Shown: positions 1-64,000 of the stretch, piece by piece | How the letters are laid out: each line of letters opens with the position of its first letter | Position numbering within the stretch: the stretch's first letter is position 1 | UHGV virus genome: UHGV-0023958 | Direction: 5' to 3' (one strand) | DNA: 64,000 bases | Origin: a virus | Notes under the pieces: generated by a model | What the model was told of the DNA's origin: nothing | Databases searched by the model: none | The model's input: the letters and a program-made list of their open reading frames with translations, nothing else | Program-made: the position numbers and the translations under genes

Positions 1-1
1 A

Positions 2-3000
2 GATGTTAAGGGATAGATTGTTCATTTACCAGTTACAAAAGATAGAAACCTAAATCAATATACAGCTGGCATGGTGTATAATATATCTACTGGAAGCTGG
101 GAAGAAAATATGGCTTTAATACAAGCTCTTACAGATGTATATGAGGGTAAGGGCGATAGATCAAACATCAAAATACCAGGAAGATACACCGGTGGCGTTA
201 CAAGTGGAACATATACAGATGTAACTGGGGCAGAAAAAACCGTAACATATTGGAATGGTAAAACTTTAAAGAAATGGCTAAAAAGCGATCAAAAAGATAT
301 GGAAAGTATGATCTCTTCATTATCTTTAGAGGATAAAAATCATTTTTTGAGACTATTGTTTGGGCAAAGTAATGGAAATTTTTGGTATACAATTGGTTCT
401 AGTAATGAGTTGAGAAAAAAATATAAATCTCAATATGACTAGATTGTTGCGAATAAAGAAAATAGCAATTACTATCTTCAAGACATAGGTGGTTCTTGGG
501 AAATCGGAGAAGATGGTAGTTGGAAATTTATTCCAAGAGAAAGTACTTCCGAAAGTAGATAGAAAGCATCTAAAAATATGTATAATAAAGATTGGTGGGA
601 AATCGCATAGGAATAGGATGAAAATAGACTAATTAATGATTTTTCTAATAACAGAAAAGATATAGATGAACAAACGGCGGCACAAATGGTCCCAGTTGCC
701 TCTAGAAGATTAGCAAGAATTATAGATTATTCTAATAAAGTAGATAGAATCACTCAAGAAATAATTAAAAGAAATCCAGAGTTAGAAGGTAGGGATGTTG
801 AAGAGGTTTCAAAAGAATTTTTAAAAGCTACAAATCCAAAAAATTTAGATAGATATCTAAGATCAAAGGAGCTTTTAGCAGCTTTCCCGAAGGAAGGAAC
901 AGATCAAGAAAAATATGAATTTGCATATCAAGGTTTAAGAGAAGATTCTAATGAGGAATCCAAACTTAAAAATATGCTTTATATAATTGAACAGGCTGGA
1001 TTATTAGACAAAGTAAAGTCCGGATACATGGATTGGGAAAAATATTTTTTTAAACAACAAAAATCGATTCCTTATTCTGTTTTAACATCAATGGCTACGG
1101 GTAAAATGCTTGGATACGAAGAAGATGAGTTGAGGCCAGAGTACGCGGAACAGAGGTCTTAGATAAAAACATTAACATAGGTTGATGAAAAATATATCTC
1201 AGATATGAAGAATCAGATGGGAGATGAAATATTATCTACAGCAGAAGACGAGATTGATTTTTTTAAAAGAAAGATATCCGAACTCGGTAAACAAAAAGGA
1301 TTGGATGAAGACGCAATAAATTCTGCATTGGAGAAAGTCGATTATGCTGTTGAAGATACCGCTGCATAGAGTATTGAAGATGTTTAGAAATATATAAATA
1401 GCCAATATGATGCAAGTGAAATTGAATCTTTTGAAGCTTTACATGAAGCAATGGGTGTCGGGGAATTTTCTGGAGAAGAAACACCATTACAAGAAGAATT
1501 TGAAAATAGTCAAGATAATCTTTATCAACAAATTGATGAAAAACAAAAAGAATTCGAGGCAATTTATAGAACGCAAGTATAGGCATTTAATGATTATATT
1601 ATGTATATGGCCAAAGATATGCTTTCTCTTGCCAATGAAATAAATGAAAATAGCAAAAAAAATAATAAAAAAAATCAATAGAAGAAGAAACAGACAATTG
1701 ATCAAGAATCTAAAAAAATTGAAGAATCTTCTAAAGAAATTGCACAAAATATTGTTAATAATGCTATAGATAACGCAGTCAAACAAACAGAAGAGGTTGC
1801 GCAAATATATACATCGTCAGCAAAAATTTCCAAAGAAGAAAATAAACCTGTTTTAAAAGACGGTGTTTATGTTTGGTCTAGAACTGGTAGAAGATTATCC
1901 GCAAAACAACTTTCTTCACGTGGTTTACAAAATAATCCTCCTTCTGGAAATATTCAATATTTTGGTGGCCCAATTCCAGTTTATCCAGCTGGTCAAGGTG
2001 GAGAATTAGATCCAAATAAAACATATAGAGAAACTGGTATAACGGTTGATGCCGAAAATAAGATAGTAAGTAGAACTTTAAAAGAAGTTCAAAAGAGACA
2101 AGACGGTGGCAAGCGTGGATCGTCTCAGCTTGATGTAATTAAACAGATCAAAGAAGACACTGGAAAAATTGTAAATATAATGGAATAGCAACCACCCGTT
2201 TCTGGTGGTGGTATGCCACCAGAGATTCCAACTACCGGTGGCGGAACTTCTGGCGGTAGTAAGAAAGGCAAATCTAAAGAAGATAAGCAAAAAGAAAAAG
2301 AAGATAAACAGGTTGAAGCTCAAAGAAAAAAAAATAATCAAGAATACGCAAAAGCCTTAAAGACAGAATACGATTATCAATTGAAGATTGATGATGCAAG
2401 ACGTAAGTCCAATATAACTTCCGGTAGAGAAAGAAAGTCTTAGCAAGAATTTATAAAAGTTGCACAATAGCAATTGAAAATAGCACAAGCAACAACTCAA
2501 GAAAGAAGAAAGGCTGTTACAGATAAAGATGCTGCGCTTATTGAATCTGGCTTACAAGGTCAGTTTTCTGTTAAACGTGCCGCAATATATACAAAAGATA
2601 AAGGTGCACGTAATATATTCGACCTTATGGGCGATGATATCAAGAGAGCTTTTTAGAGAATTACAGATTTTGGTGTGGCTGCTCGTATTTTGAATAAAGT
2701 TCAAAAAGAAATTGCTAATGTATATCAAAATATATTGAAGCTCAATGAAGCAATGACAGACATTCGTATTGTAACTGGTGCGAGTGTTGATGAAGCGAAT
2801 TCTTTAATGACTAGTTATAATAAACTCGCAAAAGAACTTGGCACAACAACAACCGAGGTTGCAAAGTCTGCAAGCGAATGGATGCGTCAAGGCTATACTG
2901 CAAGCGAATCTGTTAATTTGATTACTTCTTCTGTAAAACTTGCTCGTCTAGGCTTCATGGATATGAGTTCCGCGACAACATCGTTGACGGCTGTTCTTAA

Positions 3001-6000
3001 AGGTTTCAATCTTCAAGCTACTGAATCATCTAAAATTGTTGATAAGCTTACAAAACTCGATGCCGAATACGCGACAACAGCTGGCGATATCGCTAACGCA
3101 TTATCAAGAACGGCTGCTGCCGCAAAAGCAGCCAATCTCGATCTCGATCAAACTGCAGCAATGCTTACTACAATTATTGATATTACGCAGCAAGATGCTG
3201 GTAGCGTTGGTAATGCTTTAAAGACGATTTTGTCAAGATATGGAAATGTTAAAGCTGGCGTATTTGCTGGAATGGCAGAAGATGGGGAAGACGCATCTGA
3301 AAGCATAAACGATGTTGAAAAGGTGCTGAATGCGATTGGTATTCAGATCCGTTCGACTTCAACAGAAATGCGTGGTTTTGATGAAGTCCTCGATGATTTG
3401 GCTGAAAAATGGGATAATTTAAACGATGTCGAACAAAACGCCGTTGCAACTGCTATGGCTGGTGTAAGACAGCGCAACCAATTTTTAGCCTTGATGCAAA
3501 ACTACAACCAATATAAAGAAAGTTTGGAATCTTCTCGTACATCTTCTGGTACGGCAGATGAAAAATATGCTGCGGTTATGGATAGCATTGCTACTTCTAT
3601 GCAAAAAATACAAACTGCGTGGGAAAGTTTTACACAAAAACTTCAAGCGAGTGGATTTGTAAAAACATTCTTTAAGGCAATTGCAGGTGTTGTTGAAAAT
3701 ATTGATAAGATACTTCCAAATATTGTGGCGATGTTGACGGCTATTGCTGGAAAACACCTTCCAACTATAGGAATGAAGGTCCAAGGTTTATTTGGCGGTG
3801 GAAGTCGTATGGGGAAAGGTGTCAGAGCTGCTTTCGGACGAAGTGGATCATTTGAACAAGAAAGTTTAAGAGAACTTGCAGAATACAAAAAAGGACTTGG
3901 CTATAAAGATGAGGAACTTTCTGAAGCAGAAAGAAAAATCCTTGGTTCTGGGCACCAAGAAAATACCGCAGATGATAAAACAGCATCCAATACCGATTAG
4001 ATTAAATCTGATGTTTCTACTATAAAGGCTTATTTACAAAACAAAAAAGCAGGAGGTGCTACCACTCCGAATACTGGAGATGATACAAATCAAAACGTAG
4101 AGGCTGGTGGCAGTCAAAAAGTTTCTAATAAAAAAGGTAAAGCTAAAGGAACAAAATTTTTAAAAAAAGCTAGAATAGCCTCTGGTGTTACGACTGGAAT
4201 AGCATCGGGACTTTCTTCTGGTATGACTGCTAATTATGGTGATTTTACAAGCACTGCTGACAAAATATTTACTGGTGCTGCTTCTGGTATATTTTCTGGT
4301 GTTGGAACCGCTCTTGCTGGTCCTATTGGGGGTATCATAGGCACGGCGTTTGGATAGAAAATCGGTGAGATATTTTATGGACAATTTCACAAAGAAGAAA
4401 TTGCTCGTCGCAAACGTGTTGATGAAGCTAAGAAGCAACTTGAAGCTACTCAAAAGGTAGAATCTGCAATTACCTCCGCCGAAGAATTAATAAGCAAAGA
4501 TAGAAGCGAATGGGGTTCGGAAGAGTATAAGCAAGAAAAAGAAGTAATTGACTAGATGCGACTTGGATTACAAACTTCAAGCACATTAGCAGAAAACTTT
4601 GCAAAACTTTCTGGTAAGCCTACCGATGTTTCTGATTGGCTTCTTAAGTTATCTTCTGATTTAACATAGCTTGATAAAAGCGTTATTGCAAATTATCGTG
4701 CGGCTCAAATTTTGACGGAAGCGCAAGAAACATATAAAGCTGGCGAAGAAGATCGTGCGGCGTTATATGATAAGCTTGGAAGTGCAGAAGCTTCCATGCT
4801 TAATCAAATTCAGAACATAGATTCTGCTTCTTCGGAGTATCTTGAAAAACATAAAGAATATGAGAGCAAATACGGGAGGACAGTTGAATCTGGTATTGCT
4901 TCAATGCAACAAGCGCAAATGCAATTAGATGCGTTTACTGATGCGTTGCACGAAGGATATATGCAAGCCGCATTTTATTCTTCTGGGGTTTCTCAAATGT
5001 CTTCGACGGATATCGCCGGGGCGAGTCTCGATAGAGTTGTTGCCGAGGTCGCTCGTGCTTGGGCGGCAAGTGATGCTACTGCTTTAGTGTTTGCTAATGG
5101 AATGCTTTTGGATAGTGCAAGAAAATAGATTGTAGCGTATTTAAAAACACAATCTGATTTTACGTCATTAACAAAATCTCCTGGTGGAAGTTTCCGAGAA
5201 ATATTAGATGCTAGAGATGATATTGGAGATTATTTAAATAAAACTGGTAATGATTATACCAAATTAAAAAATATAGTCAATCAACAAGATTTTAAGAAAA
5301 TAAGAGAATTTTTTGGATATGATTCTAAGGATACAACAAAAGATTCTTATATTAAAGATATAATTGATAAAATCAATAAAGCTGATCCAACAAATATTGA
5401 ATTGATTGCGCATGGATTAAACATGACTGTTGAAGAAGCAGAAAAACTCAAAGATGTTATAGGAACAATAACCCTTTCTGATATTTTAAACGGAGCGAAC
5501 AAACTTTTAGATAAGTTTGACGAATTAAATACGATTCTTGGAGAGATTAGCGATAATGATATTTTATCTCCAGATACAATGAATAAAATAGTCAAGAATT
5601 TTCCAAATTTATTAAAAGGAACCGATGAAAGTGGAAATGTTACTATATCAAGAGATAACATTATAAGAAATCTTACAAAGTAGATTACAGATCCAAATGG
5701 TACTTACGCAACTGGATATATTGGTAAAGTGGCAACAGGAGCAAAAACCGAATCTAAATACTGGGATTTATTTAAAGATGTTGCTGATTAGTATTTTACC
5801 GGAGATACGCTTAAATAGATAATGAATTATAGCAATTTCGAAGGTGCGGAATCTATAATGATGAGACCGGAGAATAAGTAGGCATTGTAGAGATTTGGTG
5901 AAATAGTTGCGACTTCAACAGGGATTATTGATTAGCAAGAAAGAGCTAGAAATACATTAATTGAAGCGGAAAACAAATCTTTGGAAAAACAAATCGATAA

Positions 6001-7525
6001 TTTACAATCCATTAAAGATTCAATTGGAGATATCAATAAACAAAGAGAAAAAGAGCTTAATTTAATAAAGGCTCGCGATGCGCTTGAAAATGCGAAAAAA
6101 GAAAAGAAGCTTGTTTATCGTGCCGGTATTGGATTTGTTGCTACGTCAGACTCTTCTGCAATATAGGAGGCTCAAAAGAAAGTTGATGATTTGCAAAATC
6201 AACAAACTCAAGAAGATTTACAATATCAAATAGATTAGCTTAATCAACAAAAAGCAATATTAGAGGCGATTAAGAATGATCCCAATATGGAGAGCTTAAA
6301 AAATACTGCGGAAATTATAAAAGATGAATTGATGTAGAAAACGCCAGGTGGTATTCTTGGGCTATTAAAAAATTTAGATCCAGAAACTTTTTCTGATAAT
6401 GTTCGAGACGGCATTGTGAAAAGTATTACAGAAAAAACGCTAGCCGTTGGGCAAGATACATACAGAAACATAAAGTTTTCGTTAGACACTTTGTTATAGG
6501 ATTATAAAGATTTTTATGATACAAAAAATTATGAAGGAAGTGGACAATCTGTTCAATCTATTTTAGAAGATCCGTCAAATATTTATTTTTCTCGCGTTTC
6601 AAATTCAATAAAAGAAAAACAAAGTGCTATAGAAAGTAAGAAAAAAGAGCTAGATAATTTAAAAGAGAAGTATTTTTCTGGCGATAATAAATCGTTATTA
6701 GGAAGTTATGGCGGAGCAATTGAAAATATACAAAATTATTATAAAGAAAAATATGGAACAGATGATTATTAGGATGTGTCAAAGTTAAAATTTAACAAAG
6801 AGGGTATTTTGTTAGATTTAGAAAATGCTTCTGGTGATTATCATGAAAATTATTTTACAATGGTCAAATACACAAATGAGGCGGTATCCGATGATTCTTT
6901 TACCGATAATAAACATCGAAAATATAAAAAATCACCCGGTAAATCTTGGGAAAGCTTGGGTAAATCATGGAACGATATTGTAGAAAATGATTTGTTATAG
7001 CCGGGAGATTTCGTTTTAGTAGATTTAAAAGGAAATAAACTCGCCTATGTTGGTGTTGATAAAAAATTATATTGGGTACAAACTAAAAAGCCGAAAGATT
7101 AGAGTTATGGTGGTTATGGCGATGTTAATGACACAACAAAAGGAAATAACCCCGATATAGATTATTCTAATATGCGAGCCAAAGGTGATTATAATTATCA
7201 AGGTGGCAACGTTCTCATTAACGAACTTGGTACAGAAGCTATTGTAACACCACAGGGTACGCTTACATCACTTCCTTCTCATTCTGGTATTGTTCCTGCC
7301 GATCTCACAAAGAATTTGTTTGCTCTTGGCGAGATTGCTCCAAATCTTATTGCGACTCTTCGTAATCAGATGCCAAATGTTTCTAAATCGAATTCTACTA
7401 GCAATGATAATTCTACGAATATCGGAACTGTTTATGCAACATTTAATGCAGATAGCGGATTTGATATGAACAGATTTATGATCGACTTGCGCTCTGCCGC
7501 TGGCAACACAAGACACAACAACTAA
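2..7525 (+). CDS. Tail tape measure protein, 5' partial, read with about 30 in-frame TAG codons as sense; ends at TAA 7523-7525.
   Basis: Track ORFs 71-442, 686-1162, 2213-2443, 2474-2656, 2675-4000, 4712-5128, 5402-5683, 5981-6166, 6776-7000 and 7172-7525 are all in frame 2. Codon-by-codon walks of 3998-4712 and 5126-5402 found only TAG between them, no TAA or TGA. The 2675-4000 segment has a TP901-type core (GASVDEANSLMTSYNKLAKELG...LKGFNLQ). Confidence 0.75.
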
Positions 7526-7536
7526 ATAAAATAATG

Positions 7537-7568
7537 AAATAACGCGGTTGAAATATATCGCGTTATTT
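7537..7568 (+). terminator. 10-bp inverted repeat aaataacgcg/cgcgttattt with a 12-nt loop immediately after the tape-measure stop; the U-tract is weak.
   Basis: Perfect complementarity seen in the sequence. Confidence 0.3.
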
Positions 7569-7595
7569 CAAAATAAATATATAAGGAGAAAATAT

Positions 7596-8306
7596 ATGTA
7601 TTATTTGGATTACGCAAAAAAAGTTGGAGATAGATATATTTTGAATTTTTTTGCTGATACAGCTGAAGATATCGCAGACGTTCCAACAAATACACCATAT
7701 ATCACACGTAATGGTACGAATTATGGTGTTCCGCTTGAAACATCTATTGTTACAGTTATTGAAAATGATGTTCGTAAGAATTATGTTCTTCAAAACGGTG
7801 TTTATATTGCGGGGGGTGATGTACCCTCTGTGCTTGGTATGCTCGAAGCAACAGAAAACAAAACATATAAAGCTTCTGACGAAGACCTCGAAGGGTATTC
7901 AACCGTAACTGTAAATGTAGAGCCGAAGTTGCAATCGAAATCTGTTACGGCAAATGGCACCGTTACACCTGATGCTTCTTACGATGGTCTTTCGCAGGTT
8001 ACGGTTAATGTTCCCCCTACAACTCCAAAATTACAAGCTAAAACAGCAACAATAAATGGCGTTGTTAAACCAGATGCTACTTATGATGGTTTGTCGCAAG
8101 TAACTGTAAACGTTCCAGCTACTCCTATGGAAACAAAGACGGTTGAGCCGAATTTCTCGAATGGCAGCGAGGTTCTTACACCGACAGAAGGCAAGGTTTT
8201 CTCTTCTGTGACTTTAACAAAACCCGCTACGTTGCTTCCCGAAAATATTAAAAAGGGAGTTATTATTTGTGGTATCGAGGGTACTTACGAAGCCGCTGGC
8301 GCATAA
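7596..8306 (+). CDS. Tail fibre / receptor-binding-like protein, paralogue A, with an internal tandem repeat of about 27 aa.
   Basis: RBS aaggag then ATG 7596. Its N-terminus MYYLDYAKKVGDRYILNFFAD...NGTNYGVPL is shared with the 9039 gene. The repeat is ANGTVTPDASYDGLSQVTVNVP, present twice. Confidence 0.5.
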   Translation: MYYLDYAKKVGDRYILNFFADTAEDIADVPTNTPYITRNGTNYGVPLETSIVTVIENDVRKNYVLQNGVYIAGGDVPSVLGMLEATENKTYKASDEDLEGYSTVTVNVEPKLQSKSVTANGTVTPDASYDGLSQVTVNVPPTTPKLQAKTATINGVVKPDATYDGLSQVTVNVPATPMETKTVEPNFSNGSEVLTPTEGKVFSSVTLTKPATLLPENIKKGVIICGIEGTYEAAGA

Positions 8307-8316
8307 TTGGTGATTT

Positions 8317-8976
8317 ATGATGAAAAAGTCTAAAAGAATTCTTATGATGATTGGTTTTTATTTTCTTTCATTCACTTGGGGGTTCATAATGAGTTTCATT
8401 GGGTTGTTTGTCGTTTTTGGTTCGTGCTTAATTACAAAAACAAAACCGAAGAGATTTGGTTTGTGTACGTATAATATTATTGGTGAGTATTGGGGCGGAT
8501 CTAATTGGGGATTTGGTTTTATCAGCGATAAAAGGTCTCCGAAATCAACTTATTGCCATGAACACGGTCACGGTTTACAAAATATAATTTTTGGACCGCT
8601 TATGCCGTTTATTGTTTGTATACCAAGTGCTGTCAGATATGGACTGTTTGATTGCGATACAGATAGAGATAAAATTAAGTTTTTATCGATTTTCTGTAGT
8701 TTGTTCGCTTTGGCGTTCTTTATTCCGATGATGATTGGTATATTTGCAAGCTGCTTGCCAGTAATTATTGTGTTCGGTATTTTGTTTTTATACGCTATCA
8801 TTTTGATTGTTTGGCTTGTATTTTTCGAAGCACCGAAACACAAAGGAAGACTGCACCCAGATTATGATTCCATCTGGTTTGAAGGGGATGCTACTCGCAG
8901 GGGAACTGCGTTTATGGAAAAGTGTTTTCCAGAAGAAATTTATAAAGTTAGTAGACTACCCATTAGCTTTAGCTGA
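8317..8976 (+). CDS. Polytopic membrane protein with an HExxH (CHEHGHG) zinc-metalloprotease-like motif.
   Basis: Several hydrophobic segments; the HEHGH motif; lies between the two fibre paralogues. Confidence 0.4.
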   Translation: MMKKSKRILMMIGFYFLSFTWGFIMSFIGLFVVFGSCLITKTKPKRFGLCTYNIIGEYWGGSNWGFGFISDKRSPKSTYCHEHGHGLQNIIFGPLMPFIVCIPSAVRYGLFDCDTDRDKIKFLSIFCSLFALAFFIPMMIGIFASCLPVIIVFGILFLYAIILIVWLVFFEAPKHKGRLHPDYDSIWFEGDATRRGTAFMEKCFPEEIYKVSRLPISFS

Positions 8977-9038
8977 TGGGTGATCCACATGAGTAGTTCA
9001 CAAAAAAATAAATATGATTAAAAAAAGAAGGGGGTATT

Positions 9039-9875
9039 ATGTTATATTTAGATTATGCGAAGCCCGTTGAAGGTGGTTATATACTTAACTTTTTCGCTGA
9101 TAAAGTTGAAGATATGGAAGCTATAACTGGCGGAAAAGAATTTGTTACAAAAAACGGCACGAATTACGGCGTTCCCCTTAAAGGTTCTACTGTCGTAATA
9201 ACTGCTCCCGATAAAGAAAAGAAGACGTTTATTCTTGATGAAAATGGCGAATGGAATGAAGGCGGATTAAACCCGAATGAGTTTTACACGAAGGAAGCTG
9301 CTGACGAAAAATTTATGGAAAAGGTAGTTAACATTAACCTCTCCCCTGATACTGCTACACGAGGCACTTTGACAGAAGAATAGTTAGCTACCTTGATGAA
9401 AGACGATAATAATTATATCACTCTTAACAAAGAAATCTATCGGTTAGCAGACAAGCAATACACCACAGAAATTATCTCCTATGTCAATACAGGTGTGGGT
9501 AGTAATATAATTTATATCACTGTTTCTACAAGAGCTTGGACTTTGGTTGTAGGGGAGAGGCCAAGTACGGTTTATAAACACGAGCTTACCCTCGTTGATA
9601 AAGATAATCAACACATAGAGATATCATTGATTAACAATTGGAAGTTCGAATATGACGATCAGAATTTACGTGAGTTGGTGGGTGGTGGCACGTACTCAAC
9701 TGTTGGACGTTCTGATATTAGCTTTGACGGTTCAGAGTTAGGTTTATACAATTTTTTTAGTATAGACGGTGCTACTGTAGATGGTTATGCTTATTATATT
9801 AAAACAGACGGAACAATAGGTATACAAGAGTTAAGTACAGTACGCGTTGATAGTGACTTGGTGACGGACTTTTAA
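9039..9875 (+). CDS. Tail fibre / receptor-binding-like protein, paralogue B, with one in-frame TAG at 9384-9386.
   Basis: Track ORFs 9039-9383 and 9393-9875 share a frame and are separated only by TAG. N-terminus MLYLDYAKPVEGGYILNFFAD...NGTNYGVPL. Confidence 0.55.
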
Positions 9876-10202
9876 CATTTAAACCTCATATCCCGCTGGT
9901 GAAAAAGACGCTACGGTGCATCTGGTGTGATAACTGGCGGAACCGCCACTTTAAGTGATGGTACGAGTGTACCGATAACTATAACTACCGCCGAAGCATA
10001 ATTCGGCATAAACACTTTATCTCCCTTTCCCCCAATTTGAGAGGGGAGGAATAATAAATAAAATTTAGGTTTTATTATACAGCCCAGTTTTTGTTCGGTT
10101 TTCTGTAAAAAAATCGAACACCAATAAGTTTGGGTGTGGCGAGTGAGATACCTCCCGCCCGCCACAACTCAATATAAAAAATAAAAGAGGAGGCAAGAGA
10201 TT

Positions 10203-13200
10203 ATGGCAGTTTTTAAACCGACAAATTGTTCGCCGTATTTAACATCTTTTGATATTACATATTTGAATGAAGGACCAATTTATTTTCAATGTAAAATAGA
10301 TACGTCAAACACAAATATTGACGGATATGCTATAACTGTTTATGATAGTGATAATCATAAAATTTTTCCGCATAATGGAAACGCAGTCGATAATATATCA
10401 TATATCAAAGATCTTCATTATGATACAACGAAGATTGGATCGATTATTTCTGATGATGGAATTTCTGATTTAAACACTGGTTTAAACGGAAGTTATTTAA
10501 AAATTCCTTTTGTTGTAAACAATGGTTAGAATAGTTATCTAACAAACACAACGAGAAAAAATGTTGTTGTGTATAATAAAAAAACAGACGGAAGTTATGA
10601 AATAAAAGATAATTCTGGAAATATCATTAAATTATATAACGGAAATCAGTATAAATGGACAATAACTTTATATTAGCTCGGACAAGACGCTGTTGATAAT
10701 AAGAAATCTAGGCCAGAAGAAATTAAATATTATGATATGACAGTGGCTTCTGGCAAAATTCTTGGATCTACCAATGAAAGAATCCAAAGCTATCCGAGCG
10801 ATCAAATTTATAATGATTACTTTTTACAATTATATAGTGCTCCAGTTGTTAATGTTGGTCCTGATTTTTAGATTACAAAAATTACAGGAGATGTAAAACA
10901 AGTTGGAACGAGGGTTAGAATTAAAGATTACGATTCGTATCTCGGACACATGTATTTACAAACTGGACAAGATGGTTTGTCTGAGAAAAATTTAGATATA
11001 TCAAATGTTTTCCAAGTTTTTAAAATGAGTAATAACCCAGATGATTTGGGCACAAAAGACAAAGTTGATTTTTGCATTAGTCAAAAATACTTTGTGCCAA
11101 AGTATTTCCAAGAATCTAAATCTGATTCATCGGCAGCATATTTATCTCAAACATTTGTTATTGCAAACGTCACTGGTTCAAGTGCCTCTGAAACTTTGGA
11201 AAAAGTGAAAGATGTTTATAATAAGCCGTTTTTTGAAAACACTGAAACTTTGTATGGTTTACCTTCATCTAATCAATATTACTCTAAAATTTTTAGTGGT
11301 TATGACGGAGACAATTCTCCCCCGGTTATATTTGGTTAGTCAAGAGTTTTATTGAATACGGAAAATAATAACAACGAATTAGATGAAAGTAGTGGGGCCG
11401 TAACTGGTACTAAGGATTATGGACCGAATGGAGGTAGTTCTAAGTTTAACGGTATATGGATTCCAAAAACACCAACTGTTGAAAAGATTGCAGAACATTA
11501 GAATGAAGGTAAATACACTGGAACAGATTATAAAATAACAATTCAATGGTATCGTTCTTCTGATGCTGATACATGGGGAGAAATCACAAACAAAGTCGTT
11601 TTAGATACCAACAATTTCAACAGTGATTATGATTCGTTCGCAGGTCAAAATCTTCAAGCATATACTTCTGAGCAAGAAGGAGAGCAAGTTTCAACCGGTA
11701 CTATTAATGATACGCTTATAAAATTTAACAACGAAGAACCTGTTGAAATTTATTCAAATAATTCTTACGAACATAACTATGGATTTATTTATAAAAACAA
11801 CATGGACATAACTGCATGGTTAGCGTCTATAACTGGTGAGACAACGCATGTACTAACTTATACATACATTTGTAAAAACACTTGGAGGGTAACTGGAAAG
11901 CCAAAGTGGCGCGAAGGCGATAATTTTAATGATTGGATTGGAAATCCTATTTATTTTATAGAGAAAGATAATAATATATTTCAAGACAAGCATCAATATC
12001 AAATTTTAGCATATCGTAATCCAAGTAACTCTTACTTACAAGCGGAGGTTAAGTTTAATTTAAATGAACAATATACTACTTATTATAGTGGGAATTATGG
12101 TTTAGATTGTTTTAATCCACCAGAGGAGTGGGAGAAGTGTGAAATACGCGTTGTTTGGAAAAATGATGCCGCAACAGATAAAAACTTAGATCTCCCAGAA
12201 GTTAATGATACAATTCAGTTTTTTATATATGATATAACAACTGGAATTATTAATTTTATTTCTCCGTCTACAGCCGTGTCTGTTGGAGATAAAATATTCA
12301 ATAAAGATAATTCTTCTTCGAATGTTGTGTTGTTAAATAAAACTGTTTGGGCGATTGGACAAGAGCAAGATGTTTCTACATATAAATATAAAAACAATGA
12401 AGGTCGGTTGGTAGACTATAATTATTATCCGATTTTAAACTTCAAAACAAACGATTTATATTCAATTAAAACATTCTTCCGTTCGAGCAGCGAAAATCAA
12501 TTTAGTTTATATGAACGTCCAACTGTCGATTTAGAATTATACGGCGTTTCAGGCGGTGCAAAGATAGAAATTAATGCTGCTGATAAAACATGCAAAACCT
12601 ATGAGAGAAGTATTTTTGCATAGGCTATTTATAATCAAACCAATTTGGTTCAGTGGAGAAATTATCAATGGTTTCTTTACGATGTTCCAAATATTTACGA
12701 AAACGCCGATGCGTATAAAACAGCAGCTGGATCTGCTTTGACAAAATATTTAAATCCGAATGATCTTATTTTGCAATCAGAAGTTGGTTATGATAAAGAG
12801 ATAAAATATACGTTTTATGGTTTGGCAGAAGAACACCATTGGTATATTATATCACTTGTTTTGACAGATCAATACGGAACAATTATTACAAAGAAAATTG
12901 CTGTTTATACTGATTTTACAGTGGAATTAGAACAAGATAAAGATTGGGTTAATTATGGTCTTCGGTGTGATTTAACCGGCGTCGATATGTGGTTTGAAGA
13001 TAAATACGGTTATATATATCCGAATTTGGGTGATAGAAATTATTTGATAGAAACCAACAACAAATATGCAAACAATCCAAATGGCGTTACGTATTCTGAT
13101 AGTGTTATGAATATATCTGATAACTCAGAAGGTGTTTTATATGATAGCGTATATAGCAATGACGGATTAAGTTCTTGGAATTCCCCTTCTAAACAAAATT

Positions 13201-14339
13201 TAACTTTTGATCAGAATAAAGGTATCGAATTTACGACGAGGGTTACAATAGACAGTTATCAATACTCGGCAGAATTTCTAAACGTTGTTATTAATACAGA
13301 TGGCGGAAACACAAAGAACTTGGTTTTGAAACCAGAAGATTTATATATAAGTTCTAATGATTGGCCAGAAGGTTATAAAGTTGGTTTCCCGAATTATGAG
13401 TGCTATAAGATTGGTAATTATGCTATCGGGGAAAATCCGAACGTATATGTTTATGGGAATGTAACAACCGATTTGTTCCCTAATTCTGATTCTTATAATT
13501 CTTGTATTAAATATAATAATTACTATATATCTTATATTCCTTCGAACGTAGTTCCCCTTGGAGCTAATAAACCTTCTATAAATATTCCAAATTCTTGGTA
13601 TTTTATCAATTATGATGAAGAAAATAGTGTTAAAGATATAATAAGTGATAAACCGATAAAGATAAATAAGATGATTTATGCTTTAGATGATCCCGATGGG
13701 CTATAGAACAAAGATGTATTTTATAATTTGCCAATATTTATAAGAAACGATTTATCTTTAAGCGGGAAAACAATAGAAAATTTACCTGATGGAACTAAGG
13801 TTTATAGTCTTTGGATGGATAAAAACGATGAGATAATTATACCAACAATAGTTGCTATAAATGAATCTGCTAATACTTTTTACTATTGTTATAGAAAAGT
13901 CAATAATCATCAAGAGGATATATCAGATAATATCTGGGAAGATACAAAAGAAAACGGAGAAGATAATATTTGGGAAGACGAAATTACAGTAGAAGATACT
14001 CAATCTGACCATTTAAAAAATAAAGATGGCTCGTTGAATACGATTAGAAATCGTTTGTATGGCAAAGTTTTATATTTTTATGTTCAGTGGAGCGGAAAAG
14101 AAAACGACGATATCACATACGGCATTGTTGGAAATGTATCACAAAGAGTAATAGATGTTGATTCTGAATTGTCGTTGACTTCTGTTAATCCAGTTGAGAA
14201 CAGGGTAATTACAACTGCTTTAAATTCAAAATTAGATACAACAACGTTATCTGATTAGAACACATTTGGTATATTTAAATGTTATACAGATAAATTTGGA
14301 ATATTAACTTTTGTTACTGGGGAGGGTGAAAATGGCTAA
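10203..14339 (+). CDS. Large tail / host-specificity protein of about 1378 codons with at least 8 in-frame TAG codons.
   Basis: ORFs 10203-10529, 10950-11339, 11802-12623, 12645-13706 and 13728-14258 are all in frame 0 with only TAG between them. The TAG at 14256 is followed in frame by TAA at 14337-14339, overlapping the next ATG as ATGGCTAA. Confidence 0.55.
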
Positions 14340-15927
14340 TATTAAGATAGGTATAAGTAGCGGTTATAAACCACAAGATTTTGGTGATCCTTCAAGAAAA
14401 TCAAGAGTTTCTTATTTATATGCTTATAACAAAGACGAATCTTCTCCGTCAAATAGAAATTTTCCAGCGATTTTTTCAAAGAAAGCATATAATGATATTA
14501 TGAACGACGAAAATAAAGATTTTTTATTGTTTGCGTTGAACTATACAGCTGAAAAAGTCAACGGTTTGACAATGCCGCTCCCAGATGGAATTGTTTCAGA
14601 AGGATTAAAAACGTTTCCGCAAAGGTCTATTTATAAAAGAGAAGTGTGGAGAGATGATGACAACCAGGTGCATTATGAAAAAATATTACACCCGGTTGTT
14701 TTACAAAACAATGTTTCTCGTGTTATAGACTATAATGTAACAACAAATAGAAATTATGAATATATAATTTATTTGACAGATCAAAGAGGAAGTCAAACTA
14801 TCCAAAGAGAAATACATTTCCCAATAACAACAAAGTGGGATTATTGGTCTATTTCTGAATTACATAGAACAAGCGAATAGAATGTTTATACAACATCCGA
14901 AAATGAAACGTGGTTATTTAAATTTAATGTTGAACCGGGGGAACAACAGCAGAATGTTTCTAAATCGCAACAAGATACGCTTGGTAAATACCCTGCTTTT
15001 TCTTATGGAAAAAAGAATTATACCACAAGTTCTGTTTCTTGTTTGCTTGGCTCCGAAATGCTTCCCTTTGACTTTTTAACAACGAATTATGTTCTTGTAA
15101 GAAACGAAGATGGTAGCGTTTCATGGGGTTTGGCGCAAGATGTCAGTGAGGTATATGGCGGATATACAGAATCTCGTTGGAAGAAACTATTAGATCAATG
15201 CGGAATGAACGAACGTGTTGTTAATATTTTTGACACAAAAATCACATCTAATGACAGTGTTGATATGTTGAATGAGTGGAAGAAATTGTGCAATTCTGGA
15301 AACCCGAAGTTGTATAAAAATTCCAAAGGTCAGTCGTTTATTATACAGATAACCGAATTTTCAAATTCAATTAATGAATCTTGGGATAAACAGCCGATAA
15401 CTATCAATTTTAGTTGGACAGAAATTGCAGATGCAAGCGATGCAAGAATAATACAAACAACCGAATTCACAACCGATACAAGCGGAAGTGTTTCTGGTGG
15501 AGGAGATGAGCCAGTGATGGATTATAATATTCTTTCTAATAAACCACAGATAAACGGTGTTGAGTTGGTTGGAAATAAAACGGATAAAGATTTATATCTG
15601 GAAGCAGAAGGTAATATTAAATCTATTTCTGGAACAAGTCCTTCTGTAAAATTAGACAACAACATCACTTATAATCTTGGTTCGATTAACGGATTAACAA
15701 CAACATTTGGTAGTATTAATGACGAATACTATAAAAATCGTCAGTGTTCACAGGCAGAAATTAACTTTACTGCCGCAAGTAATTTCACATATACACCTCC
15801 AGAAAATACAACAATTATAGGTGGAGATGTTGAGGGTGGAAAACTCAGTGCTAAAAAGGGCACTTCTTACAACATAGGATTTGGATATGTTGATAATGTT
15901 ATGTATGCCGTTTGTGGCATTAGATAA
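14332..15927 (+). CDS. Tail / baseplate-associated protein with one in-frame TAG at 14878-14880.
   Basis: RBS ggggaggg then ATG 14332. ORFs 14311-14880 and 15043-15927 share a frame and are joined across TAG. Confidence 0.5.
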
Positions 15928-15937
15928 AATATAAAAA

Positions 15938-16024
15938 GGAGAGGTAAATATGATTTATAATTCATCTTAGTTTTCTTTACAAGGAAGCGGAGAGGTAATT
16001 TCTATTACCTCTCCTTATTTATTT
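15938..16024 (+). promoter_or_regulatory. Alternative RNA structure. The SD ggagaggtaaat (15938-15949) has a copy ggagaggtaat (15989-15999) that forms an 11-bp hairpin with attacctctcc (16004-16014), loop ttct and a U-rich tail.
   Basis: Perfect 11-bp stem inside the first 22 codons of the 15950 gene. Its 3' arm is complementary to the genuine SD. Confidence 0.35.
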
Positions 16025-17200
16025 GATCAATATTATAATTTTTATTATATAGAAGATTATATTAAAAACAAACACATATAGCCGAGATTTAAAATATATG
16101 TTTTAAATGCCGATGAAACCGAGAGATATGAAATTCCAAATGGAGATATTATCAGCGGTAGTTATTCCGAAAACTATCAAAATGGTCAGAGGAGAACGTT
16201 GTCCTTTCAATTAAATAATAATAATGGAGAATATACGCCGTCAATTAATCATTTTTGGACTGGGCAGAAATTTTCTTTTTATATTGGATTCAATATGAAT
16301 AACGATGAAAATAGTGTTATTTGGTTTAGAAAAGGAATCTATTCTTGCCAAAATCAAAGCGTTGATAATTCATCTGATACGAAAACGGTTAGTATAGAAA
16401 CAGCTGATAAATTTTCTGTTTTGGAAGGGAAAAGCGGAACATTGGAGTATTCTTATACAATTAATGTAGGAGAGGATATTGAAGAAGTTATAAACAACAT
16501 ATTAAACACGGACAATGGTTCTGGTTTTATGTTGGATTCAAAAGGCATTGTTTATCATTCTTTATTTAAAGATAAAAAGGTAATTTCTCAAATATCAGAA
16601 TCTGCTGGCGCAACTTACGGTTCAATTATTTTAAAACTTGCAGAAATGCTTTCTGCAGAAGTTTTTTATAATGTCAACGGTAATTTGACGTTAATTCCGA
16701 AACAAGAAGTTATCAACGATTCCGACAAGCCGATTTTGTTTTCTTTTAATGCAGACAACGGGGATTTGATGACACATAATTACAGTTTTTCTTTCGAAGA
16801 TATTGTAAACAAGGTTATTGTTATCGGTTCAAATGTTAATGGAAGCACGTGTAGAGCGACGGCTGTCAACAACTCCGCAGATTCTCCAATCAGTGTATCA
16901 AGAATTGGCTATAGAACAGGATCAATAATTAATGATTCTTCGATTAATTCAGATTATCTTGCGCAGGAAAGAGCTGATTATGAATTAAGAAAAGTAAGTG
17001 TTGCTAAAACAAGTGTAAGTAACACGGCGTTATTGAATCCTTTAATAGAAGTAAACAATTTAATAGAAATTACCGATAATTTTTACGGTATAGAAAACGA
17101 AAAATTCCTTGTTCAATCGATTTCTTTTTCGTTAGATTATAGCGGAACGATGTCGATTTCAAGTTCAAATATAAACAATCTTTCATTTACGAATAGATAA
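15950..17200 (+). CDS. Tail protein with two in-frame TAG codons (15968-15970 and 16079-16081).
   Basis: Strong RBS aaggagagg then ATG 15950. Frame 2 stays open apart from TAG, reaching track ORF 16199-17200. Confidence 0.5.
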
Positions 17201-17210
17201 GGAGGGACGT

Positions 17211-18902
17211 ATGAATAAGACAGAACAAGCAAATGGCTTTTTAAATATAATACGCTCCATTATCAAAGAGGAACAAGATAAGCGCGACAGGGTTGAAATT
17301 TGTCAAATTGATAGCGTAAATGAAGATGGGACAGTAAATATAAAAATGCTTTCAGATTTTGAAACTGTTAGAATAATTCCAAATATTTCAAATCAATCGA
17401 TATATAGTTTTAAAAATGGAGATTTGGCTATTATTTATATGATTCAAAATCAATTATCGAACGCGTTTATAATTGCTAAATGCGGTCCGACAAATGAAAG
17501 TTTAAGAATATCTTCGTCGGATGGTGATACAACTGGCGGAGGCACTGTTATACAAAATATAACATATCAAAGCGGAACTACTAGCGGCGTAACATCTGTC
17601 AATGGTAAAACGGGCGAGGTTACTATTACTGCATAGGATCTTGGAGCAATTACTGAAATTCCAGATGTAACACAAATACAATCAACAGATATTTCTTCGC
17701 TAGTTTATGATACAACAAATGGTGCCGCTTTTGAAATAAATAACAGTATTATCTTTTCAGATGGAACAAAAAATAACCCACTTTTAAAATTCAATTTGCC
17801 CATTATCGGCATCAATGGTATTAGTATAGATAAATCTAATGGTAAAAATGTTCTGGAAATTTCAGGAAAAGATTTGCAAGATTTAATTAATTCTATATCC
17901 TTGACTAGTGGTACGAATAATGGAACTTTAAAATTAACCGTTGGTACAACTATTGTTGATAATATTAAAGTTACGGGTTTTGATAAAAAGCAAGACCAGC
18001 TTAGCGAGAGCCAATTAAATGCTGTTAATTCTGGAATAACTTCAGAAAAAGTAACCACTTATGATGAATACCAGTCTTAGATTAATTCTAAATACACAAA
18101 ACCCGATGGCGGTATTCCGAAGTCAGATTTGTCTTCGGATGTTCAAAGTTCTTTGGTGAAAGCCGATTCTGCCTTACAAACCCATCAGAAAATTACAACT
18201 GGTAGTGCGAACGGAACGATTGCCGTTGATGGGACTGATGTTTCTGTTAAAGGATTAGGTTCTCTTGCGTACAAAAATTCTTTGACAAAAACAGATGTTG
18301 GACTTGGAAACGTTGATAATACATCGGATGAAGCCAAACCAATTTCTACCGCAACACAAACAGCCTTAGATGGGAAAGTAAATACTACAACAACGGTAAA
18401 CGGTCACGCGTTATCTTCTAATGTTACTATTACACAATCGGATGTCGGTTTGGGTAATGTTATTAACGCAGGGCAAGATCCAACACCAACATCCGATTCT
18501 ATAAATTATGTTACTTCTGGTGGTGTTAAAAGTTATGTTGACAACGGGTTAAACAAAAAAGCGGATTTACTAGTTAATGAATCAACGGTTACTACTGTAT
18601 AGTCTGGCCGCTTGTATGAGTTTACTGATATTCACAATCCATTTAGTTTATCTATCAATATGGATACATTTAAAACATCTAATGATGTTTCGCAGATTTA
18701 TTTCACGGCAGCAGCTAATTTTGATGTTGTCCTTAATGTTTCTTCTGGTGTTAGAATAATCGGAGATGGTGTTAATGCGAGTACCAAAAAAATTTCTTGT
18801 GTTAAAGGCAATTCGTATTATTTTACTTTTGGTTATACAAAAAAAGGTGTTTCTATTGTAAGTAATATTGATGCAAATTGGAGTGAGATAGCAACGGTAT
18901 AA
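17211..18902 (+). CDS. Tail fibre protein with GLGNVDNTSD-type fibre repeats and three in-frame TAG codons.
   Basis: ORFs 17211-17636, 17796-18080, 18129-18602 and 18612-18902 are all in frame 0. Repeats TDVGLGNVDNTSDEAKPIS and SDVGLGNVINAGQ. RBS aaggaggg. Confidence 0.6.
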
Positions 18903-19004
18903 TATTTATAATATATAATAATATTATAATATATATATAATAAAATAAAACAAATAAAAAGAAAATAAAGTAACTTTTTATTTTTGAAAATAAGGCGAAA
19001 TCCC

Positions 19005-19033
19005 TTGACTTTGGGGTGATAATATGTTATAAT
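19005..19033 (+). promoter_or_regulatory. Sigma70-type consensus promoter: TTGACT, 17-bp spacer, TATAAT.
   Basis: Exact hexamers and spacer; upstream of dUTPase. Confidence 0.55.
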
Positions 19034-19098
19034 ATACTCCAAAGCCAAGGGTGAAAGTCTTTGGTTTAGAAAGTTTTAAGAAAAGAGGTCAGTTTTAT

Positions 19099-19575
19099 AT
19101 GAGAAGTTTTGAAGAAGTAAAACCAGAATTTAAGAAGTTTCCAAATGTAAAAACTCGTTTGCCAGAAAGAAGCGATGCAAAGTCGGCAGGTTACGATTTT
19201 TATAGTAAGGAAAATTATGTTATTAATCCGAAAGAATCGCACGTTTTTTGGACAGATGTGAAAGCACAAATGTACTTTGATAACGTGCTTAATATATACG
19301 CCCGTTCGGGACTTGGTTGTAAATACGGTGTAGTTCCCAAGAACTGTGTCGGAATTATTGATGCCTCCTATTACGGGAATGAAAAGAATGACGGCGGAAT
19401 CGGTGTTTGTCTCGAAAATAAAGGTGATGAGCCGTATTCCGTGAAAGTTGGCGATCGTATTGCACAGGGTGTTTTCACGAAGTATTATATTACCGATGAC
19501 GATAAATATGTTTATGGGAAGGAAAAAGATAATGGCAGAAAGGGTGGTTTCGGTTCTTCCGACGAGGTGAAATAA
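19099..19575 (+). CDS. dut: dUTP pyrophosphatase.
   Basis: Motifs AGYDF, RSGLG, GIIDASYYG, GDRIAQ and RKGGFGSS; RBS aagagg. Confidence 0.85.
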   Translation: MRSFEEVKPEFKKFPNVKTRLPERSDAKSAGYDFYSKENYVINPKESHVFWTDVKAQMYFDNVLNIYARSGLGCKYGVVPKNCVGIIDASYYGNEKNDGGIGVCLENKGDEPYSVKVGDRIAQGVFTKYYITDDDKYVYGKEKDNGRKGGFGSSDEVK

Positions 19576-19784
19576 TGAAAGTTGTTTTGTATACTGTGCA
19601 TTGTCCAAAATGTAAAATTTTAGAAAAGAAGTTAGAACAATCAAAAATCAAATATGATGTTTGTGAAGATTTGGATTTGATGTTGGCAAAGGGATTTCAA
19701 ACGGCTCCAGTTCTCGATGTTGACGGTAGAATTATGGAATTTAAGGAAGCCGTTCAATGGGTTAAAGAACAAATTGGGGGTTGA
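19575..19784 (+). CDS. nrdH: NrdH / glutaredoxin-like redoxin.
   Basis: CPKC active site in a 69-aa thioredoxin-fold-sized protein directly upstream of nrdD. Confidence 0.5.
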   Translation: MKVVLYTVHCPKCKILEKKLEQSKIKYDVCEDLDLMLAKGFQTAPVLDVDGRIMEFKEAVQWVKEQIGG

Positions 19785-21706
19785 TGCGTATGGAAATAAG
19801 TATTAAGCTTGATTCGGATTTCGAAGAACAAATTAAGTATTTAAAAAACAAATACGGAGATGAAATTACAAAAATCAATGGATTGTCAGATGGGCAATTA
19901 GATTATACTCACTTTATTGACAATTTTATTGATAGTGACAATGTTGCAAATGCCACAATTGATCCAAATGCAAATGCTGGCACTAAAGATGTCCGTGGTT
20001 TACTTGATGAAATGAATAAACCACATTCGAAATTGTTGAGTTTAAATAAAATATACTATGAGGTCAAGAAAAAATACGGAAAAGAATTAGCTAATAAATG
20101 GCTCGAAGATGAATGGTCTGGTGCTTTATATTTGCATGATGCCCCGTCATCATCTTTTTATTCTTATTGCTACGCTTATGAGTTACAGGGTTTGGCAGAA
20201 AAAGGTTTGTATTTTTTGCCAAAAAGTAACACCGAACCTCCGAAACATTTAACAACCTTTTTCGCTCATTTACGAGAATTTATTGTGTGGGTATCCAATA
20301 GAACCGCTGGTGCGTGTGCGCTTCCAAGCTTTTTCGTTTATTCCTGGTATTTTTGGAATAAAGATGTTCAATCTGGATATTATTTAAAAGATCCCGAATA
20401 TTATAGAAGACAGATGTTTCAGCAATTTATTTTTGAAGTAAATCAAATTCATACAAGAATTGTTCAAAGTGCTTATACGAATTTGATTATTATGGATAGA
20501 AATTATATTACTGAAATTTTTGGCGGAAGAGAATTTCCAGATGGAAGTTTAGTAATTGATCACGTTGAAGACATTATTGAACATCAAAAAGCGTTTATGG
20601 AAACCGAATGTGAAATTAGAAAACAGGTATTCCATACATTTCCAGTTTATACGTATTCCCTTCTTTATCAAAATGGAAAATTTGTAGATGAAGAATTTGC
20701 GCGTTGGTGTAATAAACAAAATCTCCAATGGTATGATAGTAATTTTTATGTTGGAGATAGCGTTACTAATCTTGCTTCGTGCTGTAGAATGTTAAACGAT
20801 TTGACAAAACAGAAACAATTCCAGTCAAGTATTGGCGGAAGTCTTGTTGAAATCGGCTCCGTCAAAGTAAGCACAATTAATCTTATGAGAATTGCCATTG
20901 AATCAAATGGTGATAAAGATAAGTTTATTGAAATTTTAACCGATAGGGTTAAAATGAATATGTTTGTTCTTGATAGAGTTCGTCATATTATTCAAAGGAA
21001 CATAGAAAAGGGGTTACTTCCAAATTATTCGTACGGTGTTATTAATTTGGAAAAACAAACCACGACTAATGGTTTAACTGCAATGTATGAAGCCATTGAA
21101 AAAATGGGAATGACAGAAACAGATGAATTTGGTTATGTAAAATATACCCAAGAAGGAATTGATTTTGCTAGTAAAATAATGGATACCGTAAATTATTTGC
21201 AAGATCATGCTGGTTTTGATTATAATGTTTCTCTCGAAATTATTCCAGCAGAATCTGCAAATGTGAAATTGTGTAAAAAAGATAATATTTTATATAATTT
21301 ACATGATAAATTTATTTATTCTAATCAATGGACGAGTTTAATGGCAAAATGTAGTATGAAAGAAAGAATTAAACTTTCGTCTCTTCTCGACAAAAAAGCT
21401 GGCGGTGGTCAAATACTTCACATTTCATTGGAGGGTGCAAGATTAACAGAAGAAGAGAGTTGGAATATGTTAAATTATATTGCTAAAAGTGGTGTAATTT
21501 ATTTTGCATTTAATCCAAAACTTTCCTTATGTGAAAAACAACATACTTTCTTTGGCGATGTTTGTCCTATTTGTGGAAGACCAAAGGTTGACGAAGCAAG
21601 TAGAATTGTTGGATATTTGGTTGCTACTTCTACGTATTCCAAAGATAGAAAAGAGGAATATGAGAATAGAAAATGGTATGCAATTGGCGATGACCAATAT
21701 TTATAA
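19784..21706 (+). CDS. nrdD: Anaerobic ribonucleoside-triphosphate reductase, class III.
   Basis: About 640 aa. C-terminal Zn ribbon CPICGRP and glycyl-radical-like SRIVGYL. Confidence 0.8.
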   Translation: MRMEISIKLDSDFEEQIKYLKNKYGDEITKINGLSDGQLDYTHFIDNFIDSDNVANATIDPNANAGTKDVRGLLDEMNKPHSKLLSLNKIYYEVKKKYGKELANKWLEDEWSGALYLHDAPSSSFYSYCYAYELQGLAEKGLYFLPKSNTEPPKHLTTFFAHLREFIVWVSNRTAGACALPSFFVYSWYFWNKDVQSGYYLKDPEYYRRQMFQQFIFEVNQIHTRIVQSAYTNLIIMDRNYITEIFGGREFPDGSLVIDHVEDIIEHQKAFMETECEIRKQVFHTFPVYTYSLLYQNGKFVDEEFARWCNKQNLQWYDSNFYVGDSVTNLASCCRMLNDLTKQKQFQSSIGGSLVEIGSVKVSTINLMRIAIESNGDKDKFIEILTDRVKMNMFVLDRVRHIIQRNIEKGLLPNYSYGVINLEKQTTTNGLTAMYEAIEKMGMTETDEFGYVKYTQEGIDFASKIMDTVNYLQDHAGFDYNVSLEIIPAESANVKLCKKDNILYNLHDKFIYSNQWTSLMAKCSMKERIKLSSLLDKKAGGGQILHISLEGARLTEEESWNMLNYIAKSGVIYFAFNPKLSLCEKQHTFFGDVCPICGRPKVDEASRIVGYLVATSTYSKDRKEEYENRKWYAIGDDQYL

Positions 21707-21711
21707 TAAAA

Positions 21712-22665
21712 ATGGACAACAGAAGATTATCAACTATTGAAAATGAAAGAGTAAAATTAGATTATAATATTGTTAAAAATAAAATGGTTGATTGCAAAAA
21801 TCAAAAAGATTTAGCAAAACAACTTGGTTGTGGTGTTAATAAATTAAGAGAATATTTGATTGAAAACGAATTATATGATGAATATTGTTCTATTCATAAT
21901 ATTCCAAATAAAGCAAGAAAAGAAATTGTTTGCTGTGTTTGTGGTGAAAAGAAATCTGTTTATTTATTGAACGAAAAACCATATTGTAAGAAACATTATA
22001 ATCAAATGTATCGATATGGCAAAATATATGAAAATACAATATATGATAAAAATGAATATATTTTTGAAGAAGATATTGTAAAAATCATATTAAAAGATAA
22101 ATATCAAAATTATAAAAGCGAATCAATCATAGACGTTTCCGATTATGAAAAGATTTGTAATTACAAGTGGTACGAATCTTATGGATATTGTGTAACGAAA
22201 AGTAATAATTGCGATGAAGGTATTGATATAGCAAATATTCTATTTGATAATTATGCAGATAGATTCGATCATCAAAATCATAACAAATTAGATAATCGTA
22301 GGTGCAATTTGCGACCAGTAACAGCACATCAAAATTCAATGAATATGGGCAAAAAATGCACGAATACTTCAGGAGTTACTGGTATACAAAGACAAAATAA
22401 AACAAGTGAAAAGTGGATTGCAACTATAGCTTATAACTATAAACCCATATGGCTTGGGGTTGATTATAGTTTCGACAGAATGGTAATCGAAAGATTAAAA
22501 GGGGAAGCAAAATATTTTAAAGAATTTTCTCCAAATTATAATTTAGAGAAAAAATTAATATGTTTAAATTATGTTTCCAGAGATGATAACTTGAATCATT
22601 ATATAGAAATGGATTTAAATGGAAATATTATAACAAATATTGTTGTTTCTAATGATTTAAAATGA
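21712..22665 (+). CDS. HNH homing endonuclease with an AP2 DNA-binding domain, inserted between nrdD and nrdG.
   Basis: HNH motif NRRCNLRPVTAHQNSMN and an AP2-like SGVTGIQRQNKTSEKWIATI; Cys-x2-Cys pairs. Confidence 0.6.
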   Translation: MDNRRLSTIENERVKLDYNIVKNKMVDCKNQKDLAKQLGCGVNKLREYLIENELYDEYCSIHNIPNKARKEIVCCVCGEKKSVYLLNEKPYCKKHYNQMYRYGKIYENTIYDKNEYIFEEDIVKIILKDKYQNYKSESIIDVSDYEKICNYKWYESYGYCVTKSNNCDEGIDIANILFDNYADRFDHQNHNKLDNRRCNLRPVTAHQNSMNMGKKCTNTSGVTGIQRQNKTSEKWIATIAYNYKPIWLGVDYSFDRMVIERLKGEAKYFKEFSPNYNLEKKLICLNYVSRDDNLNHYIEMDLNGNIITNIVVSNDLK

Positions 22666-23138
22666 AAATCAAACAATTAATATATGAAGATTTTGTCAAT
22701 TATAAAAAACCATCATTGTTCTTGGGAACTACCGCCTGTAGCTTTAAATGTGAGAAAGAGGCTAATTGCATTGGAATGTGTCAAAATTCAGATCTTGTTA
22801 AAAGCAAAACAATTGAAATTGATAATAAGATTCTAATCGATAGATATTTAAATAACGGTATTACGGAAGCCGTTGTTATTGGTGGATTAGAACCACTTGA
22901 TACATTTGAAGATACTTTGCAATTCATTAAAGACTTTAGAGAAAAATCGGATGACGATATTGTTATATATACAGGTTTTAATGAAGACGAAATTGAAGAT
23001 AAAATAGTTATTTTAAAAAAGTTTAAAAATATTATAGTGAAGTTCGGGCGCTATCGTCCGAACTTCCAAAAGCATTTTGATGAAGTGCTTGGAGTGGAAT
23101 TGGCTTCTCCAAATCAATATGCTAAGAGAATGAGTTAA
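22662..23138 (+). CDS. nrdG: Anaerobic RNR activating protein-like; the Cys cluster CSFKCEKEANCIGMC is atypical.
   Basis: Size and position downstream of nrdD; N-terminal Cys cluster. Confidence 0.4.
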   Translation: MKIKQLIYEDFVNYKKPSLFLGTTACSFKCEKEANCIGMCQNSDLVKSKTIEIDNKILIDRYLNNGITEAVVIGGLEPLDTFEDTLQFIKDFREKSDDDIVIYTGFNEDEIEDKIVILKKFKNIIVKFGRYRPNFQKHFDEVLGVELASPNQYAKRMS

Positions 23139-23159
23139 TTTTAAACAAGGAGGTTGTTT

Positions 23160-24365
23160 ATGGAAAACGTATTGATTGAATTTAAAAATAAAGCTAAAAA
23201 GCAAAACATTATTAAGGCAGGGTTGTGTTCTGTAGCAATCTCCTTGTTATTTAATATTCCGTTTTTGATAGCTTTTTGGATTATGGATTATAAATATAAA
23301 TTTATAATTTGCGCTGGAATTTTTATTGTCGGAATCTCCGTTTTGTTTCCAGTTTTATATTTCAAAAAGTTTAAATATACCGAAATTCAATTAGCAAAAA
23401 TAATTGACGATCTTGGTTTAGAAGAACGTGTTTTGACAATGATTGAATTAAAAGATAATAATTCTTTTATTGCAAAGAAGCAAAAAGAAGATACGTTGAA
23501 CGTCCTGAAAACCGTAGAGGCGAATGATTTAAAAGGAAAATATAAAAAACAATCATTTCTTTCGATATTTTCAACTGCATTGGCATCTTTGGTAATTGCT
23601 TTATCTTTAATGTTTCCAAATATTAGAGAAACTATTATCGCTCGCGGAGAACCAAAATATACAATTGAAGTGTCTGCAGAAGGTCTCGGTTTTGTGATTG
23701 ATTATTCTAAATATGAAAATCAATCTTTGATAAATGCCGTTTCTAAAAAACAAGAACAAGATGAAATCAATAAAATTAACAATAAAGAAATAGTTGAATT
23801 AAAACAATTCCCGACTGTATTTTCAAATAGAATTTCCGTAAATTATAGATGTTTCGAAGATATTGATGCAACTATGGTTTTAGACGGTGCCAACTTTGCA
23901 GATGTTTCTTATAGAATACAATCCGATGAAACACATATTTTAATGGCACTTCCTTATAAAGGATATGTGTTTGTTGGTTGGTCAGACGGTTGTGCTTCTC
24001 CGTTCAGAGAAATTGACAATTATTCCACCGACTTGATTGCATTGTTCGATGAAGTAAGTTCCGTAGGTGAAGACTTACCAGATAAACAAAAAGAACCGGG
24101 AGACAAAGATGGATCTGATGGTGGTGAGTCTGATGGAATTGGACCCGAAGGAAATGGAACCGGTAAAACAAACAATGATAATAGTTGGGGCGATGGAGCG
24201 AAAGGTTCGCCAGCAAATCAAGTAATTAACGGTGAAACTTATTATGGTGATATTTTTAATCAAAGCTATCAAGAGGCTGTTGAAAGAATAAAGAATGATA
24301 CAAATTTAACAGATGCACAAAAGAAAGCTATAACTGATTACTTTGAATCAATAAGAAAAAATTAA
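23160..24365 (+). CDS. Membrane protein with two or three N-terminal TM helices and a Gly/Asp-rich C-terminal region.
   Basis: RBS aaggagg then ATG 23160; hydrophobic segments. Confidence 0.4.
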   Translation: MENVLIEFKNKAKKQNIIKAGLCSVAISLLFNIPFLIAFWIMDYKYKFIICAGIFIVGISVLFPVLYFKKFKYTEIQLAKIIDDLGLEERVLTMIELKDNNSFIAKKQKEDTLNVLKTVEANDLKGKYKKQSFLSIFSTALASLVIALSLMFPNIRETIIARGEPKYTIEVSAEGLGFVIDYSKYENQSLINAVSKKQEQDEINKINNKEIVELKQFPTVFSNRISVNYRCFEDIDATMVLDGANFADVSYRIQSDETHILMALPYKGYVFVGWSDGCASPFREIDNYSTDLIALFDEVSSVGEDLPDKQKEPGDKDGSDGGESDGIGPEGNGTGKTNNDNSWGDGAKGSPANQVINGETYYGDIFNQSYQEAVERIKNDTNLTDAQKKAITDYFESIRKN

Positions 24366-24378
24366 AGGAGTATTATTT

Positions 24379-25188
24379 ATGATACCTAATAAAACAAAAG
24401 CATCTGAATATAGGGTGCGGACATTAGATAGAAATGATTTAAATGAGAAAGGAACGATTTATATTGGTTAGGGCGGTACTTCTACTATTGATAAAGTTGA
24501 AAATATTTCCAATGTAGCGGCAATTAGTAAGCCAGATGATGATTTAAACAAATCTGGTTATTATGCTTTAACGCTTGGAGGAAATGCAAATCAAGATGGA
24601 ATTTGGGGCAGATTTTTACATGAGGTAGATTGCCAAATAACACCAACTTTATTTCAATTAAACGAAGGAGCGCCATCTCTTCATAATCCTTATAAATATG
24701 TAATTCGCGGTGGGTATAAGTCGTTAAATATTAAAAAAAGTATATTTGATTCAACACTTACATATATAATGGATTATAATTCAAATTTATCATCTTTTTC
24801 TTCTGTTGATTAGAAAATATTTGCAAAATTATCTATGAGGGGATTTGTAGAATATGATACTCCGTTTGAAGTATATTCTTCTTTTGTTGCCTCTCAGAAG
24901 ACTGGAAGTTCTTGGGAGTTATATCCTTTGAATTTTTCACCGATTAATATTACAAAATTAAACGATAATTATATGCGAAATTTCCAAAGCATTGTTTTTT
25001 GTTCAAATGATACACCGTGGCAAGAAACTGCGGATGGTTTTCAATTAAACCTTCATGCAATCGGTATGGGAAATACATTAGAAGAGCAAAAATTATATTA
25101 TTAGAAAAATGGCACTGGTGAAATTCTAACTGCTAATCTATCAAATATTTCATAGATTAGAGTAACTCAAATGTCTATTATTTTTTAA
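24379..25188 (+). CDS. Hypothetical protein needing TAG decoding (four in-frame TAG codons), sitting inside the otherwise standard-code early region.
   Basis: RBS aaaggag then ATG 24379. Frame 1 is open through TAGs at 24469, 24811, 25102 and 25153 to TAA at 25186-25188, and contains track ORF 24835-25104. Confidence 0.5.
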
Positions 25189-25200
25189 AATAAATTTTAA

Positions 25201-25237
25201 GAGGAGTGTCAAAATTACTTGACATTCCTCTTTTTTT
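25201..25237 (+). terminator. Intrinsic terminator: 12-bp stem gaggagtgtcaa/ttgacattcctc, loop aattac, then TTTTTTT.
   Basis: Seen in the sequence; one G-U pair. Confidence 0.6.
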
Positions 25238-25247
25238 ATGGTAAAAT
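25219..25247 (+). promoter_or_regulatory. Promoter TTGACA-N17-TAAAAT whose -35 lies in the 3' arm of the preceding terminator.
   Basis: Hexamers and 17-bp spacer. Confidence 0.5.
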
Positions 25248-25277
25248 ATCTTTGTAATAAAACACAAGGAGAATGTT

Positions 25278-25541
25278 ATGACAACAAAGCCAGTAATCAA
25301 AGAAAACTTTATTGAATTTCTTAAAACTAATTATCCAGAATGTTTTGAAAGCGGAACACCGATAGTAGAAAACGCTTTAGAAGCTTTGATTATATTAAAA
25401 AAGAGAGAGTATACAAAACAATTTTGTGCGTCGCTTTCAAAAGATGTTATGCAAGTTAAAACGAATAAGAAATTCAAAGATCAGTTAAAAGATATTGAAT
25501 ATAAAATTCGTAAAAATCATATTGATTTAGGAGAGAATTAA
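25278..25541 (+). CDS. Hypothetical protein.
   Basis: RBS aaggag; ORF track. Confidence 0.4.
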   Translation: MTTKPVIKENFIEFLKTNYPECFESGTPIVENALEALIILKKREYTKQFCASLSKDVMQVKTNKKFKDQLKDIEYKIRKNHIDLGEN

Positions 25542-25864
25542 TGGAACAATTAAAAGAAAGACCTATATTTATAACCGCTAAACATGTTAAAAATACGTTG
25601 AATGGAAAGACTTACGGGGAGATTAGAGAGATTCTGGAAATCGATCCAGGAGAACATGAATTACTACCGAACGGAGAGAAAATTCCAGATGACGTAGTTT
25701 GTATTGTTAACAAATCTGAAGAATGGCCTTGCACTGGAGGTCTTGTAAACGTAGAAATTCGTTTCACCGTGGGAAACAAAGAATACGGGCAAATGCTTAT
25801 GGCCAAACTTGGGCGTGTAACCTGTAGATTCACCCGTCCGCCTTTGGAAGCTTTAGAAGGTTAA
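25541..25864 (+). CDS. Hypothetical protein.
   Basis: ORF track; ATGA overlap with the upstream gene. Confidence 0.4.
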   Translation: MEQLKERPIFITAKHVKNTLNGKTYGEIREILEIDPGEHELLPNGEKIPDDVVCIVNKSEEWPCTGGLVNVEIRFTVGNKEYGQMLMAKLGRVTCRFTRPPLEALEG

Positions 25865-25869
25865 AAATT

Positions 25870-26667
25870 ATGTCATTTCGTGAATTTTATAATGAAGATT
25901 GTTTTATAAATATGAAAGGGTTTAAAGATAAATCAATAAACCTTATTTTAACTTCTCCGTTTTATAATACGAATAAAAAAGCAGGGAAGAAAAATACGCT
26001 TGAAAACACAGAAATCAAAAAAGGAACATATTCTTATATTAGATATGACGAACACGTCGATAATATGACGGACGAAGAATATGAAGATTTTACAAAAAGA
26101 TTATTTAATGAATTTAATAGGATTGTTGTAAACAACGGTGTTGTTCTTTATAATCTTTCTTATAGCAACGATAATCCAGCAAATTTGTTTTCATTAGTTA
26201 ATATGATTTGCGAAGAAACGAATTGGATGATTGCCGATGTTATTGTTTGGAAAAAGAAAAGTGCTTTGCCGAATAATTGCTCTCCAAATCGCCTAACTCG
26301 TATCTTTGAGTTTATATTTGTTTTTTGCAGAAAAGGCGAAGAAAAAACTTTTTATGTAAATAAAAGGGTGATTTCATTACGCGCAACAGGGCAGAAATCG
26401 TATGAAAATATCTTTAATTTTGTCGAAGCGAAGAACAATGACGGTCCGTGTCCGTTGAATAAAGCGACGTATTCAACTGATTTGTGCAAACAGTTACTTC
26501 GAATTTATGCAAATCCAGAAGACAAAGATTTTGTTGTTTACGATCCTTTTATGGGAACAGGGACAACTTTGGTTGCATGCAAGGAAATGGATATAAATTG
26601 TTTTGGTTGTGAAATTTCTAAAAAACAATGCGAGTGGACGCAAAATCGCTTGACAAATCAAAACTAA
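25870..26667 (+). CDS. DNA methyltransferase, N6-adenine / N4-cytosine beta class.
   Basis: Motif IV TSPFY and motif I VYDPFMGTGTT. Confidence 0.65.
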   Translation: MSFREFYNEDCFINMKGFKDKSINLILTSPFYNTNKKAGKKNTLENTEIKKGTYSYIRYDEHVDNMTDEEYEDFTKRLFNEFNRIVVNNGVVLYNLSYSNDNPANLFSLVNMICEETNWMIADVIVWKKKSALPNNCSPNRLTRIFEFIFVFCRKGEEKTFYVNKRVISLRATGQKSYENIFNFVEAKNNDGPCPLNKATYSTDLCKQLLRIYANPEDKDFVVYDPFMGTGTTLVACKEMDINCFGCEISKKQCEWTQNRLTNQN

Positions 26668-26678
26668 TGTGATATAAT
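26650..26678 (+). promoter_or_regulatory. Promoter TTGACA-N17-TGnTATAAT overlapping the methyltransferase stop, upstream of the suppressor tRNA.
   Basis: Exact consensus. Confidence 0.5.
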
Positions 26679-26699
26679 ATATATGTTATAAACGCGTGA

Positions 26700-26719
26700 T
26701 GTCAAATCTAGATTTGACA
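26700..26719 (+). promoter_or_regulatory. 20-bp perfect palindrome tgtcaaatct/agatttgaca whose 3' half supplies a second TTGACA -35 just upstream of the tRNA.
   Basis: Seen in the sequence. Confidence 0.35.
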
Positions 26720-26748
26720 AAACGTGATTATATAAAATTACTGTACAG

Positions 26749-26823
26749 TGGGGAATAGCATAACGGTAGTGCGGTGCTCTCTAAAAGCACTCTGTGTCGG
26801 TTCGAGCCCGACTTCCCCCGCCA
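26749..26823 (+). tRNA. Amber suppressor tRNA, anticodon CUA, with Gln-like features U1, G10 and G73.
   Basis: Cloverleaf: acceptor tggggaa/ttccccc; D-stem gcat/gtgc; anticodon stem gtgct/agcac with loop cTCTAaa; T-arm gtcgg-ttcgagc-ccgac; encoded CCA. Confidence 0.75.
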
Positions 26824-26856
26824 GTAACGATTAAAAATAAAATGGAGGTAATGCTT

Positions 26857-27231
26857 ATGTCGTAGATACGTGAATCTTGTTATTTTTATACTTAGAAGGC
26901 AGCATCTTATGTCGGGAGTAGAGATTATGAAATCAAATACGATCCCGGCGTTTTCGTTGTATTTTCTGAAGATTTTTATCCCTTGGACGATGACAAATAC
27001 CAATCGTGTTTATGCAGGAGTTTGAATTTGGCGAACGAATATAACACAAATGTTTCTTATTCAGACAAGGAAGATTTGGCCAAAGCAATTTATTTCGATT
27101 TATATCAGAAACCAGATGAAACCATTTTTGTCTGCGAAAATGATGCAATTGCCGATGTGGCAAACAGGTATTTTGGCGAAGATAGTATTATAAACATTAA
27201 AAAGGTAATTGAGGAATTTGAAGAAAAATGA
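26857..27231 (+). CDS. Small protein whose only in-frame ATG is followed by TAG at codons 3 and 13; lies immediately downstream of the suppressor tRNA.
   Basis: GGAGG RBS 9 nt upstream of ATG 26857; same frame as track ORF 26983-27231. Confidence 0.45.
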
Positions 27232-27701
27232 ACAGAGAGTTTGTGAGAAATTTTAACAGAATCAATAAGAGCAATTATTCCAAACAAGATATTCAAACGA
27301 TGATTGCACTGACGAATATTATGCAGGGTAAATTGTCGAAAGATATGGAACTCGGTTTTCCGAGTTTAAAACATTATGATAATCCAGAGTTATTTCCGAA
27401 TGGAATGTTGGTCAAATTGAATTATGAAAAAATTAAACAACGGAATCAAAATGATTTGACAGAAGATTATAAAAAGTTTGTTGAAGAAAACAAAGATAAT
27501 GAATTTCATCTAATCAGAGATGACGAAGATACGGGGTTAGTTGCACTAGAAGAAGATAAAAGAAAAACCGTTCTCGATGGAAAAGAAGTTGATTGTCCAA
27601 AGTTCTTATTCGATATGCTTTCAGATTTGCTTGTAAAAGATAAAAATAATGATTGGGTACCAGCGTACGAGTTTGAAGGAAAATTTTTAGAAAAAAAATA
27701 A
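27228..27701 (+). CDS. Hypothetical protein.
   Basis: ORF track; ATGA overlap. Confidence 0.4.
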   Translation: MNREFVRNFNRINKSNYSKQDIQTMIALTNIMQGKLSKDMELGFPSLKHYDNPELFPNGMLVKLNYEKIKQRNQNDLTEDYKKFVEENKDNEFHLIRDDEDTGLVALEEDKRKTVLDGKEVDCPKFLFDMLSDLLVKDKNNDWVPAYEFEGKFLEKK

Positions 27702-27720
27702 GAAAAGCGATTAAAAACAT

Positions 27721-27749
27721 TTGACAAAAAGATTTTAAAGTGATATAAT
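27721..27749 (+). promoter_or_regulatory. Promoter TTGACA-N17-TGaTATAAT.
   Basis: Consensus hexamers and spacer. Confidence 0.5.
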
Positions 27750-27800
27750 AAAGAAAAAATGCAATCCGAAAGATTGCAAGATTATAAGGAGAAGAAATTT

Positions 27801-28880
27801 ATGGCAATGAATTTTACCTTTGTAGGTAAACTGAAAGCAGTCAAAGACAATGAGAAGTTTAAAGGTTATGAAGTAAGAACTTTTGAATCTGGTTGGGTGC
27901 AGACGAATTTGAAATTTAATGCGGTGAATGGAAACAATCGCCACATGTTTCAGATTAAAGCTGGTTATTGGGGTGATAAGGACGGTAATGTCAATGAGAG
28001 CAAGACCGTAATTTACGCACCAGTAACAAACGAAGAAACACACAAGACAACGAGAACCAAAATTGCTTATGTGAACAGGGAAGATGAAAGTGTTTTGAAG
28101 TCCGTTAGCAAGGGTGGTAAATATGTTCTTGATCTTCGTACGGATGAAAACCCAGCTGGTTATAAGGAATATATTTTCGAGAAAGATTTTATCGATGATG
28201 TTAAGAAACACATTCTCGAAAACACAAGAGTGTCAGATGTGAGATTCAGAGTTCTCGGCGAGGTAGAAATCACTTATTCAGAGAGCAAAGGAAACTTTTA
28301 TAAGACATTTATTCCGAAGAAAATTTATCTTGCAAAGGACACCGAAGAAGATAAAATGCAGATCAACGCAAAGCTTATTTATGGAAGAACCAGCCTCGAA
28401 GATGTTGCGGGAACTGATAATTTTGTGCTGAACGCATACTCCAGATATTATGATAATTCTTATAGAGGCGATAATTGCAAAGGATATTGCTTCTGCCCTG
28501 TAGAAGTAAATATTGTTCCAAAGAATGAAAAGCAGAAAGATTTGTTCGTTAAGAGATTCCGTGAATTCGAAACCGATTCCAGCGAATACAGGGAAATCGG
28601 TATGGTTATTGATGTAATTGACGGACAGGAAATTGTGCGCGTTACAGAAGATATGCTCGGCGAAGAAGCGAAAGAAAATATTGAGTATGGTTTCTCGACT
28701 TTGGAAGAAGAGTTGAAGAAAGCTGGTGGAACGACTTATGGACCTCGTATTACAGAGTACAGATTCAATAACTGGGGTTCTCCGAGCGAAGACACTGTTT
28801 ATCAGGATGAAGATCTTCTTCCGCCACATCACGATGACGAAGAGAAATCTGATGACATTTTCGAAGACGATGAAATTTAA
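27801..28880 (+). CDS. Hypothetical protein with an acidic C-terminal tail (DDIFEDDEI); possibly an SSB-like partner-binding protein.
   Basis: RBS aaggag; acidic tail; position in the replication module. Confidence 0.35.
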   Translation: MAMNFTFVGKLKAVKDNEKFKGYEVRTFESGWVQTNLKFNAVNGNNRHMFQIKAGYWGDKDGNVNESKTVIYAPVTNEETHKTTRTKIAYVNREDESVLKSVSKGGKYVLDLRTDENPAGYKEYIFEKDFIDDVKKHILENTRVSDVRFRVLGEVEITYSESKGNFYKTFIPKKIYLAKDTEEDKMQINAKLIYGRTSLEDVAGTDNFVLNAYSRYYDNSYRGDNCKGYCFCPVEVNIVPKNEKQKDLFVKRFREFETDSSEYREIGMVIDVIDGQEIVRVTEDMLGEEAKENIEYGFSTLEEELKKAGGTTYGPRITEYRFNNWGSPSEDTVYQDEDLLPPHHDDEEKSDDIFEDDEI

Positions 28881-28896
28881 GTGGAGATAAAAAATA

Positions 28897-30066
28897 ATGG
28901 CATTTGTTAAACCCCAAATTAATACGATTAAAGCTGATATTGCAAATATTTCGATTTATCTTCGTTCGACGAAGAAATTCGGTAAAACCACACTTTTCAG
29001 AGATGTAATTCTCGAAAAGTATGGAGATCCATCTTACGGTCTTCTTGTTGGTTGCGGCGCAGAAGTTGGTTATAAACTTCTCGACAATTTGAACTGTGTT
29101 CAGGTTACGAGTTGGGAAGATTTGGTAGAACTTAAAAAGTGGCTTATCGAAACCAACGGCGTAGAACATCATATTAAAATTGTCGCGTTCGATACTGGCG
29201 ATGAACTTGTTTTGCTTGCAGATAAGAAAACGATTGCAATTAGCAATAAGGAAAACCCTCAGAAACCTTGCCGTTCAATTAAGGCGGCAATGGGTGGTTA
29301 TACCGCTGGCGAAAAGTATTCCGCGAACAATTTGATTAAGCCTTATCTTTCCGATTTGCAACAGCACGGTTTTGCAACGTGGGTAATTGCGCACACGAAG
29401 TTGAAGACGATTAAAGATAAAGGTGCGCTTGAAGAAGATGGATATCAGCAGCTGACTTCCAATCTTTCCGCTGATTATGAAGCTGCGTTCGGTGATGTAT
29501 TTGACGTATGTCTTACTGGCGTTATCGACAGAATGCTCGAAACAAAGCAGGTTGGCAATGATAAGAAGAATGTTGTTACCGATACGGAACGTAGACTTTA
29601 TTTCCGTGGAACTCCAATGATCGATGCTGGCGGTAGATTTGCAGCTGGTACGGTTCCCGAATATATGGTGTTCGACAAAGATAATATGGCAGCAGACTTT
29701 ATTAAGATTGTTGAAGGTGGTATGGAAAAGTCAAAACTTTCTGGTTTTAAAGTAAAGGCAAAAGTAGAAGACAAACCAGTTGTTGAGGCAAAACCAGTTG
29801 TTAAACCCGTTGTGAACACGGCGGCTGAAGTTGAAGAAGATGAACCGCCTTTTGATGCCGATAGTTCGGCGAGTGAAGATGAAGAAGTTTATTCGCTGCC
29901 AGAAAGACTTGCGGCGGTTCGCGAAGCGTTTAAAAATGCTGGTAAAGAATTGAAAGATCAAGTTAAGGCAATTCTTATCGCGAATGGCAACGGTCAGGAA
30001 AAAGCAAAACTTGATAATCTTCCTGTTGAAGAGCTTGCAAAAGTAGAGGCCATCCTTGGTCTGTAA
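28897..30066 (+). CDS. P-loop ATPase (FGKTT; Walker B IVAFDTGDE), possibly RecA/Sak4-family; acidic C-terminus.
   Basis: The motifs listed; function is inferred. Confidence 0.35.
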   Translation: MAFVKPQINTIKADIANISIYLRSTKKFGKTTLFRDVILEKYGDPSYGLLVGCGAEVGYKLLDNLNCVQVTSWEDLVELKKWLIETNGVEHHIKIVAFDTGDELVLLADKKTIAISNKENPQKPCRSIKAAMGGYTAGEKYSANNLIKPYLSDLQQHGFATWVIAHTKLKTIKDKGALEEDGYQQLTSNLSADYEAAFGDVFDVCLTGVIDRMLETKQVGNDKKNVVTDTERRLYFRGTPMIDAGGRFAAGTVPEYMVFDKDNMAADFIKIVEGGMEKSKLSGFKVKAKVEDKPVVEAKPVVKPVVNTAAEVEEDEPPFDADSSASEDEEVYSLPERLAAVREAFKNAGKELKDQVKAILIANGNGQEKAKLDNLPVEELAKVEAILGL

Positions 30067-30081
30067 TTAGAACAATTATAA

Positions 30082-30101
30082 GGGCGAGATTTTTCTCGCC
30101 C
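30082..30101 (+). other. GC-rich hairpin gggcgaga-tttt-tctcgccc with no 3' U-tract.
   Basis: Seen in the sequence. Confidence 0.25.
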
Positions 30102-30123
30102 TGTAATAAACATCGGAGAGAAT

Positions 30124-30660
30124 ATGGCACTTGGTTATTGTAAATGTGGTTGTGGGCAAATGTTGGAAACAACAACGAGTTATTCGATTAAATTACCCAC
30201 AAATAAGAAACTTTATTTTGTAAATGCGGATCATTATGGGAAATGGAAAGAAAACGCCGCAGTCGGAAAAACAAAAGTTAATGAAGAAGAGCTTTCTCCG
30301 ATTTATGATTTAGTTGCAGATATTATTGGCAAAAAATTAGATACTAAAACAATGTTATGGAAATATTATGTGCAATGGAAAAAAATTGCAGATAAGGACA
30401 CGTTGCTTTATTATCTTAAATCTGAAAAGTGGAATTTGCAGAAAATATTCCAAAAGAAAGACATTTATACTGCTTATGCGAGTTTGCAATATTTGAACGG
30501 AATTATCAATAATAATTTGCCGAATTATAAAGTAGAAGCAGAGGCACTCGCTCCCAAGCAAGATGATATGGATGTAAAAGAGAATAAGGGAAGTTATGCA
30601 GAAACTAATTCTAAACGCAAAAAATCACTTGCTGAATTGGAGGAAGAGGCTGAATGTTAA
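30124..30660 (+). CDS. Hypothetical protein with an N-terminal Cys cluster.
   Basis: ORF track. Confidence 0.4.
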   Translation: MALGYCKCGCGQMLETTTSYSIKLPTNKKLYFVNADHYGKWKENAAVGKTKVNEEELSPIYDLVADIIGKKLDTKTMLWKYYVQWKKIADKDTLLYYLKSEKWNLQKIFQKKDIYTAYASLQYLNGIINNNLPNYKVEAEALAPKQDDMDVKENKGSYAETNSKRKKSLAELEEEAEC

Positions 30661-32240
30661 ATAAAGAGCAGTTTGTTGTTGGTATTACAGAAAAATACCC
30701 AGAAGAGTTACTCGAAGGGCGAATGACGATTGAAGGGAATTACCTCGCGTGTTTGTTTTCTGATTTAACTTATTATGACGATATTAAACAATGCGTAACA
30801 GAAAATAATTTCATTACGCAGCAGGGTAGATTTTTGTTTTGCTTAATTCGCAGTTTACGTGAGAAAGGTTTCTCGGTAACGGACGAGGTAACGATTTTGT
30901 CTAACTGCGAAGAAACTGTTAAAGACCGCCTTGATGGAATGGGTGGCTTTAGAGCAATTCAGAAATTGATGAGTGTTGTTGATATTAAAAACTGGGATGC
31001 AATTGCAGATAAGTTCAACAAGAGTAATGTAATTTTAAAATTATACGACAACGGGTTCAATCTCTTTGAAAAGGTAACGCTCGATAAAGGCAAGGAAATA
31101 ACTCCGATTAAGTTGTTTAAGAACTTCGAGTGCCAAAACGTAATTGATTGGTACGAAGAAAGACTTTCCAAAATTTCCATTGATAATAATAATTCATCAA
31201 GTAAAATTACTGGAGAAGAGTATATTAGTTTTGATGACGATTTTGTAGCCGATTTAATGAAAGGTGAAGGCGCAGGAATTTCTTTCGGCGATGCTGGGAA
31301 AGATGTAAACGGCGATGATATTTATATGTACCCGTTTTTATCTAAAAATATTCTTGGTTTGGCAAGAGGAACAACAACGGCTTTGGCAAGCCATTCTGGC
31401 AATGGTAAAACAACGCTTATATTAAATATCGTATTTTCATTGATAGCACATGGACAAAGAGGAATTTTTGTTACAAATGAAATGACGATTAAAGATTTAA
31501 AAGTTATTATGCTTTTAATTATATTGACAAGATATTTTTGTTATTGGAAGATTAATAAGAAAAAGTTGAAGACAGGCGATCTTACAGACGAAGATAGAGA
31601 TATGATTAGAAAGGCAAATCAATACTGGAAAGAAAATATGGCAGACGCGTTAAAGATTGTTTCGATGTCTGACTCGGATGCGAATTTAAGTAATCAGCTT
31701 ATTCGAAAGGAAGCTTTAAGAAACGGGATTGATTTCTTTGTTGTTGATACTTTTAAATTAAGTTTGGGCGAAGGGAATACAAATGATAACTTTTGGATCA
31801 ATCTTATTAAAGACGCTCGCGCTTTGGACTCGATTGCGAAGAAACAAAATATGATTGGCCTTTATACGATTCAGTTGACAGCTACGAGTATCGGAGATTT
31901 GTTTTTGACAGAAAGTGCTTTGAGTAATTCAAAGCAGATAAAGGAAGTTCTTTCGAATTTGATTATTATGAGAAAGATGTACCCCGAAGAGTTTGAGCCT
32001 GGAAGTCCTTACGATTGCAAACCGTTCCGCTCGCAGTTGCAAGAGGACGGAACTTGGAAGGAAGAGGATTTTGTTCCAGAAGAAGATAAAACTTATCGCT
32101 GCGTGCTCCTTAATAAAACGAGAAGCGGAGCTGACAGTTCTGATACTGGCGTTGGTTATATTTTTAAATATGACGGGGACCATGCAAAGTTTTCTGAAAC
32201 TTGTAAATGCAGACCGAAACACAAGCGTATTGGGCAATAA
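30654..32240 (+). CDS. DnaB-like replicative helicase.
   Basis: Walker A SGNGKTT inside a RecA-like C-terminal domain; about 528 aa. Confidence 0.55.
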   Translation: MLNKEQFVVGITEKYPEELLEGRMTIEGNYLACLFSDLTYYDDIKQCVTENNFITQQGRFLFCLIRSLREKGFSVTDEVTILSNCEETVKDRLDGMGGFRAIQKLMSVVDIKNWDAIADKFNKSNVILKLYDNGFNLFEKVTLDKGKEITPIKLFKNFECQNVIDWYEERLSKISIDNNNSSSKITGEEYISFDDDFVADLMKGEGAGISFGDAGKDVNGDDIYMYPFLSKNILGLARGTTTALASHSGNGKTTLILNIVFSLIAHGQRGIFVTNEMTIKDLKVIMLLIILTRYFCYWKINKKKLKTGDLTDEDRDMIRKANQYWKENMADALKIVSMSDSDANLSNQLIRKEALRNGIDFFVVDTFKLSLGEGNTNDNFWINLIKDARALDSIAKKQNMIGLYTIQLTATSIGDLFLTESALSNSKQIKEVLSNLIIMRKMYPEEFEPGSPYDCKPFRSQLQEDGTWKEEDFVPEEDKTYRCVLLNKTRSGADSSDTGVGYIFKYDGDHAKFSETCKCRPKHKRIGQ

Positions 32241-32281
32241 AAAAATGTAAATAAAATCGGTCTTTTATACCGCAAAATTAG

Positions 32282-32310
32282 TTGACAAATAACTAGTTTT
32301 GTGGTATAAT
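32282..32310 (+). promoter_or_regulatory. Promoter TTGACA-N17-TGgTATAAT.
   Basis: Consensus. Confidence 0.5.
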
Positions 32311-32339
32311 TTTCATATAAAGAATAAAAGGACAAAAAT

Positions 32340-33353
32340 ATGCTTTCGGATCTCAAAGAAATGTTGATGGAACAACCGAATAAATTGGTCGAACTTCTTG
32401 AAAAATATGACTACGCAAAATTCAAAGTCAATTCAAAGGAAGTTCGTTTTGCGCGCTCTGATGATTCGGAGAGCGGTTTAAATATTTCGATTCATCTCAA
32501 CAATAACCCGAATATTTTTGTAACTGATTATGTTTATAAATTCAATGGTGATGTTATAGCTTACATTATGAAAAATCGCGAAGTCGATTTTCGCACCGTA
32601 CTATCGTCAATCAAATCAGTTTTGGGATTAGGCGAAGATTGGCAGCCGAAAGAAAAGCAAACTTTGTTTGGAGGGTTTTATGATCGTATCGGAGAAGATA
32701 AATCTCCAGAGATTAAAACTTACGATGAATCTGTTCTCAATGATTATATAAATGTTACAAATCTACTTTGGATAAAAGATGGCATTGATATAAACACACA
32801 AAGAAAATATGATGTCCGTTTTGATATAGATGATAATCGAATTGTGTTTCCTTGGCGCGATGCAAACACGGGAAGAATAATGGCAATCAAAGGACGATAT
32901 AACGGAACTCCGCCAGAAGGTGTTCCAAAGTATATATATCCGCTGCCTGGAAACGTAAGTTTGTCTTTGTTCAACTACGCAGAGAATTATGAAAGCATAA
33001 ACGGTTGCGATAGATTGTTTATCTTTGAAAGCGAAAAATCGTGTATGCTCGCAGACAAATACGGTTACGGTTCTTCTGTCGCACTTGGTTCGCATAACCT
33101 TTCAACACAACAAGCGAAATTGATTATTCAGGCGAACCCGAAAGAAATTGTTTTTCTTCTTGACAAAGATTTAGAAATAGAAGAAACGATGAATGATATT
33201 GAAACGTTAAAAGATTATGCGGTAATGCAAACTTTAAATATTAAATATTGGAATTGGAAGAAAAATAAAACGATACCGCCAAAGGGTGCACCGATAGATT
33301 GTGGTAAAGCAATTTTTGAAAAAGTTTTAGAGAATGAATTAGAGGAAGTATAA
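32340..33353 (+). CDS. DNA primase, TOPRIM domain.
   Basis: IFESEKS ... LLDKDLE pattern (E...DxD). Confidence 0.55.
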   Translation: MLSDLKEMLMEQPNKLVELLEKYDYAKFKVNSKEVRFARSDDSESGLNISIHLNNNPNIFVTDYVYKFNGDVIAYIMKNREVDFRTVLSSIKSVLGLGEDWQPKEKQTLFGGFYDRIGEDKSPEIKTYDESVLNDYINVTNLLWIKDGIDINTQRKYDVRFDIDDNRIVFPWRDANTGRIMAIKGRYNGTPPEGVPKYIYPLPGNVSLSLFNYAENYESINGCDRLFIFESEKSCMLADKYGYGSSVALGSHNLSTQQAKLIIQANPKEIVFLLDKDLEIEETMNDIETLKDYAVMQTLNIKYWNWKKNKTIPPKGAPIDCGKAIFEKVLENELEEV

Positions 33354-34456
33354 TGGGAAAAAGAACTTGGACACAGGAAGAAATAGATATATTAATCAAT
33401 GATTATAAAAACGATGTATTAGTTAGAGATATTTCTAAAAAATTAAATAAAACCATTGGATCTGTTAAATCTAAAATTATTTCATTAGAACTTCCAAAAT
33501 TATATATAAAAAAGAATAATTCAAATTTTAAAGCAGTTTATCAAGATTACGATTGGTGTTATGAAAGATATATTAATAGAAATATGACTATGGAACAAAT
33601 GGCAGAAGAAGCCAATTGTAGTTTACGAGTTATAAAGAAATGGTGTTCTGAAAAACATAGATTGAATTTATTTACTTATAGTGAAAATAAAAAATTAACA
33701 GAGTTGCAGAAACAATTAGTGATGTTTTCGTTATTAGGCGATGGTCATATAACTAATAATAATGAACGACCGATATATATAGAAAGCCACGCGGAAAATC
33801 AAAAAGAATACTTGTTTTGGAAATATAATATTTTAAAAGACGTATGTTCTAATACACCAAAATATTACCATTCAGAAATAAGACATTTTAAAAATTGTGA
33901 TAGTTTATGTCAACCAGGTTATCGGTTTAATACGAGAATAATAGATGATTTAAAAGATATAAAGAATATGTCATCTTCTGAAATTATTATGAATATTAAC
34001 GAATTCGGCTTATCGATTTTTTTATTAGACGATGGAGACAGGACAAAATGTAATTGGCGGCTGTGTATGGCTGAATACACAAAAGAAGAAAAGCAATTAT
34101 TTATTGATGTTTGCAAAGAAAAGTTTGATTTGTTACCACATATTATTAATTCCGATAATAGATATTTATTATTTAACTCAGAAGATAGTAGAAAAATAGA
34201 TATCATTATTTTGAGGAATATCCCAAATAATCTTGATATTGTTCAATATAAAATAGTTAAGAATAAGACTACTAAATCAATAATTTGTAATTTTGTGAAT
34301 TACAATAATGAAAAAATTGGTCTTGCAAGATTTTGTAGGACATATAAATTAAATTATGAAAAATGTAAAAAGTATTTGGAAACAAATAATTTATCTGAAA
34401 TTGATGGAGAATTATTATTTGCTTTAAAGGAGAATAATTATGAAACAATATGCTAA
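33353..34456 (+). CDS. Free-standing LAGLIDADG homing endonuclease.
   Basis: Two motifs, FSLLGDGHI and IFLLDDGDR. Confidence 0.5.
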   Translation: MGKRTWTQEEIDILINDYKNDVLVRDISKKLNKTIGSVKSKIISLELPKLYIKKNNSNFKAVYQDYDWCYERYINRNMTMEQMAEEANCSLRVIKKWCSEKHRLNLFTYSENKKLTELQKQLVMFSLLGDGHITNNNERPIYIESHAENQKEYLFWKYNILKDVCSNTPKYYHSEIRHFKNCDSLCQPGYRFNTRIIDDLKDIKNMSSSEIIMNINEFGLSIFLLDDGDRTKCNWRLCMAEYTKEEKQLFIDVCKEKFDLLPHIINSDNRYLLFNSEDSRKIDIIILRNIPNNLDIVQYKIVKNKTTKSIICNFVNYNNEKIGLARFCRTYKLNYEKCKKYLETNNLSEIDGELLFALKENNYETIC

Positions 34457-37400
34457 TTATCATAAACACGATATCATATCAAATATATTTGTTCCAGATA
34501 CGCACGTTAAATGCGAATCATATTTAAAAAGAATTAAAGAACTTGGGTATGATTGTTATTGGACAACGAATCATGGTTCTGGCGGCGATATATTTGAAGC
34601 AAGAGATTTATGTGATAAATACGGAATCAAATGTTTCTTTGGCGTTGAAGGATATATTGTTCTAAATCCTTTGGAAAAAGATAATAGAAATTATCATATT
34701 ATAATTATTCCAAAAACAAATGAAGCAAGAAAGAAAGTAAATTATATTACAAGCCATGCTTCCGAAGAAGGATTTTATTATAAACCAAGAATCTTCTTGG
34801 AAGATTTATTAAAATTAAATAAAGATGATATTTATTTAACTTCTGCTTGTGTTGCTGGATTGATGCACGATGAAGATAGCATTGAGTTATTATTGAAACC
34901 ATTAGTCGAACATTTTGGTCAAAACTTTTTTCTTGAAGTTCAAAATCATCAAGATGAATTTCAAAAAGAAATCAATAGAAAATGTTTGCAATTTTCTAAA
35001 CAATACGGATTGAAATTAATTGCTGCTAATGATAGTCATTATATTTATCCAGAAGATTCCAAGGATAGATTAGAATTCTTGAAAGGGAAAGGTATTAATT
35101 ATGGTGATGAAGATACTTATGTCCTTGATTATCCAGATTATGATACCATGTTTTCAAGATTTCAAAAACAAGGAATTTTAACAGATAAAGAAATCGAAGA
35201 AGCAATTGATAACACAAGAATATTTGAAAATTGCGAAGAGATTTATTTAGATAAAGAAATTAAAATGCCGAGCGCATATTTAAATTTAAATTCAGATGAA
35301 AAGATTAAAGAATTAAAAAAACATATCAATAAAAAATTTGCAGAAATTCGAGAAGAAGAACACATAGAGGGCGAACAACTTAAAAAATATATTGAAGGTA
35401 TTCGGCAAGAAATGCAAACAATTATTGATACAAAAGAAATTAATACAGCAGATTATTTCTTATTGAATGAAAAAATAGTTGATTTGGCAGTTCATAAATA
35501 CAACGGTGTTTTAACAAGAACTGGTCGTGGATCGTGCGGTGGTTTTTACATTAATCGAATTCTTGGAATGACACAAATTGACAGATTTACATCCCCAATT
35601 AAATTATATCCAGAAAGATTTATTAGTACTGCACGGTTGCTCGAAAACAGGGCAATGCCAGATATCGACTATAATGTTGCTTCGCAAGAACCATTTATTA
35701 AAGCATCTAGAGAAGTTCTTGGGGAACATTGTGCTTATCCAATGGTGGCTTATGGAACAATGCAAATTGGTGAAGCGTTTAGAAATGTTTGTAGATCACA
35801 CGGTCTTGAATTTGATGAATTTAATGATGTTGCTAAAAACATAGATAATTATTTAGAAGATCCTAAATGGAAACAATATATAGAAGAAGCTAAAAAATAT
35901 GTTGATGTAGTGGTTTCTGCTTCCGTCCATCCTTGCGCGTTCGCTCTCTCAAACAATGATTTGAGATATGAATATGGTATTGTAAAAATTGGAAATGCTC
36001 TATGTGTTATGATAACATCTAGCGAAGCAGATTATTGGAAAATACTTAAAGATGATTTTCTTATTGTTTCAATTTGGGGAATTATTGCGGATACATTTAA
36101 ATTAATTGGAAAACCGATTATAACCGTAAATCAATTATTAAATGATTTGGATGATCGCGTTTGGGACTTATATGCAAATGGAATTACTTGCACATTAAAT
36201 CAAGTCGATAGTGATTACGCAACGTCTTTAATGAAGAAGTATAAAGTTCGTTCAGTTGGTGAATTAGCGCAGTTTACAGCAGCGGTTCGCCCATCATTTG
36301 ATGCTTGGCGTGATGCGTTTATTTACAGAAAGCCTTTTACGACTGGAAGTAAATATCTTGACGATGTTCTGTCGGAAACAAGAGGAATGATTACATTTCA
36401 AGAAACATTGATGACTTATTTCCAATGGCTTGGAATTACACCTGCAGAATCAATTGGTTTGATTAAAAAAATTAGTAAGAAAAAAATTCATCCAGAAGAC
36501 TTTAAAAATCTTGAAGATAGACTTAAAGAACAATGGATTAAAAATACTGGAAGCATTGATAAATTTGACGATACTTGGCAAATGGTTCAAGGTTGTATGT
36601 CTTATGGTTTCGCTGCGCCACATGCTCTTGCAACGGCAATCGATTCTCTGTATGGAGCTTGGCTTAAAGTTCATTATCCTTTGGAATATTATTCTATTGT
36701 GTTTAGATATTACGAAGGTGATATGGAAAGAACTAATAAGCTTACAGAAGAATTGAAGTATTTTAATATATCATTAAAAAATATTCAATTCGGACATTCG
36801 GCTGGCTCTTATAAAATAAACAAAGAGGAAAATAGTATTTATAAAGGACTTGGCTCAATTAAATATTGCAATGTTGAAGTCGGTGATAAACTTTATGAAT
36901 TATCGCAATCGAAACGATACAATTCTTTCGTAGAAATTCTTAAAGATTTCCCTGGCGATTCGAGACAATTAGATATTTTGATTAAACTTGGTTATTTTTC
37001 TGATTTTGGAAGCATTGGAAAGCTTTTGAAAATTGTAGAGGTTTATAATCAATATGGTTCAAAGACAATAATCAAAAAGGATCAATGTGCGATTAACAAA
37101 GATATTATGTTGCAGTATGCAACGGAAACAGAAAAGCAATATCGTTTGAAAGATAAAGATGGTTTTATAAATTATCTTTTGGAAAATATTACTTATAAAG
37201 AATATCCAATTACGCAAAGAATTAAAGATGAAAAAGAATATCTTGGTTATGTTTCGTTGAAAATCGAGGGAAAATCGAGCACTTGGTACGTAACCGATAT
37301 AAACACAAAGTATTCGCCGAAAATATCTTTGTATAACGTTGGGACTGGCGAAGAAAAAGTTGTTAAAATTGAGAAAAGAAAATATCAGTTAGCTCCATTT

Positions 37401-37523
37401 GATAAAGATGTTTGTTTGAGAGCAACTTTTGAAACGAAGAATAAATGTAAAAAAGATGAAAACGGAGATTGGGTGAAACTCGAAGAAAAAGAAGAGTGGA
37501 TTAAATATTATTCCGTTGTATAA
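34440..37523 (+). CDS. dnaE: DNA polymerase III alpha (DnaE-like) with an N-terminal PHP domain.
   Basis: HKHD PHP motif; GRGSCGGFYINRILGMTQID palm motif; about 1027 aa. Confidence 0.75.
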   Translation: MKQYANYHKHDIISNIFVPDTHVKCESYLKRIKELGYDCYWTTNHGSGGDIFEARDLCDKYGIKCFFGVEGYIVLNPLEKDNRNYHIIIIPKTNEARKKVNYITSHASEEGFYYKPRIFLEDLLKLNKDDIYLTSACVAGLMHDEDSIELLLKPLVEHFGQNFFLEVQNHQDEFQKEINRKCLQFSKQYGLKLIAANDSHYIYPEDSKDRLEFLKGKGINYGDEDTYVLDYPDYDTMFSRFQKQGILTDKEIEEAIDNTRIFENCEEIYLDKEIKMPSAYLNLNSDEKIKELKKHINKKFAEIREEEHIEGEQLKKYIEGIRQEMQTIIDTKEINTADYFLLNEKIVDLAVHKYNGVLTRTGRGSCGGFYINRILGMTQIDRFTSPIKLYPERFISTARLLENRAMPDIDYNVASQEPFIKASREVLGEHCAYPMVAYGTMQIGEAFRNVCRSHGLEFDEFNDVAKNIDNYLEDPKWKQYIEEAKKYVDVVVSASVHPCAFALSNNDLRYEYGIVKIGNALCVMITSSEADYWKILKDDFLIVSIWGIIADTFKLIGKPIITVNQLLNDLDDRVWDLYANGITCTLNQVDSDYATSLMKKYKVRSVGELAQFTAAVRPSFDAWRDAFIYRKPFTTGSKYLDDVLSETRGMITFQETLMTYFQWLGITPAESIGLIKKISKKKIHPEDFKNLEDRLKEQWIKNTGSIDKFDDTWQMVQGCMSYGFAAPHALATAIDSLYGAWLKVHYPLEYYSIVFRYYEGDMERTNKLTEELKYFNISLKNIQFGHSAGSYKINKEENSIYKGLGSIKYCNVEVGDKLYELSQSKRYNSFVEILKDFPGDSRQLDILIKLGYFSDFGSIGKLLKIVEVYNQYGSKTIIKKDQCAINKDIMLQYATETEKQYRLKDKDGFINYLLENITYKEYPITQRIKDEKEYLGYVSLKIEGKSSTWYVTDINTKYSPKISLYNVGTGEEKVVKIEKRKYQLAPFDKDVCLRATFETKNKCKKDENGDWVKLEEKEEWIKYYSVV

Positions 37524-37535
37524 ATAGAGGTGTAT

Positions 37536-38534
37536 ATGGAAGATGAAAAGAAAGTGAAAGAAAGATTGGAAAATTATAGTTATTCGAAAATCGAAACTTA
37601 TGAGCAATGTCATTATAAATTCAAATTGAAATATAAAGACAAAAAGTTTTTAAGCCAAAATACTCCAGCAATTGCAATGGGTTTACTTGTTCATAAAGTA
37701 AACGAAATTATTACCTCGCAGATTCTTGGTGGTCAGAAAATCGATTACGATATGCTTAAAGATTATTTTTTAAACGTGAATTTACCCAAAAAGAATCCGA
37801 GAGACCGCGATGGTGATATGTTTGGAACAAATATTTTGTCGCAAAAATTTGGATATAAATGGGTAGAATTAGATAAATATGGCAAATCTTTTGCAATGAA
37901 ATCACAGCAGTTTTTGGAAAGCGGTATTTATAGATTGGAAAATTATTTAAAAGAAAACCCCAATCTCGAACTTGTTGCGGCGGAATTACCGTTTAAATTT
38001 AAACACAGAAAGTATGAGTTTCACGGATTTATAGACAGGGTTTTAAAAGAAAAAGATACTGGAAAATATATTATTCACGATTTAAAAACGTCATCGGAGG
38101 CTTATTCGGACGATAAATGTATTACTCCGTTGCAATTCGTCGTATATGTAAAAGCATTAAAGCAGATGTATGGGGAGCAAACCGAAGTTGATTGTTTTTA
38201 TGAATTTCCGATCGCCGAAGCAATTAAACCTTCTGGAACAAAGGGCTTTGTTGACAGAGGGATGAAAAAAATCAACAATTTACTCGATTCAATTGAAGCC
38301 GAAGATTATGTTCCGCGCCCGACACCGCTTTGTTATTGGTGTGAATTCTGCAACAATAACCCCGATCAACCAAAAGAAGGGAGAAATTGTTGCCCATATT
38401 ATTCATTGTGGAAGCCAGAAGCAAAGAGTTTTGCCACAAAATTGCCGTGGATTAATATGGAATCTGATGAAATGCAGCGAAATAAACTTGTTATGTTAGA
38501 GAATTTATCGGACGATGAAGACGATGAAATCTAA
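37536..38534 (+). CDS. PD-(D/E)xK nuclease, Cas4 / RecB-family, with a Cys cluster.
   Basis: GFIDRV ... IIHDLKTS; CYWCEFC plus an N-terminal Cys. Confidence 0.55.
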   Translation: MEDEKKVKERLENYSYSKIETYEQCHYKFKLKYKDKKFLSQNTPAIAMGLLVHKVNEIITSQILGGQKIDYDMLKDYFLNVNLPKKNPRDRDGDMFGTNILSQKFGYKWVELDKYGKSFAMKSQQFLESGIYRLENYLKENPNLELVAAELPFKFKHRKYEFHGFIDRVLKEKDTGKYIIHDLKTSSEAYSDDKCITPLQFVVYVKALKQMYGEQTEVDCFYEFPIAEAIKPSGTKGFVDRGMKKINNLLDSIEAEDYVPRPTPLCYWCEFCNNNPDQPKEGRNCCPYYSLWKPEAKSFATKLPWINMESDEMQRNKLVMLENLSDDEDDEI

Positions 38535-38562
38535 ATTTTATGCAATTTGAGAGGAAAATTAT

Positions 38563-38718
38563 ATGGATAATTATGAATTTGTTGAAGAAATTAAAAGAAT
38601 TTTAAAGATTGATCGCGAACTTGATTTTGTTGAAATTTTTGATCTCGGCACACTTTATGAAAAAGTGTGGGGCGTTGGATATGATGATGGGATAGAAGAA
38701 AGATATACAGCAAAATAA
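38563..38718 (+). CDS. Small hypothetical protein of 51 aa.
   Basis: RBS gagagg then ATG; not in the ORF track. Confidence 0.25.
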   Translation: MDNYEFVEEIKRILKIDRELDFVEIFDLGTLYEKVWGVGYDDGIEERYTAK

Positions 38719-38724
38719 TTTCAA

Positions 38725-38771
38725 AATTCCAGTCAAAATTACTTGACTGGAATTATTATTTGTGGTATAAT
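38725..38771 (+). promoter_or_regulatory. 12-bp perfect hairpin aattccagtcaa / ttgactggaatt with loop aattac. Its 3' arm carries the TTGACT -35 of a TTGACT-N17-TATAAT promoter.
   Basis: Seen in the sequence. Confidence 0.5.
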
Positions 38772-38801
38772 ATATCTATCTAAAAGTAAGAGGTGGGTTT
38801 T

Positions 38802-41800
38802 ATGCAATATGAAATTGAAGATGCCGATGTTGGATTTGAAGGGTATGTAACGAAAATCCGTTTCCCGAAGGCGCAAAAAGACTATAATGGTTGGTGTGCT
38901 TTTGATTTCCAAGTGGATTCTGTATTTGTCGGTGAAATTCGAAAAAGCACTATTAAAAACGGTATTATACATTTATGCGGATACGCGCCGCTTGCCAAAG
39001 AAAATATAAGATATCGTGTATATGCAAAGTATGAAATAAGCCAAAAATATGGACACACGTATCAGGTATGCTATATGAGTTCTATTGTATCTTTAGAAAC
39101 AGAAGAAGATGTGAGGAATTTCCTTCTTACTATTTTACCACAAAAGACAGTTGAGAACTTTATGGAGTATACCAAAGATCCGATCGGTCTTATTAAATCT
39201 GGCGATATTAGCGAGATGTGTAATATAAAGGGTGTTGGGTTTACAAGAGCCCAAGACATCGTTGCAAAATTTAGAGGTATAGATGACCGCGCCGAAGTAT
39301 ATGCGATTTTCACAAAGCTTGGTTTGACAAAAAGATTGGCGGACGATTTGATTGAGCAATATAAATCTGCTGATAGCTTGATGGCAGATATTAACAAAAA
39401 TCCGTATATTTTAATTGAAAAATGCGATGGAGTTGGTTGGGCAAAAGCGGATAATTTGGCGTTAAAAATGGGTATAGCAGAAGATTCGGAATTCAGAATT
39501 AAAGCTTATGTAAACTATTTTTTAACAAAAATAGCAGAGACAGAAGGTCATACTTGGGTTACATTACAAAATTTACTTTCGAGTATTCTTGGTCTTTCTA
39601 AAATTATTACTAAAGATAGGGCGAAAATTATTCTTCGCGAATTGGTTGACAAAGAAAAATTACACTACGAAGAACAAACAAAAAGAATTGGTTTAAATAA
39701 GTATTATAGGCTTGAAAAACGAATTTGCGATGAACTTGTTCGTCTTCGAGATGCCGAAGTTTTCCCCGTAAAGCACATTGACGAAACAATCGCAGATTGT
39801 GAAAAAATGGTTGGTTTTGAGTATACTCAGGAACAAAAAGACGCTATTTATAAAATATTTAAAAACAACGTATTTCTTCTTACCGCAAACGCTGGTTGTG
39901 TAGATAAAGATACTGAATTTTTTAATGGTGAAAAATGGAAAAAGATTTCAGATTATAAAAGCGGTGAAAGGGTGTTGCAGTATAACGAAGATGGTAGCGC
40001 GAGTTTGACAAAGCCGCTGATGTATTTCAAAAAACCTTGCGATAAATTATATCATTTTGAAACAAAATATGGTATCAATCAAACGGTTTGTGAAGAACAC
40101 GATGTGCTTTACTGGAAGAGTGAAAACGTCCATGATTCCTGCAAAGTTAAAGACATAAAAGATAAACAGGAACTATATCGTTCTGGTTTTTCTGGAAAAA
40201 TTAAAGCTGGTTTTAACTATAGTGGAAACGGAATCAACTTAAGTGATGAAGAAATTCGTGTTATGTGTGCGGTTATTTGCGACGGTTCTTTTGATTCTTC
40301 TGTTGAGCTTAAAACAAATTCACATTCTTATAGATATTGTAGATTTCATATTAAAAAAGACAGAAAAAAAGAACGTATAAGAAAATTATTTTCAGATGCA
40401 AAAATAGAATTCAAAGAACATAATTCTATTATGAAAGGTTATACCGACTTTTATATCAAAGCACCGATGAGAACAAAGATGTTTGATGAATTTTGGTATC
40501 ACTGCACAAATAAACAATTACAGGTTATATGCGATGAAATTCTTTATTGGGACGGCAGTATTACGAAAACTAAAAATAATAAAGAGAAAAAGAAGTTTTC
40601 AACCACTTTAAAAGAAAATGCTGACTTTGTTCAGTTTGCATTTACGGCTTGTGGGTATCGCGCGACAATCAAAGTTGACGATAGAAAGGGGGAGAAATAT
40701 TTCACTGCTGGAAAACAATATGTTAGGAAAAGCGTTTGTTATGAAGTATTTATTTCAGATAACGTATTCATTGGTTTTGGAAATGATAGCAGGGTTTGTC
40801 ATAAAAAGACAAAGATCGAAGAAGTGAAGTCAGAAGACGGATATAAATATTGTTTCATGGTCGAGTCAACAATGCTCGTTTTGCGCAGGAATAATTGTAT
40901 TTTTGTTACGCATAACTGCGGAAAAACAACAATTATGTATCCAGTAGCTCGCATACTTCGAAGAAATGGGTATAATTTTGCTTCTTGTGCACTATCTGGA
41001 AAAGCGAGTTTAAACCTTTCTGAAACTATCGGAGAGGAAGGAAAAACAATTCATCGACTTTTAGAGTTCAACGGGTTTACGACACAATTTGACAGAGATG
41101 TGAACAATCCGCTGGAACAAAATGTTGTGATTTTAGACGAAGTAAGTATGGTTGGCGGCGATTTGTTTTTACACTTATTGAGAGCTATGAAAACTGGAAC
41201 AAAACTAATAATGATAGGTGATCCAGGGCAGCTCGAATCAATTGGTTTGTGTAATTTAATTAGCGATATCAAAGGTTCTGGAAGAATTGCACAAGCATAT
41301 TTGACGAAGATTTTCAGACAAGCACAAAAATCTGGCATCATTACGGATTCTTTAAAAGTGTATCACCAAGAACAAATATTGCCGAGCAACGGTTTTATAG
41401 GCGATGAAGTTCACGGAGAGTTAAAAGATTTTGAGATAATTTCAAAAAACACTACGCAAGACTGTTTAAATGAGATTGTTAAAAAGTTTAAAAAATTTTA
41501 TTACGAAGATAAAATTCCGATTGACGATATTATTATTGCTGTTGCAAAGAGGGCGATTGGTCCGCTTTCCGCGCGGTGTGTAAATCAGATTATTCAAAAC
41601 CTTTTGGAACTCCCGAAAGAAAGAACACTTAAACATAAATATAATGATCAAGTTCTTTATGAAATAACGTTTCATGTAGGCGATAAAGTTCTTGTTACAA
41701 AAAACAATTATAAAGCAGAAACAATTGAAGGTATAAATTATCCGATATTCAATGGCAATATTGGCACCGTATATGATATTTGCGAAGATACGTTGTTGAT

Positions 41801-42092
41801 GAAAATAGACGATAAAATTATGCTTTATGGTCCAGGCGAAATAGGAGATTTGCAGCTCGGATATGCGGTTACAACGCATAAACTCCAAGGAACTGGTTAT
41901 CCTTATGTAATTGCGGTTTGCGACCAGGGTTCTTTTAATCTTTTGAGCAAGGAGCATCTTTACACGGAGATTACGCGTGCTAAAAAGTATTGTACGCTTA
42001 TAGGAACGCCGAAGGCAATTACGACCGCAATCAAAACCACTCGTGTTGTAAAAAAGCAAACTTATCTCGGAGAAATGCTCGCAGCCACTTAA
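38802..42092 (+). CDS. RecD-like SF1 helicase interrupted by an intein.
   Basis: HhH-type N-terminus; split Walker A ANAG|C...HN|CGKTT; C-terminal motif VTTHKLQG. Confidence 0.7.
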   Translation: MQYEIEDADVGFEGYVTKIRFPKAQKDYNGWCAFDFQVDSVFVGEIRKSTIKNGIIHLCGYAPLAKENIRYRVYAKYEISQKYGHTYQVCYMSSIVSLETEEDVRNFLLTILPQKTVENFMEYTKDPIGLIKSGDISEMCNIKGVGFTRAQDIVAKFRGIDDRAEVYAIFTKLGLTKRLADDLIEQYKSADSLMADINKNPYILIEKCDGVGWAKADNLALKMGIAEDSEFRIKAYVNYFLTKIAETEGHTWVTLQNLLSSILGLSKIITKDRAKIILRELVDKEKLHYEEQTKRIGLNKYYRLEKRICDELVRLRDAEVFPVKHIDETIADCEKMVGFEYTQEQKDAIYKIFKNNVFLLTANAGCVDKDTEFFNGEKWKKISDYKSGERVLQYNEDGSASLTKPLMYFKKPCDKLYHFETKYGINQTVCEEHDVLYWKSENVHDSCKVKDIKDKQELYRSGFSGKIKAGFNYSGNGINLSDEEIRVMCAVICDGSFDSSVELKTNSHSYRYCRFHIKKDRKKERIRKLFSDAKIEFKEHNSIMKGYTDFYIKAPMRTKMFDEFWYHCTNKQLQVICDEILYWDGSITKTKNNKEKKKFSTTLKENADFVQFAFTACGYRATIKVDDRKGEKYFTAGKQYVRKSVCYEVFISDNVFIGFGNDSRVCHKKTKIEEVKSEDGYKYCFMVESTMLVLRRNNCIFVTHNCGKTTIMYPVARILRRNGYNFASCALSGKASLNLSETIGEEGKTIHRLLEFNGFTTQFDRDVNNPLEQNVVILDEVSMVGGDLFLHLLRAMKTGTKLIMIGDPGQLESIGLCNLISDIKGSGRIAQAYLTKIFRQAQKSGIITDSLKVYHQEQILPSNGFIGDEVHGELKDFEIISKNTTQDCLNEIVKKFKKFYYEDKIPIDDIIIAVAKRAIGPLSARCVNQIIQNLLELPKERTLKHKYNDQVLYEITFHVGDKVLVTKNNYKAETIEGINYPIFNGNIGTVYDICEDTLLMKIDDKIMLYGPGEIGDLQLGYAVTTHKLQGTGYPYVIAVCDQGSFNLLSKEHLYTEITRAKKYCTLIGTPKAITTAIKTTRVVKKQTYLGEMLAAT
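39897..40916 (+). mobile_element. Intein of 340 aa with a LAGLIDADG-type endonuclease domain (VICDGSF), inserted in the helicase P-loop.
   Basis: Begins with Cys after NAG; ends HN followed by +1 Cys. Excision would restore ANAGCGKTT. Confidence 0.6.
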
Positions 42093-42098
42093 AATTAG

Positions 42099-42127
42099 TT
42101 GACATTGCAGTATTTTTGTGATATAAT
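42099..42127 (+). promoter_or_regulatory. Promoter TTGACA-N17-TGaTATAAT.
   Basis: Consensus. Confidence 0.5.
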
Positions 42128-42159
42128 GGTTATAGAATTTGCATAAAGGAGATAAATAT

Positions 42160-42468
42160 ATGCAAGAAGTTGATGAAAGATATTTAATTGTTGAAACCGA
42201 AAACGATGAAGCGATAGACATTTTTGAAAATACTATCGAAAAGAAGTTTATAAAAAGAGAAGCAGTCGATGATAAATGGTTGTCAGATTATCTTACAATG
42301 TATAATCTTACACCAGATCATTTCTGCGGTTATTTTGTAGAAGGCATCGAGAAGCCCTATATGATTATGGATAAGACGGTGGATAATTTATTTATCAATG
42401 AAGAATTGGCTAATAAATATTTAACGTTGAATTATATTGATAATGAAGAAGAGGTAAAGAATGGCTAA
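42160..42468 (+). CDS. Hypothetical acidic protein.
   Basis: RBS aaggag. Confidence 0.4.
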   Translation: MQEVDERYLIVETENDEAIDIFENTIEKKFIKREAVDDKWLSDYLTMYNLTPDHFCGYFVEGIEKPYMIMDKTVDNLFINEELANKYLTLNYIDNEEEVKNG

Positions 42469-43123
42469 AAATAAGAATAAGAAAATTGAAGATCTTGATT
42501 TCCTTGACGGAATTCCACTTGCGGTTGTACTTCCAGAAGATAGCACACTCCCCGATCCAAGAAGATTGATGTATTATGATGGATTGAAAAATCGCACTTT
42601 GTATTTGGAAGATGAAATCGATAGAGAATATTTAATTGATTTTTCAAAAATGATTATTGCTTTTAACAGAGAAGATGATGAAAAGAAAATTCCTGTTGAA
42701 AAAAGAAAGCCGATTAAAATTCTTGTCTTTTCTTACGGTGGCGAAATTGATGCAACGCAGCATTTACTTGACATGATTGCTATTTCGAAAACACCAGTAT
42801 ATACGATTAACTTCGGCGTGGCAATGAGCGGTGGTCTTTACGTTTTGCTTGCTGGGCACAAGAGATTTGCACTGAAAAACTCACAGGCACTAATTCACGA
42901 GGGAAGTGGTGCGATGGAAGGTACTGCAGAGCAGGTTCGCACTCATCAGGCACAGTATACGAAGCAGCTTAAACTTTTGTCCGATTTTGTTATTGATAGA
43001 ACAAAGATTTCTAAAGAACTTTATGGTCGAAAGAAAAAGACAGAGTGGTTTATCAATGGTGCGGAACAGGTTGAATATGGTATCGCAGATAAACTCATTG
43101 ACGATATTTCGGAGCTTTATTGA
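42461..43123 (+). CDS. ClpP-family serine peptidase-like protein.
   Basis: GVAMSGG (Ser) and LIHEGSG (His) motifs. Confidence 0.55.
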   Translation: MAKNKNKKIEDLDFLDGIPLAVVLPEDSTLPDPRRLMYYDGLKNRTLYLEDEIDREYLIDFSKMIIAFNREDDEKKIPVEKRKPIKILVFSYGGEIDATQHLLDMIAISKTPVYTINFGVAMSGGLYVLLAGHKRFALKNSQALIHEGSGAMEGTAEQVRTHQAQYTKQLKLLSDFVIDRTKISKELYGRKKKTEWFINGAEQVEYGIADKLIDDISELY

Positions 43124-44037
43124 TGGAAAAAGATTTGTACGATATCGCTATTATTGGCGGCGGTCCAGCAGGAATGACCGCTGCCATATATGCAGCGAGA
43201 GCTGATAAAAAAGTTGTTTTATTTGAAAAGAATATTCTCGGCGGTCAAATGGTAAATTCACCATTGGTTGAAAATTACCCTGGGTTTGAAAAGATTTCTG
43301 GAGAAGAACTTGGTTTTAAAATACAGGAACAAGTCGAAAATCTCGGCGTAGAAATTATTTTTGGAGAAGTTGTGAATATAGTAAACAATTCTTCGGAGTA
43401 TATTGTTTGTACTAAAGTAGCCGATGAAGACTGTACCTATCTTGCTAAAGCCGTTATTCTTGCAAACGGTGTAGAGCATAAAAAGCTCGGTATTGTTGGA
43501 GAAGATTTGGCGAATTATTGCGCTATTTGCGACGGACCTTTTTATAAAGGAAAAGATGTTTGCGTTATCGGGGACGGTAATACCGCTGCTCAATACGCGC
43601 TTCTTCTCGCAAATTATTGTAAGAGTGTTACAATGATTACGCTATTCGATAAGTTCTTTTGTGAAAAAGTTTTGCAAGATAGAATTTTGAACAATACTTA
43701 TATAAAATGGGTAAAAAATTCTTCGACAAAAGGATTTTTGACAGAGAGAAATAACGGAAAAGGTAAAATTACTGCCGTTGTTACTGATAAAGAAATGATT
43801 CCGACTGACGGTGTTTTTGTTGCTATCGGGCAAGTTCCGAACGAAACACTTACCGATTTGGCAGAAAAAGACACGAAAGGTTATGTTATTATTAATGAAG
43901 CAAAAGAAACTTCGCAAAAAGGTATTTTTGCTTGTGGCGATATAACAACGAAAAAAGTTCGTCAAATTGTAACGGCAATGAATGACGGTGCAATCGCGGC
44001 AACTTCCGCTATTGAATATTTAAATAATTTAAATTAA
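43120..44037 (+). CDS. trxB: Thioredoxin reductase.
   Basis: FAD site DIAIIGGGPAG; redox-active CAICDG; second Rossmann GDGNTAAQ. Confidence 0.8.
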   Translation: MMEKDLYDIAIIGGGPAGMTAAIYAARADKKVVLFEKNILGGQMVNSPLVENYPGFEKISGEELGFKIQEQVENLGVEIIFGEVVNIVNNSSEYIVCTKVADEDCTYLAKAVILANGVEHKKLGIVGEDLANYCAICDGPFYKGKDVCVIGDGNTAAQYALLLANYCKSVTMITLFDKFFCEKVLQDRILNNTYIKWVKNSSTKGFLTERNNGKGKITAVVTDKEMIPTDGVFVAIGQVPNETLTDLAEKDTKGYVIINEAKETSQKGIFACGDITTKKVRQIVTAMNDGAIAATSAIEYLNNLN

Positions 44038-44047
44038 GGATCTATAT

Positions 44048-44773
44048 ATGGCAGCTAAAAAAAATTCTACAGAAACAATAGTTAAGAAAATCAATGTACC
44101 AGAAAATATCAAAGATTATATCTTTTTTAAAAGACTTCCGTTCAAGCTTGACGAAGAGCAGTGGAAATTTATAGAAGCGGTTTGGAATAAAAACAACATT
44201 GGTGTGTTTTGCAATGCTTGCGCTGGTTCAAGTAAAACAACGCTTGCAACAGCAATGGCACTGCTTATGACAAACGAGTTTAAATTATATGAATCTATTT
44301 ATTATATCGTTTCTCCTTGTCAAGAGTCAACATTGGGTTATTTGCCTGGGAATGTAGATGATAAAATTTCTTACTATATTGATCCAGTAATCGATGCAAT
44401 CACAACTTGCGGATATGATCCAGAAAAACTTATTGTTTCTGAAAATAATATGGAAAATGTAAAAAATGGAACGGCAACAATCAATGCTATTCCGTCAACG
44501 TTTCTTCGAGGAAGAAATTTCCAGAATGCGTTTGTTATTATTGATGAAATTCAAAATGCGACAACGCACGAAATCAAAAAGATTTTGAGTCGTTGCCACG
44601 ACAATTGCAAGATTCTTTGTCTTGGTCATACTGGACAGATCGATTTGAAATTCCCACAGGATTCTGGTTTCTTTAAATATATTGAAGCCGCGAAAAAGCA
44701 AGATTTTATAGAAGTCGTTGAACTTACCAAAGATTATCGAGGTAAATTCTCGCAATGGGCAGATAGTATCTAA
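44048..44773 (+). CDS. PhoH-like ATPase.
   Basis: P-loop AGSSKTT; LGHTGQIDL. Confidence 0.5.
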   Translation: MAAKKNSTETIVKKINVPENIKDYIFFKRLPFKLDEEQWKFIEAVWNKNNIGVFCNACAGSSKTTLATAMALLMTNEFKLYESIYYIVSPCQESTLGYLPGNVDDKISYYIDPVIDAITTCGYDPEKLIVSENNMENVKNGTATINAIPSTFLRGRNFQNAFVIIDEIQNATTHEIKKILSRCHDNCKILCLGHTGQIDLKFPQDSGFFKYIEAAKKQDFIEVVELTKDYRGKFSQWADSI

Positions 44774-44800
44774 AAAATTTTAAAAACCATTTAAATCTCC

Positions 44801-44829
44801 TTGACTTTATTTTGTGTTTATGATATAAT
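44801..44829 (+). promoter_or_regulatory. Promoter TTGACT-N17-TGaTATAAT.
   Basis: Consensus. Confidence 0.5.
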
Positions 44830-44862
44830 ATACTTACAAAATAAATTTAAGGAGATAAAAAA

Positions 44863-45237
44863 ATGGAAGTTCAAATCACAAATCACGCACATCAGAGATT
44901 TAAGGAAAGAGGGTATTCCAAGAGTCAACAGAAAATTCAGAACGCTTTTGATAAAGCTTGGAGTTGTGGAAAGACGATTGAAGATTTTAAGGACCATAAC
45001 CAGAAAAAGTATTTGAAAAACGTTCGAGATGCACATTCTTCCGAAGGCGCAAGATTTATTCGGGTTATGGGAAACAGAATTTATCTTTTCGGAGACGATT
45101 GCGTCGGAATTACTGTGATTGGAATTGATTCAAAGTATTTCGGTAAAAGAGCAAAATGGAGAGAGGCGAAAGAAGATGGAGAAGAAGATCGTGTATCAGC
45201 AGGATATTTTTGGAAAAGAACACCCGTATACTGTTGA
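44863..45237 (+). CDS. Hypothetical protein.
   Basis: RBS aaggag. Confidence 0.35.
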   Translation: MEVQITNHAHQRFKERGYSKSQQKIQNAFDKAWSCGKTIEDFKDHNQKKYLKNVRDAHSSEGARFIRVMGNRIYLFGDDCVGITVIGIDSKYFGKRAKWREAKEDGEEDRVSAGYFWKRTPVYC

Positions 45238-45481
45238 TGAAAATGGCATTATGCGCGCGAAAGACGAAAATGAAACACCAATTTTATTTGCAGACAAAAT
45301 CAAAGCATACGCCGTTGTAACGTGTTCTAAGTGCTATAATAGCTGCCGTATTGCGTTTACCGATGTGGCAAAGGCTAATACACGTGCGTTTAAAGTATGC
45401 TGTCCTTGGTGCGAATATGAGAACACAGTGGATTTAAAATATTTCAATGATAAAGCAAAATTTATTTTCGAAAAAGTTTGA
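45176..45481 (+). CDS. Zinc-ribbon protein (CxxC ... CxxC) overlapping the previous gene in another frame.
   Basis: RBS ggagagagg then ATG 45176. Confidence 0.35.
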   Translation: MEKKIVYQQDIFGKEHPYTVDENGIMRAKDENETPILFADKIKAYAVVTCSKCYNSCRIAFTDVAKANTRAFKVCCPWCEYENTVDLKYFNDKAKFIFEKV

Positions 45482-45499
45482 AAAACAGATTAAAATTAG

Positions 45500-45528
45500 T
45501 TGACTTTATTTTAAAAATATGATATAAT
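45500..45528 (+). promoter_or_regulatory. Promoter TTGACT-N17-TGaTATAAT driving the ncRNA / tRNA block.
   Basis: Consensus. Confidence 0.5.
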
Positions 45529-45534
45529 AAGAGT

Positions 45535-46056
45535 ACAAAATTGAGTTAGGTGCTACGAAGCAACACAGAGAAGTAAAACGTTTGAATCGTTAAAAAGCTT
45601 TCTTGAGATGAAGAAGCAGTAGTAAATGGATTTTGATAAACAGCCTAAATCAATGGTTAATTACCGAGTGCATTCGTAGCGCGGTGGCGCAACAACTCCG
45701 AAGTTGTAAAAATGTCGGGGAATACTTAATGGTTGCATACCGCCTGATTATGGATATGCTGACAGGTCAGTGAAAGTACTGCAAAAACTCCCGTTCGGAT
45801 AAATGTGTTGGGAGGACGTGGTTGATTATCCTACACCACACAAGTCGGATTAAGTCTGGCATCTATGTGTAGCCCCTTTAAAGGTGGCTTACGGAAAGAT
45901 CCTTAGTAATAAGGACTGCTGCTAACATAGTAATGTGTTAGTAAACAAAAAACCAGGTAGCTCGAATGGTATTACTTTCGCTGATATTGTTTTATTAGAT
46001 ATTCGGTTCGTAAAGTTTTTTTTCGAAGTACAAGAAGAATAGAGCTATCTATTTAT
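45535..46056 (+). ncRNA. Candidate structured non-coding RNA of about 520 nt between the promoter and tRNA-Tyr.
   Basis: Stops in every frame including TAA and TGA; higher GC than flanks; directly upstream of a tRNA. Confidence 0.25.
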
Positions 46057-46143
46057 GCGCAGGTATTCCGTTAAGGAGACGGGACGGACTGTAAATCCGT
46101 TGCCGTAAGGCTCTAGTGGGTTCGATTCCCTCACTGCGCACCA
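46057..46143 (+). tRNA. tRNA-Tyr (GTA), type II with a long variable arm.
   Basis: Acceptor gcgcagg/actgcgc; anticodon stem acgga/tccgt with loop cTGTAaa; variable stem gcc-gtaa-ggc; T-loop ttcgatt; CCA. Confidence 0.55.
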
Positions 46144-46822
46144 ATATGGTCGGATGGTGTAATCTGGTAGCACATCAGCCTTTGCGGTTGGGGGCACACG
46201 TTCAAATCGTGCATGGCCTACATTTGTTCGCTATCTACAGGCGGCTAATAAATAGAGTAAAGTGGGTATTGAGGAAAGTTGCGAATAGTGTAGAAAATAA
46301 GCAATTTACTGCAAACTATGTCCTCATAAAATGGTCTGTGATATTCCAGTGGCTGCGCAAAATATCAAATCATCTCAATGTAGAATTTGGCAATTGTTGC
46401 AACGATTTGTCAAAAGAGACTCAAGTGAAAGCAGAAATCCCTCAAAATTAAATCTACGAGGAATATGATCACCTTGGGCGCGAAATCCTGCGTAAATGTA
46501 GCAAGGGCAGGTAAAAAAGAGTCGAAGAGATGAGAGAGCGTTTCGCTGCTTTAATGCGAGATGTATAAGTTCTGTATTGTCGAGAGTCCTGCGAGAGTGG
46601 AAACAATTAGTATTTTATGTTTATTTGATTTATTTATTTTTTTTTAGATTATTATTCATTTTTTACTGATTACTATTACCTATACCCACAATACAGAAAA
46701 ACTCTATAATTGCACAGCGGATTATAGATAAGGCTGCCGTAGCATGTAACGGAAATCAATGCAGTTACGTAAAGGACTGACAGATTACTGAGAATCAGAA
46801 AATCTCAAAGCTGTATAAATAT

Positions 46823-46899
46823 TGCTTCTTAGCTCAGCTGGTTAGAGCGCGTGACTGTTAATCACGATGTCCAGAGTTCGAATCTCTGAGAAGCAGCCA
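46823..46899 (+). tRNA. tRNA-Asn (GTT).
   Basis: Canonical cloverleaf tgcttct-ta-gctc-agctggtta-gagc-g-cgtga-cTGTTaa-tcacg...cagag-ttcgaat-ctctg-agaagca-g-cca. Confidence 0.85.
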
Positions 46900-47363
46900 T
46901 TAAATTGAATAGCATGTAATGGGAACATATCCGGAGTAGAATACATCTGATTAAAATAACAAAATCTTCGTTAGTTAGCCTCCCCGACGTCTGCTGATAT
47001 GGCTGATGGAGTCCTTGCTATTCTTGATAATTGAGGAGTGATAAACCTGACAAAGTTGAAATGATATATACGATGTCCGTACTGAAACGTATCAGACAAA
47101 TATCAAGACGTTATAGCTCTACCGACACGTCAGATCGGGTAATGGGTAATAAGAGCTTACTTATAGTATCTTAGAGTAATTTAGTACCTTAAATGAAATA
47201 AGTAAATGTAATTCAATTTAAAAGTATTTCTTTGATTTAAGGGTTAGGTAGGAGTGGCTACGCAGACCAACTCAAGAGTGTCTTGGCGTAAAGTAGATGA
47301 AAAGAAAGAAATTGGTTGAATTAAATTTAATGATTAACCAAAGTCCATTGGTTATAAATACGT

Positions 47364-47437
47364 GCGATATTAGTGTAGTGGTAACACAATTGATTTCCAA
47401 TCAATTATCATCAGTTCAAATCTGATATATTGCTCCA
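47364..47437 (+). tRNA. tRNA-Gly (TCC).
   Basis: gcgatat-ta-gtgt-agtggta-acac-a-attga-ttTCCaa-tcaat-tatc-atcag-ttcaaat-ctgat-atattgc-t-cca. Confidence 0.8.
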
Positions 47438-47550
47438 GCACCCTACGGTAGGTATACATACGCGTAGTCCGAAGTCATTGGCGGATAGAGTAAGTAGAAG
47501 CTATAGATTCTAAGCACCAGCATCGCTCTCGACACTAACGGATGCTACCC

Positions 47551-47627
47551 GGAAGTTTAGTTCAGTTGGTTAGAACGCTACCTTGACATGGTAGAGGTCA
47601 TAGGTTCAAGTCCTATAATTTCCACCA
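47551..47627 (+). tRNA. tRNA-Val (GAC).
   Basis: ggaagtt-ta-gttc-agttggtta-gaac-g-ctacc-ttGACat-ggtag-aggtc-atagg-ttcaagt-cctat-aatttcc-a-cca. Confidence 0.8.
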
Positions 47628-47949
47628 AAGGCCGAACATTGCCTTGGGCGTATCCAAAAATTGTTTCCGCATTAGTTGCGATAGTACAAGGTGCGATATC
47701 TATCAAAGATACGCTGGTAGAATATCGAGAAGTCCGACGAACACCTGACGTTCGAGGTGGCATCAGTTAATTGCCATTATAGGAGATTGTTTTGCAAGAC
47801 GATTTTCCAATTAACATGGAATATAATAGGTATTATATAGCGTTTAAGCTTTATAAGGAACGAAGCTTTCGGTGAAGTCGTTAAAATCGACAGACCTATA
47901 TTTTGAAGTATTATATTCTGAACCGCAAAAATAATAAAATGGAGTTCTT

Positions 47950-48174
47950 ATGAAAATTTACTTACGCACTTTAAAGATGTAAATGATTTCGCAAAAATTA
48001 CTGAAAATCTAGATTGCGAAGTTGTTGTAGAAAGCGAAGATAGAAAGTATCGAGTAGATGGAAAAAGTATTCTTGGTATTTATTCCCTCAATCTTTCAAT
48101 GCCGCTGATTCTTTCTGTTTCAGAAACAGAAGAAGATAAATTTTTCAAATACCGCTGGTTTGAAGAGGAAGATT
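47950..48174 (+). pseudogene. Small gene interrupted after 9 codons. ATG 47950 with RBS tggag reads MKIYLRTLKM then stops. A -1 shift at T_TTA_AAG (47970-47976) would give about 75 aa with weak HPr-like similarity.
   Basis: The -1 frame is open 47922-48174; a canonical X_XXY_YYZ heptamer lies directly before the 0-frame stop. Confidence 0.3.
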
Positions 48175-48248
48175 AAGCCGAATCAAACCTTTCTTTCTGC
48201 CAAAAGGAAAAGCGTATTTATATAATCCAAAGAGTAGAGGTGATTATT

Positions 48249-48578
48249 ATGAAGTTTTATAGTGAAAAGACGAAGAAGTATTATGATAAGGCAGACGATT
48301 GTGTTGCCGACGAAGCTAAATTCGATAAAGAATTGGCTCAAAAGGAAGAAGCCGCAGCCCTTGCGAAAGCAGAAAAGGAGAAGGCTGTCGCTTTAAGAAA
48401 AGAAGAGGCGAAGAGAATTGAAGAAAAAATTGCCGAAAGAGCTAAACTCGATAAGGAAATTGATACTTTGATGAATGAATTTACAAAGAAATATGGTTCG
48501 TTCCATTATACTTTTAAAGATTCCGATTGCAGTTTCTCGAACTTTTTTGAATATTTGATTAACCAGTTCTTGCTTTAA
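48249..48578 (+). CDS. Hypothetical Lys/Glu/Ala-rich coiled-coil protein.
   Basis: RBS agaggtg. Confidence 0.4.
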   Translation: MKFYSEKTKKYYDKADDCVADEAKFDKELAQKEEAAALAKAEKEKAVALRKEEAKRIEEKIAERAKLDKEIDTLMNEFTKKYGSFHYTFKDSDCSFSNFFEYLINQFLL

Positions 48579-48594
48579 AAGTTCAAAAACAAAG

Positions 48595-48625
48595 TGGGGC
48601 ATGGCAGTGCCCCAAATTTTCGTTT
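48595..48625 (+). terminator. Intrinsic terminator tggggca-tggcag-tgcccca followed by aattttcgttt.
   Basis: 7-bp GC stem plus a T-rich tail. Confidence 0.55.
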
Positions 48626-48637
48626 ATAGAGGTGTTT

Positions 48638-49303
48638 ATGAAATTACTTGAAGATTTATACTTACGTTGTTTAAATGTTCCGTATATTCACACAGAAAAT
48701 GATGGAGATTATTTTTATGAAATTAAAAATAATATTCTTTATTTGTATTTTCAGTGTACGCATGGCGGAGATGATTGGAAAAATAATTTAGATTTTCCCG
48801 CTGTACCGTATTCAGACATGGGAATCAAATGGAGATGTCATCGCGGTTTTCTCCGTGTTTGGAAATCGATCAAACCTTTTTTGAAAGATGTAATTATGGA
48901 CGAAGGCATTAAAGGTGTGTATGTCGTTGGTTATTCCCACGGAGCTGCAATCGCTACGCTTGCACATGAATATGTTTGGTTTAATCGTCCAGATCTTCGT
49001 AATAATATGAAGGGGTTTGGGTTTGGTTGCCCAAGATGTTATTGGGGTTTCAGAGTTAAAAAATCTTTAAAAGAACGTTGGGAAAATTTTTATCCAATCA
49101 GAAATATTAATGATTTAGTTACACACGTTCCCCCAGTGCTTTTTGGTTTCAGACATGTTCATAAAGTTTTTGAATTAGAAAACCCAGATTTGAAAAACGT
49201 TCATAAAAATTGTCCAGCGATTGATGCACACTATGCCGATAATTATATTTACAGTATTCAAAAGGAAAGCGAACACACAGAATTTTATGTGAAAGAGGAA
49301 TAA
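48638..49303 (+). CDS. Alpha/beta-hydrolase, lipase class 3-like, with GYSHG nucleophile elbow.
   Basis: GxSxG motif VVGYSHGAAIA. Confidence 0.45.
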   Translation: MKLLEDLYLRCLNVPYIHTENDGDYFYEIKNNILYLYFQCTHGGDDWKNNLDFPAVPYSDMGIKWRCHRGFLRVWKSIKPFLKDVIMDEGIKGVYVVGYSHGAAIATLAHEYVWFNRPDLRNNMKGFGFGCPRCYWGFRVKKSLKERWENFYPIRNINDLVTHVPPVLFGFRHVHKVFELENPDLKNVHKNCPAIDAHYADNYIYSIQKESEHTEFYVKEE

Positions 49304-49306
49304 ATC

Positions 49307-49609
49307 ATGATTGACGAAAAAGAGCTTATTAAAAAATTAGATGAAGCAAAAAAAATGCACAAAGAGGCGTGCGAACGTGGAAATGGATTGGTTGCAGAAT
49401 ATTATGAAGGTGTAATCGATACGCTTTCCGATATTATCATTGTCGATTCATTAACTAGGGAAGATGAATGGATTATTGCGGTGAATAACGTTTATGTTGA
49501 AATAGTGAAAAACATTTCTGGCAAACAATTTGATCCGAATGTTAAACTGTTCGTATTAGATGCAATTTCTGAATCTTGCGATAAAATTAGAAAAAGTTTT
49601 GAAAAATAA
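49307..49609 (+). CDS. Hypothetical protein.
   Basis: ORF track. Confidence 0.4.
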   Translation: MIDEKELIKKLDEAKKMHKEACERGNGLVAEYYEGVIDTLSDIIIVDSLTREDEWIIAVNNVYVEIVKNISGKQFDPNVKLFVLDAISESCDKIRKSFEK

Positions 49610-49620
49610 TATAAAATCAG

Positions 49621-49649
49621 TTGACTTTTAAAACCATCTGTGGTATAAT
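49621..49649 (+). promoter_or_regulatory. Promoter TTGACT-N17-TGgTATAAT.
   Basis: Consensus. Confidence 0.5.
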
Positions 49650-49679
49650 CTAAATATAAAATTTAGAGAGGTATTACAG

Positions 49680-49865
49680 ATGGTTTATTTAATTGCGATT
49701 ATTGCTTTGGCACTTGCACTCCTTACGGTGTTTATCTTCGGAGATAAACTTGGGTTTCCGCAGGTAAAGATGATTAGCACGAAGTATCGTATTGTTATTT
49801 GTGTAATCATTGTTTTGGCGGCAATTGTTGATTTTGGATTTGTTAAAACGGTTATTTTGGGGTAA
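49680..49865 (+). CDS. Small two-TM membrane protein.
   Basis: RBS agagagg; hydrophobic helices. Confidence 0.4.
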   Translation: MVYLIAIIALALALLTVFIFGDKLGFPQVKMISTKYRIVICVIIVLAAIVDFGFVKTVILG

Positions 49866-49868
49866 TTT

Positions 49869-50387
49869 ATGAAAAATGAAGTTGTAAATTGTAAAGAAGA
49901 AATATTAAATAATTTGTTTGTAAAGTGTTCTTGTGGCGGCGAGATTATTGAATTTCAACACATCAAAGACTCAGATAATGAGCAGATTTGTAAAATTAAA
50001 TACTACGGGCTTTTAAATAATCTGGAAGATGATTATGCCACTTCTTATGGGACAGAGTTTACTATGTCTGTTGAAAATATGGTGCGTTTTTGTCATTCCG
50101 TATATCAGATGTATTTGTTCTTTGAAGAAGAAGAAAATACGGATAGTATAAAAACACTGGAATTTAATGACGAGTATGAAGGTTCTGAAAACATAATTCG
50201 TGTTTATTATTGTGAAAAAGATTCTTATATGTTTATTCAGTGCTACTATAAGGATAACGAAAAGAAAATCGATATGTGGGAAATCGGAATACTTGACCAA
50301 GATAATATCGTCGATTTTATGGTAAGACTTTTAAAATTTGCAGAAGATATTTCGGAGAGTAAACAAAATGTATTGTTGGAAAATTAA
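49869..50387 (+). CDS. Hypothetical protein.
   Basis: ORF track. Confidence 0.4.
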   Translation: MKNEVVNCKEEILNNLFVKCSCGGEIIEFQHIKDSDNEQICKIKYYGLLNNLEDDYATSYGTEFTMSVENMVRFCHSVYQMYLFFEEEENTDSIKTLEFNDEYEGSENIIRVYYCEKDSYMFIQCYYKDNEKKIDMWEIGILDQDNIVDFMVRLLKFAEDISESKQNVLLEN

Positions 50388-50541
50388 GAAATGCGGCGAA
50401 AAAGATTATGAAAAATTTATAACCAATAGAAAGTTCACACTTAAATCGTTTAAAAAATATATTTATGATTTGAGAATGGATTTGTATGAAGGAAATTGTT
50501 GTATTCATCAGGATTTAAAATATAAGGAGAAAAGAAAATGA
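50368..50541 (+). CDS. Small Cys-containing protein overlapping the previous gene.
   Basis: ORF track, internal ATG. Confidence 0.3.
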   Translation: MYCWKIKKCGEKDYEKFITNRKFTLKSFKKYIYDLRMDLYEGNCCIHQDLKYKEKRK

Positions 50542-50816
50542 TTAGCAATCATGCTTTTTGTGAAATTGTAAAGGCGGTTAGAGCGCAGGGTAAATATATT
50601 GGTAAGATTGAAAGCGCACTCGGCGTAATTCTCGAAGATGCTTGGAAGCCGATGACGGACGTTATCAATGTTCTTGAATACGAAATGGATTGCGGTGTTT
50701 GGGAAGATGAAGTTTTTGATAAAATCTTCGACACCGATGAAAAGCCGTCAGACATTTATTTTTATATACTGAATAACAACAAACAGGAGAAAGAAGAAGA
50801 TGCCGAAGAAGAGTGA
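50538..50816 (+). CDS. Hypothetical acidic protein.
   Basis: RBS aaggag. Confidence 0.4.
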   Translation: MISNHAFCEIVKAVRAQGKYIGKIESALGVILEDAWKPMTDVINVLEYEMDCGVWEDEVFDKIFDTDEKPSDIYFYILNNNKQEKEEDAEEE

Positions 50817-51162
50817 GTGTTTGCTGACAAAAGAAGAATTTTGCAAATACATTAATTTTATCAAAGCTCGTATTGAAGCAGAAGATAAGATCAATGATTT
50901 GTTCACCGAAGAGTTTACCGATAGCATTTTTATGCCTTATGGAAAATGTATTGATAAAATTGTCAGTTTATTATCGAAAATAATGCGTTGTAACGCCATA
51001 GACACGTGGGGAACGACCGATATCGACTATTTCATCTACGAGCTTGACTTCGGCAAGAAATGGCCAGGATACAGTGCTTACGATGAACATGGTGCGCCGA
51101 TTCCAATGAGGACACCAGAAGAACTTTATGACTATTTGATTAAAGAAAACTTTGAGGATTGA
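50800..51162 (+). CDS. Hypothetical protein.
   Basis: ORF track. Confidence 0.4.
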   Translation: MPKKSECLLTKEEFCKYINFIKARIEAEDKINDLFTEEFTDSIFMPYGKCIDKIVSLLSKIMRCNAIDTWGTTDIDYFIYELDFGKKWPGYSAYDEHGAPIPMRTPEELYDYLIKENFED

Positions 51163-51163
51163 T

Positions 51164-52348
51164 ATGAAATTACAACTATTAGATTTTATTAAACAGAACA
51201 AAGAGAACTGGAAAGATGTTTTGCAGAAGCCACCTTATTCTCTTATTGTAAAAGAAGACGATGATTATATTTTGTTAAAATATAATCAGTTGGAATCTGA
51301 TTTATCAAATTCAATTGTTCAGGAATGCCGTGGAATAATTTTACGTAAATCAGATTTAAAGGTTGTTTGCTTTCCTTTTACAAAATTCTTCAATTATCAC
51401 GAACCGAACGCTGCTAATATAGATTGGGATGGTGCACGCGTTCTTGATAAGATCGACGGGAGTTTGATGAAGCTTTGGTTTGACAATGGGTATTGGCATT
51501 GGTCCACAAACGGAAATATCGATGCTGATAAAACAGAATTCGCAGTAAACGACTTATCGCAGATGTATTGTCCTTGTAAAACTTTTGGAGAATTAATTCG
51601 TACGGCTGTAAATTATAAAGATTTAGATTTTAATAATCTAAATAAAAATTTTACGTATATGTTCGAACTGGTATCTCCGTATACTAAAATTGTAATTCCG
51701 TATTCGGAAACAAAACTTTATCATCTGGCCACTCGTGATAACACTACGTTTGAAGAACTCGAAACGGACATCATTGTTGAGAAACCGAAATCTTATGATA
51801 TTTCGACCGTTGATGATTGTGTGCTTGCTGCCGAAAAACTTTCTTCCGATTATGAAGGTTTTGTTGTTGTAGATAAGAATTATCATCGTATTAAAATCAA
51901 AAACCCAAAATATCTTATGATGCACAGAATGGCAAGTAATAATTCTTTGAGTATCAAAAATATTCTTGAGATGATTAAAATTAATGAATGTAGTGAATTT
52001 CTTTCTTACTTTCCAGAATATACGAACGCATTTAAAATTGTAGATCAAATTCTTAAAAAGTATTATTTTGAAATGAGCAAAGAATACTACGAGTTTAAAG
52101 AACAATCTGTGTTTTTATCACGGAGAAAAATTGCAGAAAAGATAAATAGTAATGCTAAATGGAAAGATTATCTTTTTGGAGCAATATATAAAAACAAAAC
52201 AGATGAAGAAAAGTATTTGTTCGAAATGAAGGGCGATAGACTTTTAAACCTTGTTCGCGAAGATTATAAAAAAATGATGGAGAAAAAAGATGCGGATACC
52301 TATTTTATACATAATGTGTGGACTGCCAGCGTCGGGGAAAACAACTAA
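51164..52348 (+). CDS. RNA ligase, T4 Rnl1-like.
   Basis: Nucleotidyltransferase motif I KIDGSL, resembling T4 Rnl1 KEDGSL. Confidence 0.55.
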   Translation: MKLQLLDFIKQNKENWKDVLQKPPYSLIVKEDDDYILLKYNQLESDLSNSIVQECRGIILRKSDLKVVCFPFTKFFNYHEPNAANIDWDGARVLDKIDGSLMKLWFDNGYWHWSTNGNIDADKTEFAVNDLSQMYCPCKTFGELIRTAVNYKDLDFNNLNKNFTYMFELVSPYTKIVIPYSETKLYHLATRDNTTFEELETDIIVEKPKSYDISTVDDCVLAAEKLSSDYEGFVVVDKNYHRIKIKNPKYLMMHRMASNNSLSIKNILEMIKINECSEFLSYFPEYTNAFKIVDQILKKYYFEMSKEYYEFKEQSVFLSRRKIAEKINSNAKWKDYLFGAIYKNKTDEEKYLFEMKGDRLLNLVREDYKKMMEKKDADTYFIHNVWTASVGENN

Positions 52349-53279
52349 GGCTAAAGAAATTGTTGCAGAAGAAGGTGCGGAATACGTATCGTCTGATGAA
52401 ATCAGAAAAGAATTATATGGCGATGAAAGTTGTCAGTCCGATAATCAAAAAGTATTTGAACATTATTACAAAAGAATGAATCAATATCTTTCCGAAGGAA
52501 AAGATGTTGTTATTGATTCAACAAATGTTACTTTGAAATCGAGAAAAAGAATTCTTTCAGAATGTAAAGTAGATTGTATAAAATTGGTTTATATAATCAA
52601 CACACCTATTGAAATTTGCTATGAAAATGATTTAAAAAGAGAAAGACATGTCGGAAAAGAAGTTATTGATAAATTCTGGAAGAATTTTCAGTGTCCGCAA
52701 AGTTTTGAAGGTTTTGATTCAATAGTGATAATTCAAAATAATCATGAAAAAAATTTTGACAAAGATTTTTTTGAAGAAACTATTAAAAAAATGAATGATT
52801 TTGATCAAAAAAATCCACATCATAAATTTACTTTGGGAGAACACTGCCTGATAACGAAAAAATTATTAGAAAAGATGATAAATAACACAGACAGTTTTTA
52901 TGAAAAAAGATTGTTTTTTACGGAAAAAGTTAAAAAAAGTGTTTGTTATGCTGCTCTGATTCATGATGTCGGTAAAATGTTTTTTCAATCTTTTGATAAA
53001 GATGGTGTTGCCCATTATTATAATCATGCAAACATTGGAACATATTATCTTGTTTCGCACATGAGTGAATTTTTAGATTCGATTGACAAGGATTGTTTTC
53101 AATATGTTTCATATATTTTATTTTTAGTAAATTATCACATGCTTGCACACGAAATTCATACCGAGAAAGCTATAAATAAATATAAAAATCTTTTTGGCGA
53201 AGATTTGTTTAATTTATTAATGAAGTTTCAAAAGTGTGATAGTTTGGCTTCTGGAACGGCTGGAGAAATTGATTTATGA
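52290..53279 (+). CDS. Polynucleotide kinase (P-loop GLPASGKTT) fused to an HD phosphohydrolase domain.
   Basis: Walker A at the N-terminus; LIHDVGK HD motif. Confidence 0.55.
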   Translation: MRIPILYIMCGLPASGKTTKAKEIVAEEGAEYVSSDEIRKELYGDESCQSDNQKVFEHYYKRMNQYLSEGKDVVIDSTNVTLKSRKRILSECKVDCIKLVYIINTPIEICYENDLKRERHVGKEVIDKFWKNFQCPQSFEGFDSIVIIQNNHEKNFDKDFFEETIKKMNDFDQKNPHHKFTLGEHCLITKKLLEKMINNTDSFYEKRLFFTEKVKKSVCYAALIHDVGKMFFQSFDKDGVAHYYNHANIGTYYLVSHMSEFLDSIDKDCFQYVSYILFLVNYHMLAHEIHTEKAINKYKNLFGEDLFNLLMKFQKCDSLASGTAGEIDL

Positions 53280-53737
53280 AAGATAAAGTAAGAGAAGTTT
53301 GTATATATAGAAAAAAAGACAATGGAGAAATCAGACCGCGTATTTACAGAAGGTGTGATAGAGATTGGAAATACGAAGATGAAGCCGATTTTCTTGCAGC
53401 GATAATGTGGATGCTTATTTTGGATTTTCTGTTTACGCTACCGTTGATGCAAATCACAGCTTGGTTTTTGTTATTTTTAAGCCTTCCTTGTTTAATGTTT
53501 GCCGTTCTTTTTGGATATTTAGAGAAAAGAATTCTGGATAGATGTTGGAATGAGTTGTATTTAAAATCAAAAACATCAGAACAACAAAAACTCAAAGAAG
53601 ATTTTATTGTTCAACGTGAAAATTGGATTACAACTTGCGAAGGTTTGAAGAACACTCCGATTGGTAAACTCACTACATCACAGAAAGAAAGAATGGAAAA
53701 GTTGGAATACGATATTAAATATTTAGATTTTCTTTAA
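53276..53737 (+). CDS. Membrane protein.
   Basis: TM helices. Confidence 0.4.
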   Translation: MKDKVREVCIYRKKDNGEIRPRIYRRCDRDWKYEDEADFLAAIMWMLILDFLFTLPLMQITAWFLLFLSLPCLMFAVLFGYLEKRILDRCWNELYLKSKTSEQQKLKEDFIVQRENWITTCEGLKNTPIGKLTTSQKERMEKLEYDIKYLDFL

Positions 53738-53745
53738 AAATTTTA

Positions 53746-53795
53746 AAGTCAAGTGCGTAAAATCGCTTGACTTTTTTTTATTCGTTTGATATAAT
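53746..53795 (+). promoter_or_regulatory. Terminator hairpin aagtcaag...cttgactt plus a T8 tract. Its 3' arm is the -35 of a TTGACT-N17-TATAAT promoter.
   Basis: Seen in the sequence. Confidence 0.5.
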
Positions 53796-53825
53796 ATACG
53801 TACAAAGATAGCGAGGTGAGAAATT

Positions 53826-54275
53826 ATGAATATGCCTTTTTTGAAGAGTCTGTCTGATTTATTCGATGAAAAAGTAAAAGATAAAAAATTTACAATCGAT
53901 AGAACGGAAAAAGATGTTTGGGGTAGCGAAGTTGTAATCGTTGACGGTGAAAATATACAAAAATATAAACTTGAGACTTGGGCTATCTCCGTACCATTTA
54001 AACAAACAGATTCTGCAAATGATATTGTTTGTCGTGCATTAAAACAATTAATTCCAGCAGAAGAATTGCATTTACCTGATAAATCTGTATTCATCAAAGA
54101 TCATAAGTATATTGAGGGATATAAAATTCATCAGTTATGTGAGTGGCGATTGCTTGAGGACGATGGAAATTATTATGTAGGCAGAGCGTTTGATAAAGAT
54201 GAAATTAAAAAAGGATATACAAATTATTTGATATTTGTTAAATATGCTAAAATATTGGAGGATAATGATGGTTGA
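53826..54275 (+). CDS. Hypothetical protein.
   Basis: RBS gaggtgag. Confidence 0.4.
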   Translation: MNMPFLKSLSDLFDEKVKDKKFTIDRTEKDVWGSEVVIVDGENIQKYKLETWAISVPFKQTDSANDIVCRALKQLIPAEELHLPDKSVFIKDHKYIEGYKIHQLCEWRLLEDDGNYYVGRAFDKDEIKKGYTNYLIFVKYAKILEDNDG

Positions 54276-54453
54276 GTTAATTATCGGAATCATATTCTTA
54301 TTAATAGGATTTTTAGGAATATTTGTAAGGTTTGATTGGGTATGTAAGAAAATCTATCAGTATGAAGGAATTTTTCTTTTTATAGTTTTTATGATTTTTA
54401 TCATTGGATTTCTATTTTTGATAGATGGAGTCGGAATTATTTTGGCGAGGTAA
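54265..54453 (+). CDS. Small two-TM membrane protein.
   Basis: RBS tggagg. Confidence 0.3.
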   Translation: MMVELIIGIIFLLIGFLGIFVRFDWVCKKIYQYEGIFLFIVFMIFIIGFLFLIDGVGIILAR

Positions 54454-54460
54454 GCGGATT

Positions 54461-54613
54461 ATGTTAGGATTAGGGTGTAAATGTGAGCATTTAACAAAAG
54501 AACAGGTTTTGTACAATCTTCTTTATATTATTAGAAATAACGAAGGCGAGAAGTTAGAAAATCTTGTTTGCGATTTTGTGAGAAATTATTTTAAAAACGA
54601 GGATGAAAAATGA
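54461..54613 (+). CDS. Small protein.
   Basis: RBS gcgagg. Confidence 0.3.
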   Translation: MLGLGCKCEHLTKEQVLYNLLYIIRNNEGEKLENLVCDFVRNYFKNEDEK

Positions 54614-55212
54614 AAGATTGGAATGGAAATGGCAATTCTATTTTTAAGACACTTGGAGCGAGCAACCACACCGATAAAGAACGAGAAGAACATGATTTTT
54701 ATGCCACTTCTCCGATTGCTATCGATAAGTTATATAACACCGGTGAATTAACTTGTAAGAATATTTGGGAATGTGCTTGTGGTGAGGGACATTTGGCTAA
54801 AAAACTTGTTGAATATGGTTACAATATAAAAGCAACGGATCTTATTAACAGGGGTTACGGAGAAGGTGGTGTTGATTTTCTAACCTGTAAAGATAAGTTC
54901 AATGGAGATATTTTAACCAATCCACCTTATAAATATGCAGCAGAGTTCACATTAAAAGCACTTGATTTAGTTCCAGAAGGAAATAAGGTATTTATGTTTT
55001 TAAAACTAACATTTCTTGAAGGGAAAAAGAGATATGATGAATTGTTTTCTAAATATCCACCTAAAAAGATTTATGTTTTTTCGCAGAGAGTTCTGTGTGC
55101 TAAAAATGCAGACTTTGATGGAATGAAAGCTGGCGGTGGTTCTGCAGTCGCTTACGCCTGGTATGTCTGGGAAAAAGGATATACTGGTGATACGATTATA
55201 AAATGGATTTAA
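54610..55212 (+). CDS. DNA N6-adenine methyltransferase with an NPPY motif.
   Basis: ILTNPPYKY motif IV; upstream CACGEGH. Confidence 0.55.
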   Translation: MKDWNGNGNSIFKTLGASNHTDKEREEHDFYATSPIAIDKLYNTGELTCKNIWECACGEGHLAKKLVEYGYNIKATDLINRGYGEGGVDFLTCKDKFNGDILTNPPYKYAAEFTLKALDLVPEGNKVFMFLKLTFLEGKKRYDELFSKYPPKKIYVFSQRVLCAKNADFDGMKAGGGSAVAYAWYVWEKGYTGDTIIKWI

Positions 55213-55224
55213 GGAGAAAAATAA

Positions 55225-55518
55225 ATGAAACCTTTTATTATTTTTAAAGAATTGAAAGATAACAAAGTTGAATTGACAAAAGAAGAATTTGAAGAATTTA
55301 TTACGAAGGCTTATGATCAAGGTTATACTGATGGAAAGAAAGATAATAACTATATTTATCCTGTAACTCCAACTTGGAATAATCCATGTATTAAAAATCC
55401 GAATGATGTAACAACAGTACCGTTTGTATATCAAACTTCGGTAACATGTAATACAAGCGAAGATAATAATTGTAAAAATATTAAAGCAGAGGCATCCCCA
55501 ATACTTGGGTGTCTTTAA
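55225..55518 (+). CDS. Hypothetical protein.
   Basis: RBS aaggag. Confidence 0.4.
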   Translation: MKPFIIFKELKDNKVELTKEEFEEFITKAYDQGYTDGKKDNNYIYPVTPTWNNPCIKNPNDVTTVPFVYQTSVTCNTSEDNNCKNIKAEASPILGCL

Positions 55519-55532
55519 AGAGGTATAAAAAA

Positions 55533-56126
55533 ATGACTGAAAAGACTAAAAAGAAAATCAGAATTAAATTCCGCAAGGAGTTTGCGGCTGGAAAACAAAA
55601 TCGCCACATTGATCCAGAAGGGAATATCGTTGATAATGAGTTGCGTTATTATTGGGAACAAAGACCGATTTATAACATCACGGGGTGCTTGGTTGGATCT
55701 GCTAAAGGATATTTAAAAAGAATTACCGAAAAAGATAATAACGAAAATTTCGATGATCTTGATGAAATTATTTACGATGATAATGGTTTAGTAGATATGC
55801 TTATCCCGTGTCAAAGATCTTATAATGCTTTAAAAGGTAGATACGCAGAATATATAAATAGACTTTCTACTGGAGTAATTGTTGTTGAAGATGGATCTGC
55901 AGATATCGATGAACTTGCAGAAGATGGATTTACTTCTGGAAAGGTAATCGTTTATAGACAAGGCTCGGTTCCACCAACGATTTCATACACAGATCCAAAA
56001 GTATTAGAAACTATCAATGAACAATGCAATGCGATTTATAATGAGATGCTTGAAATTGTAAGATTGTTTATTTTACGTTGCTGCGGCAATGATATTATGC
56101 CGAATTTGGCAAATTGGAAAAGATGA
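55533..56126 (+). CDS. Hypothetical protein.
   Basis: RBS aagagg. Confidence 0.4.
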   Translation: MTEKTKKKIRIKFRKEFAAGKQNRHIDPEGNIVDNELRYYWEQRPIYNITGCLVGSAKGYLKRITEKDNNENFDDLDEIIYDDNGLVDMLIPCQRSYNALKGRYAEYINRLSTGVIVVEDGSADIDELAEDGFTSGKVIVYRQGSVPPTISYTDPKVLETINEQCNAIYNEMLEIVRLFILRCCGNDIMPNLANWKR

Positions 56127-56494
56127 AATTATTTATACTATTTGTAATGATTTTCGCCCATATTGTAGACGATTATTATTTACAAGGAATATTGGCAAGC
56201 CTAAAACAGAAAACTTGGTGGGAAAATCAAAAAAGTTATAAACCAATGTACAAATATGACTATATTGTCGCACTAATTATGCACGCGTTTAGCTGGTCGT
56301 TTATGGTTTCATTGCCGATTTTATACCTTGGTTTTACAAAGTTGATTGCTGTTGCAATAATTTTAAACACACTTGTTCACGGAATAGTCGATGATTTAAA
56401 AGCGAATAAACACAAAATCAATCTAATTGTAGATCAATCAATTCATATTATTCAGATTATTATTACTTGGGTTTTGCTGGTTGTAATAAAATAA
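56123..56494 (+). CDS. Membrane protein with four TM helices.
   Basis: Hydrophobic. Confidence 0.4.
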   Translation: MKLFILFVMIFAHIVDDYYLQGILASLKQKTWWENQKSYKPMYKYDYIVALIMHAFSWSFMVSLPILYLGFTKLIAVAIILNTLVHGIVDDLKANKHKINLIVDQSIHIIQIIITWVLLVVIK

Positions 56495-56515
56495 ATGATT
56501 TATAAGGAGAAAAAA

Positions 56516-56716
56516 ATGAAATTAAAGATTAATTTAGAGCAAGAAATGACAGAAGAGGAACTTGATGTTCTTTATGAAGAATTTGATATTGACGGAGAAA
56601 ACAAGGCAGCACAGTTGTGCTTTTTGCTGAAGTCGGTATTGGTGGCGCAATTGAACAAAGATGAGAGTTTGAGTTATATGAACAACAAGCCAAAGGTAAA
56701 TGTTACATTAGAATAA
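56516..56716 (+). CDS. Small acidic protein.
   Basis: RBS aaggag. Confidence 0.35.
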   Translation: MKLKINLEQEMTEEELDVLYEEFDIDGENKAAQLCFLLKSVLVAQLNKDESLSYMNNKPKVNVTLE

Positions 56717-56721
56717 TTTTT

Positions 56722-57201
56722 ATGGGAGTAATTATGAAAGCAAACAGGCATGTATACAATGATTTTCCCGATTTCACCCAAGAAGTTTGTTATGAAGTCA
56801 CTAGTAAAGTGACTTTCCAAAACGGTGTTAAAGACGAGGTAAAAACAACGATTGTTTGCGATGATGCTTATGCCGCAATGAAGATGGTTAGAGAATTTCT
56901 CTTGTCGAAGAAAGATTGGCTTGTAACAGAAGTCCATGGGCAGAGTTATGAATGTTGTTCGTTGTTGGTTGGAAAAACTGAAACTCCGCGATTAAAATAT
57001 GCTATCATTTGCGATGATAGAAATGGCGTAGTTTGTGATGATGGGAATTATGAAGAAATTAAACATTATTCAGTTATTCGTGCAATTCCCGATAAAGTCG
57101 CTATTTACCACGGAATATTTGACACAGAAAAACTTGCGGAAAAATATTGCGCAAAGTTCAACAAAAAATGGGAAAAAATATTTCATGGAGTATTAATTTA
57201 A
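56722..57201 (+). CDS. Hypothetical Cys-rich protein.
   Basis: ORF track. Confidence 0.4.
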   Translation: MGVIMKANRHVYNDFPDFTQEVCYEVTSKVTFQNGVKDEVKTTIVCDDAYAAMKMVREFLLSKKDWLVTEVHGQSYECCSLLVGKTETPRLKYAIICDDRNGVVCDDGNYEEIKHYSVIRAIPDKVAIYHGIFDTEKLAEKYCAKFNKKWEKIFHGVLI

Positions 57202-57209
57202 AAAATTTT

Positions 57210-57259
57210 AAAGTCAACTATGAAAATTAGTTGACTTTTTATTTTTTTTATAGTATAAT
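57210..57259 (+). promoter_or_regulatory. 11-bp perfect hairpin aaagtcaacta / tagttgacttt with loop tgaaaat and a T-tract. The -35 TTGACT sits in the 3' arm, with TTGACT-N17-TATAAT.
   Basis: Seen in the sequence. Confidence 0.55.
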
Positions 57260-57291
57260 ATTATTGTAAATTCAAACAAGGAGAAACGAAT

Positions 57292-57711
57292 ATGAGAATT
57301 GAAATTATGACAACACCTATTTATGTATCAGATGATGGTAAGAAAAAATCGCATTTTCCGTCTGAAATTGAAGCGTATGAAAGTATGCAATTAAAAGAAA
57401 TTTTTGAAAGAAGAACCACTGTTGCTAATATTTCTGCATCCACAACTTTGTATCTTTTTAAGAAAGGCGATATAAAAACATTTAAGGAATTTCATCCTGA
57501 AGCTTATCTTGATTCTATAAGTGAAGATGAAGAAGGGTATTTTGTTTATGCTTATGATTCAACTTATGATAGTTATAATTTGTATCAGAAGAGATGTTAT
57601 GAAACAATGATTTTGGAGAGAATTGAGCATTATAAAAATATTCTTGATAAGATCACAGACAGCATTGTGGTAAGAGAGAACTTTCAATAGGTGAATAACG
57701 GAGGATTATAA
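57292..57711 (+). CDS. Hypothetical protein. The track ends at TAG 57688-57690, but the frame reaches TAA six codons later.
   Basis: This is the only early gene whose first stop is TAG; an in-frame TAA follows after QVNNGGL. Confidence 0.4.
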
Positions 57712-57717
57712 AGTTAT

Positions 57718-58170
57718 ATGAGAACTGTTAGTAAAGACATTATGATGATTTGCAAAGGCTGGTATACTAATCGTGAAGAAATTGGTAAACGGCAGGCGGT
57801 TGAAAACTATATCAAAGAGTATCTTGAATGTGAACCTTATAGTGATTGCGTTGTAGATATTCTTTATAAGGCTGTTGAAAAAATTCGCGAATCAAACAAA
57901 ATCGGAAAATATTTAGTCGAACAAAGCCAAAAAAGCAATGGAAAACTTCCCGCAATCGATTTTATGATTGAAAGTCTGATACATTTACTTGCTTTTAAAG
58001 TAACTTTAAAAATGGATTTGTCTGATTATAAAGCAATTCAAGATTATGTTCGTGGGAAAGACGGCGGTGCGATTATTAACCTTGAAAATATGTCTGTAGT
58101 TATGCCCGACAACAAACCTTGGTGGGTTAGATTTAAAAATGATGAAGTAGAGGATGATTTATGGAATTAA
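57718..58170 (+). CDS. Hypothetical protein.
   Basis: RBS ggagga. Confidence 0.4.
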   Translation: MRTVSKDIMMICKGWYTNREEIGKRQAVENYIKEYLECEPYSDCVVDILYKAVEKIRESNKIGKYLVEQSQKSNGKLPAIDFMIESLIHLLAFKVTLKMDLSDYKAIQDYVRGKDGGAIINLENMSVVMPDNKPWWVRFKNDEVEDDLWN

Positions 58171-58877
58171 ATAGATATTTTGATTATGAATTTGATGGAG
58201 ATACTGAATCTCAAGCAGACGAAATTGTGCACGAAGCAAAAGATAAGCTCGTAGATTTGATTTATGAAAATGTAAAATCAGAAATTGAAGAAGATAAAAA
58301 AAATTATGTAAGGGCCAAAGAAAGAGCCGATGAGCTGCAGAAAGAGTGTTATGAAAAAAGAGAAAAAATCAATGCTCTTGAAATTGAATTAAAGAAAGTA
58401 AAAGAAGAGCTTGAAAGAAGTGATAAGTTAATTCCCAAAACACCTTTTGCACTTGGTGATGAGGTTTGGATTCCTTATAGAAAGTATAGTGATAAAGGTG
58501 AGGTGAAATGCCCTATGTGTAATGGCGAAGGGTATATTACCACACCAACCTATATTTATGGAACGCTTAAATGTATCTGCCCACATTGTAATAATGAGTG
58601 GGGAAAAACAAAAGCGGAATATGATAAATACTCCGTGGAGCGTAGATATATTAAATCAATTAATATTTTTACAGATAAAGCAAAAGAGACCAGATTTGAC
58701 TACGGAACCATCGAAGATAAAAAGAATCTTGATGTCAAAGACTATCATTATGTAACTACCGTAACACATGTTTATGCAACAAGAGAAGAGGCGTTGGCGA
58801 AAGCGCAGGAGTGGGAAAACGAAAGCAAAAAGAAAGCAGAAGAAAAGATTTTTGGAGAAAATAAGTCAACTACCTAA
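58161..58877 (+). CDS. Coiled-coil / zinc-ribbon protein with CPMCNGEG and CPHCNNE.
   Basis: ORF track. Confidence 0.4.
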   Translation: MELNRYFDYEFDGDTESQADEIVHEAKDKLVDLIYENVKSEIEEDKKNYVRAKERADELQKECYEKREKINALEIELKKVKEELERSDKLIPKTPFALGDEVWIPYRKYSDKGEVKCPMCNGEGYITTPTYIYGTLKCICPHCNNEWGKTKAEYDKYSVERRYIKSINIFTDKAKETRFDYGTIEDKKNLDVKDYHYVTTVTHVYATREEALAKAQEWENESKKKAEEKIFGENKSTT

Positions 58878-59099
58878 TCCCTGAGTGGATGTGGGCTTTG
58901 TTCCCATTAGTTGATCAGACTAAGCGTTAAGCTACGTTATCAAAGAATATACAGGCACCGTAGGATGTATTCTCCAGTCTTACGCTCTGCGGTATGTGAT
59001 TAAACAGTTCTGATGGGTAGGAACAGTGTTGCATACGAAAACCTTTGAATAACATTGTCGTGGAGTAACCACTCTAACATATAGGAGGCTATAAAAGCA
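58878..59099 (+). ncRNA. Candidate omega-RNA scaffold for the downstream IscB.
   Basis: About 220 nt with no ORF and higher GC than flanks, immediately 5' of iscB; several local stems such as cgtagga...tcttacg. Confidence 0.4.
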
Positions 59100-60329
59100 A
59101 TGGTATATGTATTAAATAAACAAGGTGAGCCAATAATGCCTTGTAAAGAAGCAAAAGCAAGGAAATTGTTAAAACAAAACAAAGCAAAAATAGCAAAGTA
59201 TGAGCTATTTACAATTCAATTACTATTCGATTGTGAAAATCAAACGCAAGAAGTAAATCTCGGAATTGATGCAGGGAGCAAACATATAGGTGTTTCTGCA
59301 ACCACAGAAAAACAAGTTTTATACGAAGCTAATGTTGAGTTGAGAAATGATATTGTTGACAAATTATCTTCTCGTCGTGAAGCTCGCAGGACTCGTAGGA
59401 ATAGATTGAGATATAGACCTGCAAGGTTTAATAATAGAATTAAATCAAAACATAAAGGCTGGTTAGCACCAAGTGTTGAACAAAAGATAAATACGCATAT
59501 TCAAGTTATAAAACACTTATACGAGATTTTACCGATAACAAAACTTGTTATTGAAACTGCTCAATTTGATATTCAAAAAATCAACAATCCTGAAATATCT
59601 GGAGCAGAATATCAACAAGGTGAGCAATTAGGATTTTGGAATGTAAGAGAATATGTTTTATTTCGCGATAATCACGAATGTCAATATTGTCACGGGAAGT
59701 CAAAAGATGTTGTATTAAATGTGCACCATATTAAAAGTCGAAAAATAGGCGGCAATGCACCAAATAACTTGATCACTTTATGTGAAACTTGCCATAAAGC
59801 TTATCATAGTGGCGAAATTAAACTAAATCTCAAACGTGGTAAGAGCTATCGAGATGCAACATTTATGTGGGTTATGCGTAAAACATTATTGAATAGGTTG
59901 CGTAAATTATATACAAATGTTTACGAAACGTATGGTTATATAACTAAAAATGCTCGTAGCGAGAATAATTTACCAAAAGAACATTACATAGATGCTCGGT
60001 GTATAAGCGGCAATTCAAAAGCAAAACCGTTAGATTATTACATTTATCAGAAATGTGTTAGAAAACAGAACAGGCAAATTCATAAAAACAATTTCTTAAA
60101 AGGTAGATACAAAAAGAATAACCAACTAAATGGAAATGTTTTTGGATTTGAATTATTCGATACTGTAAAATATAAGAATAAACAATATTTTGTTTTTGGT
60201 AAACGCAAGTCTGGGTTTTTAGATGTAAGAAATCTAGACGGCGAAAAGGTAAACAATGGTTCAATAAGTTATAAAAAACTTAAAAGAATTAGATATAATT
60301 CAACAAAATTAACGGAAAGGAGGCGGTAA
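59100..60329 (+). CDS. iscB: IscB-like RNA-guided nuclease, OMEGA class, with PLMP, RuvC-I, arginine-rich bridge helix, RuvC-II, HNH and RuvC-III.
   Basis: GEPIMPC...FTIQLLFD (PLMP); LGIDAGSKHIGVS; RREARRTRRNRLRYRPARF; LVIETAQFD; CQYCHG...NVHHIKSR...CETCHKAYH; EHYIDA. RBS aggagg. Confidence 0.75.
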   Translation: MVYVLNKQGEPIMPCKEAKARKLLKQNKAKIAKYELFTIQLLFDCENQTQEVNLGIDAGSKHIGVSATTEKQVLYEANVELRNDIVDKLSSRREARRTRRNRLRYRPARFNNRIKSKHKGWLAPSVEQKINTHIQVIKHLYEILPITKLVIETAQFDIQKINNPEISGAEYQQGEQLGFWNVREYVLFRDNHECQYCHGKSKDVVLNVHHIKSRKIGGNAPNNLITLCETCHKAYHSGEIKLNLKRGKSYRDATFMWVMRKTLLNRLRKLYTNVYETYGYITKNARSENNLPKEHYIDARCISGNSKAKPLDYYIYQKCVRKQNRQIHKNNFLKGRYKKNNQLNGNVFGFELFDTVKYKNKQYFVFGKRKSGFLDVRNLDGEKVNNGSISYKKLKRIRYNSTKLTERRR

Positions 60330-60376
60330 TTCATCCGCGCACATAAATGGAACGCGGTTGATTTACCAAATAGACA

Positions 60377-60649
60377 ATGAAAAAAGTTTTGTTAATTGTA
60401 ATAGGATTTTTAAGCGGCGCATTTCTTTGTGGATGTGCGAGTGTGTCAAGAGCTACTAAATCTTGGAGTTCCGACATGAACGGTGGTCTTGAACGCATCA
60501 TAAATGTCTATACGCTTGATGGAAAGTTAATTGCTACCTATGAAGGAAAGGTTGATATTGACGATAATTCTAATGGTAGCATCATGTTCGATCTTAATGG
60601 GAAAAGATATGTATATTATAATGCTATTATTGAAGTGATTGAAAAATAA
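60377..60649 (+). CDS. Small lipoprotein with lipobox LCGC.
   Basis: MKKVLLIVIGFLSGAFLCGCAS. Confidence 0.45.
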   Translation: MKKVLLIVIGFLSGAFLCGCASVSRATKSWSSDMNGGLERIINVYTLDGKLIATYEGKVDIDDNSNGSIMFDLNGKRYVYYNAIIEVIEK

Positions 60650-60664
60650 TTTAAAAAAATTTCA

Positions 60665-60712
60665 AAAAGTCAGCTAATTTTAGTTGACTTTTTCTTCTTT
60701 TTATTATATAAT
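60665..60712 (+). promoter_or_regulatory. Hairpin aaaagtcagcta / tagttgactttt plus a T-tract. The -35 TTGACT is in the 3' arm, with TTGACT-N17-TATAAT.
   Basis: Seen in the sequence; one G-U pair. Confidence 0.5.
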
Positions 60713-60748
60713 ATACATGTAAAAAATCAATGAGAGGTGTATAGTAAA

Positions 60749-61114
60749 ATGGAAAAAGAGTTTAAGCTTGAATTAAAGAAGAAACAGAACTATAATAACA
60801 TGTTTTACAGATACAGTTATGAAACCTGTAAAATTTGGTTTAGTCAAGAACAAACAACTGGAAATATTTATAGAATAAATATTGTAGATGAACAATATCC
60901 AGAGGTAGATTACTATGTAGATGATACAGAAGATAGATTTTACCCTTTACAAATTAGATTAGATTTTCCACGACTGTTTATTAAAAATGATTCTAATTTT
61001 GAATCTGCTAAGAAAAAATTACAGGATTGTTGTTTAAGAAGACATGCTATTGAAGACTTTCTACTTTCTAGTGAGCACTACAAACTTTGGTTAGAAAAAC
61101 ACGGAGAAATTTAA
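60749..61114 (+). CDS. Hypothetical protein.
   Basis: RBS gagaggtg. Confidence 0.4.
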   Translation: MEKEFKLELKKKQNYNNMFYRYSYETCKIWFSQEQTTGNIYRINIVDEQYPEVDYYVDDTEDRFYPLQIRLDFPRLFIKNDSNFESAKKKLQDCCLRRHAIEDFLLSSEHYKLWLEKHGEI

Positions 61115-61116
61115 TT

Positions 61117-61899
61117 ATGGGAAAAACTAATAAAATGCCTGGACTTGGCGATAGAATGAAAGATTATGAAAATGTAAATAGGTTTTATTTAACAAGAAGA
61201 ATGCCATTAATTATAAGAATTGACGGCCGTGCTTTTCATACTTTTTGTAGAGGATTTAAGAAGCCTTACGATAGAATATTTGCAGAATCAATGCAAGCTA
61301 CCGCGCTTAATTTATGTAAAAATATTGAAGGTTGCAAATTAGCTTACACTCAATCTGATGAAATTTCTTTACTTCTTACCGATTATGATGAATTAAATAC
61401 GCAGGCTTGGTTTGATAAAAATTTGCAAAAAATAGTTAGTATTAGTGCGTCTCTTGCAACTCTTTATTTTAACACATCATTTAAAGATTTATCTGAAAAA
61501 TGGTTTGAAAGATATTATGAAGCTTGGAACTATACGGAAGAAGATAGCAAATATTATTGGACTTTAGGAAGAGCAGAATTTACTGCAACATTTGATTCAA
61601 GAGCTTTTTGTTTACCCAAAGAAGAGGTTGCAAATTACTATATTTGGCGACAGAAAGATGCAACCAGAAATTCTATAAATTCTCTTGCTCAAGCTAATTT
61701 TTCTCACAAATCGCTTCAAGGATTAAATGTAAATCAGGTACAAGACAAACTTGTAAATGAAAAAGGAATTAATTGGAACGATCAATTGACTGAGTTTAAA
61801 AGAGGAATTTGCTGTGTAAAAACAGAAGAAGGTTGGAAAATAGATAAAGAAATTCCCGTATTTACTGAAGATAGAAATTACATTGAGAGGTTTATTTAA
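61117..61899 (+). CDS. Thg1-like 3'-5' nucleotidyltransferase, tRNA-His guanylyltransferase family.
   Basis: MKDYENVNRFYLTRRMPLIIRIDGRAFHTF at the N-terminus; ANYYIWRQKDATRNSINSLAQ. Confidence 0.55.
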   Translation: MGKTNKMPGLGDRMKDYENVNRFYLTRRMPLIIRIDGRAFHTFCRGFKKPYDRIFAESMQATALNLCKNIEGCKLAYTQSDEISLLLTDYDELNTQAWFDKNLQKIVSISASLATLYFNTSFKDLSEKWFERYYEAWNYTEEDSKYYWTLGRAEFTATFDSRAFCLPKEEVANYYIWRQKDATRNSINSLAQANFSHKSLQGLNVNQVQDKLVNEKGINWNDQLTEFKRGICCVKTEEGWKIDKEIPVFTEDRNYIERFI

Positions 61900-61901
61900 T
61901 T

Positions 61902-62291
61902 ATGAAAATTTATGAATATCTTAATAGATTACGTAGAGAAGAGCGTACGATTTATCTTGGTGAAACAGATCAAGAAATTGAACTTGATATACTTTTAAAA
62001 ATTGATCATAAATATTACCGTTGTTGTAAACAGGATTTAAAAAAAGACATTTTATATGTTGAATTTGTAGATTATTACCTTCCAAGAATGGATGACGATT
62101 ATTGCGACGATAATTTAAGATGTCCTTTTTGCGGATATGAGGAAAAGGATTCTTTTGAACTTTCGGATGAGGACGATGAGTATATTTGCCCTCAATGCGG
62201 TAGCACACTAAAATATCATAGGGAGATCAAAATATCTTATGATGTTGAAGTTGTTGAAGAAAAAGAGCCTTTGGAGGTAAAATTCAAATAA
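61902..62291 (+). CDS. Zinc-ribbon protein with CPFCG ... CPQCG.
   Basis: ORF track. Confidence 0.4.
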   Translation: MKIYEYLNRLRREERTIYLGETDQEIELDILLKIDHKYYRCCKQDLKKDILYVEFVDYYLPRMDDDYCDDNLRCPFCGYEEKDSFELSDEDDEYICPQCGSTLKYHREIKISYDVEVVEEKEPLEVKFK

Positions 62292-62452
62292 TGACTAACT
62301 TTGAAAAAATAAAGAATATGAGCATGAAAAAGTTAGCAGACTATCTTGCGGGATTGGTAGACTGTTATGGTTGTCGTATCAATTGTTGTAAAAAGACCTG
62401 TAAATGCGCGTGGATAGAATGGCTAAAAAGCGAGGCGGAAAACAATGGCTAA
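62291..62452 (+). CDS. Small Cys-rich protein of 53 aa.
   Basis: ATG overlapping the upstream stop as ATGA; not in the track. Confidence 0.25.
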   Translation: MTNFEKIKNMSMKKLADYLAGLVDCYGCRINCCKKTCKCAWIEWLKSEAENNG

Positions 62453-62645
62453 AATTTTGGATCATTGTGTAATTTATACTGCAGACGATGAAGAACCTGA
62501 TTGCTTGATGTGTGATCACTGTCAAAGTAGCGACCTTTGTAGCGAATGTGGACCTGAACATTGGTGGCACTATTATGAGAGAGAAGAACAAAAATCTGAA
62601 ATGAATAGATTGGTTAGAGCTTTAGAGAGATTAGGTTTAAAATGA
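62445..62645 (+). CDS. Small Cys-rich protein.
   Basis: ORF track. Confidence 0.35.
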   Translation: MAKILDHCVIYTADDEEPDCLMCDHCQSSDLCSECGPEHWWHYYEREEQKSEMNRLVRALERLGLK

Positions 62646-62803
62646 AATATATTGTATTTGTAAGTATAACTACAGGTATAGAAGTTGAAGCTTTAAATGA
62701 AGAGGATGCTAAAAAGAAAGTTTGTGACAACTTAGTAGCAACAAATCAGATAAAGCCAGCAGATTATGTAAAAATAGAGGGAGCAACAGAGGTAAATATA
62801 TAA
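62642..62803 (+). CDS. Small protein of 53 aa.
   Basis: ATGA overlap; not in the track. Confidence 0.25.
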   Translation: MKYIVFVSITTGIEVEALNEEDAKKKVCDNLVATNQIKPADYVKIEGATEVNI

Positions 62804-62868
62804 TGATGTATTTAGTTGAGTTGAAACAAGACAATATTTTATGATTCAGTAATTAAGGAGAAAAGTAT

Positions 62869-63240
62869 ATGTTAGTAAAAGATTGGTTGGGTGTAGTTAG
62901 TAGTGCACAAAATATTAAAGTCGTAGATGGTAACACCGAGGCGTATGGAACAAAAGAAAGTATAGAAGAAAATTATGGGGATTTTAGCTTAAAAAGCGTT
63001 GAGCAAGTAGACGATACGGATTTGTTGATTCTTTATGTTTCAAGTAAATGTCCTCATTATAGAGTTCGAACAATCCAGCATTATTTAAGCGAATACGAGA
63101 AAGGATATTATGCTGCATTACACGGCGGTATTTCTATTGAGTACACTGACAAAGAAGAATCTTATTGTTTAGGGACGAAGAATCGTGAGGTTTGTTATTG
63201 TGGCGGGAATAAAGCAAAATGCGAGTATTGCGTTAAGTAA
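62869..63240 (+). CDS. Hypothetical Cys-containing protein.
   Basis: RBS aaggag. Confidence 0.4.
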   Translation: MLVKDWLGVVSSAQNIKVVDGNTEAYGTKESIEENYGDFSLKSVEQVDDTDLLILYVSSKCPHYRVRTIQHYLSEYEKGYYAALHGGISIEYTDKEESYCLGTKNREVCYCGGNKAKCEYCVK

Positions 63241-63255
63241 ATAGGGAGAATAGAT

Positions 63256-63666
63256 ATGAGTGATTATGTAAGAAATAAGCAGGTATTATACCCAGTAACA
63301 AAAGAACTGTTAAAAAAACTTAACTGTAATGATATTTATGATCTTGAAGACGCTTTTGAAAAGAGACTCCAAGTCGAAAGCGATTTTACCGCAGAGGTAT
63401 TTATAGATTATAGCGGTACAAAAAATCCTAATGAATACTTAGCTTATACTCTTGACAGTGATTACGGAGTTGAAAGTGGTGAATTTGGCAGATCGAGATT
63501 TCTTAAGCCTTCCGAGCAGGAAAAATATAAAAAATTATTTAGCGAAGTAATTCCAGAAGATCTCATAGATCCTTCACTGTTTAAGTATGTGGATTACTGT
63601 TATTATAATTGCTGTGAAGCAGATGACTATTATGTAAAGAAAGATAGCTTTGAAGAGGAAATATGA
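63256..63666 (+). CDS. Hypothetical protein.
   Basis: RBS gggaga. Confidence 0.4.
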   Translation: MSDYVRNKQVLYPVTKELLKKLNCNDIYDLEDAFEKRLQVESDFTAEVFIDYSGTKNPNEYLAYTLDSDYGVESGEFGRSRFLKPSEQEKYKKLFSEVIPEDLIDPSLFKYVDYCYYNCCEADDYYVKKDSFEEEI

Positions 63667-63977
63667 TTAGCAAAAATACTTATGATACTTCTATAAGATA
63701 CGCACACGATGGATATAGTTTTAGAGCACCAGAAACTAAAGATCTTTTGAAAATAATTAAATTAGAAAGAGAACATAGAGATGTTTTAGATGTGGTGGAA
63801 GATAAATTAATGGAAATTAGAGATACAGATAAAGAGTATATCACCTTTGATTGCCCTAAAAAAGATTATAATGAAATAAAAACAGTGTTAAAATATTATA
63901 GGTATGCTTTTTATGATGAGGACATAAAGAAGAAAGATAAGGATGCTATTACCTATGAGGTAAAATTATATGTGTGA
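63663..63977 (+). CDS. Hypothetical protein.
   Basis: ATGA overlap. Confidence 0.4.
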   Translation: MISKNTYDTSIRYAHDGYSFRAPETKDLLKIIKLEREHRDVLDVVEDKLMEIRDTDKEYITFDCPKKDYNEIKTVLKYYRYAFYDEDIKKKDKDAITYEVKLYV

Positions 63978-64000
63978 GGTAAATAATGGAATATTCAGGA

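Follow-up and report, generated by a model that had tools for sequence, protein, structure and literature searches.

The window analysed here, i.e., the whole stretch of 64,000 nt of viral DNA, derives with a probability of about 0.88 from a phage that has a long non-contractile tail, probably a host of the Firmicutes type, and genetic code 15, in which TAG is read as glutamine (Gln) and TAA and TGA are the stop codons. The genome from which the window comes has a size of about 113–148 kb. In-frame TAGs are confined to six genes of the tail module, a fibre-like gene outside it and a small ORF (Table 1). Early in infection, host RF1 would read TAG as a stop (assuming that the host uses the standard code) and the TAG-free genes would be made normally. 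A suppressor tRNA with the anticodon CUA, encoded by the phage, would then accumulate and be charged with Gln by the host, either by GlnRS or by GluRS plus GatCAB. Full-length tail proteins could be made only once the charged suppressor outcompetes RF1.

Reading Frames and Termination Codons

When only TAA and TGA are taken as stops, the frame of the tape measure is continuous, which gives the single ORF of at least 2500 codons that had been claimed in a preliminary description of this DNA, with no TAA or TGA to interrupt it. The five other TAG-bearing ORFs of the tail module, which had also been described as open across TAG, are open when re-translated in the same way, and each of them is preceded by a GGAGG-type ribosome-binding site. 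In relatives, too, the tape measure is one ORF (2,816 aa in L013, 2,690 aa in L014), which starts approximately 800 nt ahead of the first base of the window. Matches to the tape measure came from thirteen PHROG families of tape-measure proteins, one of which (phrog_4211) covers aa 759–2245; as anticipated, after re-translation with TAG as Gln the PHROG matches for tape-measure, tail and fibre proteins cross TAG sites. The tape measures of standard-code phages align with the core of the tape measure only and, because this core holds a single TAG, they are no test of continuity.

Table 1. Features of the window, with positions, strand and the evidence for each.
Feature	Position	Strand	Remarks
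Tail tape measure	2..7525	+	5′ end cut by window edge; 2,507 codons, 33 in-frame TAG, ends TAA
Tail-module ORF, 278 aa	9039..9875	+	1 TAG; N-terminal paralogue of the TAG-free 7596–8306
Large tail or baseplate ORF, 1,378 aa	10203..14339	+	8 TAG
Tail ORF, 531 aa	14332..15927	+	1 TAG; from frame, relatives' codons and substitution positions
Baseplate-hub-like tail protein, 416 aa	15950..17200	+	2 TAG (codons 7, 44); phrog_1887, E = 1.9e-41
Tail fibre protein, 563 aa	17211..18902	+	3 TAG; phrog_35419 (tail fibre), E = 1.5e-24; closes tail module
First near-consensus host-type promoter	19005..19033	+	TTGACT, 17 nt, TATAAT, with TG
Fibre-like structural ORF, 269 aa	24379..25188	+	4 TAG; outside tail module
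Terminator	25199..25232	.	After fibre-like ORF
Perfect sigma-70/sigma-A promoter	26650..26678	+	TTGACA, 17 nt, TGnTATAAT; 12/12
20-bp palindrome	26700..26719	.	TGTCAAATCTAGATTTGACA; read from sequence; between promoter and tRNA
Amber suppressor tRNA, anticodon CUA	26749..26823	+	ARAGORN; Rfam tRNA 52.8 bits
124-aa ORF	26857..27231	+	TAG at codons 3 and 13; directly downstream of tRNA; fold PIN/VapC-like (predicted)
Sole candidate TAG terminator	57688..57711	+	TAG, six codons, TAA

The tail module has 48 TAGs in 6,128 codons and the rest of the window has 7 in 13,322 codons (Fisher p = 1e-17), so the excess of TAG in the frames of the tail module is well past chance. The 7 TAGs beyond the tail module are confined to three ORFs; a TAG at 25825 lies upstream of the real start of a methyltransferase, the PHROG match of which begins at aa 54. 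Fifty-seven other well-supported ORFs (12,790 codons) contain no in-frame TAG, whereas off-frame TAG occurs 357 times in them. TAG accounts for 18% of the Gln-type codons, and the GC content of the window is 33%.

The preliminary description thus needs to be adjusted in its details. It had TAG as a sense codon throughout the tail module, which holds for six ORFs but not for 7596–8306 and 8317–8976, which have no TAG. It had the recoding limited to 1–18902, which is correct for the tail module but overlooks the TAGs in the fibre-like ORF (four) and in the 124-aa ORF (two). The density of 1–1.5% that it gave is that of the tape measure (1.3%), whereas the other tail genes have 0.2–0.6% and the module overall has 0.78%. 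Instead of the approximately 70 early genes mentioned, there are 60 ORFs of at least 50 aa downstream of 18902.

What had been said about termination agrees with the present counts. The 68 curated ORFs stop at TAA (52) or TGA (16), and an obligatory TAG stop was found in none of them; two very small ORFs without support (31 and 37 aa) terminate in TAG. The lone apparent TAG stop, at 57688, is backed by an in-frame TAA that follows at 57709, after six sense codons, as reported. The same arrangement is present in relative L133, and three of four relatives (L132, L134 and L135) have TGA as the stop of this gene, in a frame that is 1 nt out of step.

Exchange of TAG with Glutamine Codons

The codons of the window were compared with those of 16 related IMG/VR loci (identity 75–95%). 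Opposite the TAGs of the window, the relatives have TAG (94), CAG (17), CAA (12) and any other codon at most 7 times each; in the other direction, the TAGs of the relatives lie opposite CAG (39) and CAA (25) of the window. The proportion of window codons that face a TAG in relatives is 13.4% for CAG, 0.7% for TGG and 0% for AAG. In the tape measure, TAG is aligned with CAA 18 times and with CAG 8 times, codon position 3 takes 62% of the substitutions, and the 5′ half of the gene has the same pattern of exchange with Gln codons. The TAG sites of the 1,378-aa ORF, for which a PHROG/Pfam profile search gave no family match, pair with TAG, CAG and CAA in relatives, and substitutions at codon position 3 prevail after each TAG. 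As the exchanges of TAG are mainly with CAG and CAA, TAG corresponds to Gln, and the proposal that it is a Gln-like sense codon is borne out in both directions of the comparison. In a public protein database, the proteins of this phage lineage are already given with TAG as Q.

Of 9,980 substitutions that lie past one or more TAGs, 6,203 (62%) affect the third codon position, which implies that the frame is translated through TAG; the frame past the TAGs is under purifying selection. Together with the profile matches across TAGs and the conserved tRNA(CUA) described below, the exchange with Gln codons and the selection past TAGs support the earlier statement that the tail genes can be translated only with amber suppression. 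With 33 TAGs in the part of this one ORF that the window holds, a yield of 10% of the tape measure requires read-through of approximately 93% per codon, and a yield of 50% requires approximately 98%, which implies that termination by RF1 would be nearly abolished late in infection. As all of the phage terminators can be read by RF2, a loss of RF1 termination would cost the phage nothing. Neither a release factor nor an aminoacyl-tRNA synthetase was found in 40 window ORFs (Pfam and PHROG), nor an RF1 antagonist among the window ORFs searched.

The Suppressor tRNA

The phage had been thought to supply its own suppressor, and it does: tRNA(CUA) is near-invariant, with one substitution across four relatives. 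It folds as a canonical cloverleaf whose acceptor and D arm are Gln-like; the first pair (U1·C72) is mismatched, position 73 is a G, and the CCA end is encoded. The identity set by which GlnRS recognises bacterial tRNA-Gln consists of G73, G2–C71, G3–C70, G10, U35, A37, U1–A72, G36 and U38 (PMC9976931). The phage tRNA fits the first six of these and departs from the set at C72, A36 and A38, where A36 is required to read UAG. A scan of bacterial genomes for the 5′ pattern of tRNA(CUA) found 86 tRNAs, of which 85 are tRNA-Gln and one is tRNA-Asn, all with U1–A72; the scan demanded U1, so this result is biased towards Gln. Ranking by the 3′ half alone was uninformative, as were BLAST searches with the tRNA in E. 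coli genomes and in GenBank phages, and a pairwise comparison with tRNAs of E. coli, which is given no weight, did not separate Gln from Trp.

The U1·C72 pair is an unusual feature. Among the Gln-type CUA tRNAs of IMG/VR contigs of 55–99 kb, the most frequent one has U1–A72 and A73, and GatCAB, in a host without GlnRS, normally needs U1–A72 (PMC9976931). Repair of U1·C72 to G1–C72 by a Thg1-like phage enzyme was considered and rejected, because it would give a first pair of the Glu type and TAG behaves as Gln. Another candidate set aside is the ARAGORN “tRNA-Gln(ttg)” at 46148–46219 as the parent of the suppressor, as Rfam does not support it at its threshold and it bears no resemblance to tRNA(CUA).

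Promoters, TAG-Free Operons and the Drift of TAG

Near-consensus promoters of the host type (at least 11/12) are present at 14 sites, 13 of them intergenic, all within 19005–60712; there is none in 1–19004. The first marks the point at which the TAG-bearing tail module gives way to the TAG-free operons. The 13 intergenic promoters are all in the TAG-free part, and one of them drives tRNA(CUA). The operons for replication, nucleotide metabolism and other functions have host-type promoters and zero TAG. Recoding is biased to structural, presumably late genes, and the replication genes can be read with the standard code. The promoter of the tRNA is of the same host type as those of the TAG-free operons; thus, the tRNA is probably made early. 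The fibre-like ORF ends a unit that opens with a host-type promoter, so its timing may be set by translation. Its first approximately 48 aa are common to proteins ending in Gp10_C or Peptidase_S74, and its TAGs are kept in relatives and rendered as Q in the public database.

The recoding may have a timing or regulatory role. Possibly, however, the recoding is neutral: under AT pressure TAG stops would be lost, a suppressor would be gained, and TAG would drift in as a synonymous Gln codon (the evolutionary path proposed by Borges et al.), being tolerated in low-copy genes that are translated after the tRNA is made, while purifying selection clears it from early genes. Both the drift and the tolerance with clearing are possible rather than probable. 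They fit the finding that TAG sites are polymorphic with CAA and CAG among relatives this similar and are conserved no better than CAG: across aligned cells TAG is kept in 58% and CAG in 50%, so that, on these alignments, the TAG sites behave as drifting synonymous codons rather than placed switches. They also fit the peak in density in the low-copy tape measure, the early type of the tRNA promoter and the 0–1 TAG in each of seven ORFs that precede the tape measure in L013. Against them, no sampled relative has lost the TAGs at 15968 (in the baseplate-hub-like gene; 12/12 relatives), 26863 and 26893 (in the 124-aa ORF), the two ambers (codons 3 and 13) near the start of an ORF co-transcribed with the tRNA resemble a gate, and the fibre-like ORF is in a host-promoter unit with its timing perhaps set by translation; none of these points is decisive.

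The tRNA Locus

The perfect promoter lies approximately 70 nt upstream of tRNA(CUA). The stem of the palindrome between them is conserved in relatives, and the palindrome may serve as an operator or form an RNA hairpin. The ORF downstream of the tRNA has a predicted fold like that of PIN/VapC proteins and is possibly amber-gated. Sequence searches of Pfam, PHROG and PDB with this ORF gave no match and no sequence-level PIN signal, and the first Asp after strand 1 seems, by eye, to be missing. A PIN-like ORF adjoining a suppressor was found only in the present phage family.

Perhaps the promoter, the palindrome, tRNA(CUA) and a co-transcribed PIN-like RNase form a unit for switching the code, rather than the tRNA being a lone gene, although this is doubtful. 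In such a unit, the pre-opened U1·C72 pair would help the tRNA to capture the glutamine-charging enzyme of the host, and the ambers at codons 3 and 13 would ensure that the RNase is made only once suppression works. The RNase would then attack host RNA (for example, the RF1 message or a host tRNA), rendering the switch complete and irreversible. If true, this would explain how a gene with more than 30 ambers can be read to its end.

Readings Other Than Phage-Borne Glutamine Recoding

It is very unlikely that TAG is read as another amino acid (tryptophan, lysine or pyrrolysine, tyrosine, glutamate). ARAGORN labels tRNA(CUA) “Pyl”, its D loop AACGGTAG is also tRNA-Trp-like, Trp came third in a crude similarity test, and a minority of TAG sites are opposite AAG, TAT or GAG. 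Yet CAG and CAA dominate among the non-TAG partners in both directions although CAA is two mutations from TAG, whereas TGG, AAG and TAT are one mutation from TAG and rare partners. A tRNA-Pyl has a 6-bp anticodon stem, a 3-nt variable loop and a short D loop without G18G19. The phage tRNA is not built in this way: its anticodon stem has 5 bp, its variable loop 5 nt and its D loop 7 nt, including G18G19, and it fits the general tRNA model. Furthermore, a Trp-type body does not keep GlnRS from charging an amber suppressor, and such suppressors receive Gln in E. coli (PMC2965240).

Slightly less likely again is that the host itself reads TAG as sense, by an alternative code or a host suppressor, with the phage mirroring its host. 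Phages that share the code of a recoded host are known for code 25. However, the 57 TAG-free ORFs would be expected to have approximately 100 TAGs at the rate of the tail module, and the phage has its own conserved tRNA(CUA). This strict two-class pattern implies that TAG is a stop when the TAG-free genes are translated.

That the TAG-separated pieces are short genes in their own right, pseudogenes or the product of misassembly can be dismissed, even though GenBank records of similar phages were initially annotated as fragments, because the pieces are co-linear in one frame, profile matches bridge the TAGs, start signals are absent after TAGs, TAGs are kept or swapped with Gln codons in 16 independent contigs, and the bias towards position 3 persists past every TAG.

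Relation to Known Code-15 Phages

The recoding of TAG to Gln described here is of a type already on record for phages as genetic code 15, and the same architecture has been described for crAss-like phages, the phages of Borges et al. and phAss-1. Like the gut phages of Borges et al., the present phage has TAG as Gln, in-frame stops in structural/late genes, replication genes in the standard code, a phage-borne suppressor tRNA, low GC and loss of TAG terminators. In contrast to them, no “code change module” of release factor or synthetase was seen in the window. Borges et al. also claimed a bias towards lysis genes; no lysis cassette was identified in the window. Their alternatively coded clades include Firmicutes-infecting phages of 150–200 kb, and the window contains no terminase by which to assign the present phage to a clade.

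The gut phage phAss-1 (proposed Phassvirus, OQ749652; approximately 136 kb; Babkin et al. 2023, PMC10607447) and the “Caudoviricetes code 15 clade” of NCBI are also close to the present phage in kind. As here, phAss-1 has a siphovirus-type tape measure broken by TAGs (3,149 aa in that phage) with TAG as Gln; its Sup-CTA tRNAs adjoin nrdD/nrdG, without a dedicated synthetase (PMC10607447). Its second Sup-CTA tRNA also has U1·C72 and G73, as does tRNA(CUA). It differs in having three suppressors (one within the window here), 36 tRNAs and a recoded TerL and portal, whereas the ORFs upstream of the tape measure in the present relatives carry few TAGs. No nucleotide similarity to phAss-1 was found by megablast, and protein similarity is weak, at 4 of 71 window proteins (first 100 of 136 kb compared), which suggests that the present phage is a distinct lineage. 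Positions 1–20000 of the window had zero megablast matches among GenBank phages; this lineage is missing from GenBank phage records and common in metagenomes. The DnaE of the present phage shares 43% identity with its counterpart in Clostridium phage c-st.

The crAss-like phages are podovirus-like Crassvirales of Bacteroidota and are not known to have Shine-Dalgarno sites, whereas the present phage has GGAGG ribosome-binding sites and promoters with a TG-extended −10 region. Gln at TAG in code-15 crAss-like phages is confirmed by metaproteomics (Peters et al. 2022, PMC9523058).

Among bacterial suppressors, tRNA(CUA) resembles supE (tRNA-Gln) and su+7 (tRNA-Trp) of E. coli in having the anticodon CUA, U35 and the body recognised by GlnRS (G73, G2–C71, G3–C70 and G10). 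Those are host mutants that suppress only partially, whereas the present tRNA is phage-encoded, is mismatched at 1:72, and must pass more than 30 sites in one ORF.

Implications

The present phage adds a Firmicutes-type siphophage lineage (approximately 113–148 kb) to the code-15 phages. Annotation of the window needs table 15, as otherwise the tape measure and most of the tail genes are split into dozens of fragments. With 33 ambers in one gene, termination by RF1 must be almost completely lost. The combination of promoter-equipped, TAG-free operons with a promoter-less, TAG-rich tail module offers a clean test of recoding as a timer for late proteins, which is further aided by a fibre-like gene the timing of which is perhaps set by translation, and by a possibly amber-gated ORF in the transcription unit of the suppressor tRNA.

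Amber Codons in the Tail Genes

Open reading frames (ORFs) were called with TAA and TGA as the only stop codons. Once TAG no longer counted as a stop, the longest ORF on the + strand grew from 1,100 to 2,507 codons, in agreement with the preliminary description, which had predicted a single tape-measure ORF of at least 2500 codons. TAG occurs in frame at 48 of 6,128 codons in the tail module versus 7 of 13,322 in the rest of the window (Fisher p = 1e-17), those seven being confined to three ORFs. In the remaining 57 (12,790 codons; about 60 downstream ORFs were counted, rather than the 70 or so first reported), 357 TAGs are out of frame and none is in frame, whereas the rate seen in the tail module predicts about 100 in-frame TAGs. 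A GGAGG-type ribosome-binding site lies upstream of each of the five TAG-bearing ORFs from 9039-9875 to 17211-18902.

The TAG share of Gln-type codons is 18%. The density of 1-1.5% of codons first given holds for the tape measure (1.3%) but not for the other tail genes (0.2-0.6%; overall 0.78%). Likewise, TAG had been said to be used throughout the tail module, which is true of six ORFs but not of 7596-8306 and 8317-8976, which have none. The latter, a membrane ORF with an HEHGH motif, is flanked by 7596-8306 and 9039-9875, which are paralogues with common N-termini; 7596-9875 may be a swapped cassette within the module.

Features of the window that bear on the reading of TAG
Feature	Position	Strand	Remarks
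Tape-measure ORF	2-7525	+ (frame 2)	Open throughout; 33 in-frame TAG
Tail-module ORF	9039-9875	+	1 in-frame TAG
Tail-module ORF	10203-14339	+	8 in-frame TAG
Tail-module ORF	14332-15927	+	1 in-frame TAG
Tail-module ORF	15950-17200	+	2 in-frame TAG; matches PHROG tail family
Tail-module ORF	17211-18902	+	3 in-frame TAG; matches PHROG tail-fibre family
Fibre-like ORF	24379-25188	+	4 TAG
Perfect 12-of-12 promoter	26650-26678	+	About 70 nt upstream of suppressor tRNA
Perfect 20-bp palindrome TGTCAAATCTAGATTTGACA	26700-26719		Between this promoter and the tRNA; stem conserved in relatives
Suppressor tRNA, anticodon CTA	26749-26823	+	ARAGORN; Rfam general tRNA model, 52.8 bits
Possibly PIN-like ORF	26857-27231	+	Starts 34 nt past tRNA end; TAG at codons 3 and 13
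tRNA(CUA) loci compared for U1·C72 and G73	26749-26823; L137-L178; L181 12539-12610		Window and other phage loci

TAG Behaves as a Glutamine Codon

On re-translation, 13 PHROG tape-measure families match ORF 2-7525, one alignment (aa 759-2245) crossing many TAGs. Relatives from IMG/VR (12 loci covering the tail module and four covering the 5′ portion of the tape measure; 75-95% DNA identity, contigs of 113-148 kb) were compared with the window. Two of these, L013 and L014, have the tape measure as one ORF (2,816 and 2,690 aa), with its ATG about 800 nt upstream of the first base of the window. Codon position 3 takes 62% of the substitutions downstream of at least one TAG (6,203/9,980; second set 1,756/2,819), and this excess in the same frame implies purifying selection on the frame beyond every TAG. 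The codons of relatives that face TAGs of the window are TAG (94), CAG (17) and CAA (12), any other occurring at most seven times; conversely, the TAGs of relatives face CAG (39) and CAA (25), and 13.4% of CAG codons of the window face a TAG, versus 0.7% of TGG and 0% of AAG. CAA is two mutations from TAG yet commoner than all one-step neighbours except CAG; thus, TAG behaves as a Gln codon, as had been suggested. Codon exchange in the tape measure's 5′ half follows the same pattern. The observation of TAG as a sense codon was confirmed, and its interpretation is supported.

In two further relatives, L016 (13573-15570) and L015 (11824-13816), the tape measure is split into an ORF of 1,464-1,471 aa ending with TGA, a 505-aa ORF with 7-9 TAG and an ORF of 1,257-1,266 aa, which could reflect an insertion or frameshift, or be a true split.

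Terminators and Exceptions

Among 68 curated ORFs, 52 end with TAA and 16 with TGA, and RF2 would be able to read every terminator of the phage. Two unsupported ORFs (31 and 37 aa) end with TAG. The sole possible TAG terminator, at 57688, is followed six codons later by TAA, as originally noted; three of four relatives end this gene at a TGA, their reading frame being offset by one base, which implies that this TAG resulted from a recent indel.

The recoding had been limited to positions 1-18902, but two TAG-bearing ORFs fall outside. The first ~48 aa of 24379-25188, the final gene ahead of a strong terminator (25199-25232), are common to proteins ending in Gp10_C or Peptidase_S74 domains, which suggests a fibre- or baseplate-like protein. 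ORF 26857-27231 has no alternative ATG start after its two TAGs, both kept as Q in all close homologues, and is possibly PIN-like, amber-gated and fused to the transcription unit of the tRNA. In the third ORF, the PHROG match begins past the TAG at 25825, which thus lies upstream of the true start of a methyltransferase.

The Suppressor tRNA and Its Promoter

The suppressor tRNA folds as a canonical cloverleaf, with a 5-bp anticodon stem, GG in the D loop and five nucleotides in the variable loop; its CCA end is encoded, and its build is not that of a tRNA-Pyl, "Pyl" merely being the name ARAGORN gives to anticodon CTA. It agrees with the bacterial Gln identity set (PMC9976931) at G73, G2-C71, G3-C70, G10, U35 and A37, and departs from it at A36 (required for reading UAG), A38 and the mismatched first pair, U1·C72. 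Among 86 bacterial tRNAs with the pattern of its first 24 nt there are 85 tRNA-Gln; the first pair is U1-A72 in all 86 and U1·C72 in none. The scan demanded U1 and thus leans towards Gln. The D loop is also Trp-like, which leaves the outcome unchanged, as GlnRS also charges amber suppressors with a tRNA-Trp body (PMC2965240). The tRNA is nearly invariant in every relative whose sequence covers that region. Its U1·C72 and G73 also occur together in the second Sup-CTA of the gut phage phAss-1 and in no fewer than five unrelated IMG/VR tRNA(CUA) sequences. A different phage suppressor type, also abundant, carries U1-A72 with A73. A separate ARAGORN cluster (46057-47627) contains Tyr, Asn, Gly and Val tRNAs that reach the Rfam threshold and a fifth, "Gln(ttg)", below it. 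Genes resembling a tRNA-repair set (51164-53279 and 61117-61899) encode a T4 Rnl1-type RNA ligase, an AAA_33/KTI12 plus HD kinase and a Thg1-like 3′-5′ nucleotidyltransferase.

The + strand of the window was scanned for TTGACA-N17-TATAAT (11 or 12 of 12 positions). The 14 matches, mostly TG-extended and 13 of them intergenic, all lie within 19005-60712, the first directly 3′ of the fibre gene 17211-18902, and none in the tail module. This distribution implies that the TAG-free genes are arranged as host-promoter operons; among their products are dUTPase, NrdD/NrdG, methyltransferase, DnaB-like helicase, DnaE, RecD-like helicase, ClpP, PhoH, RNA ligase and others. The palindrome ahead of the tRNA may serve as an operator or as a hairpin for processing.

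Other Elements

An HEARO/omega RNA (Rfam RF02033, 121.7 bits; 58865-59072), followed by an IscB-like ORF (59100-60329; Pfam RRXRR, E = 3.8e-66, plus HNH), identifies 58865-60329 as an OMEGA/IscB element within the phage genome. Two possible homing endonuclease ORFs (21712-22665 and 33353-34456) adjoin essential genes: a weakly HNH-like one between nrdD and nrdG, and a LAGLIDADG one overlapping the start of dnaE. In relatives, a TAG-free tyrosine integrase/recombinase (L013 6998-8020; phrog_1, E = 5.8e-31) lies just upstream of the tape measure, within the structural region, which may point to a lifestyle as a temperate phage or plasmid-prophage.

Relation to Known Recoded Phages

Late genes with TAG recoded as Gln, phage suppressor tRNAs and replication genes in the standard code have been described together in crAss-like phages and several other gut clades, including Firmicutes-infecting ones (Borges et al.), and metaproteomics has confirmed the recoding in crAss-like phages (PMC9523058). 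phAss-1 (OQ749652; PMC10607447) is strikingly similar (136 kb, a 3,149-aa tape measure, Sup-CTA tRNAs adjoining nrd genes), but the present lineage is distinct at the nucleotide level and has no nucleotide-level counterpart among GenBank phage records. Even the nearest cultured relatives, Clostridium phage c-st (DnaE 43% identical) and Thomasclavelia phages (a tail protein 27% identical), are distant. The lineage nevertheless abounds in IMG/VR, ENA and Logan assemblies, and a "Caudoviricetes code 15 clade" is already in NCBI taxonomy. For two Logan contigs (L179, L180), a public protein collection shows Q at TAG of the DNA ("translates_to_query" being "no"), so its gene caller had already used code 15 for this lineage. 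Both the phenomenon and the logic proposed for it are in the literature, and automated pipelines already handle the recoding.

What the Recoding May Do

The genome comprises two classes of genes, and no means of reading the TAG-bearing class is visible other than the phage tRNA, in line with the suggested tie between suppressor tRNA and tail-protein synthesis; the recoding may, in addition, serve as a timer. Host RF1 would terminate translation at TAG until suppressor tRNA, charged with Gln, accumulates, after which the tail proteins would become translatable. Full-length yield over the 33 TAGs in the window's part of the tape measure is p^33, such that 10% needs p of ~0.93 and 50% needs ~0.98; termination by RF1 would therefore have to be almost absent at late stages of infection. 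Among the window ORFs searched, none was identified as a release factor, a synthetase or an obvious RF1 antagonist. That TAG is simply tolerated where genes are late and low-copy, with no regulatory purpose, appears rather unlikely, but is favoured by the early type of the tRNA promoter, by TAG sites drifting as synonymous codons do and by the seven ORFs that precede the tape measure in L013, each with 0-1 TAG.

Three matters could repay work: the mechanism by which more than 30 ambers are read through in one gene, the recurrent U1·C72 suppressor design, and the possibly PIN-like, amber-gated ORF beside the tRNA.

Follow-up and report, generated by a model that had tools for sequence, protein, structure and literature searches.

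The locus that is considered here raises the question of why a phage tail gene should carry, at the very beginning of its coding sequence, an exact copy of its own SD sequence, a complement that can pair with either the copy or the original, and a U-rich stretch, all located shortly after an in-frame TAG codon. A reading made from the sequence alone, to which we refer as "the sequence-only reading", had likened this arrangement to a translational attenuator or to a transcription terminator internal to the ORF, and had suggested that ribosomes stalling at the TAG codon could decide which structure forms. Here, we have examined these possibilities in the window, i.e. the whole 64 kb stretch of the virus genome UHGV-0023958 that was analysed, an AT-rich segment of an uncultured gut phage with 33% G+C, and in related loci from other phages.

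The answer towards which we lean, with slightly better than even confidence, is that the element is an SD-sequestering RNA switch with a decoy hairpin, which controls the initiation of translation of the tail gene; it would act through coupling or limitation of translation, and not by stopping transcription.

Genetic code, gene context and start codon

In-frame TAG codons are found only in structural genes of the window, on the plus strand, at 1-18902 and 24379-25188, and the reading of TAG as sense joins fragmented ORFs into long ones. These codons are readable because the window encodes a tRNA(CUA) (Table 1), and since the TAG columns of the relatives swap mainly with CAA and CAG, TAG is most likely decoded as Gln. 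The signs of a TAG-to-amino-acid recoding (code 15-like) thus occur together: TAG codons in a subset of genes, a tRNA(CUA), and interchange of TAG with Gln codons among relatives.

Table 1. Genes and sequence segments of the tail-gene locus, in window coordinates
Feature	Position	Strand	Remarks
Upstream structural gene, without annotation	14332-15927	+	531 codons, one in-frame TAG
Optional 5-bp extension of helix B, 5' strand AUAAA	15931-15935	+	pairs with 16018-16022
SD region AAGGAGAGGTAA, 5' strand of helix B	15936-15947	+	core GGAGAGG at 15938-15944
True SD GGAGAGGTAAAT	15938-15949	+	directly 5' of ATG 15950
Tail protein gene	15950-17200	+	416 codons, ATG 15950 to TAA 17200
Recoded TAG, tail-gene codon 7 (TAG-7)	15968-15970	+	fixed in 19 of 19 clade members
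Weak 8-bp hairpin GUUUUCUU/AAGGAAGC	15970-15988	+	directly 3' of TAG-7
SD copy (decoy) GGAGAGGTAAT, 5' arm of hairpin A	15989-15999	+	encodes G-E-V-I
Tetraloop TTCT	16000-16003	+	16003 is the sole variable position within the hairpin
Anti-SD segment	16004-16016	+	encodes I-T-S-P
U-rich tail TTATTTATTT	16015-16024	+	codons P-Y-L-F; makes hairpin A resemble a terminator
Second in-frame TAG, codon 44 (TAG-44)	16079-16081	+	polymorphic in the clade: TAG/TCG/CAA/CAT/AAG
Tail-fibre gene	17211-18902		downstream neighbour of the tail gene
Suppressor tRNA, anticodon CUA	26749-26823	+	5' end UGGGG

The product of the tail gene matches the tail protein PHROG 1887, with an additional weak match to a baseplate hub. 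The structural gene that precedes it, which itself requires TAG suppression, ends with the stop codon TAA 15925-15927; this codon is located 22 nt ahead of the tail-gene ATG, 3 nt 5' of the extended helix that the SD can form (helix B, described below) and 8 nt 5' of the 12-bp core of that helix.

Among deposited phages, the tail gene has no close relatives at the DNA level, and its only relatives at the protein level are tail proteins of Thomasclavelia phages, with approximately 27% identity, and minor tail proteins of Gordonia. The related loci that we have compared consist of 27 loci from IMG/VR and 74 loci from metagenomes (human gut and rumen; phage contigs of 130-165 kb). The homologous proteins have a short, variable N-terminal stretch that is followed by a conserved motif, SG[DE][IV], and in almost all clades the Gly codon of this motif is preceded, at a distance of 27-45 nt, by a start codon with a strong SD; in the window, the motif occurs as S-G-E-V, and ATG 15950 is located 39 nt upstream of its Gly codon. 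Because the motif is conserved and the starts are found at this distance from it, both the hairpin and TAG-7 are located inside the translated ORF: the family comparison places the start of the tail gene upstream of the hairpin and not beyond 16024, in agreement with the sequence-only reading.

Two other initiation sites have been considered. A start after the hairpin is ruled out, as the only in-frame candidate past TAG-44 is TTG 16199, with a 3-nt spacer; such a start is also contradicted by the motif that is encoded by the 5' arm of the hairpin, which is conserved in distant homologues together with an upstream SD and start. Internal initiation from the SD copy is unlikely, given that no ATG, GTG or TTG is located at a workable spacing (only ATT 16004 is found) and that TAG-44 follows downstream. 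Gene callers that start the tail gene past the TAG or past the hairpin would therefore mis-annotate it.

Composition and conservation of the element

As had been described from the sequence alone, the SD is duplicated at 15989 as an exact copy, which pairs perfectly over 11 bp with the complement at 16004 and is followed by the U-rich tail; the resulting hairpin, to which we refer as "hairpin A", spans codons 14-22, i.e. it is contained in the first 22 codons, shortly after TAG-7, and together with its tail the element reaches codon 25. The anti-SD segment takes part in two pairings: 16004-16014 (ATTACCTCTCC) is the 3' arm of hairpin A, while 16005-16016 (TTACCTCTCCTT) is the 3' strand of helix B, which is formed with the true SD over 12 bp. 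The residues G-E-V-I that are encoded by the SD copy belong to the conserved N-terminal motif SG[DE][IV].

The 10-mer GGAGAGGTAA occurs three times in the 64 kb, i.e. in the SD, in its copy and on the complement strand (16005-16014), with all three occurrences contained within 77 nt. The 64 kb contain four distinct perfect hairpins with 11 bp or more (mononucleotide shuffles give 0-1), and hairpin A belongs to these; its predicted dG is -16.4 kcal/mol by itself, and the folding z-score of the region is approximately -4. The rarity of the hairpin relative to the shuffles, the z-score and the confinement of the 10-mer mean that the element is not a product of chance. As for the origin of the SD copy, a duplication has been considered and rejected: the likeness to the SD ends at the 10-nt core, and the flanks agree no better than is expected by chance in AT-rich sequence.

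The clade of the window comprises 19 members, with 80-94% nucleotide identity across the tail gene, and 36% of the tail-gene sites vary among them. Only five variable sites are located in the 83 nt at 15938-16020, while the count is 22 or more in every other 83-nt segment of the gene (mean 31.8, sd 4.6), and hence selection on the element is strong; it is also in this stretch that the tail gene has its four longest runs without variation. Both stems and the SD show no variation in the 19 members, the SD region at 15936-15947 being unvarying with the exception of position 15936 in the L010 group, and codons 1-13 are frozen along with the hairpin. The five variable sites consist of the loop of hairpin A (TTCT or, in six of the 19 members, TTCA, through position 16003), the loop of the adjacent small hairpin, two A-to-G substitutions by which U-A pairs become U-G, and the base at the end of the block; two of the five, i.e. 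the loop site and one of the U-A to U-G changes, belong to the weak hairpin at 15970-15988. The strand of the optional 5-bp extension is not kept in L011 and L012. Scans of the IMG/VR DNA for further variants of the pattern have returned the same 12 contigs only, with SD and hairpin identical in all of them, and the collections that have been scanned contain no family members with 55-80% identity to the window clade. With stems that are invariant within the clade, covariation at this level cannot separate hairpin A from helix B.

A conserved island of this kind could also be a feature of the DNA, or a by-product with no function in RNA, e.g. a palindromic site for a DNA-bound protein, with three half-sites, or a conserved linker that favours recombination at a module boundary. 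The perfect 26-bp palindrome with its third direct copy, and the sharp boundaries of the island at a gene junction of a mosaic tail module, would be in keeping with such a feature; however, the repeated unit is the ribosome-binding site itself, the substitutions in the clades of the window and of L013 are of the type that G-U pairing tolerates, other clades preserve the complementarity and not the sequence, and the 10-mer is found nowhere else in the 64 kb and so is not a dispersed binding motif. We consider this explanation highly improbable.

Two competing structures around the SD

The comparison of the possible pairings has revealed two alternative states. In state A, 16004-16014 is paired with the SD copy at 15989-15999 as the local 11-bp hairpin; in state B, the SD region is paired with 16005-16016 over 12 bp, with a possible extension of 5 bp, since nucleotides 16018-16022 of the U-rich tail can lengthen the helix. 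It had thus been suggested correctly that the true SD could be sequestered by the 3' arm, and the pairing is stronger than had been claimed: over 12 bp, as opposed to 11 bp, the SD helix reaches further than the hairpin requires. In state A, a pyrimidine tract (UUUUCUUU, 15971-15978) is predicted to pair weakly with the SD.

The energetics of these states, all of them nearest-neighbour predictions for RNA free of ribosomes and proteins, place A and B close to each other. The constrained ensemble energies on 15925-16030 are -31.0 kcal/mol for B and -29.5 kcal/mol for A, and the predicted weights on 15880-16060 are P(B) 0.38 and P(A) 0.21, so that the two states are predicted to be about isoenergetic. 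The barrier between them is approximately 11 kcal/mol by a heuristic, direct-path estimate, and on account of this barrier the exchange of A and B should be slow relative to the time scale of initiation. Among the 57 putative gene starts of the window, that of the tail gene has both the lowest predicted SD accessibility (0.02, the next being 0.15) and the lowest folding z-score (-4.07).

Two positions of a ribosome have been mimicked by blocking parts of the sequence in the model. When the positions up to 15937 are blocked, as by a ribosome that terminates on the upstream gene, P(B) falls from 0.38 to 0.01 and P(A) rises from 0.21 to 0.89; when 15950-15980 are blocked, as by a ribosome with the TAG codon in its A site, P(A) is 0.26 and P(B) is 0.52, compared with 0.21 and 0.38 in the free RNA.

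SD pairing in distant relatives

In several other clades, the SD or the spacer of the tail gene is complementary to a stretch that is located 40-75 nt into the ORF, at approximately codons 18-22, with different sequences. The complementary segments have been read directly, as the MAFFT alignment misplaced the SD segments. With the SD/spacer segment given first and the intragenic complement second, the pairs are GGAGAGGTAA and TTACCTCTCC in the window clade, GGCGGAGTAA and TTACTCCGCC in L017/L020/L063, GCGGAGTAA and TTACTCCGC in L037, GCGGAAT and ATTCCGC in L040, AGAGATAGGA and TCCTATCTCT in L064, GGGATAAT and ATTATCCC in L072, GGGGTAG and CTACCCC in L047, and GAGGAA and TTCCTC in L061; the SD:anti-SD complementarity thus occurs in at least seven sequence versions across the clades. 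In the L017 clade, the complement is located at the same codons as in the window, to within one nucleotide, and three of the ten pairs have changed on both sides, all of them still being Watson-Crick pairs. Between L017 and L063, the conservation extends from the SD through the end of the anti-SD, and then falls.

The predicted duplex dG between the segments -20 to -1 and +25 to +100 is -14 kcal/mol or lower in 12 of the 31 family representatives, versus two among 50 other window genes. A less strict measure, i.e. how probable it is that bases of the SD pair anywhere from +25 onwards, does not set the family apart (16 of 31 family representatives versus 16 of 50 control genes), and no weight has therefore been given to it. 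Convergence, as opposed to homology, may account for the helices of the different clades. In most clades, the stop codon of the upstream ORF is located 13-30 nt ahead of the tail-gene start. No early stop codon is found in the gene in these other clades, save for a TGA at codon 18 in L018/19/94, and no U-tract has been seen after their equivalent helices or hairpins.

Local competitors for the anti-SD are also found on the Ser-Gly codons of the relatives: AGCGG/CCGCT in L037 and L040, CGGCG/CGCCG in L017, and a split stem in L047. A moderate enrichment is seen for hairpins at the Ser-Gly codons (mean z -1.19 versus -0.32; z below -2 in seven of 32 representatives versus 8% of control windows). 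The clade of L013 and L014 has a strong hairpin on these same codons (12-14 bp, z approximately -6), but little pairing of the SD, and for this reason the hairpin may have a further role beyond SD pairing; the pattern of L013 and L014 is the main loose end.

The recurrence of Ser-Gly-codon hairpins, including those of the L013 clade with its weak SD pairing, also bears on the explanation that the hairpin has some other purpose at the RNA level, its likeness to the SD being secondary: it might be an exonuclease block or a processing site, which would cause the late mRNA to differ in stability between its upstream and its downstream part, or the operator of an RNA-binding translational repressor of the phage. 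It is in line with this explanation that the sequence itself, beyond the structure, is frozen over 83 nt, as is typical of protein-bound operators. We nevertheless find it quite unlikely: the hairpin sequences are wholly different between clades, which argues against a shared protein operator, the compensatory changes of SD and anti-SD are left unexplained, and a search of Rfam 15 has given no family match at the gathering threshold, but only chance-level matches with E values of at least 0.87.

It is the distant relatives that decide between the readings: judging from their sequences, the conserved feature is the sequestration of the SD by the early coding sequence of the gene itself, to which the full-strength decoy appears to be an addition in the window clade.

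The U-rich tail and transcription termination

The other suggestion of the sequence-only reading, an internal transcription terminator, would make hairpin A a leaky intrinsic terminator or attenuator in the ORF, which lowers the transcription of the last two tail genes (15950-18902). In one variant, a ribosome that has moved past TAG-7 close behind the polymerase might prevent the formation of the hairpin, in the manner of pyrBI-type attenuation. The form of the hairpin invites this explanation: an 11-bp stem with five G-C pairs and the stability given above is closed by a tetraloop and followed by UUAUUUAUUU, which in most clade members has U at eight of its ten positions, and a consensus scan flags hairpin A. 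The same kind of scan over 10000-22000, however, has found five sites, compared with 5.3 expected from shuffles, and the U-tract, which is coding (P-Y-L-F), decays to UUAUUACUAU or UUAUUCCUCU in L011/L012/L033, where the stem is invariant, and is absent from the equivalent hairpins and helices of other clades.

The junction before the tail gene is a transcript boundary in some relatives, as indicated by a GC-rich hairpin upstream in L022/23/25 and by sigma-70-like promoters upstream in L015 and L047; moreover, TAG-7 is fixed and located 18 nt before the stem, so that the hairpin could form unhindered while a ribosome is halted at this codon. However, the element is located inside a translated ORF, at codons 14-25 of 416, with an N-terminus that is conserved in the family; the distance from the ATG to the 3' arm is only 65 nt, which would demand very tight coupling of transcription and translation; and a ribosome at the TAG gives no bias towards A or B in the model. 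In trp/pyrBI-type attenuators, the position of the ribosome selects between a terminator and an antiterminator; here, the alternative helix uses the 3' arm of the supposed terminator itself, and hence it is not an antiterminator and no such selection is found. Termination also leaves unexplained the match of the SD to the 5' arm over 10 nt and the frozen codons 1-13. We therefore regard a terminator as unlikely.

The role of TAG-7

Among the 11 TAG columns of the tail gene, TAG-7 is the sole fixed one, which speaks for a link between the codon and the structure; it is located within the near-invariant block, however, and its fixation is inseparable from the general conservation of that block. 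No other TAG of the window comes nearly as early in its gene, the rest being located at codon 31 or later. The predicted structure in the 48 nt after the 51 in-frame TAG codons is no stronger than that after 222 Gln codons (mean -5.05 versus -5.18 kcal/mol, p = 0.43).

Two further interpretations of the codon have been rejected. The element is not a PYLIS- or SECIS-like read-through signal, as the other 50 TAG codons are not followed by an excess of structure and the main stem is located 18 nt past TAG-7. A programmed frameshift or ribosome hop has been discounted by inspection, no slippery heptamer being located beside the SD-like sequence and the hairpin; such an event is also unneeded, because the genome-wide recoding of TAG and the suppressor tRNA already explain the TAG codon.

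The proposal that a ribosome stalled at the TAG chooses the structure is not supported: the SD, the copy and the 3' arm all stay uncovered when the TAG codon occupies the A site of a ribosome, the ratio of A to B is unchanged in the thermodynamic model, and relatives that lack an early stop codon have the SD/anti-SD design as well. If TAG-7 plays a part, it might be that of a cheap abort or of a slow step right after the start.

A more far-reaching possibility, which we hold to be very unlikely, is that the phage senses its own code switch through the combination of TAG-7, decoy hairpin and U-rich tail. Before tRNA(CUA) builds up, translation would abort after a hexapeptide and the hairpin would form behind the polymerase, so that both the transcription and the translation of the distal tail genes would be halted; once TAG is decoded, the ribosome would run into the hairpin and both blocks would be lifted. 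If this were true, the element would be the first cis-RNA device to report on the reassignment of a stop codon.

Proposed mechanism of the SD switch

The features of an SD-masking helix are found together at this locus, i.e. an SD that is predicted to be stably paired, compensatory changes in the relatives, and an upstream ORF that ends just before the helix. From the two structures, their conservation and covariation, and the predicted energetics, we infer the following mechanism for the SD-sequestering switch. In state B, the anti-SD would hold the real SD over 12 bp, so that the SD would be buried and ribosomes would be unable to load on their own; in state A, the anti-SD would be held by the decoy in the ORF, and the SD would be left with the weak pairing to 15971-15978 only.

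The trigger would most likely be a ribosome that finishes the upstream gene at its TAA and melts the outer end of helix B; we propose this coupling by unmasking because the upstream stop codon is located just ahead of the extended helix and because P(B) drops in the model when a terminating ribosome is mimicked. The decoy would then capture the freed anti-SD, leaving the SD open for one or a few initiations, and the first translating ribosome would unwind the decoy hairpin, so that the switch could reset. As a net effect, the synthesis of the tail protein would be tied to the translation of the upstream structural gene and could not outrun it. The description of the element as a translational attenuator is thus broadly right, in that the pairing of the 3' arm with the true SD has the best comparative backing, from the SD:anti-SD helices with compensatory changes in other clades; its gating by the TAG codon is not upheld.

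The same logic, with other sequences, recurs across human-gut and rumen phages of 130-165 kb, in TAG-recoded, TGA-recoded and apparently standard-code lineages. Because this logic recurs across a family of mixed genetic codes, the element has the appearance of a long-maintained means of dosing a low-copy tail or baseplate protein.

Comparison with known systems

The masking of an SD, combined with translational coupling, is classical, e.g. in the long-distance interaction of the MS2 coat and replicase genes and in atpHA of E. coli. As in these systems, the downstream SD is located in a helix and the upstream cistron ends a few nucleotides before it, so that the ribosomes that translate the upstream cistron would be the natural opener of the helix. 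The present element differs in that the anti-SD is located inside the coding sequence of the downstream gene itself, at codons 19-23, and in that an exact decoy of the SD is located beside the anti-SD, whereby the arrangement is predicted to be bistable instead of a simple mask.

The logic of SD, anti-SD and anti-anti-SD is known from translational riboswitch platforms and from RNA thermometers, where, as here, mutually exclusive pairings of three segments decide whether the SD is free. No sensor domain of a described riboswitch or RNA-thermometer family is found in the element: unlike riboswitch platforms, it has neither an aptamer or ligand domain nor an Rfam match, all of its competing segments except the SD are coding, and its effector would likely be the ribosome itself.

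Delayed folding, i.e. a kinetic trap, is known from the gene of the MS2 maturation protein, another low-copy virion protein. There too, a long-range helix locks the SD at equilibrium, and here new transcripts could be open to initiation for a short time if the local hairpin is the first to form; the MS2 element belongs to the untranslated 5' leader of the genomic RNA, the present one to an internal cistron of an operon.

With the trp and pyrBI attenuators, the element shares a stem-loop that is followed by a U-rich stretch, and a stretch of six codons that ends in a stop codon if TAG is not suppressed. It differs from terminators and from the trp and pyrBI leaders in being located inside a structural gene, in its interrupted U-tract, which is not kept in all relatives, and in having relatives with the helix but with neither the stop codon nor the U-tract.

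The recoding of stop codons has been described as a lock on late genes in gut phages (Borges et al., bioRxiv 10.1101/2021.08.26.457843; Babkin et al., PMC10607447), and the window resembles these phages in that TAG is read as sense, a suppressor tRNA is encoded by the phage, and the TAG codons are confined to structural genes. The words "hairpin", "terminator" and "Shine" do not occur in the text of the Borges preprint (10.1101/2021.08.26.457843), and therefore no cis-RNA structure tied to a recoded codon is described there; a literature search for terminators or attenuators linked to alternative-code phages has likewise found nothing relevant. At the present locus, a cis-RNA structure is located near the recoded TAG-7 and may be linked to it. 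If the proposed switch is real, it would constitute a second, RNA-structural layer of late-gene control at one tail gene, beyond in-frame stop codons and suppressor tRNAs, which are the sole current explanation of such control in recoded gut phages, and its compactness (approximately 85 nt) makes it testable as a ribosome-operated toggle. What differs here, relative to all of these systems, is that both the anti-SD and the exact decoy of the SD are coding sequence of the regulated gene, and that the design recurs, with covariation, across gut phages of mixed genetic codes.

A second gene with a Shine-Dalgarno sequence complementary to its own reading frame

In the region 23140-23250, the Shine-Dalgarno (SD) region of the gene that starts at 23160, AACAAGGAGGTTGTT, is complementary to AGCAATCTCCTTGTT, which is located approximately 75 nt into the gene's own reading frame; the duplex that the two segments form has a predicted free energy of -21.1 kcal/mol. 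This gene, which has no TAGs, is the sole further case of such complementarity between an SD and its own reading frame among the 50 control genes of the window, and this phage may make recurrent use of intragenic SD masking, i.e. the pairing of the SD with a complement inside its own ORF.

The tail gene in related phages

The junction that precedes the tail gene (15950-17200 in the window) is a predicted transcript boundary in some relatives; the promoter-like sites and the hairpin that are found there are listed in the table, together with the other features of this analysis.

Lineages with different genetic codes are all represented in the tail gene family. Among the related loci that carry homologues of the tail gene (L-numbers), L018 looks TGA-recoded, with an increase in long-ORF coverage from 4518 to 7476 nt, while the TGA signal is weaker in L013, L016, L017 and L069; in the homologue of L018, L019 and L094 (~3749-3805), codon 18 is an in-frame TGA, located at the tip of a small hairpin. 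For L022 and L085, TAG recoding seems likely, and the remaining lineages of the family appear to use the standard code.

The TAG codons of the window and their decoding

In the alignment of the tail gene across the 19 clade members, most TAG columns favour Gln as the inserted amino acid, but the alignment does not settle its identity: at codons 141 and 331, the relatives have Ser codons (TCN), not Gln, in place of TAG, and at codon 103 the alternative to TAG is TGG. The suppressor tRNA(CUA) is separated by ~20 kb from the cluster of ordinary tRNAs, and its ARAGORN label, "Pyl", is due to the anticodon only.

The hairpin that follows the TAG at 2186 is located within the giant ORF 110-7525, and the stretch 2186-2223 ranks second in structure among those that follow in-frame TAGs of the window. 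The structural block with TAG codons extends to 18902; the promoter-like site found after it probably opens a transcription unit with a timing of its own, in which the genes lack TAG.

Features located in the window and in related loci
Feature	Location	Remark
Near-consensus promoter TTGACA-17-TATATT	L015/L024/L056, ~3680-3715	Read in L015, inside 13-bp inverted repeat
Promoter-like TTGACC-17-TATAAT	L047, ~30-60	
GC-rich hairpin CCCCGCGA-gaaa-TCGCGGGG	L022/L023/L025, ~3697-3720	Read in L022
8-bp G+C-rich hairpin TCTGGTGG/CCACCAGA	2201-2223	13 nt after TAG 2186
AT-only palindromic region	18906-18929, 18962-18984	Follows structural block, within the stretch 18903-19098
TTGACT-17-TATAAT with upstream TG	19005-19033	Best promoter-like site in scanned region
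Suppressor tRNA(CUA)	26749-26823	Solitary, between structural block and downstream TAG-free genes
Five ordinary tRNAs (Tyr, Gln, Asn, Gly, Val)	46057-47627	One cluster
HEARO RNA RF02033	58865-59072	Rfam match, 121.7 bits
409-aa ORF	59100-60329	Directly downstream of HEARO RNA

A putative IscB-like unit

In the ORF that adjoins the HEARO RNA, a RuvC-like motif (GIDAGSKHIG) and an HNH motif (CQYCHG...HHI...CETCH) have been read by eye; since the RNA is accompanied by an ORF with these motifs, the segment 58865-60329 looks like an IscB/omega-RNA-type unit within the phage.

Follow-up and report, generated by a model that had tools for sequence, protein, structure and literature searches.

A gene with four in-frame TAG codons, probably encoding a modular tail fibre, at the end of a standard-code phage operon

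The window examined here, that is, the whole stretch of 64,000 nucleotides of viral DNA that was analysed, belongs to a human-gut phage of roughly 130-150 kb, probably with a Firmicutes host, and at 24379-25188 it carries a frame interrupted by four TAG codons (hereafter the target gene). The explanation that best covers the evidence as a whole, and which we consider probable, is that of a read-through, modular fibre gene which is placed in an early transcription unit and depends on a suppressor tRNA for its translation. Judged by comparison with its relatives, the target is a real, fully translated gene whose four TAGs are read through, and its product is most likely a tail-fibre/receptor-binding (host-range) protein.

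Read-through of the frame at 24379-25188

The gene and its immediate signals are:

24379-25188 (+): target gene, 269 codons plus TAA; reading TAG as Gln is required at codons 31, 145, 242 and 259
24364-24370 (+): ribosome-binding site AAAGGAG, 8 nt 5' of the ATG at 24379, read from the sequence
25199-25239 (+): intrinsic terminator, a 14-bp stem (25199-25232) followed by a U-run

An earlier note on this DNA had given these coordinates, the AAAGGAG, the four TAGs, the TAA and the strong terminator, and all are as it described them. The ribosome-binding site shares bases with the TAA that ends the upstream gene (24363-24365), and the target starts 13 nt past that stop codon; its in-frame TAGs lie at 24469, 24811, 25102 and 25153, and its TAA at 25186-25188. 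At the 33% GC of the window, chance would provide about 0.003 frames of 270 codons without TAA or TGA, all six reading frames included. The terminator hairpin behind the gene (-21.4 kcal/mol; z = -7.0 against shuffles) is identical in the related locus L004, and it is also the 3' boundary of the swapped segment described below.

A protein search returned four full-length relatives of the target, 82-94% identical to it, and three IMG/VR contigs (127-148 kb) carry the gene in conserved synteny. The TAGs at codons 31, 145 and 242 are kept in all four sequences compared (the window and L001-L003), the relatives being 78-94% identical in this comparison. Codons 173 and 203 are CAG or CAA in the window and TAG in relatives; in the other two columns that vary, TAG stands opposite AAT/AAG in one and TCA in the other, such that the exchange with Gln holds for two of the four columns. 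We computed dN/dS between the window and L001-L003 separately for the segments delimited by the TAGs. The ratio is 0.09-0.24 over the whole gene and below 0.25 in each large segment: 0.00 (codons 1-30), 0.11-0.23 (31-145) and 0.04-0.14 (146-246). In the tip, codons 247-264, it amounts to 0.28 with L001 and to 2.2-2.3 with L002 and L003. Neither frameshifts nor TAA/TGA stops were found in eight relatives, and the homology of the target to proteins with sense codons spans the TAG of codon 31. Database entries of 30 aa (P0041, exactly codons 1-30) and 46 aa come from relatives and are evidently standard-code miscalls; a host-range gene is thereby shattered by standard-code gene callers.

The TAG dependence claimed in the earlier note is borne out by the conserved TAG positions, the swaps with CAA/CAG and the purifying selection that flanks each of the first three TAGs. 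One could nevertheless suppose a decaying pseudogene, or a gene whose sole product is a standard-code piece of 89 aa at 24835-25104, since code 11 splits the frame into four pieces of which this is the longest to start with an ATG. The earlier note had itself named expression of this piece alone as the finding that would speak against it. We regard either possibility as exceedingly improbable, given that codons 1-30 and 31-145, upstream of the 89-aa piece, are under purifying selection at ratios of 0.00 and 0.11-0.23, and that the TAG conservation and exchanges, the eight uninterrupted relatives and the homology across codon 31 all run counter to it.

Operon, suppressor tRNA and the meaning of TAG

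Nearly all genes of the window lie on the + strand. When TAG is read through, 1-18902 forms a heavily recoded tail module, which ends 5.5 kb upstream of the target. The tape-measure frame in this module has 33 TAGs, and the module also encodes a tail/baseplate-hub-like protein and, at 17211-18902, a tail fibre; 48 of its 268 Gln-equivalent codons are TAG. For 47 genes in 19033-64000 (19-64 kb) the corresponding count is 0 of 342, and these early genes stop at TAA (38) or TGA (9), never at TAG. All recoded frames stop at TAA or TGA as well. With TAG at 4 of its 13 Gln-equivalents, the target differs from the early genes (P = 1e-6) and not from the tail module (P = 0.27). It lies outside the tail morphogenesis module, from which it is separated by the genes for dUTPase, NrdD, HNH endonuclease, NrdG and a membrane protein:

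19005-19033 (+): sigma70-type promoter-like site, TTGACT-17-TGnTATAAT, opening the unit that runs from dUTPase to the target
19099-24365 (+): upstream genes of the target's unit, with PHROGs and Pfam matches and 0 in-frame TAG
19099-19575 (+): dUTPase, TAG-free
19784-21706 (+): NrdD, TAG-free
21712-22665 (+): HNH endonuclease, TAG-free
22662-23138 (+): NrdG activase, TAG-free
23160-24365 (+): predicted membrane protein of 401 aa, TAG-free
25219-25247 (+): sigma70-type promoter-like site, TTGACA-17-TGnTAAAAT, starting the next TAG-free unit

Promoters and terminators were called as consensus matches, and on such calls the simplest reading is a single unit from the promoter at 19005 to the terminator at 25199, with the promoter at 19005 presumably acting early. 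Altogether, 13 strong intergenic TTGAC[AT]-17-TATAAT sites occur between 19005 and 60712, one of them with TAAAAT as the second hexamer; 11 of the 13 have the extended -10 TG, and most precede a start codon by 30-37 nt. Behind the target, the site at 25219 coincides in part with the terminator stem, namely with the 3' arm of the hairpin. All 13 are confined to the TAG-free region, with none in the recoded tail module, in the gaps of which we also sought a distinct late-promoter motif; these gaps are too few and too AT-rich for one to be defined. That the target is embedded among standard-code genes, as the earlier note had it, is confirmed: it shares a unit with dUTPase, NrdD, HNH, NrdG and the membrane protein, and its neighbours have no in-frame TAG either upstream (19099-24365) or downstream (25278-26667). 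Its description as an isolated recoded gene stands insofar as the gene is isolated; it is not unique, since the recoded tail module ends at 18902 and a further ORF at 26857-27231 carries TAGs.

Downstream of the target follow two small ORFs and an N6/N4 DNA methyltransferase gene, and further on lie replication genes, annotated in syntenic relatives as AAA_24, DnaB_C and PHP/DNA_pol3_alpha. Among GenBank phages, megablast found no match to 23100-27300 and tblastn none to the target protein, and the DnaB of the phage is less than 30% identical to the DnaB of Clostridioides, Bacillus and Lactococcus phages; by these searches, the lineage is one without a close relative among GenBank phages.

The amber suppressor and its surroundings are found a short distance behind the target:

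26650-26678 (+): sigma70-type promoter-like site, perfect (12/12) and with extended -10, 70 nt upstream of the suppressor tRNA; conserved in L004
26749-26823 (+): amber-suppressor tRNA (anticodon CUA), found by ARAGORN; Rfam tRNA model 52.8 bits
26857-27231 (+): second TAG-dependent ORF, 124 aa, with TAG at codons 3 and 13 and a GGAGG ribosome-binding site, directly behind the suppressor tRNA

The tRNA sits 1.5 kb downstream of the target and is nearly invariant across seven related loci. The amino acid it delivers was approached by aligning the tail genes of the window codon by codon to 13 related loci, which yielded 90 columns where one genome or more has TAG. The alternatives at these columns are Gln (CAA and CAG) in 55 of 102 cases, followed by K (11), E (9) and S (9), with all others at 4 or fewer, and CAA is two mutations away from TAG. 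On this evidence, TAG is Gln in the target phage, with charging by Gln itself predicted. The body of the tRNA (U1, G2-C71, G3-C70, G10, G73) may likewise be of Gln type, resembling bacterial tRNA-Gln in the identity elements of E. coli GlnRS. A further ARAGORN call, tRNA-Gln(ttg) at 46148-46219, receives no support from the Rfam tRNA model, has an aberrant 3' end and is probably a false positive, so that the window offers no standard phage tRNA-Gln for comparison with the suppressor. The base following in-frame TAGs shows no bias (purine 74% against 68% background, P = 0.38).

In the ORF at 26857-27231, both TAGs are invariant in seven loci, including a sister lineage whose slot genes are TAG-free (see below), and the changes between the two TAGs are synonymous (ATA to ATC, CGT to CGC). 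Its PHROG match is weak, and one could speculate that it encodes a suppressor-dependent regulator or reporter.

A number of other loci were noted in their own right. The HNH gene between NrdD and NrdG is present in the window (21712-22665) and in L012 and absent from L013 and L004, and NrdD is called in two pieces in L005 (GIY-YIG insert, 2277-3335) and L006 (6795-7263), which suggests intron or intein-type insertions. The 401-aa protein at 23160-24365, with its N-terminal transmembrane segments, weak InlB B-repeat match and acidic Gly-rich tail, belongs to the window lineage only (L001-L003, L010-L013), is absent from L004-L006 and shows no covariation with cassette type. An ORF of 107 aa at 25541-25864 occurs in the window, L004, L006 and L012 and is missing from L001-L003 and L005 through a clean indel with flanks about 96% identical. 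At 58865-59072 (+) there is a HEARO RNA (RF02033; 121.7 bits, E = 1e-24 in Rfam), immediately upstream of an ORF for a 409-aa HNH endonuclease at 59100-60329 (+; phrog_119, E = 8.5e-64); by these matches, the two constitute an IscB/OMEGA-like pair of RNA-guided nuclease components in a phage genome. Within the tail module, a non-coding gap of 327 nt (9876-10202) has 42% GC against 33% for the genome and a folding z of -3.7. Only its last ~84 nt, which contain a GC-rich hairpin just 5' of the ribosome-binding site of a 1379-aa gene, are conserved in nine relatives, the remainder being specific to the window. The gap has no Rfam match, and we rejected a retroelement template as its identity, as it has no repeat elsewhere in the window.

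N-terminal module and exchangeable C-terminus

The target protein divides into two parts:

24379-24522 (+): conserved N-terminal module of about 47-48 aa (MIPNKTKASEYRVRTLDRNDLNEKG.IYIG.GGT...), containing TAG codon 31 (24469-24471)
24523-25185 (+): swappable C-terminal cassette of 221 aa, an orphan domain, with TAGs at 24811, 25102 and 25153

The N-terminal module, presumed to be the virion-attachment part, is found again, 65-98% identical, in about 34 proteins whose C-termini are unrelated, and when the target was compared by hhalign with other unannotated cassettes, residues 1-41/49 alone aligned. In all six contigs examined, the module-bearing protein occupies the same slot, after NrdG and before an 87-aa ORF and the methyltransferase, and behind the conserved N-terminus of about 47 aa at least five unrelated C-terminal types are found there; the locus thus combines a conserved N-terminal module with exchangeable C-termini. 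Some slot-mates, among them P0005 and P0029, end in Peptidase_S74 (39-50 bits; Pfam gathering threshold 22), and others, among them P0009 and P0023, end in Gp10_C (PF21939; 96-104 bits; Pfam gathering threshold 27) and match the solved structure of T4 gp10. Slot-mates of both types match many tail-fibre PHROGs. The target itself matches neither the Peptidase_S74 domain nor the Gp10_C domain (PF21939).

The exchange is seen in L012, a contig near-isogenic with the window: the two are 94% identical over 19000-24517, and this level of identity resumes at 25195, whereas between the equivalents of 24517 and 25195 L012 carries an S74 fibre end and a Gly_rich_2 gene. By the points at which identity breaks off and resumes, the unit of exchange begins where the N-terminal module ends and reaches to the terminator. 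In L012 the target cassette is replaced by an S74-type fibre end, and in L013 by one of the Gp10_C type. The target is also more divergent than its flanks, and together with the shared module, the swapping of cassettes and the fast-evolving tip this is a pattern characteristic of modular fibres or receptor-binding proteins, making the slot a hotspot for the exchange of receptor-binding domains. The fibre nature of the alternative cassettes is established by their domains; for the target, a place in the virion is what we infer from the company it keeps. Along with the full-length relatives, then, the homology search of the TAG=Q translation that the earlier note had suggested yielded an answer other than the one anticipated, for it points not to a delayed-early function but to a virion fibre or receptor-binding protein, a late function in line with the published view that structural genes are the recoded ones.

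The S74-type fibres of the slot are always followed by a Gly_rich_2 protein (L012 6159-7499; L004 8788-9942), which carries 4 TAGs where it occurs in the window lineage and none in the sister lineage; it thus travels with the cassette.

The C-terminal domain has proved an orphan throughout. HMMER over 1.84 billion representatives gave 12 hits, with no match to the C-terminal domain outside its own cluster, and sequence searches of Pfam, PHROGs and PDB with the target, the C-terminal domain alone and the N-terminal module gave no significant match, the best sub-threshold ones being Olfactomedin-like at E = 0.016 (below its cut-off) and PDB entries at E >= 0.5. An AlphaFold2 model from the four-sequence alignment of the target had a mean pLDDT of 33 and was unusable. 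As the C-terminal domain has no detectable homologue and no usable model, the fibre assignment draws on the N-terminal 47 residues and on synteny. No paralogue of the N-terminal module is present in the window, and scanning IMG/VR and JGI metagenomes with it added nothing beyond the three viral contigs already mentioned and two short gut contigs. Against the fibre reading stand the position of the gene outside the tail module and the fact that the N-terminal module matches no Pfam family and no solved structure.

TAG as a possible timer, and known systems

The virion genes of the phage are written in genetic code 15, with TAG as Gln. In the mechanism that we propose, a short fibre would be docked to the virion by residues 1 to about 47 of the target, and residues from about 48 to 269 would form an exchangeable distal domain, the stretch between N-terminal module and terminator being replaced by recombination. 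The gene would be the last cistron of a unit of standard-code nucleotide-metabolism genes under a host-type promoter, the first five of which the host could translate at once. At the TAG of codon 31, host ribosomes would release a peptide of 30 residues until the suppressor tRNA-Gln(CUA), expressed from its own perfect promoter 1.5 kb downstream of the target, had accumulated, and full-length protein would be made solely in the suppressor-positive phase, alongside the other recoded tail proteins. A translational delay of this kind is suggested by position, since a TAG-bearing gene in an early-promoter unit would have to wait for the suppressor tRNA.

In the window lineage, every gene of the slot carries TAGs, in the following numbers:

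Window (target): 4
L001, L002, L003: 5 each
L006: 5
L012, fibre: 2
L012, Gly_rich_2: 4
L013: 3

TAG makes up 31-45% of the Gln-equivalents in slot genes, compared to 18% in tail genes. When the slot genes of the window lineage are pooled and codon 31 is removed, TAG accounts for 16 of 47 Gln-equivalents versus 48 of 268 in the tail (odds ratio 2.4, P = 0.017 in what is a post hoc test), and genes with different cassettes have kept the TAG at codon 31. In the sister lineage (L004, L005, L014), codon 31 is Lys and none of the 27 Gln-equivalents in the slot is TAG, compared with 9 of the 52 in the tail genes of that lineage (P = 0.024), and the promoter and terminator layout of its slot operon is identical to that of the window. 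The absence of TAG from the same slot in this lineage implies that gating is lineage-specific and not obligatory for a fibre gene placed there, and it weakens the claim of the earlier note that expression is deliberately coupled to the suppressor; the gating may in part be a neutral consequence of suppressor availability.

Indeed, one could take the TAGs for neutral passengers rather than a timer, in a gene that is needed or expressed late, for instance through read-through transcripts from the tail module, and in which CAG and CAA have drifted to TAG. We give this a little less than an even chance. It agrees with the TAG share of the target, which is no different from that of the tail module (P = 0.27), with the free interchange of TAG and Gln codons between close relatives, with the TAG-free slot of the sister lineage under the same promoter and terminator, and with the published variation in gene-level recoding among close relatives (Babkin et al., PMC10607447). 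Moreover, no intergenic terminator was found between the tail module and the unit of the target, so that late transcripts reading through from the module may be as important as the early promoter. Yet not one TAG occurs in the five co-transcribed genes, some 1,700 codons in total, or in any of the 47 early genes, which makes drift alone insufficient and places the target in a different selective class, and both the somewhat raised share of TAG in the slot (16/47 over 48/268; odds ratio 2.4, P = 0.017, post hoc) and the TAG kept at codon 31 across cassettes pull in the same direction. These comparisons agree with selection for delay as well as with drift in a gene needed late.

The function of the protein, too, has been viewed differently. 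The reading of the earlier note, a non-structural delayed-early function deliberately coupled to suppressor accumulation, would suit a nucleotide-metabolism operon with a host-type promoter, an adjoining suppressor tRNA and a C-terminal domain that carries no assigned function; we find it improbable, as the N-terminal module is common to proteins of the same slot that end in tail-fibre domains, as cassette swapping and a fast-evolving tip are typical of receptor-binding proteins, and as TAG-free occupants of the slot exist. In phage T5, the gene for a receptor-blocking lipoprotein adjoins that for the receptor-binding protein, and by analogy the target might be a fibre-like non-virion protein, that is, a secreted or cell-bound decoy or a receptor-masking protein, possibly acting with the 401-aa membrane protein, directly behind whose TAG-free gene it lies, outside the tail module. 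This, however, is rather more doubtful still, given that neither a signal peptide nor a transmembrane segment can be read in the target sequence and that the 401-aa gene is 94% identical in L012 despite a different cassette there and is absent from the sister lineage.

If the preferred reading of a suppressor-dependent fibre gene is carried further, amber recoding might replace a late promoter, the TAGs allowing a host-range fibre cassette to sit in an early operon of the host RNA polymerase, and the ORF at 26857-27231 could be a sensor or regulator of the suppressor. We offer this as speculation that is more likely wrong than right; were it true, nature would have supplied an 'ungated' control in the TAG-free sister lineage. 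In either case, the locus packs the recoding model into a few kb, with one operon, one host-type promoter, an adjoining tRNA and TAG-free relatives, and since the translational timer has been proposed in published surveys without a test, it is suited to a direct one.

The features of this phage can be compared with those of code-15 gut phages in general. Borges et al. (10.1101/2021.08.26.457843) describe standard-code early genes together with recoded structural and lysis genes, some clades with recoded modules scattered over the genome, and a recoded homing endonuclease inside an early gene, and propose the idea of a translational timer. Metaproteomic validation of code 15 is reported by Peters et al. 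(PMC9523058), and Babkin et al. (PMC10607447) describe the phAss-1 group with a Gln-type tRNA-Sup, in which the recoding of single genes, including dUTPase and NrdG, differs among close relatives. As in such phages, the genome here is AT-rich, TAG is never a stop, the suppressor tRNA(CUA) lies in the standard-code part, replication and nucleotide-metabolism genes keep the standard code, virion genes have TAGs that align to Gln, and recoded genes lie in several separate places and vary in recoding between close relatives. Unlike in those phages, a lone recoded virion-type gene here ends an otherwise standard-code operon with a host-type promoter, set apart by translation and not by genome position or an evident promoter, in a lineage with no close phage relative in GenBank.

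With modular tail fibres (Peptidase_S74 and T4 gp10/gp12-type tips) the target shares the conserved N-terminus, the exchangeable C-terminus and the divergent distal tip, its swap boundaries coinciding exactly with the module's end and with the terminator. It departs from them in that its C-terminal domain matches no known fibre domain, the protein is short (269 aa), the gene lies in a nucleotide-metabolism operon, and attachment to the virion is presumed. A parallel for the setting is the recoded homing endonuclease of Agate phages (Borges et al.), in which recoded stops also fall within an early standard-code transcript and expression is proposed to be held back until the code switches. There, however, TGA encodes Trp and the product is a selfish endonuclease, whereas here TAG encodes Gln, the product is presumably a virion protein, and the HNH endonuclease in the same operon (21712-22665) is TAG-free. 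The target is therefore best placed as a further example of the published code-15 strategy of recoding late genes, and not as a new strategy.

Follow-up and report, generated by a model that had tools for sequence, protein, structure and literature searches.

Six elements in the early and middle region of the phage genome analysed here, a stretch of 64,000 nucleotides referred to below as the window, are probably intrinsic terminators of upstream transcription units that overlap the sigma-A/sigma-70-type promoters of the units that follow (Table 1). As judged from the sequence, the architecture of these terminator-promoter fusions matches that of the PeSLs (promoter-early stem-loops) already described in T4-type phages, and it is seen here in an apparently unrelated phage lineage. 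Composite terminator/promoter elements would then not be confined to T4-type phages of Gram-negative hosts; they would also organise the early genes in a stop-codon-recoded clade that is unrelated to those phages and has been seen only in metagenomes.

Table 1. Positions of the fusion elements and related features in the window, with predicted hairpins and promoter elements.
Feature	Position	Strand	Hairpin	z	-35 element	Spacer and -10 element	Sequence after stem	Flanks
Site 1	25199..25247	+	25199-25232; 14 pairs, one G·U; -21.4 kcal/mol; 5' arm 25199-25212 (AAGAGGAGTGTCAA), loop AATTAC, 3' arm 25219-25232 (TTGACATTCCTCTT)	-6.2	TTGACA 25219-25224, inside 3' arm	17 nt; TGn + TAAAAT 25242-25247	TTTTT	predicted downstream gene starts 25278
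Site 32265	32265..32310	+	32265-32309; 20 pairs around whole core promoter; -22.7 kcal/mol; 3' arm TGGTATAAT, arm end TGGTATAA	-7.1	TTGACA 32282-32287, at hairpin apex and in loop		TTTTCAT	3' of DnaB-like helicase gene; predicted driven gene at 32340
Site 3	38725..38771	+	38725-38754; 12 perfect pairs; loop AATTAC	-4.4	TTGACT 38743-38748	17 nt; TGgTATAAT ending 38771	ATTATTTG, a weak U-tract	predicted downstream gene: RecD2-like helicase, 38802
Site 4	53745..53795	+	53745-53774; 11 pairs, one U·G; loop 8	-2.4	TTGACT 53767-53772	17 nt; TATAAT 53790-53795	T8 run	upstream stop codon ends 53737; next start codon 53826
Site 5	57210..57259	+	57210-57238; 11 pairs; loop 7	-3.4	TTGACT 57231-57236	17 nt; TATAAT 57254-57259	T-rich tail	upstream stop codon ends 57201; next start codon 57292
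Site 6	60664..60712	+	60664-60693; 13 pairs, one G·U; loop 4	-3.8	TTGACT 60684-60689	17 nt; TATAAT 60707-60712	CTTCTTTTT	upstream stop codon ends 60649; next start codon 60749
Stand-alone terminator	48595..48614	+	TGGGGCATGGCAGTGCCCCA				AATTTTCG	
Hairpin-free promoters (n = 7)	starts 19005, 26650, 27721, 42099, 44801, 45500, 49621 (range 19005..49649)	+			TTGAC[AT], AAAAT-N3 upstream	N17; TATAAT		
Leader hairpin	26693..26726	+	interrupted 13-pair stem; -14.2 kcal/mol	-4.6				5' leader of suppressor tRNA(CUA)
Suppressor tRNA(CUA), anticodon CUA	26749-26823							

Five of the six sites that the first-pass annotation had listed as recurring fusions of a terminator stem with a -35 element (sites 1 and 3 to 6 in Table 1) are retained here. 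The remaining one, at 26700-26738, falls outside the set and is treated at the end, and the fusion at 32265-32310 and the seven hairpin-free promoters of the same consensus were absent from that annotation. The core GTCAA-loop-TTGAC, which had been attributed to every site, was found at sites 1, 3, 4 and 5; the 5' core of site 6 reads GTCAG (at 60672) and forms one G·U pair. The complementarity had been put at 8-12 bp and the loop at 4-7 nt, and the five sites were found to have 11-14 pairs, including one G·U in three of the five stems, and A-rich loops of 4-8 nt. An exact 17-nt spacer followed by TATAAT, also described as common to all, is present at sites 3 to 6, and site 1 combines the 17-nt spacer with a TAAAAT -10 element; site 26700 does not have this arrangement. 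A T-tract after the stem is present at most of the confirmed sites, weak at site 3 and absent at 26700. At the five sites the 3' arm begins at TTGAC[A/T] itself or 1-3 nt before it. The arms of sites 4, 5 and 6 are mutually similar (AAAGTCAA...TTGACTTTT), and those of sites 1, 3 and 32265 are unrelated.

The fusions occupy the interval between two genes. [quoted passage not shown] At site 1 it is 94 nt, which would shrink to 10 nt if two TAG codons (25102 and 25153) were read through. A ribosome-binding site and start codon follow 30-37 nt past the -10 element. Stop and start codons are 88-99 nt apart at four fusions and 83 and 173 nt apart at sites 3 and 1, respectively; the range at the hairpin-free promoters is 67-99 nt.

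The promoter sequence TTGACW-N17-TAWAAT was matched 14 times in the window against 0.2 matches expected, and 13 of the 14 matches are on the + strand, as are all long genes of the window. All 13 of these promoters have the 17-nt spacer, upstream A/T tracts and AAAAT-N3 directly 5' of the -35 element, and most carry a TGn extended -10 element. Their upstream consensus is aAAAAatTtt.aaaaa..a.ttAAAATta.TTGAC, and the start codon with its Shine-Dalgarno sequence follows the -10 element by 28-52 nt. The AAAAT that appears as the "loop" of the hairpins is a conserved promoter element, because every one of the 13 promoters has it upstream, whether a hairpin is present or not. A divergent promoter built from the reverse complement of TTGAC was also considered and rejected; the best -10 element reached only 9/12 matches, and no minus-strand genes are present.

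Folding of the 70-nt regions ending before the -10 element was compared with that of dinucleotide shuffles. Six of the 13 promoters gave z values from -2.4 to -7.1, and the other seven gave values from -1.2 to +1.6. The folding check suggested with the original proposal bears out the hairpins at the five confirmed sites (individual values in Table 1), where 0-5 of 200 shuffles folded as well as the native sequence. All six fusions were also recovered in a terminator scan that required 5 or more pairs, 3 or more of them G-C, and 5 or more T within 8 nt, sites 3 and 32265 being the weakest. A permissive scan of the whole window returned many doubtful long-range closures inside genes, and compact hairpins alone were used. 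Seven compact terminator-like hairpins were found on the + strand between 19 and 64 kb; six of them coincide with strong promoters and are the fusions, and the stand-alone terminator is the only compact one in the early region without a strong promoter. Good T runs directly follow the stem in four of the six fusions, and the run at 32265 is four bases long. T makes up 8-13 of the 17 spacer positions in the five hairpin promoters with the -35 element in the 3' arm, compared with 4-11 of 17 in the seven promoters without a hairpin (Mann-Whitney p = 0.011). Termination could be partial, because the U-tracts at site 3 and 32265 are weak and because outer A-U pairs compete with the U-tract in sites 4 to 6.

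Relatives of the phage were graded by the identity of their helicase, which is about 94% in L001-L010 and L087-L102, 73% in L011, 64% in L013, 49-52% in L015-L021 and L063, and 42% or less in the remaining loci. The open reading frame at 59100-60329 is a mobile RRXRR/HNH gene with more than 8000 matches and was unusable as a synteny marker for sites 4 to 6. When the families of sites 1 and 3 are aligned, 96% of the cells are paired, compared with 35-54% with slid partners, and both sides have changed in 9 of 14 pairs; these values are reached by 0 of 500 shuffles. The covariation traces back to a small number of arm replacements among paralogues and orthologues and not to changes in many separate lineages. 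The site 3 orthologue L011:9945 (AATTCCAGTTAA) carries a C-to-U change that yields a U·G pair, and its counterpart L013:4023 has, at the same promoter, fully compensatory arms that form a stem of altogether different sequence (AAATTTGGGTTTTGGTTAA / TTGACTAAAACCCAAATTT), 19 pairs long and including two wobbles. In the site 5 orthologues L088:4660 and L089:4940, the 5' arms AAGAAAGTTGACTAA and AAAGAAAGTTAGCTAA, respectively, pair with TTAGTTGACTTTCTT through two G·U pairs each. GTCAA itself is replaced in the orthologues by GTTAA (L011), GGTTAA (L013), GTTGAC (L088), GTTAGC (L089) and ATCAA (L095).

The mismatches in the stems follow the same direction. The arms were aligned by an ungapped inverted-repeat score in which all mismatches count equally and wobbles have no preference. 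About 15 independent G·T/T·G events were counted by hand against 2 A·C/C·A events (binomial p = 0.001), and a C-to-T mutation bias of the + strand (positive GC skew) could add to the G·U excess. Of 15 hairpins, 14 are more stable as + strand than as - strand RNA. This pattern of wobble and covariation is clean comparative evidence that the object under selection is a hairpin in + strand RNA, as far as aligned sequences can indicate; the hairpin structure and its linkage to the promoters are likewise observed at the fusions.

It is on these observations that the readings in which the repeat acts as DNA are disfavoured, since the arms co-vary, G·U pairs are tolerated, the + strand is the more stable and the spacing ranges from 6 to 14 nt. 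GTCAA-N-TTGAC might be an operator at which a dimeric phage repressor or TTGAC-recognising factor sits over the -35 element and switches the early promoters off or on. The repeat does cover the -35 hexamer, a frequent site of repressor action, and the same core is found at several sites. However, conserved half-sites at a fixed spacing are not what was found: GTCAA and TTGAC are 6, 6, 14, 13 and 10 nt apart, and L011, L013, L088, L089 and L095 have lost GTCAA while keeping the RNA pairing, by way of G·U pairs, which supports the earlier preference for RNA hairpins over a fixed-spacing operator. In addition, the arms beyond the core are not the same from site to site, and they co-vary, and the mismatches are mostly G·T, which would be as damaging to a DNA palindrome as A·C. 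An operator is therefore considered extremely improbable. The repeats, being within promoter DNA whose AT-rich flanks favour extrusion, could instead form a cruciform or single-stranded DNA hairpin under supercoiling and so tune or create the promoter, like the hairpin promoters of the phage N4 virion RNA polymerase. A cruciform needs both strands paired, whereas G·T wobbles are tolerated here and A·C mismatches are not, and the + strand is consistently more stable; moreover, the promoters already have the full sigma-70 consensus with an exact 17-nt spacer, and seven equally good ones have no repeat. We give this DNA hairpin hardly any credence.

Two further explanations concern the origin and the function of the hairpins. 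The sites might be copies of one mobile or duplicated promoter cassette, with the complementarity as a by-product without selected function; the likeness of sites 4, 5 and 6 and the enrichment of homology breakpoints near promoters (7 of 66 clusters against 3% expected) would suit such a history. It is very unlikely in view of the unrelated arms at sites 1, 3 and 32265 and of the orthologues, in which a change in one arm is compensated in the other, and the hairpin-free promoters have the same cassette-like consensus. The hairpins might also form in RNA without terminating transcription, as 3'-end protectors or processing sites on long read-through transcripts, where, once the RNA is cleaved, they would stabilise the upstream message. 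Blocking of 3' exonucleases is common among terminator-like hairpins, and the weak U-tracts at site 3 and 32265 would fit such a role. It is nonetheless an improbable one, given that the T runs directly after the stem are good in four of the six fusions, that T-rich spacers are specific to the hairpin promoters and that strong termination in vivo was found for a PeSL stem-loop built in the same way (PMC2839356).

If the fusions are terminators overlapping promoters, the polymerase from the upstream unit would transcribe the 5' arm, the A-rich loop and then the 3' arm, which is the -35 region of the next promoter. The hairpin would fold in the nascent RNA, the T-rich promoter spacer would double as the U-tract of the upstream unit's terminator, and the transcript would stop within that spacer, around positions -25 to -15 of the promoter that follows. 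The host sigma-A/sigma-70-type holoenzyme would start the next unit about 30 nt further on, and the outcome would be a chain of insulated 3-6 kb units without extra intergenic length. Termination and initiation at the fusions, and the efficiencies of both, are what we infer from these signals. The hairpin would be formed only by upstream RNA, because its 5' arm lies upstream of the predicted start, which is about 30 nt beyond the hairpin. The arm is thus absent from the RNA of the fused promoter, and the earlier suggestion of a modulation of that promoter by the hairpin or by a TTGAC-binding factor is not upheld. Collision with a promoter-bound polymerase would not be avoided by the arrangement, because the elongating polymerase must cover the next -10 element and +1 before release. 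For uncultured genomes of such phages, the pattern of wobble and covariation also gives a simple rule by which transcription-unit boundaries can be marked.

A more speculative proposal, which we regard as doubtful, is that the near-invariant -35 region (tagTTGACTTTTT) is a universal 3' half-terminator and that the elements are portable half-terminators and polymerase hand-off points. If this were true, a cassette with a short anti--35 arm would be terminated wherever it landed before such a promoter, gene cassettes would be exchangeable, and a polymerase released in the promoter would re-initiate there and be recycled along the early units. Upstream gene content and 5' arm have changed together in L088 and L089, and the 3' arm is unchanged, which fits the half-terminator reading. 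It was reported that the polymerase often stays on the DNA after intrinsic termination in vitro and re-initiates at a nearby promoter, and the authors expect re-initiation to vary with the terminator-promoter distance (Kang et al., 2020, Nat Commun 11:450, PMC6978380). A polymerase hand-off at the fusions is conceivable because post-termination re-initiation was shown in vitro in that study. Unlike the separate elements used there with the E. coli polymerase, the fusions have a terminator-promoter distance of zero. As natural parts of about 50 bp that would end one unit and start the next, they are convenient for tests of polymerase recycling at zero distance.

The closest known counterparts are the PeSLs, composite cassettes that lie between a stop codon and the next Shine-Dalgarno sequence and comprise an AT-rich upstream region, a strong sigma-70-type promoter and a stem-loop (PMC2839356, PMC4122927). 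Based on the position of the stem-loop, they were divided into subclasses between -35 and -10, overlapping -35, overlapping -10, upstream of -35 and downstream of -10, and both terminator and promoter activity were demonstrated with lacZ reporters, one stem-loop being about as strong as rrnB T1 (PMC2839356). The elements described here share every sequence-level feature of a PeSL. A strong sigma-70-type promoter with an AT-rich upstream consensus is present at 13 + strand sites, and the stem-loop lies in or over the promoter, overlapping the -35 element in five cases and spanning -35 through -10 in one (32265-32309); relatives of this phage also have the stem-loop between the two boxes. [quoted passage not shown] The proposed role is also alike, namely to terminate or attenuate transcription from upstream units, which is predicted here. 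Unlike in PeSLs, the stems are AT-rich and built from the -35 element itself, not from polyG/polyC tracts.

[quoted passage not shown] Against close relatives of the present phage, 7 of 66 breakpoint clusters fall within -60 to +45 of a strong promoter, compared with 3% expected (p = 0.004); six of these seven are at hairpin promoters, and most of the 66 clusters lie elsewhere. Breakpoints of eight relatives lie at 25186-25195, immediately 5' of hairpin 1, and the loop of hairpin 5 contains a breakpoint of L089. None of the breakpoints against close relatives revealed an exchange between a pair of flanking elements.

The window is phage DNA from metagenomes. Its first 19 kb hold late genes recoded at TAG, among them one frame of 2507 codons with 33 in-frame TAG codons and a tape-measure domain, and the promoter-bearing region uses the standard code. 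The segment from 19.7 to 42 kb encodes NrdD, an AAA_24 ATPase, a DnaB-like helicase, a LAGLIDADG endonuclease, a Pol III-alpha polymerase, a PD-(D/E)XK nuclease and a RecD2-like helicase. The present phage is set apart from T4-type phages, whose polymerase is of family B, by its Pol III-alpha replicase, its DnaB-like and RecD2-like helicases and its TAG-recoded late genes. The host type probably differs as well, as the promoters and ribosome-binding sites appear Bacillota-like. A megablast search of 24-30 kb against GenBank phages gave no match. The resemblance to PeSLs is therefore one of design and probable function, not of shared descent, because the phage is not T4-type and has no megablast match among GenBank phages.

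In phage T4, the early read-through transcript of the lysozyme gene e hides its ribosome-binding site in a hairpin, and a promoter inside the hairpin gives rise to translatable RNA. The fusions share with gene e the principle that promoter DNA is one arm of an RNA structure acting only on upstream transcripts; unlike the structure at gene e, their hairpins would end the upstream RNA and not mask a ribosome-binding site. The segment 49634-49683 of the window is a candidate for such an arrangement, with promoter DNA as one arm of an RNA structure that would act only on transcripts from upstream. Widespread promoter-terminator coupling has been claimed for bacteria in a preprint (bioRxiv 10.64898/2026.08.19.745784), whose general claim, as for the fusions, is that the initiation and termination sites of adjacent units are physically coupled. 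The preprint concerns bacteria, and neither "phage" nor "35 element" was found in it by a term count. The genome paper on phage SPP1 has nothing on promoter-terminator overlap.

The association of promoters with inverted repeats was surveyed across the clade using an inverted-repeat score of at least 9 overlapping the core promoter, and unique strong promoters were compared with non-promoter TTGAC[AT] sites. The inverted-repeat score was preferred to an RNAfold classifier that asked for four or more paired bases in TTGAC, because that classifier overlooked the geometry with the -35 element in the loop or 5' arm and had a noisy control. Inverted repeats were present at 41% of the promoters and 1.8% of the non-promoter sites in the close clade (about 94%), at 78% and 0% in the 49-52% clade, and at 5% and 1.1% in the clade of 42% or less. 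The usual geometry of the 49-52% clade is AAAAsCCC-TTGACAAnnn-GGGsTTTT-GTGnTATAAT, in which the -35 element lies in the loop or the 5' arm and a G+C stem and its T run lie inside the promoter spacer. The geometry shifts within the clade: close relatives have the -35 element in the 3' arm and the 49-52% relatives have it in the loop. Some distant relatives have an ordinary terminator ending just 5' of the -35 element. The sites first described appear, from this survey, to be one geometry among several of a clade-wide habit.

The palindrome at 26700 (TGTCAAATCT/AGATTTGACA), which had been counted among the fusions, is real. Its hairpin is located in the 5' leader of a tRNA, because it lies between a perfect consensus promoter (26650-26678) and the suppressor tRNA(CUA) (Table 1), and it would occupy about +8 to +41 of the transcript from that promoter, 23 nt upstream of the tRNA. 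The hairpin lies 26 nt past the stop codon of a methyltransferase gene, and its tail is U-poor, with no T-tract or U-tract after the stem. A second promoter at its TTGACA was rejected, no -10 element being present at 16-18 nt past that hexamer. We take it for a hairpin of a leader or of a 3' end that could attenuate weakly at best, and place it outside the set of fusions. It is conserved in 12 close relatives, and in L094 its outer stem shows a compensatory change from C-G to U-A and a change from G·U to G-C.

The late structural genes (window 1-19000) are TAG-recoded: the frame-2 ORF 2..7525 contains a tape-measure domain (PF10145) and 33 in-frame TAG codons, and TAG read-through is also required by the ORFs 10185..14339, 14308..15927, and 17175..18902. 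The standard code is used in the early region (19-64 kb). The CUA suppressor tRNA gene has a promoter to itself, a perfect match to the consensus (26650-26678), and the hairpin in its leader is conserved. In the early region, ORF 24835..25104 is terminated by a TAG codon, and it can be extended to 25188 if the TAGs at 25102 and 25153 are read through. The extended end lies 10 nt 5' of hairpin 1, the hairpin of the first terminator-promoter fusion, and this gap agrees with the 6-14 nt that separate the upstream stop from the hairpin at four other fusions. The extended ORF may be an early-region gene relying on the suppressor tRNA. Two late genes of the recoded region are separated by a conventional strong terminator-like hairpin, to which no sigma-70-type promoter is attached.

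Features discussed in the text and their window coordinates
Feature	Coordinates	Details
Terminator-like hairpin, late region	15989-16014	GGAGAGGTAAT TTCT ATTACCTCTCC; -16.4 kcal/mol; tail TTATTTAT
Suppressor tRNA gene	26749-26823	anticodon CUA
LAGLIDADG endonuclease gene	33353-34456	flanked by the Pol III-alpha gene and a gene without assigned function
Five tRNA genes	46057-47627	Tyr, Gln, Asn, Gly, Val
Hairpin at promoter 49621	49634-49683	-22 kcal/mol
HEARO RNA and RRXRR/HNH gene	58865-60329	Rfam RF02033, 121.7 bits

At promoter 49621, which shares the consensus of the fusions, the extended -10 element (CCATCTGTGGTATAAT) is paired in a hairpin with GAGGTATTACAGATGG, the translation start (ribosome-binding site plus AUG) of the gene beginning at 49680. 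The start site of this gene would be masked by the hairpin in read-through RNA and exposed in RNA initiated at promoter 49621; a similar arrangement is known from gene e of phage T4. The hairpin is retained in close relatives with a few mismatches, and no compensatory changes were found in it among these genomes.

Comparison with close relatives also revealed variable segments. In eight of 12, unrelated DNA stands in place of the segment from about 24399 to about 25186 (window 24400-25195 compared with L093-L102), and the right-hand junction of the replaced segment falls 4-13 nt 5' of the 5' arm of hairpin 1. The most rearranged region is 45500-47627, where promoter 45500, of the same consensus, is followed by neither a ribosome-binding site nor a start codon and appears to drive the five-tRNA cluster. 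Another homology breakpoint, at 33353-33365, recurs in eight relatives at the LAGLIDADG gene, in line with what a mobile homing endonuclease would be expected to leave.

The P-loop of the RecD2-like helicase (38802-42092) is interrupted by an intein-like insert (residues about 366-705) with the boundaries G-x-A-G | C-V-D ... G-N | C-G-K-T. Conservation of this insert extends across homologues, some of which have precomputed Pfam matches to intein and LAGLIDADG at its position. Immediately 3' of the HEARO RNA, a 409-aa protein with RRXRR and HNH domains is encoded, a pairing that we take to be the IscB/omega-RNA arrangement; its family has >8000 database matches. The entire element is absent from two relatives (L087 and L089), which share an exact junction at 58864/60376.
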